Shown: piece after piece, positions 1-64,000 of the stretch
How the letters are laid out: each line of letters opens with the position of its first letter
How positions within the stretch are numbered: position 1 is the first letter of the stretch
Assembly: GCA_037447605.1 (NCBI GenBank)
Contig: CM074820.1
Location: forward strand, 1,550,001 to 1,614,000
From: Zygnema circumcarinatum SAG 698-1b
Taxonomy: Eukaryota > Plantae > Zygnematophyceae
Length of the DNA: 64,000 bases
Direction of reading: 5' to 3'
Program-made: the position numbers and the translations under genes
Notes under the pieces: generated by a model
The model's input: the letters and a program-made list of their open reading frames with translations, nothing else
What the model was told of the DNA's origin: nothing
Databases searched by the model: none

Positions 1-480
1 TGGGGGGATGGGGGATGGGGAGGGGGTTTTAGCACGCATTAAACTTGTTGTATTCTTAAACTGCCAGGGAGTGTGGCGTCGCCGCAAAACTCAAGGAGCC
101 CCAATGTGGTCAACGTCATGTGAGTAGGCCTTCTTCAAACTAGCCACAAACGCACCAGTTTTTAGAATTATATTCAGCGCACGATGAATTGGAATGTAAA
201 GAAACTGCAAACTCGAAACATGTAGGTAAAAGTCGAAACTATCTATTATAAACTCAGAAAGTACGTCTGTCACGTGGTAAATTGGTCCTCAAGTATGGTG
301 TTTAAACCATGGTCTGCGGCCAATTATTGCTCCTGCGTACATAAGATAACACTTGTAGGAAGATGGGCTTGAGGAAGTGCCAACATGTGTCTGTGACTTT
401 ACTTCGGTCTCCCTTCCATTCTCAGACATGGCTATCCTTCGGACCCAACTGCTGCCCCTCTCCCTCTCTTTCTCAGAACC

Positions 481-2855
481 ATGCTTAGACCTGTTGACCA
501 TCCTGAACCCTCTCTCCCGCCCCTACCCACCAGCCGTTCTTTCCAGGTCCCAAAGAGAAAGCTGCTCTCCCTCGCTTCTCCAACTTGGCGTCGTCCTCCT
601 CCAACTTCACCCCCTCTTCAATATAAGATAATTCCTCTCTCCAGTAGCTTTCGTAGACCCCCCCCTGCAAAACCTCCTGTAGACCCCCCAAAACCTCCGT
701 AGACCCCCTGCAAACCCCTTTCGTAGACCCCCTGCAAAACCCTCCGTAGACCCCTGCCAAACCCCCTTCTGTAGACCCCCTGTAAAACCCCTCCGTAGAC
801 CCCCTGTAAAACCCCTCCGTAGACCCCCCCCTGCAAAACCCCTCCGTAGACCTCCCCCTAGGCGGCCTCCCCCCCGCAGCCCTCCCCCAAGGCGCCCTCC
901 CCCACGAAGCCCTCCCCCTAGGCTGCCCCCCCCCAGTAGACCCCCCCCCGGGCGGCCCCCTCCCCGGAGCCCCCCCCCCAGCCCCCCTCCCCCTTCCCCC
1001 CCTTCCCCCCCTCCTGCTCCACCTCCCCCATTCGTCAAATTCCGGCCCTTCCCACCTGCTCCTCCCTTTGACAATAGTACCTTCGATGAGGCGATGGAGA
1101 TGCCCTCCCTCCTCAGCTCATATAATGCTGGCAACGTTGCCATCCGGGATTCCTGGGTAAAACTTACATTCAATGCTGATGGAGGTCAGCAATGCGATCT
1201 CTTAACCTTGAAAGCCTACTCCTGTTCTCTCTCTTCCTCTTTCTCTGTTACTCACCCTCTGCTTCTCTTTTCTTGCTCACGCTCTCGATTGATGTTGCCT
1301 GTGCAGGGGCACGCTGGCAGACAAAGACGTACACTTCAGGGCTCTTCCGGGCAGCCATCACTTGTCCTGCAGGAAATGCCTCCGGACTTCTCACAAGCTT
1401 CTTTGTCAGTAGCTCCTAACCACGTTGCTCTTTACTTTACTCGAGGCACGGACTATCCATATCTCAAACTTTCCCTCGAATGCTTCACCACTCATGCAAC
1501 TCCCATCCCTATTTGTTTAATCAAAGAACCGGCATTTACGAAATTGTGTCATGTGGAGTTCTATGTAACAGTTGGAGACACATCCCAGCGCAGAGAGCCC
1601 ATCTGGACTTGGCTTCGAATTTCCGGGACTCCATTCCAATTGGGTGTATGCAACATGGACTGTTGGAGGGGTGAAATCGAGTGCGCTTATGGGCCTCAGC
1701 TTTGACTGCTCCGTGGAAACTCACGTATTCAGCATTTACTGGACCCCCGAGTACTCTGCGTGAGTGAAAGCTCAAACTTCAGAGCACTAAAGTCATTCAT
1801 AATGTGCTACAAATTTAGGATATCGTAATGTTTCAAGAATCTTGGTGTTCACACGGCCGATGCTGTGCTTTTAGTATTCAAGCTTTGAGGTTTGTAAGAT
1901 TCTTATGGAAGTGTCGGCGGGATCGACAGGATGCTGCAGATTTAGAGTTTGCAGGTTGCCAGTCATTTTCACGTTTTTCAAAGGATTGGAGTTTTTGAGG
2001 GTTGACGGTCGGCCAATTTGGGCGATGCAGGTGGTTTGTAGATCAGGTAATGGTGTACGCGAAGGTCAATATCGTGGGCAAGCCATACGTAACTTCGCCT
2101 CTTTATCTCTTTGGATCCATTGAAGATGGGTCCTCCATCAATGGCGGGAAGTATGCAGGCGTGCTTTTAGACAGCACAAAGCGCTCTTTTTTTGCAAATT
2201 TCAGTGGTAAGTTTGCCTCTGAACCCCAAGTCCTTCCCATTGCTGTAATGCAGAGCAGAGAAGGAACTTCATGCTTAAGTCATGCTTGAGCCCTAAGATA
2301 TTTACAAGTTTAAGGCCGACAATACGAAATCCAAAATCGTCAGAAGTCATAAAATACATTCATTTTTTTCGGCTGCCTAAATGTCTGATGAGTTACTTGA
2401 ACTCAACTTGCAGGAGTGGCTGTTCTTTCTCCTCTTGAACCTCCGTCGGCCGCACCCCCCCCCCCCNNNNNNNNNNTTACTAACCCCTGCCCCCCGTGTC
2501 TACCCTCCACCCCCCACCCCCCCCCCCCACTCCTCCCCTCTCCCCTCTCGCCTCTCCCCTCTCCCCTCTCCCCTCTCCCCTCTCCCCCCCTCCCTTTCCC
2601 CCCCTCCCTCTCCCCCTCCCTCTCCCTCTCCCCAGATGGTACGTCGACGGCCAGGCGGTGCGCATGGTGGTGAACACGGGCGCATCGGACGGCGGGCTGT
2701 TCCCCAAAAAGGCGCTGTACGTGTACGGATCGCTGTGGGACGCGTCCTGGATCTGCGGGGGGTGCTGGGCGGGCCGCCGCAGCAACGCGACGCTCGGGGA
2801 GGACTTCGTCTTCTACGCGCGCTTCCGCAACATGCGCGTGCTCTCGCCTGTCTGA
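481..2855 (+). CDS. EG16: Multi-domain GH16/EG16 paralogue 1: Pro-rich extensin-like region, degenerate GH16 domain, then EG16 domain whose middle exons are lost in an assembly gap; 5' end unresolved
   Basis: Spliced exons give ...[41 protein letters not shown]|GARWQTKTYTSGLFRAAITCPAGNASGLLTSFF|LETHPSAESPSGLGFEFPG...GLSFDCS...WTPEYSA|WFVDQVMV...FANFS|GVAVLSPLEPPSAAPPP [N gap 2467-2476] ...WYVDGQAVR...[20 protein letters not shown]...RVLSPV*. Motifs GARW, CP.GN.SG, LGFDCS and YASLWDAS match the plant EG16 subfamily of GH16 (from recalled family motifs). Exon structure matches the paralogue at 5904-11999. Confidence 0.85.
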
Positions 2856-4084
2856 CGACCGGGCCTAAAACCCTGAAAACCCTAAAAACCCTAAAACCCT
2901 AAAAACCCTAAGGCCCCTTCAGCCAAAGTCCAAACATGGCCAGCATGGCACTGTCTGACTGCTGCATACAAAATGAGGGTGAGGAAGCTGGAAAGGAGAG
3001 GGAACGAAGAATGGAGGAGGGATGGGAGGGGGAAGCACTCATTGAAGGCCGGATGTTGGAGTCGATGTGTTTTCACTTTCGTGCTTTTGCAGTAGGGTAT
3101 GGGCCGGAACTGCCATTGCGGCGATCCTGCTAAGCGGAAGCCAATCAAGGTTTGCTACGCCTGCAAGCATTTTGCTGGACGATTGGTCCAATTTTTAGAG
3201 GGCACCCTCAAAAGTGCTCGCCATGTGTGTACTCAGCGATTATATGAGGAGACATGGCAAAACAAATCTTTATTCGTTTTAGGGTTTTAGGCTGAAGTTC
3301 CACCGTATGCTTCGCCAATTTAATTCTCTTAGGGTACTTTTAGCAGTATCGCACTAAAGGATATTAGATTCATTAAGATGTTCATGATTCTTTGAATTAG
3401 AAACGGCACGGAACTGAGAAACCTTATCGGGATTGGTGTGGCCTTTTTGGGCTCGCTGAAAAAGATTTTTTATTTAAAGGTTTGAGGATCTTCATCATCA
3501 TAGCTCGATGACTGTGATAGGCCTCTGCACGTAAGTTGTCAGTGCGTATGCACGCGAATTTTATCAATAAAGCATGTCCAATTCTTGATGGCTGTACTGT
3601 TTAACAGACTCTGTGCGCCTCTCCTTTCCCCTCTCTCTCTCTCTCTCCCTCAACTCTCCTCTCGCCTCTCTCTCTCTCTCTCCCTCAACTCTCCTCTCGC
3701 CTCTCTCTCTCTCTCCTCTCACCTCTCTCTCTCCTCTCTCTCTCTTCTCGCCTCTCGCCTCTCTCCTCTCTCCGCTCTCCTCTCTCTCCTCTCTCTATTC
3801 GTAGTGAATGCGGTTGCGCTTTCTCTAACATAAGCAGCTGCCAACCGGGGAGAGAAGAGCGGCAGGGCGATGATAAGTGAGCAAGGCATTGGGAGGAGGG
3901 CGGCTTGCTTGTTTGAGAAGGTTTTCATGGCAGGGGGGTTGTGCGGTACGGCATGCCTCGCTCACTTGACTAAAGCCTTCATCCTAAAGGGAGTTCAATG
4001 TAACGTGGGGCGACGGCTTAGCCGCTGTGTTTGCTGAGTCTCATACATGACTCGATTTTTTACTCATATCAATTTTTTTCTTTT

Positions 4085-4180
4085 GTCCTTAGGTCCTTCA
4101 TGACCAGTTCCTCGTGGTTCGCCGCTGTGATCTTGTTCATGTACATTTGATGGCATCATCGCCATCGTGAGATCAATGCG
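4085..4180 (+). repeat. Dispersed ~90-bp repeat, copy 1 (related copies at ~13690-13770 and ~35610-35700)
   Basis: aggtcct...gaccagttcctcgtggttc...catgtacatttgatggc...cgccatcgtgagatcaat is nearly identical at 35612-35700 and more diverged inside the TIR element at ~13690-13770. Confidence 0.75.
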
Positions 4181-4544
4181 ACATCATTCCATTTGCAAAT
4201 TCTTGGTTTTTTTTTTTTTTCTATGAGCAGTGCTGAAGTCATCTATCTGCAGGCTTGAGCCTGACCCATCGGAGGATGGTTCGCGCTTTCATGGTCCAAG
4301 GTTGAATGAATGCATGCGGATGTTATTCAACATCTGCTCATGTACTTTCGCACGCGCGGACGGTTGAACGAGTTGGGGACGGGGACGTTGAATAATTCGG
4401 GTGTCGCTTTCGTGCCCGAATGGGAAAATGGGGTAAACTGACGAGATCCAAACTATCTAACCAAACAACGACACGTGGCACTCCGCGTTCCTCCCTCTCC
4501 ACGCGGTCCGCGCTTTCGTGAAGTCGCGCGCGGTTAGAGTAGAG

Positions 4545-4790
4545 GGTTAAGCGTTTAGGGTTGAGGGTTCAAGGTTCAGGGTTCAGGGTTTAGGCTTTAA
4601 GGTTCAGGGTTTAAGGTTCAGGGTTCAGGGTTTAAGGTTCACGGTTTAGGGTTAAGGGTATAGGGTTCAGAGTTAGGGTTCAGGGTTTAGGATTAGGGTT
4701 CAGGGTTTAGGGTTTCGGCTTCGGGTTTAGGGTTTAGGTTAAGGTTTTAGGTTTTAGGGTGCAGAGTTACGGTAAGGGTGGGTTCTTCGA
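4545..4790. repeat. Degenerate interstitial telomere-like array (TTTAGGG / GGGTTCAG), G-rich on + strand
   Basis: Run of tttaggg, gggttcag and gggtttag variants in the spacer between the two EG16 genes. Confidence 0.85.
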
Positions 4791-5903
4791 AATGAACGAA
4801 CTATGATGGATTGTGATGCTGCGAGTTGTACGGAAGGTGTAAGGACAGATGTACGGACGGTAGTAAAAAATTATACGGACGAAAGGGATCGCACGTGTGA
4901 GAGAATTCAAAAGGGTCCGAGGAATAGAAATGTAAGGTGAAACGTCGCAAATGTACGAGCTTCAGGAAGAAGGATTCAGAAAGGAGCGTTCAGAGCGTCT
5001 CTGATGAAATAAAGAGTCTTTATGAGATCTATGCTTGTCCAATGGGAGTGAGTGTTGTGATCATTATGTGTATGCTGTAAATTGGAATTTGTCATTTCCC
5101 TTCACACGAACTCTCCGCCGCAGTTTCCAACTTTTTCATTCAACTAAATGAGCAAAGTTGGACCATGGAAACGCATCCTAAGCATTGGCGGTTTGGGGCA
5201 TGCGACGTGGAGTCAAAATGGCTCGATGTACTTGAAACGACGTTGAGGGGGAGGGAGAGAGTGAGGAGGGGGGAAGGAGGGAAAGAGAGAGAGGGGAGGG
5301 GGAGGGGGAGGGGGAGGGGGAGGGGGAGGGAGAAGGGGGGAGAGGAGGCGAAGAATAATGGAGGGCGTGGAAGTGTTGTGGGAGGGGAGGGCTCCTTCAC
5401 TCCGGAAGCGTGACTATGCGGTACGGGTTAGAGCAGTAAATCTTACCAATCATTTGCTTTCCGGAAAGGAAATCAAAACCTGTACGGCACTGTTTAGGCA
5501 GCAGTGGATCTTCTTCGCAAAAGAGTACGCGTTTCAGGTTCCTTTACAATGATGGAGTTTTCGACGATGACCCCCCCAAGCGAGGAGACTATGAATTAAT
5601 TAAAAAGGAGAAAGCAAACATAAAGTACAGTAGCTATTGCTTGCTGGGCCTCCGCGAATGATGAACTACCGAGGATATATCCTTTTAGCGAAGGAAGAGT
5701 TGCTGGTTAATTGTTTTCCAGTCGGTGAATAAATTTACGCTTTGAGTATCTTATTGACGGTGCCCCTGAGGACTCTAATTCGAAGATAGTCGGTGGCGAT
5801 TGAGGACTTTTGTTCCAAAAGAAAAGTGGATCCGTGGTGGATCCAGGGTTTTTGCTGAGGGGCGCTGAACCCTCTTTCAGAAGCAGTACGGGGCAGTTTG
5901 CCC

Positions 5904-8900
5904 TCATAGCGGCGTGACGATGCGCATGTCTCGGTACCGCGCGAAGAAGGCGAAGGACGGGTCCCGCGTGGCGGGCGCGCGCAGGCCCGTCCAGCAGCCG
6001 CCGCAGATCCAGGACGCGTCCCACAGCGACGCGTACACGTACATCGCGCGCGTGGGGAACGGCTGGCCGTCCGATGCGTCGGTGTTCACGACCATGCGCA
6101 CCGCTCGGCCGTCGATGTACCATCTGAGGGGAGAGTGGGGTTTTAGGGGGAGTTGCGCGGGGAGGGGGGGGGCGGAGGTGTAAGCGGTGGGACGGGCAGT
6201 TATGGAAGGAGTTTGGGGGAGGGAGGGGTTGGGGAGAGGGTGAGGAAGGAGAGGGGGAGTGAAGGCAGAGAGTGAACGAGGGAGGGAGCGAGTTACGGGG
6301 AGTAATGAAAGGAGTTTGGGGGGAGGGAGGGGTTGGGGAGAGGGGGAGAGAAGGCAGGGAGTGAACGAGGGAAGGAGCGAGTTAGGGAGAGATGAAGGAG
6401 GGAAAGGGATATAGTGAAAAAGAGGAATGGACCTATGGAAAGAATGGAGGGAAAAAGGGGGGAAAGCATGAAGGGAGACAGTTGGGGAAGGAATGAAGGG
6501 AAAGAGAGAGAGCGAGGAGGGCGGGGTGGACTGGAGTGCGAGAGGGAGATGAAGGGGAATGGAGGGATGGAGGAAGGGGGGACAGGGAGGGAGGGGCAGG
6601 GGAAGGGAGAAAGAAGAGAAGAAGAACGAGGGAGGGGGAATTGGAGGGGGAGGGAGTGGGAGAGGGACAGGGGGAGGGGAAAGAGAGGGAGAGGGAGTGG
6701 AAGAGCTCGAGATAAAGAAAAGAAACGGGAGATACAGAAGCGAGAGGGATGAGGGCAAAAGTAGGAACGGGCCAGGACATATGAGAGAAGAGAAGCAAGG
6801 GGACATCGCCTTACATGATATGATATTCGTTCCATTCGATGGCATAGTTGTGGAATGCCTCCGAGCAGTCGTAGCCAAGGTCATGCCAGACTTCGTGACC
6901 TCCGATCCCATTAACATAATAATTGGACTGAATGATACTCTTATTTTTTCCAATGAATTCAAAATCAATTTCGTCTTGGTTGCCGGAGCCTTCCTGCGTA
7001 GATGTCTGCAGCATCGAGTACATCCGCAAAATGTTCAAAATGTTAGAGTTTCAAGACCTTTGTCAGGACTTTTCCAAGTTTGTATTGTTAATACATTCCC
7101 TTGGTCTTGAGATTTTTCCTTTCTCATTGTCCGCAGGCCTTCATAGTTAGTTATACGAATTGTAAACTGGTCGTTCTTCGACTGTACAATTATCGATCAA
7201 TGAGAACATTTCCCAGTTCTCCTCCTGTTAATCCCCAGACTGAGAATGGGGTGTAGGAACTGACATAGAAACTGGTGATCATGCCGCTCGTGTCATTATC
7301 AGGGCATTTGATGTCAGCGCTGATCAGACCGCTTTTGTAGCGAACCATCGACTGAAACCGAGACCCTGCCATCACATATGTGCCAACACAACTGCCATGA
7401 GGGAAGAGTGACTTCATATTTCAGGAAGGGTTTTCTAATTCCTTTTGGCGTTATTGGATTAGAGATTCTCGAGAAACAGTGCGCAAGGGGATTGAGCTGT
7501 AGAGCAACGGAGAAGGTGAAGAGGCAGGAGTGGGAGAGCGAGGGTGAGGGAGAGGGAGATGGAGAGGGAGAGGGAGAGAAAGGGGAAGAGTTAGGTAGGG
7601 AGGGAGGGAGGGAGTGGGATGAGGGATCAGTCAGGGTAAAGTGCTCACCACAATATCTGTCGAAACGAATGTCGACGTTTCCGCTCATGTTGCTCGCTCT
7701 GCATCCCTCACAGTTTCCGCTGCAATAGTTTGACTGTACCGGCGCTAACACGTCGCCACCTGACGGCGGGGGAGTGTCTGGCAGGGCGGAGGGCGGGGGG
7801 GGGGGCAGCGGAGGGCCAACAGGAGAAAGAAAAGACACTCCTGCAAGTCGACTCCAGGATACCAAAATTTCAAATTTCAGGCAGGCGATATAGAAACCGG
7901 TTATGAAGTTTTTGGCTGTGTCGGACTTTTGGTTTGTCGGCCTTATAAAACATTGGTGAATTTTCCGCGCCAAGTATTTGAAGTCTCCTGCATCTTCCCT
8001 ACTCTGTTCTATGTTGAAGATGGGAGGAAGGAAGGTAGGATTTGTGATATCGACTCACCCCTGAAGAAGGCATAAAAGTTGGAAGAGGTGCTGCCTGAAA
8101 ACACGCCTGCATACTCCCCGCCATTGATGGATGATCCGTCTTCAATGGACCCAAAGAGATAGAGGGGCGAAGTGATGTAATCGTTGCCTGGAATGTTGAG
8201 CTTTGCATGCACCATCACTTGGTCCACAAACCATCTGCATCACGCCCATTACCCAAGTCATCACACCCTAAATTCAGTAGAAACTTTAGAGACTTAAAGC
8301 CCTAAACCTCTCAAAAACCTTGACAAGTTGTAAACATTCAAGTGTGGAGCACACAATCAAATGTCGTATGCGCTTTTGTGGGAATCTTTCAAGCTTCAAA
8401 GCTTGGAAACTCAAACTCCAAGAAGCCACATAAGAACACGAAGATTTCAATACCCTGCAAAACCCTAAGATGGAAGCCCATTATCGATCAATACAGCGCG
8501 TTTGATCCTTCAAACTCACGCTGAGTAATCTGGGCCCCAATAAATGCTGAATAAGTGGCCTTTTGCTGAGCAATCAAAGCCGAGTCCGATAACTGCACTC
8601 CACTTCTGTCCTCCGAAAGTCCATGTTGCATACACCGTAGTGGAACTATCTCCCGGGAAGTCGAATCCAAGACCAGAGCTGGTTTCTACGTTGGGATGTG
8701 TCTCCAACTGTTGCATAAACGCCATTGATACAGTCATGAAGGGAAAACCAATTGGTTTTTGAAGGAGGACGGGAGCAGATGCGACAGCATTCGGGAAAAA
8801 ACTCACAGATTGGCACACAAACATTGACCTTTTTTTTACTCTTTTCTCAAATGGCTCAAGATTTGCTCGTTTGAACGTGAGCGATGTGATTACGGGCTAC

Positions 8901-11900
8901 TGACATAGAAGCTTGTTAGGAGACCGGAGGAAGCTCCTGCAGGGCAAGTTATGGTTGCCTGGAAGAGCCCTGAAGTGTACGAATTCGTCTGCCAGCGCGC
9001 ACCTGTAGCGGGAGAGGGAGAGGGAGGGGTAGAGGAAGAGGCAGAGAGAAGGCAAGGAACAGAAAGGAAGAGAGAGAGAAAGGGTTGGAGCTTAGAGACG
9101 GAGATAGAGGAGGGGAGAAGGAGAGGGAAAGCATAAGGAACTACATATTTGACTCTTATGAATAATCCATTGGCAACAAAGGCTTGCTCTCAGTAGCATT
9201 CGAATTCTTCATCTATTACACTGATACAAGTGTTCAGTCGGCCCATTGCTGACCTCCACTATCGTTGTATGTGAGCTTAACAGAGGTCGCTCCAATGAAG
9301 ACATTGTCGGCATTGTAGGAGCTGAGGAGGGAGGGTACCACTCGGGCCTCATAGAACATATTGGGGTTCAGAGGGGGGGCGGGAGGGAACGGCGGAAAGG
9401 TGAAGTTTTTGGGGGCTGGGGGGGGGGGAGGTATGGGAGGGGAGGGATAAGGTTTGGGGGGTGGCTTGGAAGGAGGTATGGGAGGGGAGGGATAAGATCC
9501 GGGAGCTGGCTGGGGGGGAGGTATGGAAGAGGAGGGATAAGGTTTGGGGGCTAGCTGCGGGGGAGGTATGGGAGGGGAGGGATAAGGGTTGGGGGCTGGC
9601 TGGGGGGGGGGTATGGGCCGGGGGGGATAAGGGTTGGAGGTTGGCTGGGGGGCAGAGGTGGAAGTACGTTTGGGCGGAGGGGGTTTAGGTTTGGGAGGGG
9701 AAGGCGAAGGCTTGGGAGGATGGAATGTAAATTTGGGAGGGGGGGGTTTAAGTTTGAATGGAGGAGGTTTAGGTTTGGGAGGGGAAGATGTAGGTTTGGG
9801 AAGTGGAGGGTTATGTTTGGGAGGGGAGGGTTTCAGTTTGAATGGAGGAGGTTTAGGTTTGGGAGGGGAAGATGTAGGCTTGGGAAGTGGAGGGTTATGT
9901 TTGGGAGGGGAGGGTTTCAGTTTGAATGGAGGAGGTTTAGGTTTGGGAGGGGAAGATGTAGGTTTGGGAAGTGGAGGGTTATGTTTGGGAGGGGAGGGTT
10001 TCAGTTTGAATGGAGGAGGTTTAGGTTTGGGAGGGGAAGATGTAGGCTTGGGAAGTGGAGGGTTATGTTTGGGAGGGGAGGGTTTTCCCCTCCCTCCCTC
10101 CTCCCTCCCTCCTCCTCCCTCCCCTCCCCTCCCTCCTCCCTCCTCCCTCCCCTCCCTCCTCCCTCCCTCCTCCCTCCTCCCTCCCTCCTCCCTCCTCCTC
10201 CCTCCCTCCTCCCTCCTCCCTCCTCCTCCCTCCCTCCTCCCTCCTCCCTCCTCCTCCCTCCCTCCTCCCTCCTCCTCCCTCCCTCCTCCCTCCTCCCTCC
10301 TCCCTCCTCCCTCCTCCTCCCTCCCCTCCCCTCCCTCCTCCCTCCCTCCTCCCTCCCTCCTCCCTCCTCCCTCCTCCCTCCTCCCTCCTCCTCCCTCCCT
10401 CCTCCCTCCTCCTCCCTCCCCTCCCTCCCCTCCCTCCCCTCACCCGAGCGAGCCCGCCACAGCGAGAGGTGCGCGAGGGCCGCCCCTTTGCCCGCGTCCT
10501 CCGCTCCGCCGCGCGCGGAGGAGGAGGCGAAGGCCACCGCGCTGACGTCACTGCGCGCCACGAACTCGAAGGACCGCTCCGTCCACTCCCGCGTCTGCGC
10601 CCGCCACGTGGCACCCCCCCGCCGTCACGCCGTCACGCCTCCCTCCTGGCGGGACCGGACCGGACCGGACCGGACCGGACCGGACCGGACCGGACCGGAC
10701 CGGACCGGACCGGAGCAAGAGGGGGGGGCGCACCATCCTCTCGGCGAAGAAGTCCATCGCGAGCAGCGCCCCCTCGCGGCGGTCCGCGACGGTGAGCAGC
10801 AGCTCCGCGGGGCCGCCCTCCAGCGCCGCCGACTGCACGCGCACGCGCCCGCGGTAGGCCGCGCCACGTGTCGTGCGCACCGCCTGCCACACCGCCTGCC
10901 CGGGCACTGCAGGCCCGCCCACTCGCACTCAGCGGGAGGGAGGGAGGGAGGGAGGGAGGGAGGGAGGGAGGGAGGGAGGGAGGGAGGGAGGGAGGGAGGG
11001 AGGGAGGAGGGAGGGAGGGAGGGAGGGAGGGAGGGAGGGAGGGAGGAGGGAGGGAGGGAGGGAGGGAGGGAGGGAGGGAGGGATGGAGGGAGGGAGGAGG
11101 GAGGGAGGGAGGGAGGGAGGGAGGGAGGAGGGAGGGAGGGAGGGAGGGAGGGAGGGAGGGAGGAGGGAGGGAGGGAGGGAGGGAGGGAGGGAGGGAAGGA
11201 GGGAAGTGAGGGAGGGGATGGAGGGAGGGAGGGAGGGAGGGAGGGAGGGAGGGAGGGGAGGGAGGGAACTCCCGTATGAGGTGGTGCGAACCTGCGGGCA
11301 GGAGCACATAGTGGGAGGCGGCCGAGCGCCCGCGAAGAGAGCGGCTGCTGTCGTTCAGAAACGCCACGTGGCGTCCCGTCACGTGCCACGTGGCGTTAGA
11401 AGATTGGACGAAGTCGCCGTTCTCTATGAGCTCTGCACGGAGAGGAGGGGGTGAAGTTAAGGAGAGGATGGGAGAGGAGACGGAGGGAGCAGGAGGGATA
11501 GGAGGAGAGAATAAAGTGAAGGGGAAGGAGAGCGGGTAGGGAAGGATGATGATTTAAGGTGCGAATGATATATAGGTGGAGACGATCGAGAGGATAAAGG
11601 GAAAGAGTGAGAGACCAATGAAAGTGGGGGAAAGGAGAATATTGGGGAGTATGTTGATTGAGAGAGGAGAGGTGGGAGAGGAGAGATTAGAGGAAAAGCA
11701 GAAGAGAGACACACAGAGTAGGTGAAATGTATATCTTAATTTGTAGAGATAAAGGGGGAAAGTGAGAGTGCGGCAAGAGGGTTATGTATGCATTGTAGAG
11801 AGAGGCGGCCCTCCCTCCCTCCCTCTCTCCCTCCCTCCCTCCCNNNNNNNNNNCCCTCCCTCCCTCCCTCCCTCCCCAATCGCAGTTTCTTGTCCTCACC

Positions 11901-11999
11901 TCCTCCACCGCCGCTACTTCCATAGCAAGCAGTCAGCAGAATCAGAATTGTCAGTTTGAGCGGCAGCCATGGCGGCGTGCTGCAGGGGTTGGAGGCCAT
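5904..11999 (-). CDS. EG16: Secreted multi-domain GH16/EG16 paralogue 2: signal peptide, DUF642/CBM-like beta-sandwich, Pro-rich linker, catalytically dead GH16, intact EG16 domain
   Basis: Exon 1 (11999-11900) [32 protein letters not shown]; exon 2 [20 protein letters not shown]...; then [21 protein letters not shown] and [22 protein letters not shown]...LAHLSLW; Pro-rich repeats 9350-10080; degenerate domain ([23 protein letters not shown]); intact domain GSRFQS...KCPDNDTSG...[24 protein letters not shown]...LGYDCS...WYIDG...YASLWDAS...RIVTPL*. Splice phases are consistent across the GH16 exons. One in-frame TGA (10625-10627) and an abrupt junction near 10085 leave the link to the 5' part less certain. 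Confidence 0.85.
10654..10712. repeat. (GGACC)n pentanucleotide microsatellite in an EG16-2 intron
   Basis: About 11 perfect ggacc units. Confidence 0.9.
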
Positions 12000-13236
12000 G
12001 GCGGCCGCGGACGAGAAGTTCCAGGAGGGATAGAGGGAGGGAGGAAAGGAGAGAGGAAGGAAGGAATGGAAGGAGGTAGAGGGGGAGGAAAGGTGAGTGG
12101 TGGGGAAACTTGTAAGGATGGAGGAGAGTGGGACGAGCTGATGGGGGGGAAGGAGGGAGGGTGGGAGGGAGGGAGGGGGGGTGAAGGCAGGGAGGGAGGG
12201 AGTGGGATAGAGAGAGCGTGAGAGATGGATAGCGGAGGAGAGGAAGGGAAGGAGGAGATAGAGAGAGAGAGTGAGAGGGAGGGAGGGAGGGAGGGAGGGG
12301 GAGGTAGAGCCGCCGTCAGTGCGCCGTCCCCAAATCGGATACCCGTAGAAATGAAGTAAACTGGTCTAACCATTTCTCAACCTGTTCGTAACACGGTCAG
12401 CGACGATTAGAAGACAACATTGATGACGTACTGCCCTGGTCGAATGTCGGATCTTTAAGACCCGCCTCGTACACTATTAATGTCGGTTCCAATGTCGGTG
12501 CGTGTCGGTGGATGTCGGTGGATGTCAGCATTGGCATACTACTTGCAGCATACGACAAGTCAGCACAGACCGCGTCAATCCGAGTCCTACGGACATTACG
12601 TCGGCGACACGCCCTCGCGGCGGCGGATCTTGGACCGTTCGTCTTTCTCGTTTTTTTCGAGGAGCCAAAATTTTTAATTTCTTTGTTTCTGAACCTGTCC
12701 GGGTTCGGATCCCCAGGTGGCCGCCACGCCATACGAACACGATGTACCATCTCCGTACGGCACCAGCTCCGTCTGGTGCTGTAGGCCCGGATGGCGGCCG
12801 CGGGAGGGATCTTCTGTACGGTTGGGCGGTTTGCGGGTGGGATCGCCTGTATGGTTTGGCGGCTTGAGAGTGATCAGCGGCAGTCGGGTCCAATGCAGGC
12901 GATGGTGGACGATGATGTGGCATGACACGAATGGCTGGATGACTTTCAGCAGTACGTCGGCAGGTTGAGCTAGGTCGGTTCCATCCGTCCCTAGGTCGGT
13001 TCATCATCGCCTGAATCGTCCGTGACTGTCAGCAAGCGACAAAAAACCATTCCTTTCTTTTGTCGTTTTTTCAATCCAACTACTCGGCGCATTAAATACG
13101 TTACTTATGGAATTTCTGTCGTCAGTTAACGAATCAGATCATGCCACGTCCTTTTCTCGTCATTTTGCAGAGCTCTGATTGGCTCGGTCGTTAGCTTTTT
13201 TTGCCGCGTACCTTCCAAGCGACGACCTTAAATTTT

Positions 13237-14122
13237 GGGTAACTCTACTGCACCCCCGCGTTTTGTCTTTCGCACCCCCGTTTTGAAAAATTTTCCTGCC
13301 CGTTTTGGTTATCCCCCAGTTTTGAATATTTCGGGAATTTTTTTTTTTCCCGCCCCTTTCGTCCCCTCCGCTGCCCCCCCTCGAACCATTGCGGTTGCAA
13401 AACCCTCCCCCGGTTATGAAGGAACGAGGTCGACCTTCTGGCGCGCGCAGTTTGGCAATCAGCCGGGACAAGAGCTATTTCGAGTACGTTGAAGGGAAAA
13501 AATGTTCCAATTGCAAGCAAACAGGCCACAATTTAAGATCTTGCCTTAATTAGGGGTAACCTGAAAACAGAGAGTAACAGTTGCCCAACATTGGTGACCT
13601 TTGCAGTTGTGTTTAAGGTTGCGTTTTTGTACTTAAGTTTAGTTTAGTTTAGTTTTTTGTTCCTAGTTTTTTTATTTTGTGCTTGTTTCATTTGCGAGTA
13701 ATTTCTTGTGGTTCCCATGTTGACTTCGTCCATGTTTATTTGATGGCCTCACCATCTTGAGACCAATGCAAATCCCTTTTCTTTTGTCGCACATTGTTGG
13801 AAGTCAATAGTGAAAAGGAGAAAACGAGGGGATGGAATGTCCAAAAAATAATGAAGGGATGGGGAATGATAACAACCGAACTCGACACCTCCCGGTACTC
13901 ACCCATGAACTTTACCGTTAAAAGGCAACCACGGACATAAACAAACGATTATGCATTTACTTTTATCGCGTTTCGCAACAGGGGGCAGCGGAGGGGACGA
14001 AAGGGGCGGGAAAAAGATTTTTTCCCGAAATATTCAAAACTGGGAGGTAACCAAACCGGGCAGGAAAATTTTTCAAAACGGGGGTGCGAAAGACAAAACG
14101 CGGGGGTGCAGTAGAGTTACCC
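13237..14122. mobile_element. Non-autonomous TIR DNA transposon (MITE; Mutator-like long TIRs) with 8-bp TSD
   Basis: Left end GGGTAACTCTACTGCACCCCCGCGTTTTGTCTTTCGCACCCCCGTTTTGAAAA... is the reverse complement of the right end ...TTTTCAAAACGGGGGTGCGAAAGACAAAACGCGGGGGTGCAGTAGAGTTACCC over about 140 bp. TAAATTTT occurs directly before (13229-13236) and after (14123-14130). No transposase ORF inside. Confidence 0.85.
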
Positions 14123-15592
14123 TAAATTTTTAAGCACGAGCGGGCGCGGATCGAGTCTCGGATTTGTCAACTCGATTTTGCAGCGAATCGCGGGGTCGTC
14201 AACTGGCAGTAGCGGCCACTTGCGGGCGACGGATCCAATCGCAGGTGCGGCACTTAAAATGTACGGTTCTGAAATTGTCCGTGTGAAGACGACAAACTTT
14301 AATTCTGTCCATAAATGCAGCCGTACTGTTCTTTTGGAGTAGGGCGGTGGCTGACGATGTAGCTTGTCGGTTAGCGTGGTTGAGGTTCCATGCTGACGGC
14401 CATCCAGTTCAAAGCCGTTTCACGCGGCGCGTCCGATCCAACGCGACACGCACTGTTCCAGTTCTTGTGCACGGTTAACAAACTGACACGTGGCAGTGTT
14501 TTATTGGATGACTGTGGAGGTTAATTTTATCATTTTCTTACCAAAGGATGTAGAATTCGCTGACGATACAATACGTCTGCATCTAACGATCTGCTGACAT
14601 CAGCACTCGGTTTGCGGGTTTTTTTGCAGCCAACCGGTTTTAGCGCCGCCGTGGAGCCGCGAGGGAGAGGGAGAGGTGGGAGGGGAGAGGGAGGGAGAGG
14701 AGGAAGGGGAGAGGAGGGAGGGAGAGGAGGAAGGGGAGAGGAGGGAGGGAGAGGAGGAAGGGGAGAGGAGGGAGGGAGAGGAGGGAGGGGAGAGGAGGGA
14801 GGGAGAGGAGGTAGGGAGAGGAGGGAGGGGAGAGGAGGGATTGGAGAGGAGGGAAGGAGAGGAGCAAGGGGAGAGGAGGGAGGGAGAGGAGGGAGGGAAA
14901 AGAGGGCGGGGAGAGGAGGGAGGGAGAGGAGGGAGGGAGAGGAGCGAGGGGAGAGAAGGGAGGGAGAGGAGGGAGGGAGAGGAGGGCGGGGAGAGGAGGG
15001 CGGAACTAAAGGAAAGGCAAAATTAGCCGAGGTGAGGAAGAATGGCAGAGGAGGGGAAGGTAGGGAGAGGGAGGGAGGGAATGAGAGAGGAGGGAGGGAG
15101 GGAAGGAGGGGAGTGAGTTTTCAGTTGAGACTATGGGACTAAATTCTTTCAAGAAAACACGAATAATCGGATCCCATACCAACATGATCCCCTCTTCACG
15201 CACTTTCACCTATACTTTCTTTCTTTCTCCCTCTCTCTCCTTCCACTCCCTGTCCTCTCGCTGCTCCTCCCTCTCCCCCTCCCTCCCTCCCTCCCTCCTC
15301 CCTCCCTCCCTCTCCCTCCCTCCCTCCTCCCTCCCTCCCTCCCTCCCTCCCTCCCTCCCTCCCTCCCTCCTCCCTCCCTCCTCCCTCCCTCCCTTCCTCC
15401 CTCCCTCCCTCCTCCCTCCCTCCCTCCCTTCCTCCCTCCCTCCCTCCCTCCCTTCCTCCCTCCCTCCTCCCTCGTCCTCCCTTCCTCCCTCCCTCACTGC
15501 CCCTCCCTCCCTCTCTCTCCCTCCCCTGACCTTCCCCTTTTGCTAGCCGACTGGAAGAACCTAACAACAAACCTAAAAGGCTTTCCTGGTCC

Positions 15593-18500
15593 TCATTTTG
15601 TCGTATTCGACCCGTTCCATGCTCTGCTGCGGAACTGAATCAGTTCAATCTGATGAATTCCGCCGTCGAGAAACGGCTGACGGCGTTCCATGCTCTCCAG
15701 TTCCATCCCCTGAAACGGAGCAAGCCCACATGGAACGTCAAATCCTGCTCTCTCCTTACCGCCAAAAGGAACCCTAAAACTCAACTGTTTGAATTTTAAG
15801 CAGGAAACATTCTCACGAGAAGGGAGACAACAAATTTTATTTTTTTTGAATTTTTAAAAAAATTTCATAGTTTACTTTAAGTAAGAAAAAAAAAAAAAAA
15901 ATACCTGTTCCATGGGCGCTTGGACCTGCATCAGTTCTATGAACCGTTCCCTGTTTTGAGGACATCGTTCCAACGGATCCGTTACGATCAAATGTGAAAT
16001 TCTCCTGATGTGATTTTTGCCAAAAAAAAAAAAAAAAGGGGGGAAGAATAAAAAAGTGAGCGAATTAGGTTTCGTGGTTTCTGCTCCTTTGGGCACATTC
16101 AGATGAGAAAGAACCAAAAAAGGAAACAAAATCAAATATATGTTTTAACTGCCAATTTTTTTTTATATACCTTTTTGAAAGGAGGCGAGGGACCAGGTCA
16201 GAAATAAGATCCACCGAAAGGGTTTCGTACAATACATCGCACGCCAAAACCTGCCCAAAAAAAAATCAACTTCAGTCTCATCCTCGAAAAAAAAAAATGT
16301 TAAAAACTGACCGTATCTCCTAAAACCGAACCCTAAAAATACATTAAAAAAAAAAAAAAAAAATACTCTTACCACGTCAAAGTCTCTATCGCGAATTTCC
16401 TTGTCGCCCCAATCCACAATTTCCGCCAAAACAATTCGATTTTGGGACAGATTTTCCGTAATATCTTCCACGGTGCTAAATCTCCCCTCTTCTAAACTTG
16501 AAAAATTGGGAGAATTTTTGAACTTTGGAGATGATACGGAATTTGGGGCTAAGTCAAAATTTGAATTTTCTTTCAAAAATGGGATCCAAGGAAGGACCTT
16601 TTCAAGGCTTGCTAGAGACTTGGGCGAAATGTACTCTTCGAATATAGAATGAGTATGGCTCAAAGATTGGGTTTTAGAAGGGAGAGATTTGGGGGGTTTT
16701 AGAGGGAGGTAGAGGGGAAGGTTGGAGGTGAGAGAGGGGAGGTTGGCGTGGAGAGAGAGGAGGGCGCACTGGAGGGCGAGAGCTTCTCGGTCGTATAAAA
16801 CCACCTGAAAGAGAAGGGGGGGAGAAGGAGAGGGGAGGGAGGGAGGGAGGGAGGGAGGGAGGGAGGGAGGGAGGGANNNNNNNNNNGGGAGGGAGGGAGG
16901 GAGGGAGGGAGGGAGGGAGGGTTGGTTACGGTTTAAAGGTCTTAAAACGGACTTAGGACTAAAGTTTTGAAAAGACAAGGTCTGGAAAAGTTAAAATTTT
17001 GAAATTGTAGGGTTCTGAAACAAAGTGTTTCAATGATTAGGCTGTTGTTGACTGATGTTGCTTTGAAAATTAAGAGTTCAACAATTTGAAACTTTGACTT
17101 TTTGGTTTTGATCCTTCAGAAGGTTCAGAGTTCAGGGTTTTGAAGATTTCGGGGTCTTGGAAGTTAAAGTTTTTTTTTTTTAGGAGGAAATGTTTCACAG
17201 TTTCCAGTTTTTAGGGTATTCAGAGTTGTATTTTCCAGATTAGAGTTTTGAAAGCTTCTACTGAAAGGATTTAAAAGAGAGAGAGCGAGGGAGGGTGGGA
17301 AAAAGAGGGAGAGGGAGAGAGAGAGGGAGAAAGAGGGAGGGAGAGGGAGCGAGGGAGAGGGAGAGAGAGAAATAGGGAGGGACGGATCGAGTGAGAGGGA
17401 GAGAGAGAAAGAGAGAGGGAGAGAGAGGGGGAGAGAGAGGGGGAGAGGGAGAGGAAGAGAGAGAGCGAGGGGGGGAGCGAGAGATTTGAAGTCTTCGTGG
17501 TTTCACCTCCCGCGCTCCCGCGAGTGCTGCCGCCAATCCCGGAAGACCTGAAATTTAAAATTTCACAGTTTCATGGAATTCAGTTAAGAACCCTAAAAAC
17601 CCCAAAACTGTAAACAGTAACTGAAGAACATAGGGACTCACAGAACATCAAACTGCAAGACCCCTGAAAACCACCAAATTTGAACATTCAATATTCAAAA
17701 CATTCAACATTCAACATTTCATTTTCGATATTCAATTTCGACTTTGAGTGTTTTAGATATGCAGGGCCTCCCAAAATTTCCGCAAACAGACAACCACATA
17801 TGTCTATGGAACTTAGAGGAAATTTAGGGTCCATGGATAGAGATTAAAATGGTCATAAGTTTACTATTAAACTTCAAACTTAAAACTTAACTAACTTAAC
17901 TTTAAACTTTAAACTTCCACTACTGAATTCAATAGCTGAAATCTGCAATTAAGCAAAGAAGGTTTTACTCACCCAATCCCGCTCCAAGGTCGCATACTCT
18001 TTTCCCCTCCACCAGCTTCGGATTGGCCAAAATCTGCTTCAAAACTCGATTTAAGACTGAATTTCAGAAAACGAAATAAACTCCTTTCTTTAATACACTT
18101 CAATTGTGTAAAGTTCATCATGATGCTTTTCTTTCCTTTTCCTTCAACCCTTTTTTATTCATTTTATTTCATTTTTCTTTATTTTTAGAGCCTGCCTGCC
18201 TGCCTGCCTGACCTCTTCCGCCATAGCCACAGCCGAAGGCCAAACGCGAGCCCAATAGGGATCCCTGTCGAGCCGCTCTGCACTCCAAAATAAAACGACA
18301 AAAAAAGGGGGGGGGGAGAGGGACCGTTGGATCCTCTCTCTCACTCGTGCCCCCTTCCCACTCCCACTCCTTCTCCCACTCCCTCTCGCTCTCCCTCTCC
18401 CACTCTCTCTCCCTCGTCTTCTCCCTTTTCTCTCTGTCTCCCCCTCTCCCTCTCCTTCTCCCTCTCCCTCTCCCTCTCCCACTCTCTCCCTCTTCCTCTC

Positions 18501-19786
18501 CCTTCTCCCCTTCTCTCGCTCCCCCTCTCCCTCTGCCACTCTCTCCCTCTTCCTCTCCATTCTCCCTCTCTCACTCTCTCTCCTTCTCTCCCTCTCGTTC
18601 TCCCTCTCCTACTCCCTCTCCCTCTCCTCCTCCCTCTTTCCCTTCTTCCTCCCTTGGTGTCGTCCATCCGATAAACATTACGAATACAACTGCTACATGC
18701 TCAATAATCATCATGTTCTGCTGAAAAGTCAGTTTCTAGCGACTAAAAAACTTCTTAGCTGAATCGTAATGATATGCTGATAACCGTTTTCATGAACTAA
18801 CTCAACAACAGTAATGAGTGATTCAATCACAACTACTGCACTGACTAACTCATGGTTAACCACGTTATGGACAAACGAAACAGAAAATGGACCTTGTTTG
18901 ATGTACATGTCGATGACTTCGTCCACATCGCTCGGCTGCACAATCTTCACCACCTTTTCACCAATCTTCACCTGCAGAAAATTTGCCAAAAACCAGGAAC
19001 CCTAAAATACGTAAACTGAAAACGAGTCTCAAAAAATCATTTCCTTATTTTCAATCTTCAAGAGGTGCATCGTGAAAATGACCTGTTTCATCTTTGTGCA
19101 AACGCTACATTCATAATCACAATCCTAGAAAATGAGTCAGCCCTAATGAATCTGAAAACCCTACCTTTCCCTACAAACCCTAAAAAACCGAAGAACCTAA
19201 GAAAATCCAAAATGCCCTAGAAAAACTAGTAACCCTGAAACCCTAAATCACTAAATCTACATATTTCTGCACGTCCAGAACTTCAGATATTGTAAGAAAT
19301 TCGTTCAGAAAAGGAAGAAGTGGGAGCTCTTCTGCGCACCTCTCCAACTGTGAGCTCCGGAGCCCAGCCTGCATCACTTTCGTCGTCCTCAACATCATCC
19401 TCATCGTGATGAATGCCCGGCTTTACATCATCCGCCGCCTCATCCTGCATCATGTCTTGGCTTGCAGAAATTGAACTGCTCCTTCTCATGCATCCCCTTC
19501 CCCTTCTTTCCTCTCTCTTTCCTATTACTGCTTGCTTGAAGCCCAAAGCGCAACAAGAAACCCTAAAATGTCTAGGAACCCTAAAATGTTTGATTTCTTC
19601 AGAAACCCTAAAGTTCTCGAGTTTTTCTGAAACCCTAAAGTTCTTGAGAGGTTTGCTTTGTGAATGCTTTATTGCAGCAGCAAATAAAGGTACATTTAAA
19701 ATGGCATTAGGGAAGCTGTTCCTGATAAACTCTTGGTGTACGGACGGCTTGCAAGTGAGAAGCTTTGGAGCATATTTGAGAGCCAT
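15593..19786 (-). CDS. SAM-dependent lysine methyltransferase, Methyltransf_16 (METTL21-like) family, probable organellar transit peptide
   Basis: Exons read VKIGEKVVKIVQPSDVDEVIDMYIKQ|ERLDRDPYWARVWPSAVAMAEE|ILANPKLVEGKRVCDLGAGLG|LPGLAAALAGARE|VVLYDREALALQCALLS...DWGDKEIRDRDFDVV|LACDVLYETLSVD...|...GMELESMERRQPFLDGGIHQIELIQFR...*. The W..S helix, motif I DLGAG.G and the D.LY motif are all present. The start codon is tentative. Confidence 0.85.
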
Positions 19787-20129
19787 GGCTGCTGAGAACC
19801 CTAATCTCCAACCCTAAAATTGAACGATGCAGTTTTTTTTTCTTCTTTTTTTGAAGCACAACCCTGAATAAGAAAGTGAACTGAATTCCTCAAATAAATA
19901 ATTTAAAGGAAGAGTCTTGCGTCTGCTAGGAAAAAAGATGGAAATAATTTGTTGTACGGCAGCTATAAAAAGTACAATTTGCAGCTGAGGATGAGCACCT
20001 CCGCCACAGCTCCTTTTTTTTCCGAAACGTAAATTTCGCCCTCCGAACTGACAAGCAGAACCGTCATAGGAGGCTCCTGCACCATTCCTTCCTTCCTTCC
20101 GCCAAAACCCTAAAGTTGGTCTTTGAACC

Positions 20130-21065
20130 CTCCGCCTGAACCCTGAACCCTGAACCCTAATCCAAACTTAAACCAAAACTCAGAACCCTGAACCCTTACG
20201 CTAATCCAAACCCTAACTCAGAACCCTCTGAACCCTCACCCTAACCCTAACTCAGAACCTTGAATCCTAACCCTAACCCTAACTCAGAACCCTGAACCCT
20301 TACCTTAACCCTAACTCTAACTCAGAACCCTGAATTCTCACCCTAACCCAAACCCTAACTAAGAACCCTGAACCCTTACCCTAACCCAACCCTAACTCAG
20401 AACCCTGAACCCTTATCCTAGCCCTAACCCTAACTCAGAACCCTGAACCCTCATCCTAACCCTAACCCTAACTCAGAACCCTGAACCCTCACCCTAACCC
20501 AAACCCTAACTCAGAACCCTGAACGCTTACCCTAACCCTGACCCTAACTCAGAACACTGATCCTAATCCCAGATCGCGAACCTTATCTCAGAACAATGAG
20601 CCCTAATCCTGCAAGCGGAACCCTAACCCTAAACATTGAATCTGAACCCTGATTCTACGAAACCTAAAATCGTGAACCCTGACTCTAAATCCTGAATCCT
20701 AACCCTAACGTAGAACCTGAACCCTGAATCCTGAATCCTGACCCGAAACCGGGACCCTAATCTTATCCCTGATCCCTGAATCCTAACCCTGAACTCTGAA
20801 TATGAATGCTGACCCTAAAGCCTGAATCCTAACCCTAAAACTGGAACTCTAATTATAAGTCAGAAGCCTAATCCTACAACAAACCTGAACCCTAACCGTA
20901 AACCTAACCCTGACCCTCAACCCTAAGCCAAACCCTAATCCTGAACCCTCACCGCTAAAGTTGGTTGTGTCGCCCGTTTCGCACATTAGCAGCAAAACGA
21001 TCAAAACGTGCTCAAATGAGATGCTTTACCCTCAAACCCTAAAACCTTAAACCCTAAACTCTCAC
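20130..21065. repeat. Degenerate telomere-like satellite (ACCCTA / AACCCTGA / ACTCAGA), C-rich on + strand, ~40-bp higher-order unit in its first half
   Basis: Recurring unit close to aactcagaaccctgaaccct(t/c)accctaaccc(a/t)aaccct, decaying towards 21060. Lies between two divergent genes. Confidence 0.85.
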
Positions 21066-21200
21066 TCTTAACCCAAAAGCATCTGAATGCAGATCATGAC
21101 TTCGCGCAACTAAGTCTTTCATTCAGACTGGAAGTTGAATTCTTTCGGGAAGGCTTGAAGGCTCAACTTCCTGACAAAGCCAAAGAATTGTTACGAAGTT

Positions 21201-23013
21201 ATGGCAAAGGAAAGGGCTAAGCCGCCCTTTTCTCAGCTTATCGCACGTATCAAGGAATCCAAGGTATGAAAAGTGTTCTAGCTTCCTTTGCCTGTGATGG
21301 TGATGATGATGATGATGATGATGATGATGAGGATGAGGATAAGGATGAGGATGATTCACTCATGATTGCTGTAAGGAATTCTGAGTTGCCTTTTGAGCTG
21401 CCAGATCTTTCAGTTGTTTTAGGGTTGTGATATCGTTTCACAGTCATTGCAATCTCCTTGCCAACTGGGTCAAACATTGCCTCTGTCGGCCTTGTTTTTG
21501 CAGCACGTACTGACCAGCGACGAGCGTGTAACGTTTGTCAAGTGTCGGAACCACATTCTGCAAAAATATTTGGGAGGAGCTTTGGTTGGCTTCGGCAGTG
21601 TTTATCTCTGTAAGGGAGTTTGTTCTCTTTTTTCCTTGCTCTATCACGAATCACTATCCTATAAAACTTGCAAAACATCTGCATTTTCTATCCAAGTGAA
21701 CAGCTCTATCTATGTGTATTCTCGCTTGGTTAGAAGTTTGTCAAAAAAAAAAACGTGCAGAGTAATGAATCTGCGATGCTCTGCGCCATTTGAATCTGAT
21801 ATTGAAATAGAAGCCTTTCCTTAGAAATAGAACCGCTATTTCTTGATACCTAAAACCTTTCTTGCAAAAATAGTTTAAAAACCCTAAATACCATATTGTT
21901 TCTCTTTGGGCAGTGCTATCTCGCGGAAATCGGAGGTTTCGGCTTCTTCTAGCTTCAGGTAAGAAGGGACTCGCAAGCTTTAGAAGCCATACAAGATAGA
22001 TGCCTTTCTTTCTGCATGCACAGATCTCTTTTTCTTAACTTCCTGGTCCAACTCCTTCACTGCAAGCTCGAAATTATGAATCAGAAAGACAACACAATAC
22101 AGTGTAATGGAATTGCAAATCCCTTTAACTCTGAACTGTGATGTCGGTGAAACCCTAACCCTAACTTTCTTCCCAATCGCCACAGAACATTGCCCTCTTG
22201 CATATCGGCTTCTTACAAGTTGTGCTGATGATGATAGTATCGCTTTTCAAGTACACACTTGACAATTTTTACGCTGTTTCGCCCCTCGGATTTCATTCCT
22301 TTGTACCTGTTTATACATATATATATATTTATATAAAATCTAGCCCTGCTTAAACTCATGTTTACAGGTGCATCTTGCTCCTTTGCATACGTCAATGGAA
22401 GATTTTGGGAACGAGGTTGTATCGACCATTTTTTGGCCCTTGAAGATAGTCCGGTTGCAGGGGAGCTTATATACATGTAAGTCCAACCAACGACCAACCT
22501 GCTTATCATTCCTTCATTCCTTTATATTTGTCTCTTCCTTTGGAAACTTAGTTTTCCTCCTTAAACCTGCCACGCTGAGTGACGTTTCACAACCATTGGA
22601 ACTCCATGTGAAGCACCCAACAAACCTAATTTTTGCCCCTTCCTTTCATTTTCTATTTTTTTTGTCGTCTTTTTGTCAAGCAGCTTGCAAAAGGACTTTC
22701 CAGAGAACAAGTCTCTAAAGGCTTTTCTAGAGAAGAAGAGAGAGGCAACTTCACAAATGGTTTTTGATGAGGAGGGGGAGAAAGGAATGCGTCGATTACC
22801 ACCTAAAGTCGATATTCTCTCTTCCGATCAAGACCATATGTGGGGGGAAAAGTTGGCTGAAACTCAGAAGCAGGCAGTCGCCGCAGCAGGAGGAAAGAGA
22901 GAAGAGAAAAGAGAGAGAGTGCAGGAGAGTGGAGGGAGGGAGACCCGGCAAGAAAATGTAAGTGGAGGGAGTGTGCGGGAGGTGGGCTGTACTAAGTCAG
23001 AGCTTCGTCCGCC

Positions 23014-23057
<44 letters not shown>

Positions 23058-23382
23058 TCTTTCTCTTTCTCTCTCGTTTCGCTCCCTCCCATTCTGACTC
23101 TCGGTTGCCCTGGTCTTGGTCTTGGTCTTGAATTTCAGTTCTACTGAGTATCCATGCATTCTTTGCGAGCATGGAACCTGGAATCATTTGAAAGCTCAAT
23201 TTACAAAAATTCTATTCTGAACAAACTTCCCGTCTATATGACATTCCACCCCTCCCTCCCTCTCCCCCCCCTCTCTCTCTCTCTTCCCCTCTCTCTCTCC
23301 CTCCCTCTCGCTTCCTCTCTCCCTCTCTCTCCCTCCCTCTCTCCCTCCCTCCCCCACTCTCTCTCTCCCTCTCCCTCCGTAC

Positions 23383-23432
<50 letters not shown>

Positions 23433-24082
23433 GTCGACCTTTTTTTCTCATAGAAAAGCCACCGTCATAACACCCAACCTCACCTGATCTCTGTCCTCAC
23501 GTGCAGTCAGTTGAAAACGACGAACTTTTTTCGGACCCTTTCGGCATACCTGCCTTGTACGAGGAAGAAAGCGACGCACAAAAGACAAAAAACATTAATG
23601 GCAGCAAGCAGAAGAGCGTCGTCTTACGCAAAAGCAGCATGAGTACACCTGAACGGCGAGAGTTCAATCGGAAGCAGTACATCGAGTGGGAGGAGAGAAG
23701 GCAGCGACAGGGAGAGGAAGCTGCCCAAAGCAGGCAAGCTCTCAGCGACCAAGTTCTGAAGATTTGCAGAGTATTTATTTCTAAAAGTTTGGGCTACAAT
23801 TGTAATTAGCGTGTTTTGAGGAATATCATTTGGAATTATTTTGATTGCAGATCCACGTGGCAAAGCAAGAGCGCGAGCTCCCTGGCAGCTGCAGCACCTC
23901 TCAGATGGTTGGAGAGGGGGGAGTGGGAGGAGAGGGAGGGGAGGGAGGAGAGGGAGGAGGGAGAGGAGAGGGAGGAGGGAGAGGAGAGGGAGGAGGGAGA
24001 GGAGAGAAGGCAGGCAGTAGGTTTGCAGCAAGTGTGGAATCGGGAAGCGCGAAAAGTGCTTCGTGGACTTTTGCAGTTATGA
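21201..24082 (+). CDS. Conserved green-plant protein of unknown function with N-terminal hydrophobic segments and an acidic/basic low-complexity tail
   Basis: In-phase exons MAKERAKPPFSQLIARIKESK|HVLTSDERVTFVKCRNHILQKYLGGALVGFGSVYL|LSRGNRRFRLLLAS|GASCSFAYVNGRFWERGCIDHFLALEDSPVAGELIY|LQKDFPENK...|SVENDELFSDPFG...|STWQSK...LLQL*. The LT..E.....C and C.DH.L.L..S....EL patterns resemble an uncharacterised land-plant family (recalled, not searched). Confidence 0.7.
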
Positions 24083-26024
24083 CGTGTACAGAGGGAGGGA
24101 GGGAAGGGGGAGAGGGGGACTGGGTAGTGGGAGAGGGGGAGAGAAGGGGGAGGTGGGGCGAAGGATGGGGTACGGAGAGAGAGGGGTCGGATGGAGATAG
24201 GTCGCCGTTCAGGAGGAGGGAGGAAGCGTGGAGTAAAGGGGGGAAGTGAGGGAAAGAGGGAGAATGGGAAGGTTGGGGAGCGGGAGGGAGAAGAGGAGTC
24301 ATGAAGTTGGGATTAGAAGGGACAGGAATACGGATACAAAACCCAGTAGGGGGGAGAGAAACGAAGCGAGCGAGCGAGAGAGAGAGAGAGTGAGAGATAG
24401 AGGGAGTGATGCGGAAGAGAGTGTTGGGGATAAGGACAGAGAGAAGACGGAGAGAGGAGAGAGAGAGAGGGGAAGAGATGTCCTTGGAGGGGAAGAGGTG
24501 GACGGAGGACGATGGAGGAGATAGGAGAGCTGGGATTGGGGGGGGGAGGGGAGAAAGGGAGGAAGCGAGAGGGGGGAGAGAAAAATGAGGAAGGACAGCT
24601 GGAGAGGGAGCAGAGGACGGAGAGAGAGAGAGAGAGATTGTAGGAAGGATGGAGAAATGGGCGTAAGGGAGTGTAGGGAGGGAGATGGCTTACAGACAGG
24701 AGGATTTCCCATATTGAATGCCAAAGATGTTACCCTTGCCATGTTAATTTTTTGTACCCCAATTAATTCTAAAATATTTACGATTTCATTTTTAAACCTG
24801 AATGTTATTTGCATCCATCCGTTCATACCCCCTACAATCCAGTTACATGTTCTACAGTTCAGTTCAAATGCGACGGAAATAGTCCTCAAACTGCATGTGA
24901 ACGGCCCGCAGGTCAGGCCCGTTGCCAGTAACAGCCCAATAGCACATGGAGCCTCCTCCCATTATCGCCGCCGCCGCCAGCTGACCGAGGTGACAAGGGC
25001 TGACCAAAATTCCGGTCAATTTGGTCAGAATGTCGGTGGTGACAACGAGGACGACCTGTCCCCAAAAACTGTTTCGATCACACGTGTCACAGACGGCCCA
25101 TATCTCGTTTCGAACGAATCCGACGGCCACCGACAGTTTGTTTTCACACGCGAGGAAAATTCGAATGGCGACGCGCCGCGATGACTTTCTCCAGGGAGTC
25201 GAATCTGGTCAATCGTTTTCAGAATCTTGACTTTCTTGGACTTGACGCGAATCTCTCGCCACGTGGCGGAGTCAGATTTGAGTTCCTTAGTGGCAACTTG
25301 CCACTGGCAAGTTGCTCTTGAGACTGCCACGTGGACATCAATGTCGGTGGTACACAAACGGGCAGCATTGAAGCGTTTCAAAACGTTTCAGCTGAGCATG
25401 AGTCCTGAAGTGTAGAATGTTACATTTCTGCTTACACTCTCTAAAACCTAAATATTTTTTTTGTCCGGCAGGGCACTCCGTACGGTACCGACATCGTCAG
25501 CCGCCCACTTCAATGAAGCTTGCCACTGAGACAGTGTCAGCCAATCACTAGCCGCCACGCTACCCGATTCCAAGTTTCCAGGACAGTGCTCGTCAATAAT
25601 TTCGTTGGTGCGGGCGGCCGTCCGTATTACCAGCCGGCACTTGCGGAAAACGTTTCGTCGCACGTGCGCCGACAGGTGCACTCGTCATGCTTTTCATTAT
25701 TTTAAATAGCGCCTCCCTCTGCAAATGCACCTTCGTTATCCTCCGTCTCCCTCTCCCTCTCCCTCTCCCTCTCCCTCTCCCTCTGCCTCTGCCTCTCCCT
25801 CTCCCTCTCCCTCCCCCTCCGCCTCTCCTCTCCGTCTCCCTCTCCGTCTCCCTCTCCCTCTGCCTCTTCCTCTCCCACTCCCTCTCCCTGTGTTTCTCCC
25901 GTATTTTCCTCCACAATTTTACCCTTTCCCTCCCTGTCCCCTACATTTCCTTCCCCTTCCCCACACCTCTCTCTATCTCCCTCACCGCCTGCACGCCCTC
26001 ATCCCTCGCCTCCAACCGGCGACC

Positions 26025-29000
26025 ATGGAACGGCGCGATCCGTGTAAAGCAGTTTTGGCAGCGGGTCTCTCCATGGCTGCACTCTTGCTGAGCTGCCACG
26101 TGGCAGTCGTACAGGGTGCCACGCCTGGGCCCGTACATGGCACGGACGTATACGTGTCGCCGTGCCCCGTTCCGCCGGAAGGCTGTACGGCCTCTGCCCC
26201 CGCCCACGCAACGCTTTACAGAACTGCGGCCGTCATGAGCCACGCGTCCATCAGCACTGCTCCAAATACTGTTCATTTATCTTTTTTTTAAATAAAAAAG
26301 AGCCACATTCTTCCTTTTTCAAACAATGAATTGGTTTTCTCTTTGTGTTGGTGCCACGCAGCCTACAAGCTTTGGAGCGACACTGCCACGTGGCCCAATA
26401 AGGTGGTGCCTGGTGTCGGTGCCAAGAAGGGCATCAACGTGACGATCCCCTGCGGCGTCGCAGTCCTCCTCGACCTCCCCGAACTCGACCTCGGGATTCT
26501 CCGAATCCAGGGCCACCTCAGGTAATCTGACCCCCCCCCCCCAAATCCGATCCCCAGAATCTAAACAAGAATCCCAGATCTCCCCCCCTCTTCCAGATTC
26601 TTTCCGCTCATCTCGCCACGTGTCGGGCGGCTACAGGTTCAAGGACAGCCCCTCCCTCCCCAAGATCTACGTGAGAGCGCGCCACGTGTTGGTGGAGGGC
26701 AAGCTCTCGATTGGGACCCCCGCGCAGCACTTCGCCCAAAGGGCCGCGATCGAGCTGACGCCCTCGCCCGCCCGCGCACCTCTCCTCTTCACTTCCTTTG
26801 CCCCCGCGAGCCCCGCCTTCCCCCGGGACCTCGGCCACAAGGCCTTTGCCGTGGTACGCAGTTACCGTATCCGTTCCGTTCCCGTTCCGTTTCCGTCCCG
26901 TTCTCTCCCGTTCCGTTCCCTCCCGTTCCGTTCCGTTCCCTCCCGCTCCCTCCCGTTCCCTCCCGTTCTCTCCCGTGCTGTTCCGTTCCGTTGCCGTTCC
27001 GTTTTGTTTCCGTTCCGTTTTGTTTCCGTTCCGTTTTGTTCCCGTTCCGTTTTGTTTCCGTTCCGTTTTGCTTCCGTTCCGTTTTGTTTGCGTTTCAGTT
27101 CCGTTGCACTGTGTTCCATGTCGTTTACAATTGGGGTTCGTGCGCAGGTCGGCGGGCAGGTGGACCTCCATGGCATGCCGGGAGGCAGCATGACGCCATC
27201 ATGGTGTCAGCTGAAGAAGACTGCGAAGGTGAATGACGTCAGCATTCTCGTGGACAACCCCCTTGCTGCCAGCTGGCCCATCGGAGGGCTGGTCGTGGTG
27301 GCGAGCACCGACTACAGCTATTTGGAGTCGGAGCAGCGCGTCATCAAGGCCGGTAAACCCCTAAAACCCCAAATACCCGAAAATTCAAAACTTGAAAGTT
27401 TCCAAAAATAAACCGTTCAAAAACTCCCCCATCCACAACCCCAACAACCCCAAAACCCCAAAAACCCAAAAGCCCCACAACCTTAAAAAAAGGAAGAGGG
27501 TCCAGTCCAAGCTGGGCTCTGAACCCTGGAGGGGGCAATGACCCGAACCCTGGGCGGTGGGTGCAGTGGCCACCACCTCCCAAGGAGTAGTGCTCACTCT
27601 CAACTCCCCCCTGCGCTACAACCACCAGGGGGTGCTCGTAGCGGACGGAATGGGCGGCTCTGTGGACCAGCGAGGGGAGGTTCTGCTCCTCACACGACAC
27701 ATTCTCATCACAGGGACCGACGAGCCAGAACCTTACAGACTCGATGGTGACACTTCTCCCTTCCCCTCTCCCTCCCCCTCCCCTCTCCCTCCCCCTCTCT
27801 CTCCCCCTCTCCCTCCCCCACTCCCTCCCCCCACCCTCCCCCTCTCCCTCCCCCACTCTCTCCCCCTCTCCCTCCCCCACTCTCTCCCCCTCTCCCTCCC
27901 CCACTNNNNNNNNNNCCCCTCTCCCTCCCCCACTCTTTCCCCCTCTCCCTCCCCCTCTCTCTTCCCCTCTCCCTCCCCCTCTCCCTCCCCCTCTCTTTCC
28001 CCCTCTCCCTCCCCCTCCTCCCCCTCTCCCTGCACCTCTCCTTCCTCCCTCTGCGCCTCTCTCTCCCACTCTCATGCATGCAAACGAGTTGAGCATATCG
28101 GAGTTTGATACCTGATTCACTGTTGTGGTTCAGGCGGGCACTTCATAATATACCAAACGGCCATTCCGCAGTACATTGAGGGCGTTGAGTTTTACAAGTT
28201 GGGGAAACAGGGCTCTCTCGGCCGCTACAGCATCCATTTCCATGTGGTGGGAAGGACCCCCAATTCAGTGTGCCGCAAAAACTCCATTCACCAGAGCAAG
28301 CAAGTGGGTCTCCCTTTTCTTTCCCTCACTTTCTCTCCCACTGTCCCTTCTCCCATCGCTCCTCCCTCTCCCTATTTCCTTCCTTTTTGTTTTTCCCCCT
28401 CTCCTGTCGCCTTCCCCGGCCTACTCTCCTCTTTTTCTTCCTCGTTCCTCCCTTCCCTCCCGTCATCCCTCCTATCTCCACATTTTTCCCTCTCTCTACT
28501 TCCACTCCTCCCTCTGCCCACTTTACCTCTCCTCCCCCTCTCACTCCGTTCTCTCTCTCTATACACGTGGCAGCGGTGCATTGTGGTGCACGCAACGCAC
28601 CAACTTCAAGTTGAGCGAAATGTGGCGTTCAACACAAGCGGACATTGCTTCGCCCTTGAAGAGGGGGGAGAGCAGAACAACACCTTCCTCGCCAATGTGG
28701 GAGTCAGCACGCTGCCAGGTCAGACAGAGAGAGAGGAGGGGGGGGGGAGGGAGAGAGTGGGAGAGAGAGAAAGAGAAGAAAAGCAGAATGAAAATAAGAA
28801 AAAAGCGAAAAAGAAAAGAAAGAAAAAAAGAAGAAAGAAAAAAAAAACTCTACGCTTAGCTGCGCTTAAGCGTAGAGTGCTCTGTTCGGCCAGAATTGAC
28901 AAAGTTATTAAAAATGACAAATTGGCTTTCAATAGCGGACAAGCTAATTGACTAATTTGACCTCAAAACGGTCTCGTTTTTCTTTGTTTTTATGGTGTGT

Positions 29001-32000
29001 GTGACAGCGATCAACCTTATTCCCGGGTTCACAGATAATGCCCCCTCCACCCTTTGGATCAGCGCCCCTTCAAATACGTTCCTGTACAATCGCGCCGTCG
29101 GATCCCTTGACTCCGGGTGAGTCAGAGCAGCTATTACTTATTTTTTTTATAGTATTATTTTCTTTTCAGAGCAGCATTCATTCATTCAAGCAAGTTTTTC
29201 ATCGTTGATGCTGCAAACCCTCCCAGATGCTCCCAATTTCTCGATCAAATTTCGTACACAACTTCCCCTCACCAAATCCCTTTGTCTCTCTCTCACTCTC
29301 GTTGTCTCCTCTCTCTCGCTCTCTCCTCTCTCTTGCTCTCTCCTCTCTGTCGCTCTCTCCTCTCTTTCGCTCTCTCCTCTCTCTCGCTCTCTCCTCTCAC
29401 TCGCTCTCTCCTCTCTCTCGCTCTCTCCTCTCTCTTGCCGCTTCTCTCTCCCTTTCTCTCTCGTTCTCATTTTGTCTTTTGTCCACCTCAGCATCTGGTT
29501 GGAAGCTAGAACGAAGGTGAGAGGAATGACTCTCGACATTCCGGAGTTAGCTTCAATACGACCCTCATCGACCCCTCTTCTGAAGTTCATCGGAAATGTA
29601 GCGCACTCCTGCCACGCAATGGGAATGAAGACATATCCTGATGGCTATAAGCCGCCAAAACCGCTGCCTGGGGTAAGAGGTTGAAAACAAGAAGAAAATA
29701 ATCAGAGTGACAAGAAAATAAGAAGTTGACTTATTATGATAATAGTTAATTTAAAAAAAGAAAAAAAAAAAAAAAAACGGCCACACAGATCAGCTCTAAG
29801 ACAATGTTGGGCTGTGGAGGTGGGATTGACAGAATGAAGGAAGCCATTTCAAGGACTGCCTCATATACAAAAATGCAGTGCAGGGGTAAGGCCGTGACGT
29901 GACTGCCCTTCCTTCTCCACTTCTCCCCTCACTCGTCTTCTCTATCTCAACTTCCCCCTCCTTCTGTGGCTGCAAGTCGAGAGAATTTGCTTTCCACCCC
30001 TTCTCTCTCTCTTCCCCCCTCCAAAACTCTGACTCTCTCCACTCTCTCCCACTCTAACGCATTCCTTTTTCATACTCTTGTACGTGTAGAGTGTTCGTAC
30101 ATTTGACGGGCTCTATTATCATTTCGGGAACCTTCGCTGACAACTTCAACAGCATAGTTCTGCTTGAAAGTTACGCCGTAACCATAAAAAACTCGAGATT
30201 CATTGGTCGCACTGCAAACTTCGGAACTCCGGAAGGATGTTATGACGTGGACAAACGCGGGTGGTATCTGAAATGTCGGCCCATTTCTGGATGCCAGTAA
30301 GGAACCCTAAAAATCTTTATTTCCCCCTTTATTTTAGGGTTTAGGGCTTTAGGATTCTGTGGTTTTCAAGCTTCTACGGGTTCAGAATGTAATGACGATT
30401 CTTCTGCTGAGGGAGGGGAGAGGGAAAGGATGATTCTCACAACAACAGTACGATATTTATTTCTATATGAGATATTGATCTTAAAATGTGATGAAGGGTG
30501 GTGCAGGATGCCGCTGCCACGTGGCACTCCGGGACGAACCCAGAGCGGGTTCTTAACAGATATATTCGCGGGAGTTGCGATCAGTCAGGAGCGAAAAATG
30601 AACAATCATCTCTCTCCCAACCAAATCATGGCGTCCAAGTACGTGTTTAAGTCCCTACCTATGCTTCTGTGTCTGATCGGGAAAAATCTTCAGTTAAGTG
30701 CGGGTAAAGGTTAGACTTCTCTCCAGATCTTCCACGGCATTATCAGCAGCATAGAGTGTTCTTGAAAGTATAAGAATCAAAAGCCCTCCCTTCAACAGGG
30801 GGAGTGTGAGGAAAAGTTTAAGTTTCTCATGCAAATTTGACATATGCCATCTCCCACATTGACAGTTTACCACCTTGCCTCTTTTACAGCTTCTCCAACT
30901 TCAACTACGAGTGCAGCCGCCCGGGAACCACTGCCGGCATCATTGTAATTCCGACTGCTTTCGTTCCCGGGGACTCCTTCAACCCGCACTTCAGTGTTAG
31001 CGTGAGCCTCTCTCTCTCTGTCTCTCTGTCTGTGTCTCTCTCTCTCTCGCTCTCTCTCTGTCTGTCTCTCTCTCTCTCTCTCTTTAATAGTTTAGCTCAA
31101 CCCACATCCTGAATACATTTTTTTGTCAAGAAAATTTCATAACACGTCTGACGAAGTCACTCCAAACGAACGACACGACCAAGTCTCCATTTTATCACAA
31201 AATCACTAAATCACAAAATCACCGCATCGTCACATCATGTCCTATTGCTTGCAAAAATAGTTTGCGATTGATCCAAAACCAAACCTTCTGTTTCCTCGTT
31301 TGTTGCAGGGCTTGAAGTTTTTCACCAATAGCAACCCAGTCTGGTTTCCGCCCCAAGTCTCTTTCACTTTGGTGAGCCATACAACCCTCTAAATGCTTGA
31401 GGGCCTGCTCATGAGGGTCCCACAAACCTGAACTAAGTACCAACAATCTGACCCTATTTTTTCCTCTTTATTGGCTCCAATACTCTGAGTTGCAGCCCTC
31501 CAACGTCAGCAGAAATTCCGGTGAAGTTTCAAGCCGATATGTAATCCAAGACCTTGACGGCAGCATCATGGGCAAGCCGGGTTCCCTTGTTGCAAATAAC
31601 CCTAATCTCACCAAACCTGGCACAAATGCATGCAAATTTCTTCCCACCTCCAACGCCTTCGCCTGTGAGGGTTCTTGCTACCGCAGCCTTCGCATCTTCT
31701 ATTTGGAGCCCGGATTCCAAAATAAGAAAGCCAACACGAACAAGGTGGGGGATTTCAGGTAAAATTTCGAAACCCTAAACCCCGAACATCCAAACGCCCT
31801 AAAGTGTTAAAACTCGAACAAAGGACTAACAAGCTGACTGACTGTTTATCTCTCTCTCTCTGCCTGTTGCTTGCAGCTATTTGAGGGTTACGCGCATCAG
31901 CGATGGAAAAGTGCTTGAAAGTCAAGGAAACTTGAACGATATGAGGAATAGTGGCACTGTACCAGAGCGAATTTTTACGATGAATCTTTTGGCAGGGCAG

Positions 32001-33838
32001 ACCTACGTCATTGCAGTTGTTCCTTCAAAAGCGAACCCTTCCTTTAACCCCGCACTCCTAAAACTTTTCTACTTGGATGCTCCGAACTCCTGCACTGTCC
32101 CGCTTTCCGTGCGCATTCAGCCTCCCTCCAATACAAGCATGCAATATTTCGCCCAAGAAGATTCGCTCACCGGTTTCTGGAGGTACACTTGATTGCTAGG
32201 GTTTTTTCTTCACTTTTAGTTGCTTAGAAAATAAGAGTTTTAGGAGATCAGTGTGTGTACATATGTGTGCTGCATGCATGTTTCAAGTGGATGGTTGCTA
32301 TTGATGCTTTGAAGAAGTTCGTTGGAGTTGTGCGCATGCTTAACTTGCATTCGGTTTTTAGGGGTTTTTAGGGTTTTTAGGGTTTGGCGCTGCAAGCATA
32401 TTTCGTTTCTGTGATCCTAACTAACCTGCGGAGTTGTGAGTGTGAATGAATTTTCAGAATGTGCAATGGAGGAACGCCCCGTCCTGTAAATTCAGATTTG
32501 GCGCAATATTCGTTCACTTGTGTGAACGCAAAGGCCTTTCTGGAAGTTCTGCTGCCAACATATTACGATCAGAAAATCACTATTCTCGCAAAAACGAGTT
32601 CCCAGACCTGCCCAAGTTATATGTAAGTTCCAGAATCGAAAAATCCCGAAAATCACTTAGAAACCCTAAAAACTTGATTGAGTAGAAAGCACCGCCTTCA
32701 TGAGAATCTACAAAGACGAGGAAGGGCATTCGAGTCGAATTTTTTATTGTGTCAATCAAAGAATCACTCAATTTTTTTCGTGTATTTTGAAGATTTTTAG
32801 TTTATTCGGAGTGAATTCAGTCTTGGCAAGTAATGGACTCGCTTCAGAACTGAAGTTATGTATTTTTCTGAAATTTGAGGGTTTTGTATGCGGGTTTTGG
32901 CGTGAGCAGCACATGCAGCCTCCTTTGGGACAGGGAGGCCGGCTGGTTGTGGGATGCTTCCGGTCTGAATCGACCGGGCTTCCAGCTCCCCAACTCTTCT
33001 ACTACAAATTTCAATAAAACTGGAATTCCACCATTTGGCTATAACAACGGTATCGACCTTCACCTGAAACTTGAAAAATTTCAGAACGTTTTGGTAAACA
33101 ATGTTCAGTTTTTATTTCAGAACCATAACTCCAGATCTTAGTCTGAAACGGAGCCATTGCAAGCTTTGGATATGTAAAAGCTGTCTTCATTCTCTCTTTG
33201 TGACCATTGTGAACAGTGGCGAACGGGTTCTACAAACTGCCCAAGCCCTCCCCCTCCCTGGTCACCTACTACTTCCGCAAGACGTTCTCCGTCGCGGACC
33301 CCGCCTGCTTCGCCTCTCTGTACCTGCAGCTGTTCGTCAAGGACGGCTGCGTGCTGTACCTCAACGGCGCCGAGTTCTTCCGCTACAACATGCCGCCGGG
33401 CCCCGTCAACAACAGCACGTTGGTGAGCGCTCGCTCTAGTGAACCTCTCTACATGTAATGTTGCAATGTCGGCATTGCCATCAGACCCATCAGGTAAATG
33501 ACAAATTATCGATTGGAATTTCATGATGTGGGTTGCAGACATTGTCCATTCATGAGCATTCATTCATGGCCTAGAGCTTGTTTGTTTGTTCGTTGGTTTT
33601 TGTTGGTGCATGTGCGTGCATGCAGGCGGCCCAGGCCGGGCAGTGGCGAACATGGACCTCCTTCACCCTGGCGGCCCCCCCGGCCCTGCGCGCGGGGCTG
33701 GCCACGTTCGCGGCGGAAGTGCACGTCACGAGCGCGCGCTCCGCGCAGGTCTCCTTCGACGCGCGCCTCTTCGCGCGCCGCCGGTACGGCACGCCCTCCT
33801 TCCCTCCCTCGCTCGTATCTCGATACGATATAGAATAA
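26025..33838 (+). CDS. Secreted G8-domain protein of CEMIP/TMEM2/fibrocystin-L type (G8 + parallel beta-helix) with a C-terminal bacterial-type beta-sandwich domain; 3' end uncertain
   Basis: Signal peptide MERRDPCKAVLAAGLSMAALLLSCHVAVVQG; G8 motif LWSDTATWPNKVVP...VTIPCGVAVLLD...LRIQGHL; then VVVASTDY, EVLLLTRHILITG, GKQGSLGRYSIHFH, RCIVVHATH...VERNVAFNTSGHCFALEEGGE, PSTLWISAPSN; C-terminal PPFGYNN, TYYFRKTFSVAD...KDGCVLYLNGAEFFRYNMPPGPV, FAAEVHV...VSFDARL. Confidence 0.88.
26866..27100. repeat. (CCGTT)n / (CCGTTTTGTTT)n microsatellite filling a G8-gene intron
   Basis: Tandem gttcc and ccgttttgttt units between the GT donor (~26855) and the AG acceptor (~27147). Confidence 0.85.
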
Positions 33839-33884
33839 GATACGCGGTACAGTATCGCCAAGGTTACAATATCGTACTCGGTAC

Positions 33885-35185
33885 AGCATCTCACATAGCA
33901 CAGTATCGTCAACGATATAGTATCGCCAACGATATAGTATCTCCAACGATGTAGTATCGCTAGCGATATAGTATCGCTAGCGATATAGTATCGCTAACGA
34001 TATAGTATCGATAACGATATAGTATCGCTAACGATATAGTATCGCTAACGATATAGTATCGCTAACGATATAGTATCGCTAACGATATAGTATCGCTAAC
34101 GATATAGTATCGCTAACGATATAGTATCGCTAACGATATAGTATCGCTAACGATATAGTATCGCTAACGATATAGTATCTCTAACGATATAGTATCGCTA
34201 ACGATATAGTATCTCAAACGATATAGTATCGCAAACAATATAGTATCGGCATTGATATAGTATCGCCAACAACATAGTATCGCCAAAGATATAGTATCGC
34301 AAACGATATAGTATCGGAGACAATATAGTATCTTCAACGATATAATACCGCCAACCATATTGTATCGCCAACGATGTAGTATCGTCAATGATATAGTATC
34401 GCAAACGGTACAGTATCGCCAACGATGTAGTATCGCCAACGATGTAGTATCGCCAACGATGTAGTATCGCCAACGATATATTATTGCCAACGATGTAGTA
34501 TCGTCAATGATACAGTATCGCAAACGGTACAGTATCGCCAACGATGTAGTATCACCAACGATGTAGTATCGCCAACGATATGGTATCGCCAATGATATAG
34601 TATCGCAAACGATATAGTATCTGCAACGATATAGTATCGTCAGCGATATTATATCTCCAACGATATAGTATAGTCAACGATATGGTATCGCCAATGATAT
34701 AGTATCGCAAACGATATAGTATTAGCGTCGATATAGTATTGCTAACGATATAGTATCTCTTACGATATAGTATCGTTTACGATATTGTACCTCTGACGAT
34801 ATAGTATCTTCAGCATCGCCAACGATATAGTATCTAAAAAGATATAGTATCTCTGACGATATAGAAACTGTGACGATATAGAATCTCTCACGATATAGTA
34901 TCGCATACGATATAGTATCGCTAGCGATATAGTATCGCTAGCGATATAGTATCGCTAACGATATAGTATCGCTAACGATATAGTATCGCTAACGATATAG
35001 TATCGATAACGATATAGTATCGCTAACGATATAGTATCGCTAACGATATAGTATCTTCAGCATCGCCAACGATATAGTATCTGCAACGATATAGTATCTC
35101 AAACGATATAGTATCTGCAACGATATAGTATCGATAACGATATAGTATCGCTAGCGATATAGTATCGCATACGATATAGTATCGG
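33885..35185. repeat. Tandem array of 17-bp self-complementary units (consensus CGATATAGTATCGCTAA), roughly 75 copies
   Basis: Perfect blocks at ~34020-34165 and ~34945-35050 with diverged units elsewhere. CGATA and TATCG are reverse complements. Confidence 0.95.
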
Positions 35186-35241
35186 TGCTGATTATAATAT
35201 CGTGACCGATACAATATCCGGCTGGGCGGGGCGGCGCTAAT

Positions 35242-35785
35242 GCAGGGCCGTCTGCGGGGGCGCTGCAACTCCCTAAAATTTGGAGGCGCTTCTTTCTGTC
35301 CGGGCAGGAAGCTCTGCCTGCCGTAAGTCCTCACACACATGCATACAAATAATAAGAAAATGCGACTTTTTTCGCTTTTTTCCTTATGATTTAGTCGGCT
35401 GCGAGTGTATTTTATGTTTTTCAAACAAGAAAATAAAACCTGTATTTTATGTTATGTTATCTCCAAGTAAAACTTTTTTTCTTACGATTTAGTCGACCGC
35501 GAGTGTATTTTATGTTTTTCAAACAAGAAAATAAAACTTGTATTTTATGTTATGTTATCTCCACCTAAAATGGAACCATTGATATAAAAATTATTGTATT
35601 TACTTTCTCCTTAGGTCCTTTGCGACCAGTTCCTCGTGGTTCCCCATGATGCTGCTTTTGTCCATGTACATTTGATGGCCTCGCCATCGTGAGATCAATA
35701 CCACACCTCTTCAATTGCATTCACTTTCAAGAACAGCGAAGCCTACCAACATGGGCCTAGAAACTTGCATCCAAGCGGTCCTTGA
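35242..35785. mobile_element. Possible decayed non-autonomous DNA element (starts CAGGGCCGTC), with an internal ~100-bp direct duplication and the dispersed 90-bp repeat
   Basis: CAGGGCC-type 5' end; duplicated gcgagtgtattttatgtttttcaaacaagaaaataaaac...atctcca at ~35400 and ~35500. The 3' TIR match is poor and no TSD is visible. Confidence 0.35.
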
Positions 35786-36105
35786 CGAAGGAATATTGCA
35801 AAAGCCTGAATTCACTGCCCACCCTCGTTTCTCTCTTTCATAAACAGCGACTCTCATCGCGTACATTACATACTTTGCAAAGGAAACAACAAACGAATGA
35901 ACAAATTTTTGACCTTCGTACCGAACAGTAGGAAAAGTTAAAGAAGGGGATAGAACACTGTTGTGAAATTTATTCCTTGCTTTAGCTCATTTTAGACCCC
36001 CACTCCCCACTCCCCTCCTCCTTCCCCCTCCCTTCCCACTCCCATTCATACATGAGAGCAATCGAACTGCAATTAAAACTGGCCTGAATCAAGAAGCGTT
36101 TTCTC

Positions 36106-37291
36106 CTATTCAAGGACATATTTCCTTTCCAACACTCTCCGAATGCCGGCGACCACATCTTTGAAAGCTGGAAGTTCACCTTCCGCTAAGCGCGAAAAGG
36201 TCTGCATGTAACCGCGTTTCCGTTCAGTTTCAGTAACACAACAAGCACAACCCTAAACATAGAAACCCCCAAATTCCAAAATCCCAACACTTGCAAATCA
36301 CGAGAAACCCTTAACTTTTGAACCCTGAAAACCCTAAAGACCTGAAAACTGTAAGTCTCACAACTCTAAAACCGGCTTTAAAGCTTAACGAATGAAACCA
36401 AAAAATGCGACCAGAAATTCGTGAATGAAAATTCGTAAAATCCACGAATGCAATGGCTGGCTGCGAAACATGAAAGCATGGAACACGGAACTTACCAAAA
36501 ATCCGTCACAGTAAATTTCGAAGGCCCCCGTATCAAACAGCATAGAACTGACGTATCTTCCTCCAATCATAACAAAGCCAATAGTGGCTAAGCGATTTCT
36601 TCTAAGAAAATCGATAAAAAAGGGAACCTGCTCTACTCCGAAAGATTGGAGAACTCCCGAACCCATGAGAGCCGTTAAGATTGTAAGAGTCTGCAAAAAA
36701 TCAAAGGCTTAAAAGAATTAATAATAAATTTGAAGAAACAATAGATAGACTTGTTTGAAGGACAGCTGAATAACATTTAAAGTATCTCGACAGCTGAATA
36801 ACATTTAAAGTATCTCATTTTGCTATTGTTATATTCGATTTCTGATCCTCTCTCTCTCCCTCGCTCTCTTTCACCGCACTTGTCCTCTCCCTCATCCTCA
36901 TGCTCTCCTTAGTGTCCCTCCGTCGCTTCCTCTCACTCCCATTGGGCCTCTCCCTCCTTCGCGAGAATGTCGAGAGAGAGAATGAAGAAATGGGAAAGCA
37001 GGAAAAACACAGATTGATGTGGACCTCAGAAACGGAGGGAGAGAGAGGGAGGCAGGAGAGGAGTGAGAGAGTGAGGGGGAGAGAGTGAGAGAGAGAGACC
37101 TGCAGGACCGAGAGTAGCTGCGCTGCCACCTGGCGCCCCTCGGGTGGTGTGTACGGCCCAACGCTGATTGGCGCGTTCGGAAAATTTTGCTCCAAAACTT
37201 TTTTCATCTCCTCTGCGAGAGCTCTGCCGCGCTGCCAGTCAAAGTAAATGAAAGAAATAAATAATAGGGAGAAAGAGATAGTTAGAGAGAG

Positions 37292-37332
<41 letters not shown>

Positions 37333-37966
37333 GGGAGAGAGAGGATCAAATAAACGCATAAAGTACGAACGCGCATTGTTTTGGTGGCAGAGAGGATTAC
37401 AGATTTGCAATATCTTCTTTGAGCATGAGACACTGGCAGAATACTTGACTTCAGTTTTGAGAAGTCGAGTTATGGGTGCTTTAGGGTACTTGCTGATTTC
37501 AGGATCCTGTTCACACCTGAACTGGTTCGAGGCGCACACAGAGAGGTGAATCTTTCCGCCCGCACTGCTCTCATCCAAATTCGCATTTCCGGCCACAATG
37601 TATACATCGCCCTTTCTCTGAAGACAGTTACAGTTACAGTTCCATCACGGATACGATCAAGCTCAGCCATAGAGAAAGGTGAAGAGGGCGAGAGTTGCGA
37701 GAGAGAGGAGTCAAGAGAGTGACACGGGAGGGAGAGAAGCGAGAGAGGGGAGGGTGGCGAGATAGAGCCAAAGCTAAGGTCCAACTTTAGGGTTTGACTC
37801 CAAAAATACTTATCTTTAGGGTTAGAGGCTGCACCTGCGGGACGTGCACGCCCGAGTGCTGCAGGAGGGGCCGTACGCGCAGCGCCGCCTGGAGGAGGTG
37901 CGGGGCCGCTACCGCAAAAAGGGCAGCGAATAGGACCAAGTTGCGGGCAGAAAGCAGCGCTGCCAT
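36106..37966 (-). CDS. SELT: Selenoprotein T-like protein (Rdx family) with CxxN at the redox motif
   Basis: Signal peptide MAALLSARNLVLFAALFAVAA; KIHLSVCASNQFR|ALAEEMKKVLEQNFPNAPISVGPYTPP...LSVLQ|TLTIL...RRNRLATIGFVMIGGRYVSSMLFDTGAFEIYCDGFL|TFSRLAEGELP...LE*. The Y.PP, GAFE...G.L.FS.L and overall layout match SelT. Confidence 0.85.
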
Positions 37967-40574
37967 GGCGAGAGCGGGAGAGAGGGAGGAATAGAAGAAG
38001 GGGGAAAGCAAGGGAGGGAGAGAGAGAGGGAGTGGGAGTGCAAGGAAGGGAAGGGGCGAGGGAGTGGGAGCGGGAGGGGGAGAAGGAGAGCACGAGAGGG
38101 AGGGGCAGCGGGAGAGGGAAGGAGGGCCAAAGAAAAGGGGAGGAAGGGAGAGAGGAATAGGGAGAGCCAGGGAGGGAAGGAGAGAAGGAGAGCACGAGAG
38201 GGAGGAGCAGAGGGAGATTTAGGGGGGCGGGGGGGGGAAGAGGGAGAGGGTGAGGCGCACAGACGGCGAGCCGTGGAGGGAGCCGCCTCCCTCTCCCCGC
38301 GGCCCACGGCCCGAACTCGGTTTTCCACGAGAAACCGCCGGTTTGTGTACGGACGACTGGCCTCGATGTTCGTACACACCCGTACGGACGTCGCACATAG
38401 GCTGAGCGTGCGTCGAATATAGCACCGTGCGACTAGACGACTAGACGAGTTTCGAAGGCGCTAACTGGCGGGCGACGAGTCGCCGCTAATCGCCCGAGGT
38501 CGCCGTTGGACCGCGAGTGACAGGTGGACGGTGAGATTGAGCTTTGCATAACCGTATGACGCTCTCGCCACCGTCCGTTCAAGCACAAAAAGTTGGGGAA
38601 ACTTGGGGGGGGTTCCATGTTTGCTCATGAAAGTTGTGCATTGTCGCATTGGAGTCCCCGACCATAAGACGAGTGCCCTAGAACAACACTCTCACATTGT
38701 TGCACATGGTGCCCAAAACATCTCATGTCCCATTCAATCCTAAACCCAAACGCCTCGCAAACCCCCCACAAAACCCTAAACCCCAGTTCCCCGCATGCAA
38801 TACTATTATCAAGCTTCTGGCCACCACGACTCCCTTCCGCCACAAGGTCATGCGCCGCTCTCAAGTAAACCGCTTGTAAAGCAGAAGCCGCCTCTCTCTC
38901 TCTTCACATTCTTCGAATTTGAATGGGAGAGGACTCAGAGGAGGCAATGTGCGAGCCCCATCAGAATTTGAGAGGAAGGCGCCCCCTCCCTCTCCCTTTT
39001 TAAGGAACCCTAAATCTTCACTCTCTATCTCCGGTGGGTCTGCCCGAGGGGCCCGATTTGAGAGTGCCACGTCGGCAAGTTGGAGGGCTCCTTCTTCTGA
39101 CAACCAGTGACAGTCTCCCAAAGCGAGCCTGCATGGAGCGCAAACTTGCAAGGAATTGAGAGAAGAGAAGAGGGAGGGAGGGAGGGAGGGAGGGAGGGAG
39201 GGAGGGAGAGCGGGGGGGAAGGACGGTGGGAGGGAGGGCAGGGCAAAGGGAGGGAAGTGGGAAGGAGAGGGAGAGTTGGAGGGAGTGAGAGATGGAGAGA
39301 GGGAGGGGGGAGGGAGGGATGGAGAAAGGGTAGAGGGAGGGAGGGAGGGGGGACGGAGAGACGAAAGTGGGAGAGAAAGAGGTGTGGTGGAGAGTGGGAG
39401 GGTGGGAGGAAAGGAGGGGATGGGAGGAGGTTATCATTAACAATTAACCAGGCTGGTTCATATGGATCAGAAAATTTGAAGCAAACAAGAGCGCTGTGAG
39501 CACGAAAGTTTGGGCCACAGCCTCCCTCCTCTCACCACCTTGAACGAGCGCAGAAGACGAACTCTGTTTGCAACGGAAATTGAGACATGGAACGCGCCAC
39601 CAGCGTCAGTACAACGGAGGCTGCATGGAGACGCTGCCCCGGTGGGATGGCAGTCACATTCTGCAGCGTCCGCACAGATGGCAGAGGGTTCAGAACAGCC
39701 CATTTCTATGCCAAACCGACAAACCCTAAAAATACTTGTGTTCTAGAAAAAAAAATGCATTGCATCTGTAATGACTAATGACTTAGTTAGATTCCTTTTC
39801 GCAGTAATCACTCTTTAATTTCTGAAATCGGAAAGAAAGTAATATAAAAGAACTCTGAGTGAAGCTCACCGGCGATAGATTACGACCATTTTTTTCAGGT
39901 GATGAAGATTGTTCAGAAAAGTACACAGCAAGGAGAAGCCCTTCGTAATCTGCACTTGTTCAGCACTAAGCAGTCCAAAAAAAGCCTTCGGTTGGCATAA
40001 TGTTCAGAAAAACGAAGTAAATATGCAATATCACAAGTAATCTGCTCTCCTTGAAAGTTCAACCTTTAAAAATTTTAAACCCTGAAACTCTAAACATTAA
40101 AAAGTTGAAATCTTTCGTGCCGACGCCATATGTTATGCATATAGCATTTCCTCCGCAGTTAAAAGAGCGTAACTGAAATAGAGGCAAGGTAAGAATAGAA
40201 ATGAAATTACAATAACAATACGAATTTGCTAAAAGGAGAATGGAATGTCTGCGTGCGGGGCGAGGGGGAGATGAGAGAGATTGGAGGGAGGGAGACCTGC
40301 TTTTTGGGGGAAGGAGGGAGAGAGAGTGAGAGAGAATGAGATAAGCTCCCTCTGCTTCCACCAGGAATGGCAGCGCCAGAAATTGAAGCGCGAGAGAGCC
40401 CCCTTCTTTATATGTCTCCTTCAGCCAGCGACAGGCACTCCGAACTTGGCAAAACAAACACTGAAAAGTGATAAGCGATGTAGGTTTAAAGGTTTGCAAG
40501 TCACAGCCGTTCTCTGCGAAGAAACATCAAGTCTGATGGTGTACTCTCCAACGTCTCAGACACTTTTTTTTGGA

Positions 40575-41000
40575 TGTTATGAATATCTACATAAGCTGAG
40601 ACACCTTGAGCTATACCCTTAGCAACACAGATTGTCTTCACCTTTTTCAACATGTTTTTTGAGATTTTTCCTTTCAACGTCTTTGAATGCGTTTCCTTAA
40701 TGGAGGTGAGGATAGACGCTTGAGCTTTTCTTTCTCGTGTCTCCCATGCATCATGGGCTACGCAAGATCAAAGGTTACCTGTTCAAAATCTTTCCCAAAG
40801 ATTACCAGCCTATGATCTTATAACACATGATGCATGGGAAAAAGGAAAAAAGCTCGAGCGTCTATCTTCACTACCATCAAAGGAACGCATTACAAAATGT
40901 TAAAAGAAAAACTCGCAACAAACGTGTGGAAAAAGTTGAGATAATCTATGCTTCTAAGGGTACAAGTCAAGGTGTCTCAACTCATGCAAATCTACCAAGC
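40575..41000. mobile_element. Two decayed Ty1/Copia gag (Retrotran_gag_2/UBN2-like) fragments in inverted orientation
   Basis: Minus arm (40575-40756) reads HDAWETRERKAQASILTSIKETH...(frameshift)...KTICVAKGIAQGVSAY. Plus arm (40826-41000) reads HDAWEK..KKARASIFTTIKGTH...VWKKL..IYASKGTSQGVSTH with frameshifts and stops. Resembles the W...D.KA...I...I....W.KL...Y..K pattern of Copia gag (recalled motif). Confidence 0.6.
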
Positions 41001-41410
41001 TCCACCAAGCTCTACGGGCTTCAACCTCCCCCCTCCCCCCTTCCCCCTCCCCCTTCCCCNNNNNNNNNNTCCCCCCTCCCCCCTCCCCACCTCTGTCCAC
41101 TCGACCGCCTCCGCCAGGTTTTCTTCCCGCAAGGGTGTCAGCGAGGGACGCGACGGCCCCTCCTGCCATCGCCCTCCCCCTTCTCGTCCTCCCGTTCCCA
41201 CTCAAAATCGTCCCATTCAATTACCTACGCAGTAGTCAGATTAGGGTTCCGGGGACCCCATCAGGAATTGCGATTCTCATATAGGATTTAGAAACCGACG
41301 GAGACTTCGAAATAACGTCCGGATCCGAAAACGAAATTGAGGTCTAAAAACTGTTTTAGCGTTACTTGGCATACATTTGGAGCGGCTGAAGTAGGAGGAT
41401 GAAGGAAGCC

Positions 41411-43855
41411 ATGGATTCTCCCCTGCTGGGATTGAAAATGTCGTCCCGTGCAGCCAAACATTCAGGGAGGGCTGCACACATACCATATCTAACATGCGCA
41501 ACATCATGTATGGCATTCGTCATCGTTTGTTTCGTATGCAGAGGGGCCGCTTCCAGCTTTTGGAATACGAAATCCGGTGAGAATATGTAGTGTTTGAGAT
41601 TTTTTTGGCAATGAAATAGGGCTGTAATGTAAGGTGAGTTTGAAGCATTGAGCCTAAAACGGAAGTAGGGTTTCAAGATAGTTAGGGTTACTTGAGCAGA
41701 GGTCGATTGGTTTGGTTGGATATGAGAAGGAGAGGAAAGGGCGAAACAGAAATGGAGGGAGAAGGAAGGTTGAGGATGAGGGAATAGAGGGGCAGGGAGA
41801 GGGAGGAAGAGGGAGAGGAGGGAGAGGGAGGGACCGGGAAAAGGAGATGCAGGAGAGAGAGGGGAGAAGGAGGGGAGGGAGGTGGAGGGGGAGGGAGACA
41901 GGAGAGGCGGTTAGGACAAGAGAGGGATGACTGGGAGGGGGAGGATATAGGAAGAGTTGGGACTTGAGAGGGAGGGAGGAAGGGAAGGAGTGAGAGAAGA
42001 GATTGACTGTCTTCGTGATGTAGCTTTTGATTTCCTCTCCTTTTCATGCAGGAAAGTTTGTTCTCCAATCAAAGGCAGATTTCCATAACTTGTTTTTGAC
42101 ATTCCCGGACAACAATACTGCTTCTGAGCACCTCAAAATTCTCACTGAGCAGCCACACGTGGCAGGAAGCGCTGCAGACCGCAAAGTCACGGAATATGTG
42201 AAACAGAAATTCGAGGTGCCACTCTTTCCTGGAAATTCATACAACAAAAAAAAAATTACATTCGCAATCACCGTATATAACAATGGCATAGAAAAAAGGA
42301 CTGGAATTTTTGGGTTCGAGTGTTTTTTGTGATGTTTTAGGGCTTGATGTATGCTTTTAGGCTTTTGGGTTTTTTAGGGTTTGTAGGGTACTCTTAACTC
42401 ATGCATTACCCACCTTTTTTGTGCCCTATTTCTAATCTTCTGATATCATTTAACTGTTTTTTATCTTTTGTGCTTAACAGGAATATGGACTCTCAAAAAC
42501 TTATTTTGCCGATTTTGAGGTTTTGTTGACATATCCAATTTCCCGCTCTCTCTCTCTTCTCAGCCACAACAGAACGGAACTGAGTCTCCATGAAGCTGCG
42601 TTCAAGGACGATCCGTTCAGCGGAAACCCTAACATCATAGAAACCTTTCACGGATATTCGCCGAGCGGTGACGTGACAGGCGAAGTGGTGTATGCAAACT
42701 ATGGAAGTGCTGAAGATTTTGAAAAATTAGCAGAGTTGAATGTGAATGTGACCGGGGCTATCACATTGGTCCGATATGGAAAAATAAATCGCGCGAACAA
42801 GGTGAGAATATACCGTTAACAAAGTGAGTTTTTTGTAGGGTTTTTTTCTTTTTTTAAATGAAAAAACCACGTAGGAATAAGCAATTTTTCTTTCCTTATT
42901 GAGTTATGAATTGGGATGAACAGTGTTTAGAGATTCCTATATGTTCTAAAGATGAGCTGAAATGTTTTTTTTTCAGAAGAAGTGATGCCAGCGAAATTTT
43001 CGATGCGTTTTTTTTTTTTGGGGGGGCGGGGCAGGTGGAAAATTCTGCGAGTTCGGGTGCTATTGGGGTGTTGGTGTACTCTGATCCGAAGGACTATGCG
43101 CACAGCCTGAAGGAGGGGGTATACCCACACGCCAAGTAAACGCTCTATTCAAATTTGCCTAATTTGGGGACTTAGTGTAGTTGATCAATCGGTTAGTTTC
43201 AATTCCTTTCATTTGGCAATGTACATTACTTTAATGTGACAATTCTCGGCTTCAAAGAGTGCAGATGGCTGGGGAAGGAGAGGTTTAGGAGGCAGAGGAG
43301 AGAGATACGGTTGGGGGAGAGAGAGGGGAGAGAGAGAAGGGGATACGATAGGCAGGAGTGAAAGTGAAAAATGAGAGAGCGAAAGTAGGGTATGATAGGG
43401 GGACAACGAGAGAGAGGGGAGAGAGAGAGAAGGGGGTACGATAGGTAGGAGTGAAAGTGAAAAAGGAGAGAGAGAAAGTAGGGTACGATAGGGGGAGAAC
43501 AGAGAGGGGAGAGAGAGAGAAGGGGATACGATAGGCAGGAGTGAAAGTGAAAAATGAGAGAGCGAAAGTAGGGTATGATAGGGGGACAACGAGAGAGAGG
43601 GGAGAGAGAGAGAAGGGGGTACGATAGGTAGGAGTGAAAGTGAAAAAGGAGAGAGAGAAAGTAGGGTACGATAGGGGGAGAACAGAGAGGGGAGAGAGAG
43701 AGAAGGGGATACGATAGGCAGGAGTGAAAGTGAACAAGGAGAGAGAAAAAGTGGGGTACGATAAGGGGAGAACGAGAGAGAGGGGAGAGAGAGAGAGACG
43801 ATAGGGGGAGAGAGAGAGAGTCGAGAGAGAGAGAGACGATAGGGGGGAGGAGAGC

Positions 43856-43889
<34 letters not shown>

Positions 43890-46800
43890 TCGTCCCTCTC
43901 ATCCCGTGATTCCATCCCTATGCTCTACCTTCCTCTCCAACCCTAATTCCAAACCTAATTCCAAACCTAATCCCAACCCTAATCCCAAACCTAATCCCAA
44001 CCCTAATCCCAACCCTAATCCCAACCCTACCCTAATCCCAACCCTAATCCCAACCCTAATTCCAACCCTAATTTCCCTCCCTCAGATGGCTCCCTCCCTC
44101 GGGGGTCCAAAGAGGGTCCATCGCCTCCTTCAGAGGAGATCCGCTCACTCCATCCTGGCCGTCCGTTAAAGGAGCCGAGCGGCTGCCCGTGGACGATCCA
44201 ACGGTCCAGCTTCCCCCGATCCCCTCCCTCCCCATCTCATACGGGGATGCTTACCCAATTTTTTCCGGGCTGACCGGAAAATTTGCTCCGGAAGAGTGGT
44301 GGGGGGCTCTGAATTTGAGCGAATATCGGATTGGCCGAGGCCCGGCAAAAGTTCGTCTCAAGCTTGAGGTACATATTTTTTGGTGTAAAAAAGATATTTT
44401 TTAGAATTTAAGGGTATTTCTAAGAGAGCTTCTCTTAAAGAAAATAAGGAGTAAAAACAGTGTATCTTTTGAGATTCTTGTGTTTTTTTTTTAGGGTTTC
44501 TGGAGGTAGGCATATGTTGGACGGAAAAAAAAAAATGCTTGAATTTGAGGCCACATTTTCGAATATTACGCTTGTAACATTTTGTTTGTTATCCTTTTTC
44601 TCTTTAACTTTTTTTCTTTTAAAGATGAACAATACAGTGATGGAAATCCGCAATGTGCACGCGCTGATTGAGGGAGAGGAGGAGCCTGACAGGTATGTCA
44701 GATACGACAAACGTGCAAAGACTCTCTCTCTCTCTCTCTCCCACTCACTCTCCCTCTGTTGGTCCCATTTCTCTTTCCTTGCCCTTCTCTTCTCTCTCAC
44801 ATCCATTGCGAGTGCGCTTGCTCTCTCCCTCTCTTATTCTCGCCGTCCTTCAACACCTCTCTTGCTCTTCCGCTCTCTACCCTCCTTTTCTCTCCCACTC
44901 TCTCCCCCCTACTCCCTCTCCACTCTCTTTCTCCCTCCCACTTCCCCTCCCTCTTAATACTCTCTCCCTCTTCATCTCCCTCTTTCTCCCCCGCTCTCTC
45001 GCTTTTCCTCACTCTCTCCCCGTCTTTCTATCTTCATCTCTAGCTCCCAGTTCTCTCTCTCCCTCCCTCTCTTTCCCCCTCTCCCTCTCGCCCCCTCTCC
45101 GTCTTCTGCTCTCCCTCCGTTTCTCCCCCCTCGCCCTCTGTTCCCCCACTTCCTCTCTCTCCCTCGATTCCCCCCGTTCTCTTTCCCACTCTTTCTCTAT
45201 CTCTCCCCCCAACTCCCACTCTCCCCTACTCCTTCCTTCCCTCTCTCTCTCCACTCGCTCTCCCTCTCCCTCTCACTCCCCCCCTCCCTCCTCCCTCACT
45301 TTTTCCCACTCTCTCTCTCCCCCCCCTCTCTCTCACCCCTCTCTCTCCCGCTCTCTCTTCCCCCTCTCTTTCCCCTTCTCACTCCCCCCTCTCTTTCCCG
45401 CTCTCTCTCCCCCCACTCCCTCCATCACTCCCCCCCCTCACTCCCTCCCTCACTCCCCACCTCTCTCTCCCTCTCCCTCTCCCTCTCCCTCCCCCCCCAG
45501 GTACGTCCTCCTCGGCAACCACCACGACGCGTGGACCTTCGGCGCAGTGGATCCCAACAGTGGAACCACCGCCCTCCTGCAGGTCCACCTTCACAACCCT
45601 TGAACCTTTGATTCCGGAACCTTGATCCAATACCACCATTGGACACCATCTTACTGCCCTCCAACCCTAACCCTAACCCCAACCCTAACCCTAACCCCAA
45701 CCCTAACCCTAACCCCAACCCTAACCCTAACCCCAACCCTAACCCTAACCCCAACCCTAACCCTAACCCCAACCCTAACCCTAACCCCAACCCTAACCCT
45801 AACCCTAACCCTAACTCCTAACTCCCAACCCTAACTCCTAACTCCCAACCCCTAACCCTAACCCTAACCCTAACCCTAACCCCAACTCCTAACCCTAACC
45901 TCCCAACCCCTAACCCTAACCCTAACCTAACCCCTAACCCCAACCTCTAACCCTAACCCTAACCCCAACCTCTAACCCTAACCCCAACCCTAACCCTAAC
46001 CCCAACCCTAACCCTAACCCTAACCCTAACCTCTAACCCTAACCCCAACCCTAACCCTAACCCCAACCCTAACCCTAACCCCAACCCTAACCCTAACCCC
46101 AACCCTAACCCTAACCCCAACCCTAACCCTAACCCCAACCCTAACCCTAACCCCAACCCTAACCCTAACTCCTAACCCTAACTCCTAACCCTAACCCCAA
46201 CCCTAACCCTAACCCCAACCCTAACCCTAACCCTAACTCCCAACCCCTAACCCCAACCCTAACCCTAACTCCTAATCCTAACCCCCAACCCTAACTCCTA
46301 ACCCTAACCCTAACCCTAACCCCAATCCTAACCCTAACCCCAACCCTAACTCCTAACTCCCAACCCTAACCCTAACCCCAACCCTAACCCTAACCCCAAC
46401 CCTAACCCTAACCCCAACCCTAACCCTAACCCCAATCCTAACCCTAACCCTAACCCTAACCCCAACCCTCCCACCAATCCGGTGCGGTCCCTCTGCCAGG
46501 TGGCAGCCGCCCTGGGCCGTCTCCTCGAGGAGGGATGGCGTCCGCGGCGGACGGTGGTGCTCTGCAGTTGGGACGCGGAGGAGCAGGCTCTGGTGCCTCT
46601 CTCTCTCTCGCTCTCTCTCTCTCGCTCTCGCTCTCTCTCTCGTTTTCTCTCTCTCTCCATCTCTCACCCTCTCTTTCTCTCCCTCTCCATGTCTCTCCAT
46701 CACTCTCCATCTCTCTCCATCTCTCTCCATCTCTCTCTATCTCTCTCCACCTCCCTCTATCTCTCTCGCTTTCTCTCCATCACTCTCTCTCTTTCTCTCC

Positions 46801-48621
46801 ATCTCTCTTCTCTCTCTCTCTCCATCCTTCACTCTCGCCACCTCTCTCTCTTTCTCTCTCCCCCTCTCGCTCTAACCACCTCTCTCCCCATATCTCTCTC
46901 TCTCGCCATCTCTTCTCTCCATCTCTCTCTTTCGCCATCTCTCTCTCCACCTCTATCTCTCTCGCTTTCTCTCTGTCACTCTCTATCTCTTTCTCTCCAT
47001 CTCTCTCTCTCTCCATCCCTCACTCTCGCCATCTCTCTCTCTTTCTCTCTCCCCCTCTCTCTCTCTTATCACCTCTCTCCCCATATCTCTCTCTCTCGCC
47101 ATCTCTCCTCTCCATCTCTCTCTTTCGCCATCTCTCTCTCCACCTCGCCTTCTCTGTCTCTCTCTGCCCCCCCCCCGCCCCCCATCTCTCTCTCTCGCCC
47201 TCTTCTCATCCCTCTTCCCACCCTTCCTCTCACCTCTCTCCCCTCCCCGCTCTCTCTTCTCTCATCTCCCCCTCCCTCCCTTTCCAATGTTTCCTTTTCC
47301 CCCATTCCCTCAAAGATCCTTTCTTCTTCCCTCCTCCTATCCCTAATACCCTCTAACCCTCACCCCCCTCTCCCGTTATTATTACATTTTTCATAGATCG
47401 GTTCGTCCGAATGGGTCGAAGACAATGAAGAAATGCTTGTTTCTCGCGCAATCGCATACATAAATGTGGATGTGGGAGTATCCGCTCCCGGCACACTCTT
47501 TGCCGGGGCTACACCCCAATTAGACCCCTTAATTCGGAAAATTGCTGCTAAGGTAGGAGCACAAATCCCCCTCCCTCCCTTCCCCCGTGCAACGGATTCG
47601 TGCATAGAACGGCAGTTTTTGAAACAAAAAACTTTTGTTGGATGTTGGGTGGCAGGTGGAAGATCCCTGGAGAGAAGGCCAATCCCTGCTTGACACGTGG
47701 ACCTCCTGTTTCAACGAAACTGTGGGCATGGAAACGCGAGCTCGGGTTGGAGACTCGTCTCTCCTTTCCTGCTAATAATTAAGATAATTGAGATAATTAG
47801 GGATAAAATTGAGACGGATTTAACAAATTGAATCGAATTTGAATGTCAAATCGATTTGAAAATTGCATGCATGGGTATAGAACATGAGTAGTCGTTTTAT
47901 ATGCTCTCACGATTCTCCTCTTTCTCTCTATGCTTCTTCTCTCTCTCTCTCTCTTCTCTTCACTCTCTCTCTCTCGCCTCCCTTCTCCCTACATGCCGCT
48001 CCTCCTCTCTTCCGTTCTCGCCCTATCTCCCATATGCCTCTTTTTGCTCTCCTTCCCTCTCTCCCTCTTCCTCTCTCTCTCCCCCTCCATCTCTCTCTCT
48101 CTCTCTCCCTCCAGGTGGGGAGAGTGGGAGGCGCAGGGTCCGACTACGCTGCCTTTCTCTCTCATATTGGAGTGGCGAGCATCGATTTGGGCATCCATGC
48201 CGGTCCGCCCTCCCCCCTGTGAGAGAGAGGGGGGGGGGGAGGGAGGGGGAGAGAGAACAAAGGGGGAGAGATAGAGATAGGGGAGGGAGAGAGGGATTGG
48301 AAGAGGAAGGAAAAGATGGAGTGAGACCCTCCCTCTTTCTTGAGAGAGGGGCAGAGAGAGAGGGGAGGGCGGGAAGAGGGAGATAGATATCGAGAGGGAG
48401 AGAGAAAGCGAGACGAGAGAGAGAGAGAGAGAGAGGAGGACGAGAAGGATTGGGAGTAGTGGAGAAGGGGGACTGAGACCCTCCCTCTTGCGTGAGAGAG
48501 GGGGGGAGGGGGGAAGAGAGAGAGTGGGATGGGGAGAGGAGAAAGTGAGAGCCATTTGCTTGCGGGAGGGGAGAGAGTGGGAGAACGAGGGGGAATGAGA
48601 ATAGAGAGAGAGAGAGAGAGG

Positions 48622-48703
<82 letters not shown>

Positions 48704-50308
48704 CCTATTACGTTCTCACCTGTTTGCCTCTCCCGCAGAGGACGGGTCGGGCTATCCCGTCTACCACTCCGCCTTCGACAACTTCCATTGGGCTCAAACG
48801 TTCGGCGATCCGGGCTTCCAGTTCCATGCGGCGAGTCAGTTCCGTTCTGTTCCGTTCAGTTCCATTGGGCCCAACTGTTACGGCCAGTTATATGTGAAGC
48901 TTCAGAGATGAAATTTGGGAGTTGCAGGGCCTCCATTTGGGCCTCCGTATTTCCCTGAAGTGAAAAAAATCCGTTGAACTAATTTTTTTTCCATTTTTTT
49001 TTTCTTTTTTTGCTTTATTTTCAGTTGCAAAGGTCTTTGGCCTTTTGGCCCTCAATTTGGCGGATGAACTTTTGCTCCCTTTTGACTATGGGAACTATGC
49101 GGAGCAGCTCAAGGTGGGAGAGATATATAGCGTATATATATTAATACTAAAAAGAATAATTTAATATGTAATTGTAGGGTCTAAAGATTCAATTATTTAC
49201 AAGATACTGAGATAAAGCTGTCCTTACGGTTTTGAAGTTTCTAATTTTCACGATTTGGTTGGTTTTTGTTGAAATGTACGGTTTTGGGAATGTCAGGGCT
49301 TGAGTGATTTTTTGGTTCTTTTGTTTTTTCGGAGAATTGGGTATTTTTTATCGGATGGTTTTTGACAAGTTTGCGGGAGAGATTCAGGTGTACGTGGCAG
49401 CCCTTGATTCGCAGCTGAAAGCTGAAAATGGGAGCGAGAAAGTGAGCACGGAGGCTCTTCACTCCGCCGTTGAGTACTTTGAGGATTCTGCGGCGGCTGG
49501 AGAGAGGGAGGCGCAGGTGAGTGGGAGAGGGAGAGGGAGAGGGAGAGGGAGTGGGAGAGGGAGAGGGAGAGGNNNNNNNNNNGGGGTTGTGGAGGGAGGG
49601 GAAAGGAAAAGAAAGATTCATAGTATAGAATGAGCAAAGTAGGTTTTTCTGTCGTAAGGATACGTGATTACCTGCCAAAGCTGCCCCTCTATATGCTTCA
49701 AATCTTGTAACTGTAACGGAATTATATTGTCCCACATGTGCCCCGTTTCTCCACAGAAACTCCGCAAAGAGCTCGAGAAATACCGCTCGTCCGATGTGCC
49801 CCGTTCCATTGAACGGAAACTGAGAGAGCTCAACGACCGCCTCATGTTAACGGAGAGAGCGTTTGTGAGCCCCGAGGGCATACGTGGCAGGCCGTGGTTT
49901 CGCCACCTGGTGCGCTCCTATTGGCTCTCGCTGAAATAGAACCATTTATACCCCATTGTTTTTTCACGTTTTGCGTGACATTGCGTGTTCAAGTTCACAC
50001 TTTTTCTCACTTTCTCTCAATTCTGGGACTCGTTTGACTGTTCGAACTGAGTTTGGAATCCTTACAGCAATTTGATTTGGAACTGAAACTGAAACTGACT
50101 CAATGCGCATGGAAACGCTCAGGTCTATGCTCCCGCAGCCGGAAATTTTTACGGAACGGCGGCATTCCCTGCCGTTGCGGATGCTTTGGCAGTTGCGAAA
50201 AAAGGATCATCGAACTCAGATTCATGGAAAGAAGTTCAACATGAAATTTTTCGAGTTTCCCGGGCAATCACGAAAGCTGGAAGAGTGCTTTCGGGCGAAT
50301 TGAAGTAG
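41411..50308 (+). CDS. AMP1: Glutamate carboxypeptidase II family (M28B), AMP1/LAMP1-like type II membrane peptidase
   Basis: N-terminal TM ([13 protein letters not shown]); [14 protein letters not shown]; [20 protein letters not shown]; [13 protein letters not shown]; [11 protein letters not shown]; [11 protein letters not shown]; [15 protein letters not shown]|[22 protein letters not shown]; WDAEEQAL|IGSSEWVE; AYINVD; GSDYAAF; YHSAFDN; [19 protein letters not shown]|VYAP...VLSGELK*. Confidence 0.95.
43290..43790. repeat. Intronic GA-rich minisatellite, ~90-bp subunits in a ~180-bp dimer
   Basis: Repeated gatacgataggcaggagtgaaagtgaaaaa...gtagggtatgatagggggacaacg / gtacgataggtaggagtgaaagtg units, about 5 subunits. 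Confidence 0.85.
43935..44075. repeat. (CCCAACCCTAAT)n telomere-like tract in an AMP1 intron
   Basis: 12-bp unit c(c)caaccctaat, about 11 copies, ending just before an acceptor. Confidence 0.85.
45661..46465. repeat. ~800-bp interstitial TTAGGG-type telomeric array inside an AMP1 intron, with an 18-bp higher-order unit (AACCCT)2AACCCC
   Basis: Direct reading: ccaaccctaaccctaaccccaaccctaaccctaacccc... continuous for about 800 bp, flanked by in-phase AMP1 exons. Confidence 0.95.
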
Positions 50309-51339
50309 GTCGAAATTTGAAGGGGAATTTCGACAGAGAGCAGAAAATGGCTGAGCCAGTGTGCCAAGTGTACAGTGTGTAAAGTAAAGCTGGAGGTCGA
50401 AATGTGAAAAAAAATCTGAAACGATAGTCTCAAAGGATGTTAAAACTTTTTCAGATGGGCAGGGGTCCGATCACTCTGTCGAACGTGGCCTAAATTTTTG
50501 AATGGTTCTGAAAGACAAGTGTTATGAGGCACGTCAAAATTTCGAATTGAACTTCATACATTTCTTCTCGGGGGCTGAACTGGACAAGAAGGACATTTTC
50601 CTTTGAAAAAGAAATATTTCTTGGATTTTCCTTATTCTTTTCGAGAGGGGGATGGTTTGGATCAAAAAAGTGATTTCGTTTAAATTGCTTGAAAACACAT
50701 TGCTGTACTGATAGCTTATAGCACTGAAAACCTCTCCCTCTCTTTCCCCCTCTCCTTCTCTCTCGTTCGCAAGCTGCTCTTTCTCTTTTCTCTCCCCCCT
50801 CCACCTCCCTCCCTCCCTCCCTGCTTAAAAGTCTTGAGGATATTTATGTTGGATTACTAATATGGTCCAAAAAACCAAGGACAGAAGTATCCCCATTTCT
50901 CAACAACGAAGTAAAGGACGATTGTTTTCCTAAAGTAAAACCCAAGAGTACGAAAGTAAAAAGATTTCTAGCTTCAAAGATAAACAAACAATTGCAGAAA
51001 CATTTAAAAAACGTTTCGAAGTATGAGACAGACGAACTTTACAATCCTCGAAATTAGGGTTTCAGCGGCACATTTTTATCTGCTGCTCGAAAGGAGCTTT
51101 CTTCCAAGCACCCCCCCTCGCGCACTAACCAATTGCCGCTCAGATATAAAAAAGCGGGAAAGAAAAAAGAAAAGGAAAAACAGCAGGAGAGAGAGAGAGA
51201 AAACCAAAGTCAACAAATCTCTCCCACCGTGTATCAACCCTTAAATCTTCCTCTCCGTCTTGTTCCTTACCCCAATGTACAACTACAGCCCTTCCCATCT
51301 CCTCCTCTTCCTGGAGTTATTCCGACGCTCAAACCCTAA

Positions 51340-51830
51340 CCACCCCCTCCCCCCCCCTCTCTGAGTCCTTTCCTCCTCCCCCCCCCCCCTCTCTGAACCC
51401 TTCCCTCCCTCCCTCCCTCCCTCTCTGAACCCTTCCCTCCCTCCCTCCCTCCCTCTCTGAACCCTTCCCTCCCTCCCTCCCTCCCTCTCTGAACCCTTCC
51501 CTCCCTCCCTCCCTCCCTCACTCCCTCTCTGAACCCTTCCTTCCCTCCCTCCCTCCCTCCCTCTCTGAACCCTTCCCTCCCTCCCTCACTCCCTCTCTGA
51601 ACCCTTCCCTCCCTCCCTCCTCCCTCACTGAACCCTTCCTTCCCTCCCTCCCTCCCTCTCTGAACCCTTCCCTCCCTCCCTCCCTCCCTCACTCCCTCTC
51701 TGAACCCTTCCTTCCCTCCCTCCCTCCCTCTCTGAACCCTTCCCTCCCTCCCTCCCTCCCTCTCTGAACCCTTCCCTCCCTCCCTCCCTCCCTCTCTGAA
51801 CCCTTCCCTCCCTCCCTCCCTCCCTCCCTC
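51340..51830. repeat. Minisatellite CTCTGAACCCTTCCCTCCCTCCC(TCCC)n, also present in the NFU intron at ~52290-52490
   Basis: About 15 units of 25-40 bp, each seeded by tgaaccct and followed by (ctcc)n. Confidence 0.85.
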
Positions 51831-51838
51831 CCTCTCCT

Positions 51839-52818
51839 TTACAATAACTGCACCGCCGCAATGGATGGAATCTTCTCCCTCAGTTTCTGCGTGACGGCGA
51901 CGCGTACGGTCATCACGCCGGCAGCAGGACCATCGATTCGGACCTTTGCAACCGGACCGTCGATCTTCACAAGGGAGAGCTCGCCGCCTCCTGTGCCCGA
52001 AAGGTACGGCCGGATCTCCGCCAAAACCTGAAAAAAATAATAACTGGGAAGTAATTGGTCAAAGAGATGGTAGTTAATGAGTTAATTTACATTCTTAGAC
52101 TAGGTTCAAGCTCCCACCAACATGAAGCCAAACCTGGAACATAAGAGTCCCCAACACCAACCCCCTCTAGACTCCTCCCGCTCCCACACACTCCCACTTC
52201 CGCTCTCTCGCATCCTCTCCTCCCTACCTTCTCCCCCTTCCCTCCCAGCCCACCCTCCCCCATCCCCCTCCCTTCCTTCCTCGCCTTCCTCCCTCCCTCC
52301 TCTGAACCCTTCCCTCCCTCCCTCCCTCTGAACCCTTCCTCCCTCCCTCCTCTGAACCCTTCCTTCCCTCCCCTCCCTCCCTCCTCCCTCCCTCCCTCCC
52401 TCCCTCCCTCCCTCCCTCCCTCTGAACCCTTCCCTCCTCCCTCCCTCCCTCCCTCCCTCCCTCCCTCCTCTCTGAACCCTTCCCTCCCTCCATCCCTCTC
52501 TCTCTCTCCCACCTTCTCCACATTCTCCTCCGTGAGTGCGAGCCCCGTCTCCGTGTCCATGACCTGCTCCACCTCCGTTATCTCCGGAATCCTCTCTATG
52601 AGGCGCCGCTCGAGGCCCATCTTCATGGTGAGAGTGGAGCTCGGGCAGGACCCGCACGCGCCCTTGAGCAGCAGCCGCACTTTCAGACCGTCGATCTCGC
52701 ACAGCTCCACATCTCCACCGTCCGCCATGAGGTACGGCCGCACCTCGTCCAGGACCAGCTCCACGTTCTCCTCCGTCAGCTCGAGGCCCTCCACGGAGAC
52801 TTCTTCCGAAGCCAAGGC
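51839..52818 (-). CDS. NFU2/NFU3: Plastid NifU-like Fe-S cluster carrier NFU2/NFU3 (last two exons; transit-peptide exons not resolved)
   Basis: [69 protein letters not shown]...[10 protein letters not shown]|[62 protein letters not shown]. This is a CxxC NFU domain plus the redox-inactive second NFU domain. Confidence 0.95.
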
Positions 52819-55800
52819 CTTCAGAGGGGAGCCTGGAAAGGGAGGAAGGGGGAGAGGAGGGGGTGAGGGAGGAGGGAGGGAGGGAGGGAGGGAGGGAGGG
52901 AGGGAGAGAGGGAGGGGAGGGAGGGAGGGAGGGAGGGAGGGAGGAGGGAGGGAGGGAGGGAGGAGGAGGAGGAGGGAGGGAGGGAGGAGGAGGAAGGGAG
53001 GGAGGGAGGGAGGGAGGGAGGGAGGAGGGAGGGAGGGAGGGAGGGAGGGAGGGAGGGAGGGAGAGGGGAGGGAGGGAGGGAGGGAGGGAGGGAGGAGGGA
53101 GGGAGGGAGGGAAACGGGGAGGAAAGGATGGGGAAAAGAGGGAGAGGGAAGGGGGGGAGCCAGGGGGTGGAGGGGGAGGAGAAAAGGAAGGAGGAAGGCG
53201 AAGAAACAGCGAAACAGGGGGGAATGGAAGGGGAGGGAAAGGGGGGGGGTGGAATTTATGCGTATTCGCGCGCATCATAAAACTGTTGCGAAGAACGGAC
53301 TGGAGAGAACAAAACATCATGACGAGCAGCTCTATGTACTTCGAGCTGGATCTCCGTAATGGCATGTTTGAATTTGAACCTAGACTCCATCACTTTTTGT
53401 CAATTCTGTGTGGGAGGGAGAGATAGAGGGAGAGGGAGAGGGAGAGCGAGGAGTGGGAGAGGCACAGCGACAGAGAGCGACGGAGAGAGGGAGAGAGAGA
53501 CGGAGAGGCAGGAGTGGGAAAGATAGAGCGACAGAGAGAGAGGGAGGGAGTGGGAGAGGCAGAGCGACAGAGAGAGTGAAGGTAATTAGAAGGGAGGGAT
53601 GGGGGATGAGAGAGGGGGGGCCGAGGGCGGGAGGGGAGAGGAGAAGAGGGAGGCGAAGGAGGGTGAGGGGGGTGAGAGGGGGAATGAGGAGGGAGAGGGA
53701 CGGAGAGGGGAGGGCGAGGGAGGAGCGGGGCGGGATGAGAGGGAGGAAGGGAGAAGGTGAAAACCACGGGAGAGGGGGAGGGAGGGGGAGCAATTTCTAG
53801 CTATGTGTGCTTCGTCTAAACTGATCTGACGCCTGTCAGCCCCCCCTCCTTGAAGCAGGCGGGGCATGACATGTGCACGGCGACCCGCTTTAGAGAGTGT
53901 GCACTACCGCATACATCTGTTCTTTCTATAAGGGTTAACCCGCCCAATTAAACCTGGAAGAGGAAGGGAGGAGGGGAGTATGGGAGGTTGGGATGGAAGG
54001 GAGGGAGGGAGAGGGGGAAAAGGAAGGAGAGAATAAGGGAAAAAGGGGTAGGGAGGGAAGGAGGGAGGGAGAGGAGGAGGAGGAGGGAGAGGGGGAAGGG
54101 GAGGGAGAAGAGAGGTAGGGACGGCATGAAGGGGCGAGGGGGGGAATGAAGGGAGAAAAAAAGAGGGAGAGAGAGGGGAGAGGGAGAGGAGGGGGGGGGA
54201 AGGGGGGGGGCGCAAGAAAACCTTCCTTTCCCTCCCCTTTTTTTGTATACTGTTAAATGTTCTCCTCGACCTCTCCCTTACCCATTTTTTCCCCACTCCC
54301 TATCTCTCTCTAACACGCACACTTCGTCCCAAGAGGGAGAAGGCAAGGGAGAGGGAGAAGGCGACGGAGAGGGAGAAGGCGAGGGGGAGAGAGCGAAGAG
54401 AGAGAGGGAGAGGGAGAGACAGAGGGGGAGGGGGAGGGAGAGGGAGAGAGAGAGGGGGGGGGGAGGAAGAGGGGGAGGGGGAGGGAAAGGGAGCGGGGGA
54501 GGTGGAGAGAGAGAGAGAGGGTGAGGGAGAGGGGGAGGAAGAATGACGGACTCCAGCAAATCGTGGGCCGCCACCTGGGCCGCGTGCATGGGGCTGGCCA
54601 CCAGCGCTGCAGAGGGGGCGAGACTAGGCAGACACATACAGTAAAGAGGAAAGAAAAAAAGTCTAAATTAACGAAGATGGGTTTTGTGAGGTTAGAGCTC
54701 ATCACCTCGTTGAGGCTCGGCCCCTAGACTCCGTCTCCGCCTGCTCGCATGAGAAACCCTAATTTGGTGCGCAAGGCTGGTCTCGCTTTTAGACATCTGT
54801 AACACGACCGCAAATTTAAATCAACACTTTGCAATAAAACTGTAATCAAGGGGCTGGACAGCTGTAAAATTGCTTCATTGGATTTTTTTTTTTCCCCCAA
54901 ATCTCCCATGCCCCAAATCGACTATTCACCGCATCATTGCATCCTGAAACCAGGAGGTCTAATCCCCTGCCCTAATCCCCATCCGTACCATGCGTACCTG
55001 CACATGCGCATGCAGCCGATGCGGCGTATGCACCCCCATGACGTGACGTGACGTCCCCATGGCTCCCCCATGCATGCCCACATCCATGCGCGCCATCCCC
55101 ATCGTCTCCATGCTACTCGTGAACCTTCAACCCTAACCCTAATCCTTGACCCCTTCAATCCCAGCAACTGCAAATTTCGAAAAGGGCTCTGCGCCTTCCC
55201 TCCTTATCCTTCCTCCTTACTCTCTCTCCCTCACTCTCCCTCTCCTTCTCCCTCTCCCTTTCCCTTCTCTCTTTCCCGCTCTCCCTCTCTCTCTCTCTCT
55301 CCCTCCCTCACACCCTCCCTCTCTCTCTCCCTCTCCCTCACTCTTTCTCCCCCTTGTTTCTCTCCCTCTCTCCCTCCCTCTCTCGCTCTCTTCCTCTCTC
55401 CCTCTCCCTCACTCTCTCCCTCTCTCTCACGCGTTCGATCGCTTCAGGGAGAACCTGCGCTTCTTAAAGTTTAGAAGAGGGCGAAATTAGGGTTCCTGCA
55501 GGTTTGCAACCGCGCCCTCGACTCAAAAGTTTTTCACAGGCAGTTTTCCGCAACGTTTCCTCCCGAGCCGAAGGTGCATCGAATCTGGCCTTGAAACCGG
55601 CCCCGGCCGATTTTTCATCGAGCCTTGATTGGTCCGAAACATGAGAAGGCTGGTTCAGGATCCACTTCTGGATCCACTTTCTTCTCAATTTTGGGCTATT
55701 TTGGGCTGTGAATTAATCACCACCAACGGTGACTCGCCGCGTGTTCAGTTTGGTCCACATTGCGCTTTGGTTGAGTATTTGTCGTCAGTTCTCACGATGA

Positions 55801-55869
55801 GTGGATCCGCGATTCCACCGCGTGCTCGCACTATTGTATACGTGACGTCACAGGGTCGCATTGGCTCTT

Positions 55870-56067
55870 GGCCACGTGACGCCACGTCACCTGATGACGT
55901 TGTCGTCAGTGCCACGTGGCGGCTCCTGGACCGTACAGATTATAGAAAGAATCGGACGACTGCAGGCATGCCACGTGGCATCACTTTTGCTTTTCGCCCT
56001 GATCGCTGTCTACGTGGCCGTCTCCAATGCGCGGCCTCTGGAGAGCCACGTCAGTGCGCCACGTGGC
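55870..56067. promoter_or_regulatory. Cluster of G-box palindromes (CACGTG core; three perfect GCCACGTGGC) at the 5' end of cupin gene A
   Basis: gccacgtgac 55871, gccacgtggc 55911, 55970 and 56058, plus gccacgtca variants. Function as bZIP/bHLH sites is inferred from the known G-box consensus. Confidence 0.45.
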
Positions 56068-57791
56068 GAAGTAGATGCTGACGTGGAGGCCTCGCGGGCG
56101 TTCGATGCGGATGTTAACCTTGTACGGCTGAGTTTTGAGGAGGAGCTGACGGTGGATCCGCGGCAGGATCACCGGCGGGGGTGGATGGTGGATCCGATCA
56201 AGGCGGCTGAGAAAGCCGGGCTGCAGGGTAACTATAAACCCTAAAATCCTAAACCCTCAACCCCCAACTCTAAACTCTTAACCCCAGTTTTATCGAGGTT
56301 TAGGGGTTTGGGATTTTGTCTGGTTTTCTAAAACCTTCGTAAGGATCTTAACTGTAGGGGAAGGGGGGGTTAAGGGTTTAGGGTTTAAAGGTTAGGGTGT
56401 AAGGTGTAGGGTTTAAAGGTTAGGGTTTAGGTTTAGGTTTAGGTTTTAGGTTTAGGTTTTAGGGTTTAAGGTTTAGGGTTAAGGGTTTAGGGTTTAGAGT
56501 ATAGGGTTTTTGGATTTGGTCAGGGGGAAGAGTGGGGGATCTCGTTATTTTTTTTAGACGCCGTGGAACTCCGAATAGCCCTAAAACCCTAATCATCCCT
56601 TGACCCCTACGACAACCCCCGAAACCCTACAACGGAGGGTGGAAGGCTGGGGTTTAGGGTTTAAGGGTTTTTAGGGTATCGCAGGATTGAACTTCCGGAA
56701 CACTTTATGGCCATGTTTCTTACGAATGCAATTGTCCTCCCTCTCTTCCCCCCCTCTGTCTCTCTCTTTCTCTCTCACTCTCTGTGTCTCTCGCTTTCTC
56801 TCTTTTCCTCCCTCTCTCTCTCTCTCGTCTTATTCGTATTTGTTTATTGTCTCTTGATTTTTTTCTTATCTTTATTTGGCCCATCCAGGAGGCGCGCTCG
56901 CCTGTGTGGAGGTGCATCTGGGGCAGGTCTACCCGGGGAAGGTTCGCGGAAATCACCGGCATCATCACTGCAACGAAACGTTCATTCTGTGGGGGGCCAA
57001 ACAACGCTTCCGGGTGGGCTCGCAACCCTCAACCCTACTTCTGAAACCCTAAATGTTAAACCCTAAACCCTGCAAACCTCTCTCCTTTTTCGTAAAGGGG
57101 AGACATGTCCCATTCCGTATTTGCTGAACAGGAAAGCAGAAACTGCCCACGGATTGTTCAACATGATCATAATCTGAAGTTCTCCCCTAAAGAAATTAAT
57201 CAAACGAGCATTTTGTTTCCAAATTAAACCTTACAAGCTATTGGCGTTACAACCTGATTTTTTTCTTACCGCGATTGTGCTTGAACGAGTATAATTCCAG
57301 TTTATGCTTTTGGGGTTTAGAGTTTACGGTGTATGGTTTAGGGTATGTGGTTTATGATTTAGCGTTAGTGGGTTTAGGGTTTATGATTTGTAGATTATGG
57401 TTTAGGGTTTGTGTTTATGATTGAGCATTCATGGTTTTAGGGTTTAGGGTTTTACAGTTTAAAGGTGCATGGTTGATGGTTTGTGGATCATAATTTCGGG
57501 TATGTGATTTATGGGTTTTGGGTTTATCTTGAGGGCTTATGGAATTTTTTGGTTTTTGGTTTTTGGTTTTTGGTTTTTGGTTTGCAGCTCGAGAACCCAA
57601 ACTCCCCAAAAGGCTATTCGGAGGTGGTCCTAGGCCCTGCTGACGTGGCGGTGGCCGCCGGGCGGGCGGGTTTGGCGCATGCGATCGCGAGCGAGGACAC
57701 GCGGGCGGTAGCGTACCTGCTGGCGTGTCAGGACGGGGCCTATGACGTCAGCAACCCGCGGACCGACTACAACGTCTGGCCGGACTTGTGA
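55894..57791 (+). CDS. Membrane-anchored RmlC-like cupin, paralogue A (nucleotide-sugar epimerase/isomerase fold)
   Basis: Signal anchor ASLLLFALIAVYVAV; RGWMVDPIKAAEKAGLQ|GGALACVEVHLGQVYPGKVRGNHRHHHCNETFILWGAKQRFR|LENPNSPKGYSEVVLGPADVAVAAGRAGLAHAIASED...LLACQD...DYNVWPDL*. Carries the cupin H-x-H...E...H metal motif and resembles the land-plant RmlC-type family (recalled, not searched). Confidence 0.85.
56237..56680. repeat. Alternating C-rich and G-rich telomere-like tracts in cupin A intron 1
   Basis: aaaccctaaaatcctaaaccct (56237-56285), then tttaggg-rich (56305-56520), then ccctaaaaccct (56579-56630), then gggtttaggg (56649-56680). Confidence 0.8.
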
Positions 57792-58435
57792 ATAAAATTT
57801 GGGCTTTGGGGTCGGCCTCGAGAAGAGGGGCTTTGGGTTCAGCGCGAAGGGTTGGACCCGCTCTGTATATTGTTTCTAGTTGTGTTATGTTCTCTCTCTC
57901 TTTCTCTCTCTCTCGCTCTCTCGCTCTGTCTGGCTTTCTCTCTCTCTCTCTCTCTCACGCACACACTCATAAATTCATTGGTAATGTAATAATGAAAAAA
58001 AGGAAGCTCGGTCAAAAAGTACAATCAAGATGACGTAAATGACATTAAAAGGTTTGAAACGGAAAATGAAATGAATGTGACGGAAACAGAAACAGAAGCC
58101 CCCAACACGCGCCTCCCTCCTTCCCCTTCGAAACCCTTCGTTCCTTTCTTTCGGTGGCCTGCCCGCCTCTCCCTTGACTCATATTTTTGGTGGTCAGTCT
58201 TCCAAAAACCTTTCATCAACGATATTGGGCAGCCGTAAAAAAATATATTGAAGCTCAGCCTCTCCCCTTACTGACCTTTCAATAGAGTGAGGGATCACTC
58301 CATCTCCCTCTCCCTCTCTCCCTCTCCCTCTCTCCCTCTCGCTCTCTCTCTTTCCCTCCCTCTCTCTGCCTTAAAAATACGAGTCATGAAAATCATAAAA
58401 TACCGGTTAATTTAACCAACCTACTCCGATTCAGT

Positions 58436-59834
58436 TCAACGAACAGCGGTTTCCTCATCGTTCTCGTCGTCCACCATTCTGGCAGAGGACGAGAGAGGAA
58501 GCTTCTCGGAAGGTGAGCTTGTGACAGGTGTCACACTGGAGGCTCGCTCGCTTCCTTTTGAGGTCGAATTTCCGTACCATATCATGCCCATGATAGCAAT
58601 CACCATCCCGGAAACAACCTGAAAACACATAAAACCCTTGCCCCCCAAGGAAACAGTTGAAACTGGAGAAAGGGGACGAGAGAGAGAAAGAGAGAGAGGG
58701 AGAAAAGGGGAGAGGAGGGGGAGAGGGAGGGAGGTTCAAAGGTTTTAAGGGTCTCAGAGATTTTTAGGGTTTGTGAGCAAATTCTTGCCTGCAGACTGAG
58801 GCCTTCTCTTCCAAACATTGTGAATCCGAGAACGAGAACGAGAACTGTCTTCATGTGACCGAGCACTTGGAACGTAACGGCCGTAAAACGGCCGATGCAT
58901 ATAAATTGGCTCAAGTTCACGCCAACCGCCATGAGGCAGGAAGTTCCTATGCAGGCCTGCAGCTTCCCAGAAGCTCATCGTCAGTTTACCACAGTTTTTG
59001 CCACTTGTGAGTGGCACATTGCGGCGGTGAGAAAGATTGAGGGTAAATGACGGAGTCGACGTGATGCACGAAAGGCGAGGGAGTGAGAGAGAGAGAAAGA
59101 GGGGAAGGAGGGAGGGGGCAGAGGGAGTGGACAGGGAGAGCGTGAGGGAGAAGGAGAGGGGGGGGAGAGAGCGAGAGCGAGAGAAAGAGGGAGAGAGAGT
59201 GCGAGCCCAAACTTACCACTACAGGGAGAGCGTGAGGGAGAAGGAGAGAGAGGGAGAGAGCGAGAGCGAGAGAAAGAGGGAGAGAGAGTGAGAGCCCAAA
59301 CTTACCACTACAGGGAGAGGGTGAGGGAGAAGGAGAGGGGGGGGAGAGAGCGAGAGCGAGAGCGAGAGCGAAAGAGGGAGAGAGAGAGAGAGAGAGTGAG
59401 AGCTCCAAACCCACCACTGAGGGCACGCTGTAGTCGTACTTATCGACCCTTAGCCCCGCGAGGAGATAGTCCGCGAGCGGCCCCGCGAGGAGGAGGGAGG
59501 TCGCCTGCAGGGGCGCGGTGTGCGCGAGGAGGTCGAAGGACCCCACGCGGTATCGCTTCTGCAGGAAGTGGACGTACTGCCACGTGGACATGGAACAAGG
59601 AAAGGAGAAAGTAAATTAGGGTTTAAGGTCTACCTCGGAGGGATGAAGTTGAGAGTGGGAGAATAATCGGAATCGATTGATTTCTCTCTCTCTCTCTCTC
59701 ATTTTTTCTTTTTCTGTTTCTCATTCTCCCTCTCTCATCTCTCCCTCTCTCTCTCTCACTCTCTCCCTCTCTCTCTCTCTCCTTCGCTCATCTTTTCCTC
59801 TCTCTCCCTCTCCCTCTCTCTCTCTCCCTCTCTC

Positions 59835-59870
<36 letters not shown>

Positions 59871-61486
59871 TCGCCACTGTCTATCCCCTCTCTCTCCTGC
59901 CCTTTCCCCTCTTCTCCACTCGTGTCCTGACTCTCCAACAATCATCGCTATAGTTCACTAGACTCCCCTCCCTGCAAGGTGCGGGTATAACTCCCCGACT
60001 CACCTCAACTTCCATAAACTTTCCAAAAAATTTCAATCCATTCATTCAAAGAATTCTATCGAAACATCGACGAAATTCGAAGGGAAGTTTGCCAGAACAC
60101 TCACATACTGCTGTACGGCTGTGCTCCAAACGGCGATAGCGGCAGCTATGAACCCTTTTGCATTAACGCTGACGTCAGAGACCGTACAAATCCCGACCCC
60201 TCCAAGAACCACGAGGATGCTCAGTTTGGTGCTCCGTGAATACTTCACACCGTCGAAGAGAATCTCCAGAAGGCAAGATACTGGAATCATGCTCAGTTTG
60301 GCAATCTGGGCAGCAAAAAGAAAGTAAAATCTGAATAAGAAAATGGAAGGAGAATGGACGTAGAAAGAAAGGGAGAGGTCGAATAGGAATCAGCAAAGTT
60401 AGGGTTTAGTTTCTTTGAGGGCGAGATGCAAGGCACAGAAGGTGCAGTAGAAGGGAGGATTAGAGAGAGGATCTGTAGAAGCATATGCATGAAGAAATCA
60501 TGCAAAGAATGCTTCCACGCGGGTGAAAAGTGCCATGAATAACCAGTGACGTCATGAAGATGCAATGTTGATATCGTCGTGGTTTAACGATGACATGGCA
60601 GTGATGCAACCGTTCAAGTGAGGGTTGCTTTCATTTTGTTTATGTGTATATGCATGCAAGCACGAACGTACAAAAACATATCTATGTTTTTGCATGCATG
60701 GATGTATGTCTGAATAAAATGCATGTATGCACGTAGCCAAACATGCCTTATGTGAATGAATGTACGTGTCTATGGATGTCTCCAAGCATGCCCATGTGTA
60801 TGTGCATGCATGCATGCGGCAGTGCACCTGGTAGAAGCCGACGCTGTTCCACATGAGGCTGACGTTCATGGCGACGATCGAGACGTTGGCGGTCGCCGCG
60901 AACTTGAGAACCTCCGCGAGGGGGAGGGAGGAGGGCGGGAGGAACCCGCACGTGCGAAGGCCCACCGTCATCAGGGCCGTCATCATGAAGTGGAAGCCGG
61001 TCAGGGTAGTGGCTGAGGGAAGCAGGGAAGGGAGGGAAGGGAGAGGGGGACGGGGGGGAGAGGGAGGGAGGGAGGGAGAGAGGGAGGGAGGGAGAGAGGG
61101 AGGGAGGGAGGAAGGGAGGGAGGGAGGAAGGGAGGGAGGGAGGGAGGGAAAAAGGAAAGTAAATTAGGCCAAAATCGCTGAAATACAGAATGCAACGTAG
61201 TTCACTCTGAACATATTCAAAACATTCGAAGGAACCAAAGCCCTGATATCCAAGCCCTTCTCTCAACCCGCCTGCAACCAAAGGCTGCAGAGCTGCAGGG
61301 TTCAGCACCACAGCTTTCCGTCCCCCATTGCAAGGGTCCAGGAATTAGGGTTTTACCGAAGGTGAATCCGTACAGCGACATGAGCTGCTTGTTGATGAGA
61401 ATAATGCCGACGGATGAGGATATGTTGAACAGCCATGCGCCCACATCCACCACACGCTCCTTATCCCTGCTCTCGTAGGGCGCCAT
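58436..61486 (-). CDS. URGT: Golgi nucleotide-sugar transporter, UDP-rhamnose/UDP-galactose transporter (URGT3-6 type)
   Basis: [43 protein letters not shown]|ATTLTGFHF...[14 protein letters not shown]|[30 protein letters not shown]...[10 protein letters not shown]|YVHFLQKRY...HTAPLQA...|...[24 protein letters not shown]...FGREGLSLQ|[17 protein letters not shown]...*. Close to the Arabidopsis URGT5/6-type sequence as recalled. Confidence 0.93.
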
Positions 61487-62471
61487 GGCTGGCACCTGTC
61501 ACCACTCACCTGTCACCTAACAGCAGGACATGAATGGATGGCAATGGCTATGGCTATGGCTATGGTGCGATCTATGTGGCGTGTTTCTGCTCCTCTATGC
61601 CCATGGCATGTCTACATGCATGGGCATGGGCAAGGGCATGGGCATGGTATGGGCATGGCATGAGCCTGCAGATCAGAATGGGTATACGATGGATCGGTAT
61701 GGGGAAGTAGGGTTCAGGGTCAGGGTTTTGAACAAAGGAAGAAGTGAAGGATTCAGGGTTCAGGGTAAGGGTTTCGGAAAGAACGTTGAGGTTCAGGGTA
61801 AGGGCTCAGGGTTCAGGGATTTCCTTGAAAGGAAAGTTGGAGGTTCAGGGTGTTTTGCAGCACGCGAAGTCCATACTCGCCTTCTGCCGTGGCTCGACGT
61901 TCCCTGTTTAGACTTGTACGGTCAACGCCGTGCCAAAAATGCCGTACAGTAAATGCCCTACCGTACTGTTGGGTGAGACAAAACAAGCAGGACCGTCTTG
62001 TTGTCGCTTCTGACAAATTCTAGCCTCTGACGAATCAGAACGTACCTAATACGGTAAATCGTAGAATCTAAAGAATTTTTAAAGCGAATCAGATGTTGTC
62101 ACGTGGCAGTGCCTCTTCCGGCAATGATGACTTCATTAGGGAACGACAATCTTTCGATGTTTGCAAAATATCTGGTAGAAACTAGTACATTTTTATGACT
62201 AATCTAAAATAATATATTCTAATTGTAAAGTACTGATTTTAAAATAAACCGGAACACAAAAATCTCGTTTCGGGAAAATCAGTGCGAGGAATCCACGATA
62301 AATAATCCAGGAGCGACGAATGACGACTCGCCACGTGAAATTCGTGCATATGGCAGCCTCTCATTGGCCCAATTTCTGTACCGGCCTCGCACTCGTTTGC
62401 GATGATAAAATTCCCATCGGCTCCCCGCAAAATCCGCAGCTCCGCCTCCTGTGCAGCTGCCACGTGTCGCC

Positions 62472-63549
62472 ATGCGGGGGCGGGCTTTTTCCCGGAAGCT
62501 TCGTCCGTACCTCGCGCGGATCCTCCTCGGGCAGGCCGTCCTGCTGCTCCTTTTAGGGTTTGCATACGTGGCGTACCGCCTGAGCGGCCGGGGCCGCCAC
62601 GTGGCGTCCACGGAGGAGAGCCGCGTGGCGTGGGAGAAGGCGGAGGCCAATGCCGTGCGGCTGCGCGACGATCCGAGGGACGAGCGCGGGTGGATCGTCT
62701 CGCCGCTGCTGCAGGCGGAGCGGCACGGCCTCGCGGGTGGGGAGGGGTTCAGGAATTAGGGTTCAGGGTTTAGGGGTTGGGGGTTGGGGTTTAGGGTTTA
62801 GATTTTAGGGTTAGGCTTTAGGGTTTAGGGTTTAGGGGTGAAAGGCTAGGGCTTAGGGGCTAGGGGTTAGGGGGTTAAGTGTTAGGGGCTGAAGGGTGAG
62901 GGTTTAGGGTTTATGGGTGAAAGGTTAGGGGTTAGGGGCTAGGGGTTAGGGGGTTAAGTGTTAGGGGGTTAAGGGTTAGGGTTTAGGGTTTAGGGCTAAA
63001 AGTGATGGCTCAGGGTTTGGGACTGTTCGGGATTGGGTTGAGGGTTCTGGGATTGTTCAGATTGTAGAGATAGGTTTCAGGGCTTAGGGCTAGAATTCAG
63101 GGTTTAGGGTTCGGGAAGTTGTTTGGGCTTGACATTGGGGGCTGATGGTTGAGGGTATGGCCTTTTTGAGCTTGGGGTTGAGAATAGAGGGTTTTGCGGT
63201 ACAACGTTTGATGTTGGGGTTGTAAATTTGGGGTTTGAGTAGTAAGGTTAGGGATTGTTTAGGGTTACAATTAGGATAAGAGTTAGAGTTAAAGTGAGTA
63301 TAATGTTCTGGTTACAACTGATTATGTTCGGGTGCTGATGCTTATGTCATGCAGAGCGAGCATTGCTTCCTACCTATGCGTACTTTGCATGACTAAAACC
63401 CTGAGCTCCCGTGCTGCCACGTGGCAGGGGCGCAATCCTGCTTGGATGTGAGCGTGGGGACTGTCCTCCCGTTTCACACGCGCGCCAACCATCGCCATCA
63501 CAGCAAGAACGAGTCCTTCATTGTGTGGGGAGCTAAAGCATTGTGGCGC
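62472..63549 (+). CDS. Membrane-anchored RmlC-like cupin, paralogue B (first two exons; continues beyond the window)
   Basis: Signal anchor ILLGQAVLLLLLGFAYVAY; RGWIVSPLLQAERHGLA|GGAQSCLDVSVGTVLPFHTRANHRHHSKNESFIVWGAKALWR|gtatgt. Intron positions match paralogue A. Confidence 0.85.
62745..63290. repeat. Degenerate TTTAGGG/TTAGGGG telomere-like array filling cupin B intron 1
   Basis: Dense ttagggg, tttaggg and gggttcag variants decaying towards 63290. Confidence 0.85.
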
Positions 63550-63949
63550 GTATGTCCCCCCCTCTCCCTGTATCTCTTTCGAACTCCCTCCCCACTCCCC
63601 CTCCCCCTCCCTCCCTCCATCCCTCCCCTTCCCCTCCCCCTATCCCTCCCTCTCTCCCTCTCTCCTTCCCTCCCCCTTCCCTCCCGTTTCCACTACCCCT
63701 CCCTCTCTCCTTCCCGCCCCCTTACCTTCCCCTTCCCCTACCCCTTTTGCTCTCTTTCTCTCATTCCCTCCCCCTTCCCCTCCCCCTAACCCTCCCTCCC
63801 TCTCTCCTTCCCCACTCAGCTCCCCAACGCCCTTCCAATCTCACTCCCTAAACAAATCAAGCCCATGCCAAGAGCACCTATACTACACCACTCGTGTATG
63901 TCTGGGATGGCTATGGCCTGACATGGAGGCATGGGATGTACTCGGCGCG

Positions 63950-63989
<40 letters not shown>

Positions 63990-64000
63990 GGTCATGGGCA

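Follow-up and report, generated by a model that had tools for sequence, protein, structure and literature searches.

The gene described here lies on the minus strand of the window, i.e., the 64,000 nucleotides of Zygnema circumcarinatum SAG 698-1b DNA that were analysed as a whole, where 12 exons running from position 11999 to position 5904 encode a protein of about 856 aa. Given the joints assumed below, the reading frame is open from the ATG at 11999 (context GCCGCCATGG) through the stop codon at 5904, and nine of the eleven introns are backed by spliced RNA contigs from three runs (X1, X15 and X16). The predicted order of modules is a signal peptide, a DUF642 beta-sandwich, a basic Pro/Lys stalk and two GH16 domains, the first dead and the second intact and EG16-like. 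An earlier note on this DNA had placed four modules in this order and at these places, and reading frame, repeats, HMM matches and motifs all agree with it. Its assumption of one transcript held, when RNA was mapped, for nine of the eleven introns, while the joints between exons 1 and 2 and between exons 4 and 5 were not confirmed.

Exon 1 (11900..11999) was placed by frame and hydropathy, with no cover from RNA contigs. It begins with the start codon (11999-11997), encodes a signal-peptide-like sequence and ends at a phase 1 GTGAGG donor. Judged by eye and by hydropathy, the N-terminus has an n-h-c layout, with a 10-residue hydrophobic core followed by CYG|SS and hydropathy that peaks at 2.7 over residues 16-24, and the N-termini of homologues are comparable; the protein is thus probably secreted, by way of a predicted signal peptide. 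Putative intron 1 (11433..11899) holds an assembly gap, a run of N at 11844-11853 inside a (CCCT)n microsatellite, and because the gap falls within the putative intron it leaves the coding sequence untouched. It is not crossed by any contig: those over 11405-11796 are unspliced and end at 11796, with a depth of 0-1 at 11820-12019. In the three RNA runs no contig was found for the joint between exons 1 and 2, a site adjoining a low-complexity repeat, and continuity here is argued from four indirect points. Specifically, the splice phase is 1 on both sides of the joint; there is no in-frame ATG upstream of exon 2; contigs break 2 nt before the exon 2 acceptor, as expected if the preceding exon ends in AG; and in homologues a signal peptide stands immediately ahead of the DUF642 domain.

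The next three exons encode the DUF642-like module (ELIENGDF...SFEFVA...LAHLSLW). Exon 2 (11292..11432), placed also by homologue alignment, carries its first third (ELIENGDF...HYVLLPA), exon 3 (10734..10906; GC3 0.97) its middle and exon 4 (10444..10594) its end (LAHLSLW), followed at 10443 by a GTGAGG donor. RNA contigs define the two GT..AG introns between them (10907-11291 and 10595-10733), the joints 11292|10906 and 10734|10594 each being found in all three runs. Together the exons tile the homologous domain end to end (overlap 0, gap 0), and an HMM built solely from four homologues gives the spliced module 101.8 bits. Pfam gave no match to the three separate exon pieces, nor to the window's own exon pieces of GH16 domain 1, so that the identity of both rests on homologues. 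For the DUF642-like module, five of five homologues match PF04862 at E 0.1 or better (best E 4e-13), among them P0021 with 34.3 bits against a Pfam gathering cut-off of 27; the case for DUF642 membership, as read from sequence, is indirect but strong. A predicted structure of this homologue (P0021:38-215, pLDDT 73.5) found CBM4-2, CBM22, CBM16 and CBM61 in Foldseek (E 3e-8 to 1e-5, TM about 0.55), and the same fold aligned with a streptophyte DUF642 cluster at TM 0.74. The earlier description of the module as DUF642/CBM4-like is borne out by these family and fold matches; a profile of the module searched against PDB sequences gave no match. A bacterial-type origin, which the very high GC3 of the module had brought to mind, was dropped because its exons are spliced, a paralogue has the same pattern and the homologues are streptophyte.

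Downstream, exon 5 (9254..10093) encodes the Pro/Lys-rich stalk and then the first strands of GH16 domain 1; a continuous X15 contig covers 9252-9780, and the joint 9254|9002 was found in X1 and X15. The stalk region spans 243 aa (48% Pro, 14% Lys, pI 11) and is built from a 28-aa repeat present four times at 10085-9750 (an 84-nt unit, 4.9 copies at 9676-10085, 94% matches) and a 15-aa repeat present five times (a 45-nt unit, 5.4 copies at 9408-9652). The earlier note had called it extensin-like. The Pro-rich repeats are indeed there, but the label is loose since the stalk has no SPPP motif (12 SPP motifs were counted); it does not show the Ser-Pro3-5 repeats and Tyr cross-linking motifs that define extensins, and the 28-aa repeat contains no Tyr. 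On composition and motifs, the stalk would be better described as Lys-rich and PRP-like.

The stretch between exons 4 and 5 (10094-10443) can be read in two ways. We treated it as putative intron 4, given that a consensus GTGAGG donor stands exactly at the end of the DUF642 domain, that no run shows any RNA depth over 10220-10419 (the repeat itself being skipped in the read analysis) and that reading through the stretch as assembled meets a stop at 10004. It is also possible, if doubtful, that the stretch codes for a Gly/Glu/Arg-rich linker of about 115 aa and that the apparent change of frame is an assembly indel in the 7-nt microsatellite. The (AGGAGGG)n repeat at 10088-10437 does have 5% indels; all three frames of the stretch are open, and it is purine-rich on the coding strand, where the confirmed introns are CT-rich. 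Its acceptor is uncertain as well: AG occurs in frame 33 times between 10093 and 10420, never as CAG, and there is no pyrimidine tract, unlike at the gene's ten other acceptors. Homologues have linkers of about 100-290 aa at the same place, that of the Closterium protein P0017 being Glu/Gly-rich.

Whichever way the stretch is read, no contig in the three runs bridges 10444 to 10093, again at a site adjoining a low-complexity repeat: the DUF642-like exons are spliced together in RNA contigs and, separately, so are the Pro-rich and GH16 exons. Word-index searches with the exon 4 and exon 5 regions matched no database protein, i.e., none spanning this part of the window gene, and a search with the DUF642 region of P0021 returned P0021 only. 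We considered whether exons 1-4 form a gene of their own, for a small secreted protein with DUF642 alone, followed by a second gene that is Pro-rich with tandem GH16. This is very unlikely: the downstream part lacks both a start codon and a signal peptide ahead of Met 434, and exon 5 has no in-frame Met ahead of NPNMFY, so that the Pro-rich exon alone cannot begin a secreted protein. Moreover, the same three runs show expression of both parts, five homologues are collinear (one of them a single assembled transcript), and a neighbouring paralogue, which has an assembly gap of its own at 2467-2476, duplicates the whole arrangement as a unit.

GH16 domain 1 continues through exon 6 (8905..9002), exon 7 (8520..8707), which holds its core, and exon 8 (8059..8234), where it ends; exons 6 and 8 are placed by RNA joints and the family HMM, and contigs give the GT..AG introns at 9003-9253, 8708-8904 and 8235-8519. 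Exon 9 (7649..7840) encodes a Pro-rich linker with a 10-aa motif (7730-7701) and the first strands of domain 2, which continues in exon 10 (7265..7365; PF00722 E 3.6e-5, RNA joints), in exon 11 (6815..7005; PF00722 E 1e-17) with the catalytic core and in exon 12 (5904..6123; PF00722 E 2.3e-7, GC3 0.92) with the motif WICGGCW (6011-5991) and the stop codon (5906-5904). The introns of this part (7841-8058, 7366-7648, 7006-7264 and 6124-6814) are likewise GT..AG and backed by RNA contigs, and a 790-nt X1 contig spans the joint of exons 11 and 12 and about 380 nt of 3' UTR. Each GH16 domain has three introns, at homologous positions and in the same phases in the two domains.

The tandem of a dead and an intact GH16 domain, as the earlier note had proposed, stood up to motif and structure comparison. 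The GH16 family HMM detected domain 1 with E 9.4e-43 (positions 17-190 of 197) and domain 2 with E 1e-87, and Pfam found two GH16 stretches in each of six homologues (P0005, P0010, P0013, P0017, P0020 and P0021). Domain 1 has VvEG16 as its best PDB match, and its SGLGFDF (8677-8657) aligns to the catalytic strand of that enzyme, where DEIDFEF would be expected: the nucleophile Glu is replaced by Gly, the helper Asp by Gly and the acid/base Glu by Asp. A like loss of the catalytic motif was seen in 20 of 20 streptophyte first domains. Domain 1 is, on these substitutions, a catalytically dead GH16 fold. Its conservation is weak (17 columns conserved at 80% or more, compared with 61 in domain 2), which fits a binding or spacer role.

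Domain 2 keeps DEIDFEF (6975-6955), and its three exons match PF00722 over profile positions 31-160. Its core is about 62% identical to VvEG16 over 58 residues (E 1.9e-20), the closest match, with licheninases at E 1e-15 and XTH at E 1.2e-6, some 14 orders weaker than EG16. No XET_C match was found in domain 2: the last exon matches PF00722 only, the protein ends with the domain, and domain 2 does not qualify as an XTH (GH16_20). We conclude that it is an intact EG16-like glucanase domain with predicted activity.

The locus has an assembly gap and low-complexity DNA, and GC3 is uneven among the exons, as might be found in a decaying or misassembled copy that lacks a function. Such a reading is extremely improbable, as no stop interrupts the frame in any of the twelve exons, three runs show correct splicing, the catalytic motif is preserved and the paralogue has the same unusual GC3 in its last exon. 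The best reading, to which we give a probability of about 0.6, is an expressed single gene encoding one secreted multi-module protein.

The earlier note did not recognise the architecture from plants and named prior occurrence in databases as the finding that would tell against its view. Collinear homologues are in fact present in public databases, in Closterium Naga37s-1, NIES-53 and NIES-54, in Spirogloea muscicola and in a Trinity transcript, which goes part of the way towards that finding. Among them, Closterium contributes P0005/P0152 and P0017 and Spirogloea P0169, while P0021 comes from one Trinity transcript and has, over 1039 aa, a signal peptide, DUF642, a linker, a Pro-rich region, a domain with EGFGFDF and a domain with DEIDYEF. 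Because collinear homologues occur in other zygnematophytes, the architecture is not unique, and its dead-plus-active GH16 core extends further, to Mesotaenium, Sphagnum, Selaginella and ferns. What is novel is the variant with DUF642 and a Pro-rich region at the N-terminus, which is a conserved family and not a one-off; our literature search found no paper describing it. The nearest relatives are Netrium, Closterium and a Trinity transcriptome.

In phylogenetic trees the dead domains (20 of 20 streptophyte) formed one clade (98/92), and the DUF642-bearing subfamily was a clade both in the domain 1 tree (100/96) and in the domain 2 tree (98/95), meaning that the modules travelled together. The earlier note had called the active domain EG16; in the tree, land-plant EG16 (Glycine, Nyssa, Taxus, Psilotum and Paspalum) formed a clade (100/98) that excludes domain 2, which fell in the separate 98/95 clade. 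Single-domain proteins of Klebsormidium subtile were in an unresolved polytomy with domain 2, and they did not group with it because the backbone of the tree is poorly resolved. None of the results bears directly on the EG16-to-XTH transition, to which the earlier note had thought the architecture relevant.

Comparison with known systems places the protein near several of them. Like land-plant EG16 (VvEG16, PDB 5DZE/5DZF/5DZG/5SV8; PtEG16), domain 2 has the DEIDFEF strand and no XTH-type C-terminal extension; unlike them, the window protein carries three further modules and a predicted signal peptide, and domain 2 lies outside their clade. Behar et al., in 2018, are said to have marked EG16-2 by an N-terminal extension. 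The extension and predicted signal peptide of the window protein would be consistent with EG16-2, with which it was compared by description. A land-plant EG16 enzyme consists of one domain of about 205-230 aa with no signal peptide (PMC9887094), in agreement with what the earlier note had taken as established. Secreted EG16-2 enzymes of charophytes are already published (PMC8711696). EG16-2, as cited in PMC8711696 and in the Penium genome preprint (10.1101/835561), comprises EG16 relatives of streptophyte algae; secretion is predicted for the group, in Klebsormidium nitens for five of six, and zygnematophytes have it in multiple copies. No paper that we searched mentions a dead twin domain or DUF642.

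The tandem GH16 proteins of Sphagnum, Selaginella, Adiantum, Mesotaenium and Closterium NIES-68 share the order of a nucleophile-less GH16 followed by an intact GH16, whereas they have a helical N-terminal region in place of DUF642 and the Pro-rich stalk and belong to other subclades. As an analogy only, insect beta-GRP/GNBP also combine a carbohydrate-binding module with a GH16 lacking catalytic residues, which serves recognition, although they are of an unrelated lineage, target beta-1,3-glucan, have no active GH16 partner and function in immunity. Seed-plant DUF642 proteins have two DUF642 domains each. Those known as BIIDXI, TEEBE and OsDFOT1 are alike in PF04862 (here via homologues) and in wall secretion (here predicted), but they are stand-alone, whereas the window protein has a single domain fused to GH16s, in an alga. 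Reviews describe DUF642 as spermatophyte-specific and its proteins as acting with pectin methylesterases (PMC6651502, PMC13516882).

By analogy with characterised EG16s, the C-terminal domain would cut beta-1,4-linked wall glucans like mixed-linkage glucan or xyloglucan. Both the DUF642 module and the cleft of the dead GH16 are putative non-catalytic glycan-binding or targeting modules, and the basic stalk, probably hydroxylated and O-glycosylated, may hold the enzyme in an acidic pectin-rich wall or mucilage. A different division of labour, which we regard as rather unlikely, would make domain 1 a partner of domain 2 in structure, folding or auto-regulation instead of a glycan binder, and perhaps domain 2 mainly a transglycosylase. 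Domain 1 has few conserved cleft residues, and the pairing of a dead with an active domain persists from zygnematophytes to ferns irrespective of the N-terminal module, suggesting that the pair is the functional unit; GH16 relatives also include the transglycosylases XTH and CRH (PMC8711696). The closest characterised enzymes, the EG16s, are however hydrolases (PMC8711696, PMC9887094), and domain 2 has no XTH C-terminal extension.

Beyond the reading of a secreted multi-module glucanase, one may speculate, with low confidence, that the zygnematophyte fusion is the ancestral state, i.e., a secreted CBM-guided dead-plus-active GH16 from which seed-plant DUF642 proteins, and possibly signal-less EG16, were later released by domain loss, with the dead GH16 being a true glycan-recognition or regulatory module. 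If true, this would give a GH16 pseudo-enzyme of the plant lineage a defined role for the first time. EG16 and XTH are central to ideas on plant cell wall evolution, and their algal relatives are uncharacterised. The gene offers expressible constructs with which to ask what the dead GH16 does, which ligand DUF642 binds and whether secretion with targeting modules is ancestral.

We mapped contigs from four public runs onto positions 6020-12019 and translated 12100-5700 in three frames, finding every peptide block quoted in the earlier note on the minus strand. Contig mapping revealed spliced forms in three runs from the same organism (X1, X15 and X16), with nine joints that each read CT..AC on the plus strand (i.e., GT..AG on the minus strand). 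The corresponding minus-strand introns, with ends given after permitting alignment shifts at the joints, are 10907-11291, 10595-10733, 9003-9253, 8708-8904, 8235-8519, 7841-8058, 7366-7648, 7006-7264 and 6124-6814. Combining these joints with an ATG at 11999, an exon 1 end at 11900 followed by a GTGAGG donor, and an acceptor before 11432 gave a model of 856 amino acids, whose frame is open from the ATG to the stop at 5906-5904. The proposal that these exons form one transcript is borne out at nine joints; the contigs did not show the exon 1-exon 2 and exon 4-exon 5 joints. Intron 10595-10733 also holds a perfect (GGACC)12.6 microsatellite (10652-10714). In X1, X15 and X16 there are loose contig ends at 10513 and 10601; these contigs match the window from there upward before departing from it, and might stem from the neighbouring paralogue or from a gene with a shared repeat. 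Two DUF642-like exons (10734-10906 and 10444-10594) and the last exon (5904-6123) have GC3 values of 0.92-0.97, against 0.47-0.65 across the intervening exons 5 to 11.

Putative intron 1 (11433-11899) contains an N run (11844-11853), which affects no codon and lies within a (CCCT)n microsatellite extending on either side. No RNA contig crosses this gap, and contig depth in the mapped runs is 0-1 at 11820-12019. The exon 1-exon 2 joint is not shown by these RNA contigs; four points support it as a candidate: the phases of the exon 1 donor and exon 2 acceptor agree; three-frame translation showed no Met ahead of a stop in the upstream extension of the exon 2 frame; spliced contigs stop at 11434, two bases short of the acceptor, as an upstream exon with AG at its end would cause, and exon 1 does end in AG; and in homologues a signal peptide immediately precedes the matching domain. 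Genome-continuous contigs cover most of the putative intron in all three runs, at a quarter to half of exon depth; the unspliced contigs span 11405-11796, which suggests a retained intron or pre-mRNA.

Exon 4 ends at 10444 with the donor GTGAGG and is separated from the Pro-rich exon by a 350-nt stretch (about 10088-10437) that reads (AGGAGGG)n in the coding sense. The repeat was skipped in contig mapping. Its polarity is opposite to that of the gene's other low-complexity introns, which are CT-rich. The frame changes between the two exons, so an intron is needed; however, none of the 33 in-frame AG acceptors available to donor 10444 is CAG, whereas CAG is found at each of the ten remaining acceptors. 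The stretch, open in all three frames, is either an unusual intron or a coding Gly/Glu/Arg-rich linker combined with a small assembly error; homologues have long linkers at the corresponding place. The set of modules is the same in either case.

We estimate a probability of about 0.9 that the DUF642-like and the Pro-rich/GH16 exons belong to one gene. Within the Pro-rich exon the first in-frame Met comes at residue 434, and a single X15 contig runs unbroken over 9252-9780, linking the first strands of domain 1 (the first GH16 domain) to the 15-aa repeats and these to the 28-aa repeats. When the catalytic exon was used as query, an exhaustive search yielded 682 relatives; around 25 of the best contained two GH16 stretches, and five of these were collinear with the whole model, signal peptide and C-terminus included: P0021 (one Trinity transcript in EukProt), P0005 and P0152 (Closterium NIES-53 and NIES-54), P0017 (Closterium Naga37s-1) and P0169 (Spirogloea muscicola, in which little Pro-rich sequence separates DUF642 from domain 1). 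The architecture, unfamiliar from plants to the earlier note, is hence not unique to this gene.

Residues 1-27 form a putative signal peptide (n-region to Lys 15, a ten-residue hydrophobic core, then CYG|SS), followed by a beta-sandwich module (residues 34-188, exons 2-4). Singly, the three exon pieces had no Pfam match; together they tile an N-terminal domain that five database proteins share, with neither overlap nor gap. Pfam DUF642 is matched by all five (E down to 4e-13; P0021 above the gathering score), and the spliced module scored 101.8 bits against an HMM made from just four of them. Modelled with AlphaFold, the P0021 domain has ten strands (pLDDT 73.5) and resembles CBM4-2, CBM22, CBM16 and CBM61 (Foldseek E 3e-8 to 1e-5), and likewise a streptophyte DUF642 cluster (TM 0.74). 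The stalk (residues 189-431; 48% Pro, 14% Lys, pI 11) carries four copies of a 28-aa unit and about five of a 15-aa unit. Described previously as extensin-like, it is PRP-like rather than a classical extensin, because residues 189-431 contain no SPPP motif.

HMM searches upheld both GH16 assignments and, indirectly through the five homologues, supported that of DUF642. Domain 1 (about 432-622) matches the GH16 family HMM (E 9e-43); its core exon has the land-plant EG16 structure VvEG16 as best match, with SGLGFDF aligned to the catalytic strand. Domain 2 (about 655-856), preceded by a short Pro-rich linker and a ten-residue motif, matches PF00722 in three exons, retains DEIDFEF and is closest to VvEG16 (E 1.9e-20, versus 1e-15 for licheninases and 1e-6 for XTH). 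Each domain has three introns, and their positions (G|[AS]R, SFY| and |W.[VI]D) are homologous between the two; corresponding exons are exactly 3 nt apart in length (98 vs 101, 188 vs 191). The pair therefore arose through duplication of a unit that already had introns. Columns conserved at 80% or more number 17 in domain 1 and 61 in domain 2.

A paralogue lies at the window start (480-2873, plus strand), tail to tail with the gene. It comprises a Pro-rich region and four domain 1 exons (SGLGFEF at 1572-1760), the start of the linker exon (2412-2466), an assembly gap directly after it (2467-2476) and, beyond the gap, a domain 2-type last exon (2637-2855; 79% nucleotide identity). Its three would-be catalytic-core exons are absent precisely at the gap and may be hidden in it or deleted. 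Its last exon likewise has GC3 0.93, the pattern being exon-specific and common to both copies.

The core of a dead first and live second GH16 domain was found in Spirogloea, Mesotaenium, Closterium, Netrium (a fragment, 48% identical), Sphagnum (a 65-member cluster), Selaginella and Adiantum. In 20 of 20 tandem proteins, both the nucleophile Glu and the Asp are missing from domain 1, and the second domain retains its two glutamates, nucleophile and acid/base (Selaginella P0042 has Ile for the middle Asp). In a careful maximum-likelihood analysis, the tree of 75 domains recovered clades of streptophytes (100/100), all dead domains (98/92) and land-plant EG16 (100/98); the backbone connecting EG16 with the domain 2 groups and Klebsormidium was unresolved. 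The dead-plus-live tandem is therefore old, predating the zygnematophyte/land-plant split. The DUF642-bearing subfamily (this gene, P0021, Netrium, two Closterium lineages and Spirogloea P0004/P0169) is a clade in both domain 1 (100/96) and domain 2 (98/95) and, as far as sampled, confined to zygnematophytes. Domain 2 is EG16-like, yet not a canonical EG16. A tandem GH16 protein (P0018/P0177) from the EukProt transcriptome of Leptophrys vorax, an alga-eating amoeba, forms a tight group with Closterium NIES-54 in the trees of both domains and is most likely prey sequence. P0003/P0168 (Paspalum vaginatum and P. notatum) have two EG16 domains, both with DEIDFEF, which group together within the EG16 clade; they result from a tandem fusion that is recent and has no relation to the old pair.

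EG16 enzymes reach the wall despite having no signal peptide (PMC9887094). A charophyte EG16-2 group is known, uncharacterised and with a signal peptide in most members (PMC8711696); Penium has 12 genes of this type (10.1101/835561). DUF642 is still called spermatophyte-specific (PMC6651502, PMC13516882). In the literature searched on EG16-2 or DUF642 with GH16 (Behar et al. 2018 being outside our coverage), we found no description of the dead twin domain or the DUF642 fusion. The observation in the earlier note was confirmed, and its interpretation as a tethered glucanase/transglycosylase was supported in part. Most likely, the protein would be secreted and held in the wall through its basic stalk and DUF642 module. 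Domain 2 would cleave beta-glucans, by analogy with EG16 enzymes, and domain 1, retained for hundreds of millions of years though weakly conserved, is probably a binding or regulatory partner.

Follow-up and report, generated by a model that had tools for sequence, protein, structure and literature searches.

CapF-type cupins behind a predicted membrane anchor in Zygnema circumcarinatum: a paralogous gene pair with a putative nucleotide-sugar transporter gene as a probable lineage-specific neighbour

In the alga Zygnema circumcarinatum SAG 698-1b a transporter gene lies between two paralogous cupin genes. The question raised by this locus is whether the three genes belong together as a dedicated cluster for the remodelling of nucleotide sugars, or whether the cupins are enzymes in their own right and the transporter a neighbour in this lineage. 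The stretch analysed (termed the window) is 64,000 nt in length and represents positions 1,550,001–1,614,000 of the forward strand of CM074820.1 (assembly GCA_037447605.1). Exon pieces and the Mesotaenium orthologue (P0001), standing for the spliced proteins, were used as queries for the database, family, fold and Atlas searches; local scripts were also used.

From position 55894 to the end of the window there are three intron-bearing genes in the order cupin A (+), transporter (−) and cupin B (+) (Table 1). All three are real genes, and they are present where the first-pass annotation had placed a transporter amid two cupins. The stop codons of cupin A and the transporter are convergent and 644 bp apart. 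The start codons of the transporter and cupin B are divergent and 985 bp apart, close to the ~1 kb first given. Upstream of cupin A, none of ten long open reading frames between 37 and 53 kb matched a Pfam family. Five sequencing runs of the organism contain 46%–61% of the window's words, a figure that says nothing on expression levels.

Table 1. Coordinates of the three genes and the spacer, in positions of the window.
Feature	Position	Strand	Description
Cupin A gene	55894..57791	+	3 exons, 220 aa, all introns GT-AG
Cupin A exon 1	55894..56227	+	short N-terminal tail, hydrophobic anchor (about aa 20–49), stem, start of conserved domain (RRGWMVDP); aligns with homologues
Cupin A exon 2	56889..57013	+	cupin motif 1, RGNHRHHHCNETF at 56945–56983; predicted metal ligands His134, His136, Glu141
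Cupin A exon 3	57588..57791	+	cupin motif 2 (His184), second conserved Cys, C-terminal TDYxVW motif, stop codon
Putative TPT/NST-family transporter	58436..61486	-	6 exons, 342 aa
Transporter exons (gene model)	61486–61357, 61012–60828, 60305–60105, 59576–59415, 58956–58789 (GC donor), 58618–58436	-	
Divergent intergenic region, common to transporter and cupin B	61487..62471	.	985 bp
Cupin B gene	from 62472	+	interrupted by the window end; 129 aa inside the window
Cupin B exon 1	62472..62736	+	basic tail, hydrophobic anchor (about aa 10–37), stem
Cupin B exon 2	63428..63549	+	cupin motif 1, RANHRHHSKNESF at 63481–63519; last exon past the window end

The cupin A gene model is supported by end-to-end alignment with homologues. 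Residues 38–220 of the spliced sequence show 58% identity to P0001, a 247-aa protein, and many other homologues align as well. The intron positions are common to Spirodela, Amborella and many plant contigs. A word search with the exon-1 open reading frame yielded no matches, and exon 3 gave no usable match in the Atlas and nothing meaningful in the PDB.

Cupins A and B display 45% identity over 99 residues (E-value = 2e-21). They are anciently diverged paralogues. In the tree, cupin A groups with Zygnematophyceae as sister to land plants (96/85), with Chara in the same grouping, and is thus orthologous to the land-plant and Chara members of the family. Cupin B groups with Mesotaenium 06333 (98/89) in a separate clade, seen here only in algae; therefore the duplication is old. 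The fallback offered in the first-pass annotation was a tandem duplication into which the transporter had been inserted by chance; a recent event of this kind is rejected, as A and B fall in different old clades. Both Mesotaenium paralogues are on one scaffold (ME000373S), so the A/B linkage has been kept since before the split of this alga and Mesotaenium. This hints at selection on the neighbourhood.

The closest known relatives of the cupins are the CapF proteins. A family profile made from the broad alignment (A2) matches S. aureus Cap5F with E-value = 2e-12 over 87 positions. A Foldseek search with the AF2 model of the Mesotaenium orthologue yields CapF entries as the top five matches (30%–31% identity, rmsd 2.2–2.6 Å), and the superposition on CapF over ~100 residues (29%–31% identity, rmsd 2.3 Å) displays the beta-barrel fold. 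The ranks that follow are almost all sugar-nucleotide epimerases and isomerases: RmlC, FdtA, QdtA, EvaD, NovW and ChmJ. Thus the kinship to CapF, RmlC and FdtA proposed from the letters of the window holds in both structure and sequence comparisons. The CapF motif given at that time, GNHWHHTKNEKF, is found exactly in PDB entry 2zkl. Family members P0001, P0008 and P0068 score 31.3, 32.2 and 30.4 bits with Pfam PF14667 (cut-off 28.7). For the cupins of the window, scanned piecewise as 41-aa exon translations, the scores are just 16.7 and 20.4 bits, a consequence of the piecewise scan.

The metal site is highly conserved. In 24 aligned members the columns N, H, H, R and H are invariant and E is nearly so, and both the His-x-His, Glu, His metal site and the pocket residues are kept. 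In CapF the pocket is lined by His288, His290, Lys285, Gly286 and Phe297 (PMC5393024), and the cupin zinc is needed for the C3-epimerase step (PMC5393024, PMC3699295). The residues in the cupin family that correspond to these five are H, H, R, G and F. Cupin A retains all six of these columns (N, H, H, R, H, E), and cupin B retains the ones covered by its portion inside the window.

In each family member a variable stem joins one predicted N-terminal membrane anchor to a CapF-type cupin domain that stands alone. One hydrophobic segment of ~19–30 residues is present in 17 of the 20 homologues checked and in cupins A and B; in land-plant members it is found 30–75 residues from the N-terminus. 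In the AF2 model of the Mesotaenium orthologue, a helix is followed by a disordered stem and this by the cupin, which is compatible with the type II membrane build first suggested. The 24 aligned members lack an SDR domain; at the N-terminal end they have a tail, then a hydrophobic helix and a stem that is disordered. In some family members the N-terminal anchor could be a cleaved signal peptide.

The family and CapF share the motif G-N-H-x-H-H-x-x-N-E-x-F, a second His motif and a C-terminal D-P-x-x-P-x-T stretch. CapF, however, is a cytosolic bacterial protein of two domains, in which the product of epimerisation is reduced by an N-terminal SDR domain. The cupins of algae and plants lack that domain and have instead the anchor and stem, two nearly invariant cysteines and a conserved D-x-R-G-W segment before the barrel. 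RmlC-type 3,5-epimerases and the 3,4-ketoisomerases FdtA, QdtA, FdtD and WlaR, which act on dTDP- or GDP-4-keto-6-deoxy sugars, are more distant. These have just 8%–19% identity to the family, lack the four-ligand metal site and rely on His/Tyr or His/His pairs for acid-base catalysis.

In layout the nearest likeness is to UXS, GAE and UXE/MUR4, the plant Golgi type II enzymes of sugar-nucleotide interconversion, which have the SDR fold. They have a short tail, a signal anchor, a stem and a luminal domain, as predicted for the cupins, and the cupins would also share with them the logic of sugar-nucleotide remodelling inside the Golgi. To our knowledge, every sugar-nucleotide interconversion in the lumen of the plant Golgi is carried out by an SDR-fold enzyme, and no cupin-fold luminal enzyme of this type is described in the literature searched.

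The cupins are probably a luminal CapF-type family of keto-sugar-nucleotide epimerases or isomerases, as judged from the sequence comparisons and the structure model. With this anchor the cupin domain would face the lumen of the secretory pathway, in the manner of a Golgi-type type II protein. There the domain may use His-x-His, Glu and His to bind a divalent metal, much as zinc is bound in CapF, and may catalyse proton exchange beside a keto group, i.e. epimerisation or keto-isomerisation of a keto-sugar nucleotide. Several observations count against an enzyme of this kind. Motif 2 of cupin A has Ser for a family-invariant Asn and Arg for a near-invariant Pro, and cupin B has Ser for a near-invariant His. 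The locus shows no dehydratase or reductase that could act as a partner, and we know of no 4-keto sugar nucleotide among the luminal metabolites of plants.

The cupins may instead bind metal in the lumen or after secretion and have no action on sugar nucleotides, either as metal handlers or as small-molecule-binding or oxidase-type cupins comparable to germins or auxin-binding protein 1; the likeness to CapF would then reflect merely the common ancestry of a metal-cupin core. The four-ligand metal site is a classic one, a secretory location is predicted, and the SDR partner domain is missing. The family profile also touches MncA (E-value = 0.0025) and oxalate decarboxylase (E-value = 0.076), and cupin exon 2 has a weak Auxin_BP match. 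The profile match to CapF, however, surpasses that to the next PDB family by about ten orders of magnitude, and the 29%–31% identity is specific to CapF. The pocket residues retained go beyond the metal ligands (PMC5393024), and a bacterial stand-alone relative (P0105) is found in a sugar-nucleotide/glycosyltransferase cluster, adjoining 4,6-dehydratase-type SDRs and an aminotransferase. A role apart from sugar nucleotides is thus considered unlikely.

The gene between the cupins has five introns, with four GT donors and one GC donor. Exon 3 matches Pfam TPT with 27.5 bits and E-value = 2.6e-6 (a 67-aa piece, with a whole-protein cut-off of 30), and the nearest Atlas clusters are streptophyte TPT. 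PDB searches with exons 3 and 5 gave nothing meaningful. The hydropathy plot displays many membrane spans, the first of which starts near residue 12; there is no N-terminal transit peptide, and a GHMKT (Lys-Thr) motif is present at aa 259. Multiple spans without a transit peptide are as in the TPT/DMT superfamily. The conserved stretches are, we presume, closer to URGTs than to UXTs. The TPT-family sequence, the many spans, the lack of a transit peptide and the Lys-Thr motif are like those of Arabidopsis URGT1-6, the Golgi UDP-rhamnose/UDP-galactose transporters (PMC7752924). From these features we infer that the product of the gene is a TPT/NST-superfamily transporter of nucleotide sugars in the endomembrane system.

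A conserved linkage of cupin and URGT was the test set for the cluster in the first-pass annotation. Using tblastn (E-value ≤ 0.01), a URGT-like sequence was searched for in 43 cupin loci, ~17 of them independent with a flank of at least 5 kb; there was no hit in the 43 loci. The ~17 loci, which include Spirodela, Amborella, Chara, picoeukaryotes and metagenomic algae and plants, show no transporter within 10 kb of the cupin, and the annotated neighbour tables list no TPT-, UAA- or NST-family neighbour. Thus the linkage is absent across the species surveyed; the survey does not extend to the genomes nearest to this alga, i.e. those of Mesotaenium, Spirogloea and further Zygnematophyceae. The sole other B-clade genomic locus obtained (L006) also has no transporter within 10 kb. 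Angiosperm orthologues retain a metacaspase neighbour instead.

These results bear on the proposal that the three genes are a functional unit. The UDP-sugar imported into the Golgi by the transporter would be UDP-Rha, UDP-Gal or a keto intermediate, the luminal cupins would remodel it into an unusual wall or mucilage donor, and cupin B and the transporter would be co-regulated from a common divergent promoter. The theme matches, i.e. predicted sugar-nucleotide-type luminal cupins adjoin a nucleotide-sugar transporter, and the divergent spacer is just 985 bp and may serve cupin B and the transporter as a common promoter region. The old A-B linkage, with its hint of selection, also fits. Some tens of genes per genome belong to the nucleotide-sugar transporter superfamily, which gives a chance of ~0.2% per neighbour. 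A transporter neighbour is thus rare by chance, and this speaks for a functional link and against a lineage-specific neighbourhood.

G-box-like CACGTGGC sites are present in the spacer at 62100, 62330 and 62459 and are grouped at the 5′ ends of cupins A and B as well. The motif, however, is common at other genes of the window and clusters at several other places in it; because of this, the clusters were rejected as a mark of specific co-regulation. In addition, plants produce UDP-Rha in the cytosol by SDR-fold enzymes and need no cupin for it. The locus was picked from a very large scan, so that one thematic coincidence is expected. Together with the lack of a transporter at the other loci, including the B-clade locus, and the metacaspase neighbour in angiosperms, these points make the functional unit doubtful. 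A cluster with the transporter is possible but unsupported, and on present evidence the cluster idea is weak.

The reading preferred here is that of stand-alone CapF-type luminal cupins with a lineage-specific transporter neighbourhood, rather than a dedicated pathway cluster, with a probability of roughly 0.6. Most likely the cupin-transporter neighbourhood is specific to this lineage and is built around an old pair of paralogues that are still linked. Of the first interpretation, the CapF kinship, the type II build and the plant and algal family are supported; a conserved linkage is not, across the loci surveyed, and the fallback does not hold in the form of a recent tandem pair. A fuller form of it, in which undescribed Golgi-luminal zinc-type enzymes derived from the CapF epimerase domain also make up a true three-gene unit in this alga, is quite improbable. 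If true, such a class would span streptophytes, prasinophyte-like picoeukaryotes and euglenids, and keto-sugar-nucleotide epimerisation or isomerisation in the secretory pathway would be a new route to a wall or mucilage sugar.

The cupin family extends from Chara and Zygnematophyceae to angiosperms and is also found in picoeukaryotes. It carries automatic database names only, and searches of the literature on PF14667/IPR029303 and on RmlC-type or CapF-like Golgi cupins found no paper on the plant family, in agreement with the lack of an assigned function noted at first. It is therefore a concrete, testable candidate. New features are the split into an A-clade and a B-clade, the latter in algae only, and a paralogue linkage kept in two Zygnematophyceae. 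A conserved membrane-anchored, CapF-type luminal metal cupin would represent a class of enzyme new to the biosynthesis of wall sugars, and such a class could explain sugars whose donors have so far not been identified.

The hand-built gene models for cupin A, cupin B and the transporter (drawn from open reading frames and splice signals) lie in eukaryotic sequence with short exons and with introns rich in simple repeats. Their coordinates agree with the first-pass annotation, which had placed a transporter between two paralogous cupins, each with a quoted motif that is present here, and had described cupin B and the transporter as divergent across about 1 kb (985 bp between start codons). The transporter and cupin A are convergent, with 644 bp between their stop codons. 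Cupin A and cupin B display 45% identity over 99 residues (E = 2e-21) and have both intron positions in common. Ten long open reading frames upstream of cupin A (window positions 37470-53365) are set in strongly skewed, low-complexity sequence and show no Pfam match.

Features of the cupin-transporter-cupin locus and repeated motifs in the window
Feature	Positions	Strand	Remarks
Cupin A	exons 55894-56227, 56889-57013, 57588-57791	+	all junctions GT-AG; 220 aa
Transporter	exons 61486-61357, 61012-60828, 60305-60105, 59576-59415, 58956-58789, 58618-58436	-	342 aa
Cupin B	exons 62472-62736, 63428-63549	+	129 aa seen; last exon past window end
Motif quoted in first-pass annotation, cupin A	56945-56983		
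Motif quoted in first-pass annotation, cupin B	63481-63519		
CACGTGGC, cupin A 5' end	55871-56067		
CACGTGGC, cupin B 5' end	62100-62605, 63416		
CACGTGGC, elsewhere	4472; 10603-10870; 11363-11394; 25258-26688; 30516		
Telomere-type repeat, cupin A intron 1	56367-56509		
Telomere-type repeat, cupin A intron 2	57309-57452		
Telomere-type repeat, cupin B intron 1	62745-62995		

Transporter exon 5 ends in a predicted GC donor (CAG/GCAAGA, position 58789). The GC-AG intron is needed because splicing at the sole nearby GT donor would lose the reading frame of the last membrane span. Between 46% and 61% of sampled words of 55750-61700 are found in five runs of the same organism (two studies), a measure of presence only. 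The cupin A model is validated by its spliced residues 38-220, which align with P0001 (a 247-aa Mesotaenium protein, 58% identity), the homologue P0008 (59%) and dozens more. Database comparisons were made with in-frame exon pieces, local scripts and retrieved homologues in place of the spliced window proteins.

A two-sequence exon 2 profile detected 93 proteins at E <=0.001 among 1.84 billion representatives. Members occur in Zygnematophyceae (Mesotaenium endlicherianum ME000373S06340 and ME000373S06333, Spirogloea SM000206S06251), in Chara braunii, in ferns and gymnosperms (Pteridium, Picea, Pinus, Cryptomeria, Welwitschia) and in angiosperms including Amborella, Spirodela, Curcuma, Zingiber, Asimina, Stephania, Cichorium, Flemingia, Carya and Melia. 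Outside plants they are found in two euglenids and in picoeukaryote-like metagenome contigs. All named members are uncharacterised and carry automatic names, e.g. 'CapF C-terminal domain-containing protein' and 'RmlC-type cupin', and a literature search for the plant family found no paper, in keeping with the earlier remark that it has no known function. Two annotated proteins join the cupin to other domains, an AMPK-type glycogen-binding CBM (P0015, Stephania japonica) and an MFS transporter half (P0019, Sesamum angolense); these may be gene-model fusions rather than real architectures.

The closest relative of known structure is CapF. A profile of 24 full-length members matched S. aureus Cap5F in the PDB at E = 2e-12 over 87 positions, and the next PDB family was MncA (E = 0.0025). 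The CapF motif given in the first-pass annotation proved exactly right, and the structural kinship with CapF and FdtA that it had raised was seen in a Foldseek search with the AlphaFold model of the Mesotaenium orthologue (barrel pLDDT >94). The five best matches are CapF entries (30%-31% identity, rmsd 2.2-2.6 A); the remaining top 50 comprise RmlC, FdtA, QdtA, FdtD, EvaD, NovW, ChmJ, StrM and GDP-heptose epimerases, with several engineered metalloprotein entries.

In the family alignment N, H, H, R, H and N are invariant, and E and two cysteines nearly so. As judged from this alignment, the conserved residues are the putative classic cupin His-x-His, Glu, His metal site. The zinc of this site in CapF is essential for the epimerase step, and the pocket is lined by His288, His290, Lys285, Gly286 and Phe297 (PMC5393024); C3 epimerisation is followed by C4 reduction (PMC3699295). 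Cupin A retains all metal ligands and both cysteines, with two changes in motif 2 (family-invariant Asn to Ser, near-invariant Pro to Arg). Cupin B has Ser at a near-invariant His.

P0105, a bacterial stand-alone cupin, is related to the family profile at E = 7e-14. Its gene has an aminotransferase/acetyltransferase gene on one side and methyltransferase and glycosyltransferase genes on the other, with CapD/FlaA1-type SDR genes upstream, which is a typical sugar-nucleotide pathway cluster. PF14667 is cited in papers among flippase and MATE-type transporter families, yet in the Pfam copy used it matches cupin proteins, alongside Cupin_2 and FdtA. Since it matches CapF-type cupins, its name 'Polysacc_synt_C' is a poor guide, and the CapF assignment was therefore rested on direct comparisons with CapF.

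CapF has an N-terminal SDR domain; in contrast, none was found in any family member examined. A single hydrophobic segment lies near the N-terminus in 17 of 20 homologues checked and in both window cupins. In land-plant members its start can be as far in as residues 30-75, a placement that by sequence would suit a signal anchor more than a signal peptide that is cleaved off. In the Mesotaenium model an N-terminal helix leads into a disordered stem, which is followed by the barrel. The predicted anchor, stem and barrel fit the type II build proposed at first pass; that the cupin domain is luminal and Golgi-resident, we infer.

Transporter exon 3 matches Pfam TPT (E = 2.6e-6), and streptophyte TPT proteins make up the Atlas clusters closest to it. 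Hydropathy shows many spans; as the first of them begins close to residue 12, a plastid transit peptide is absent. The motif GHMKT is found at residue 259. The conserved stretches are probably more URGT-like than UXT-like, which makes the protein a candidate URGT. URGTs are reported to transport UDP-Rha and UDP-Gal in vitro (PMC7752924).

The window has 38 copies of the palindromic G-box/ABRE-like CACGTGGC (0.5 expected), clustered at apparent gene 5' ends, some of them within the exon 1 coding sequence of each cupin. It is rejected as a mark of the three genes: clusters at ~10.6, 11.3, 25-26 and 30.5 kb make it a common feature of the genome. The cupin introns also contain degenerate plant-type telomere repeats (TTTAGGG), ~20-35 copies each, with the G-strand on the sense strand. 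Of the 23 near-perfect double TTTAGGG units in the window, 16 fall in these three introns and the rest at 4.5-4.8 kb, 21 kb and 30.3 kb.

The principal alternative is a dedicated Golgi cupin-transporter cluster, as the first-pass annotation had proposed. Loci were fetched around cupin genes, mostly with flanks of as much as 10 kb, from Spirodela, Amborella, Chara, several compact picoeukaryote contigs, two metagenomic algal contigs (one, L006, with a B-type cupin gene) and 34 further metagenome loci; the interval between the two Mesotaenium cupins and the loci of other Zygnematophyceae lie outside this set. The spliced transporter gave no tblastn match at E <=0.01 in 43 cupin loci (~17 independent with useful flanks), no annotated neighbour in the fetched loci has a TPT, UAA or Nuc_sug_transp domain, and none of these loci has a second cupin copy. 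Within the loci compared, conserved linkage was therefore not found, the outcome that the annotation itself had held to refute its cluster. A transporter of this kind is a rare neighbour by chance, so that the cluster keeps some standing, but it drew no support from the comparison and is judged unlikely.

Angiosperm orthologues keep a metacaspase neighbour in place of the transporter. A metacaspase gene (Peptidase_C14) lies directly downstream of the cupin in Spirodela (L001, 12957-13990) and Amborella (L008, 23557-24921), which suggests old microsynteny. A spermine/spermidine synthase gene is the divergently transcribed partner of the cupin in picoeukaryote-like contigs that represent two different subclades of the cupin (L002, 8640-9620; L003, 3849-4829; and the 33.7-kb ENA contig of homologue P0057).

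A chance insertion in a tandem duplication, the fallback offered at first pass, is ruled out as a recent event by the maximum-likelihood cupin tree (rooted on three bacterial-type cupins), where cupins A and B fall in different old clades and their duplication is therefore old. Cupin A groups with Mesotaenium 06340, Spirogloea and three proteins known from transcripts (99/92). Ferns, gymnosperms and angiosperms form the sister group (96/85) and Chara branches next; the tree is in keeping with a conjugating green alga as the source. Cupin B groups with Mesotaenium 06333 and the homologues P0010 and P0004 (98/89), outside the cupin A/land-plant group, and no land-plant member was seen in its clade. 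Both Mesotaenium orthologues are on one scaffold, with gene numbers that differ by seven; thus the A-B linkage predates the split of Zygnema and Mesotaenium.

The evidence supports an uncharacterised group of CapF-type cupins of membrane-anchored build. The most likely reading, with a probability of about 0.45, is that they would act as luminal metal-dependent epimerases or isomerases of a keto-sugar nucleotide.
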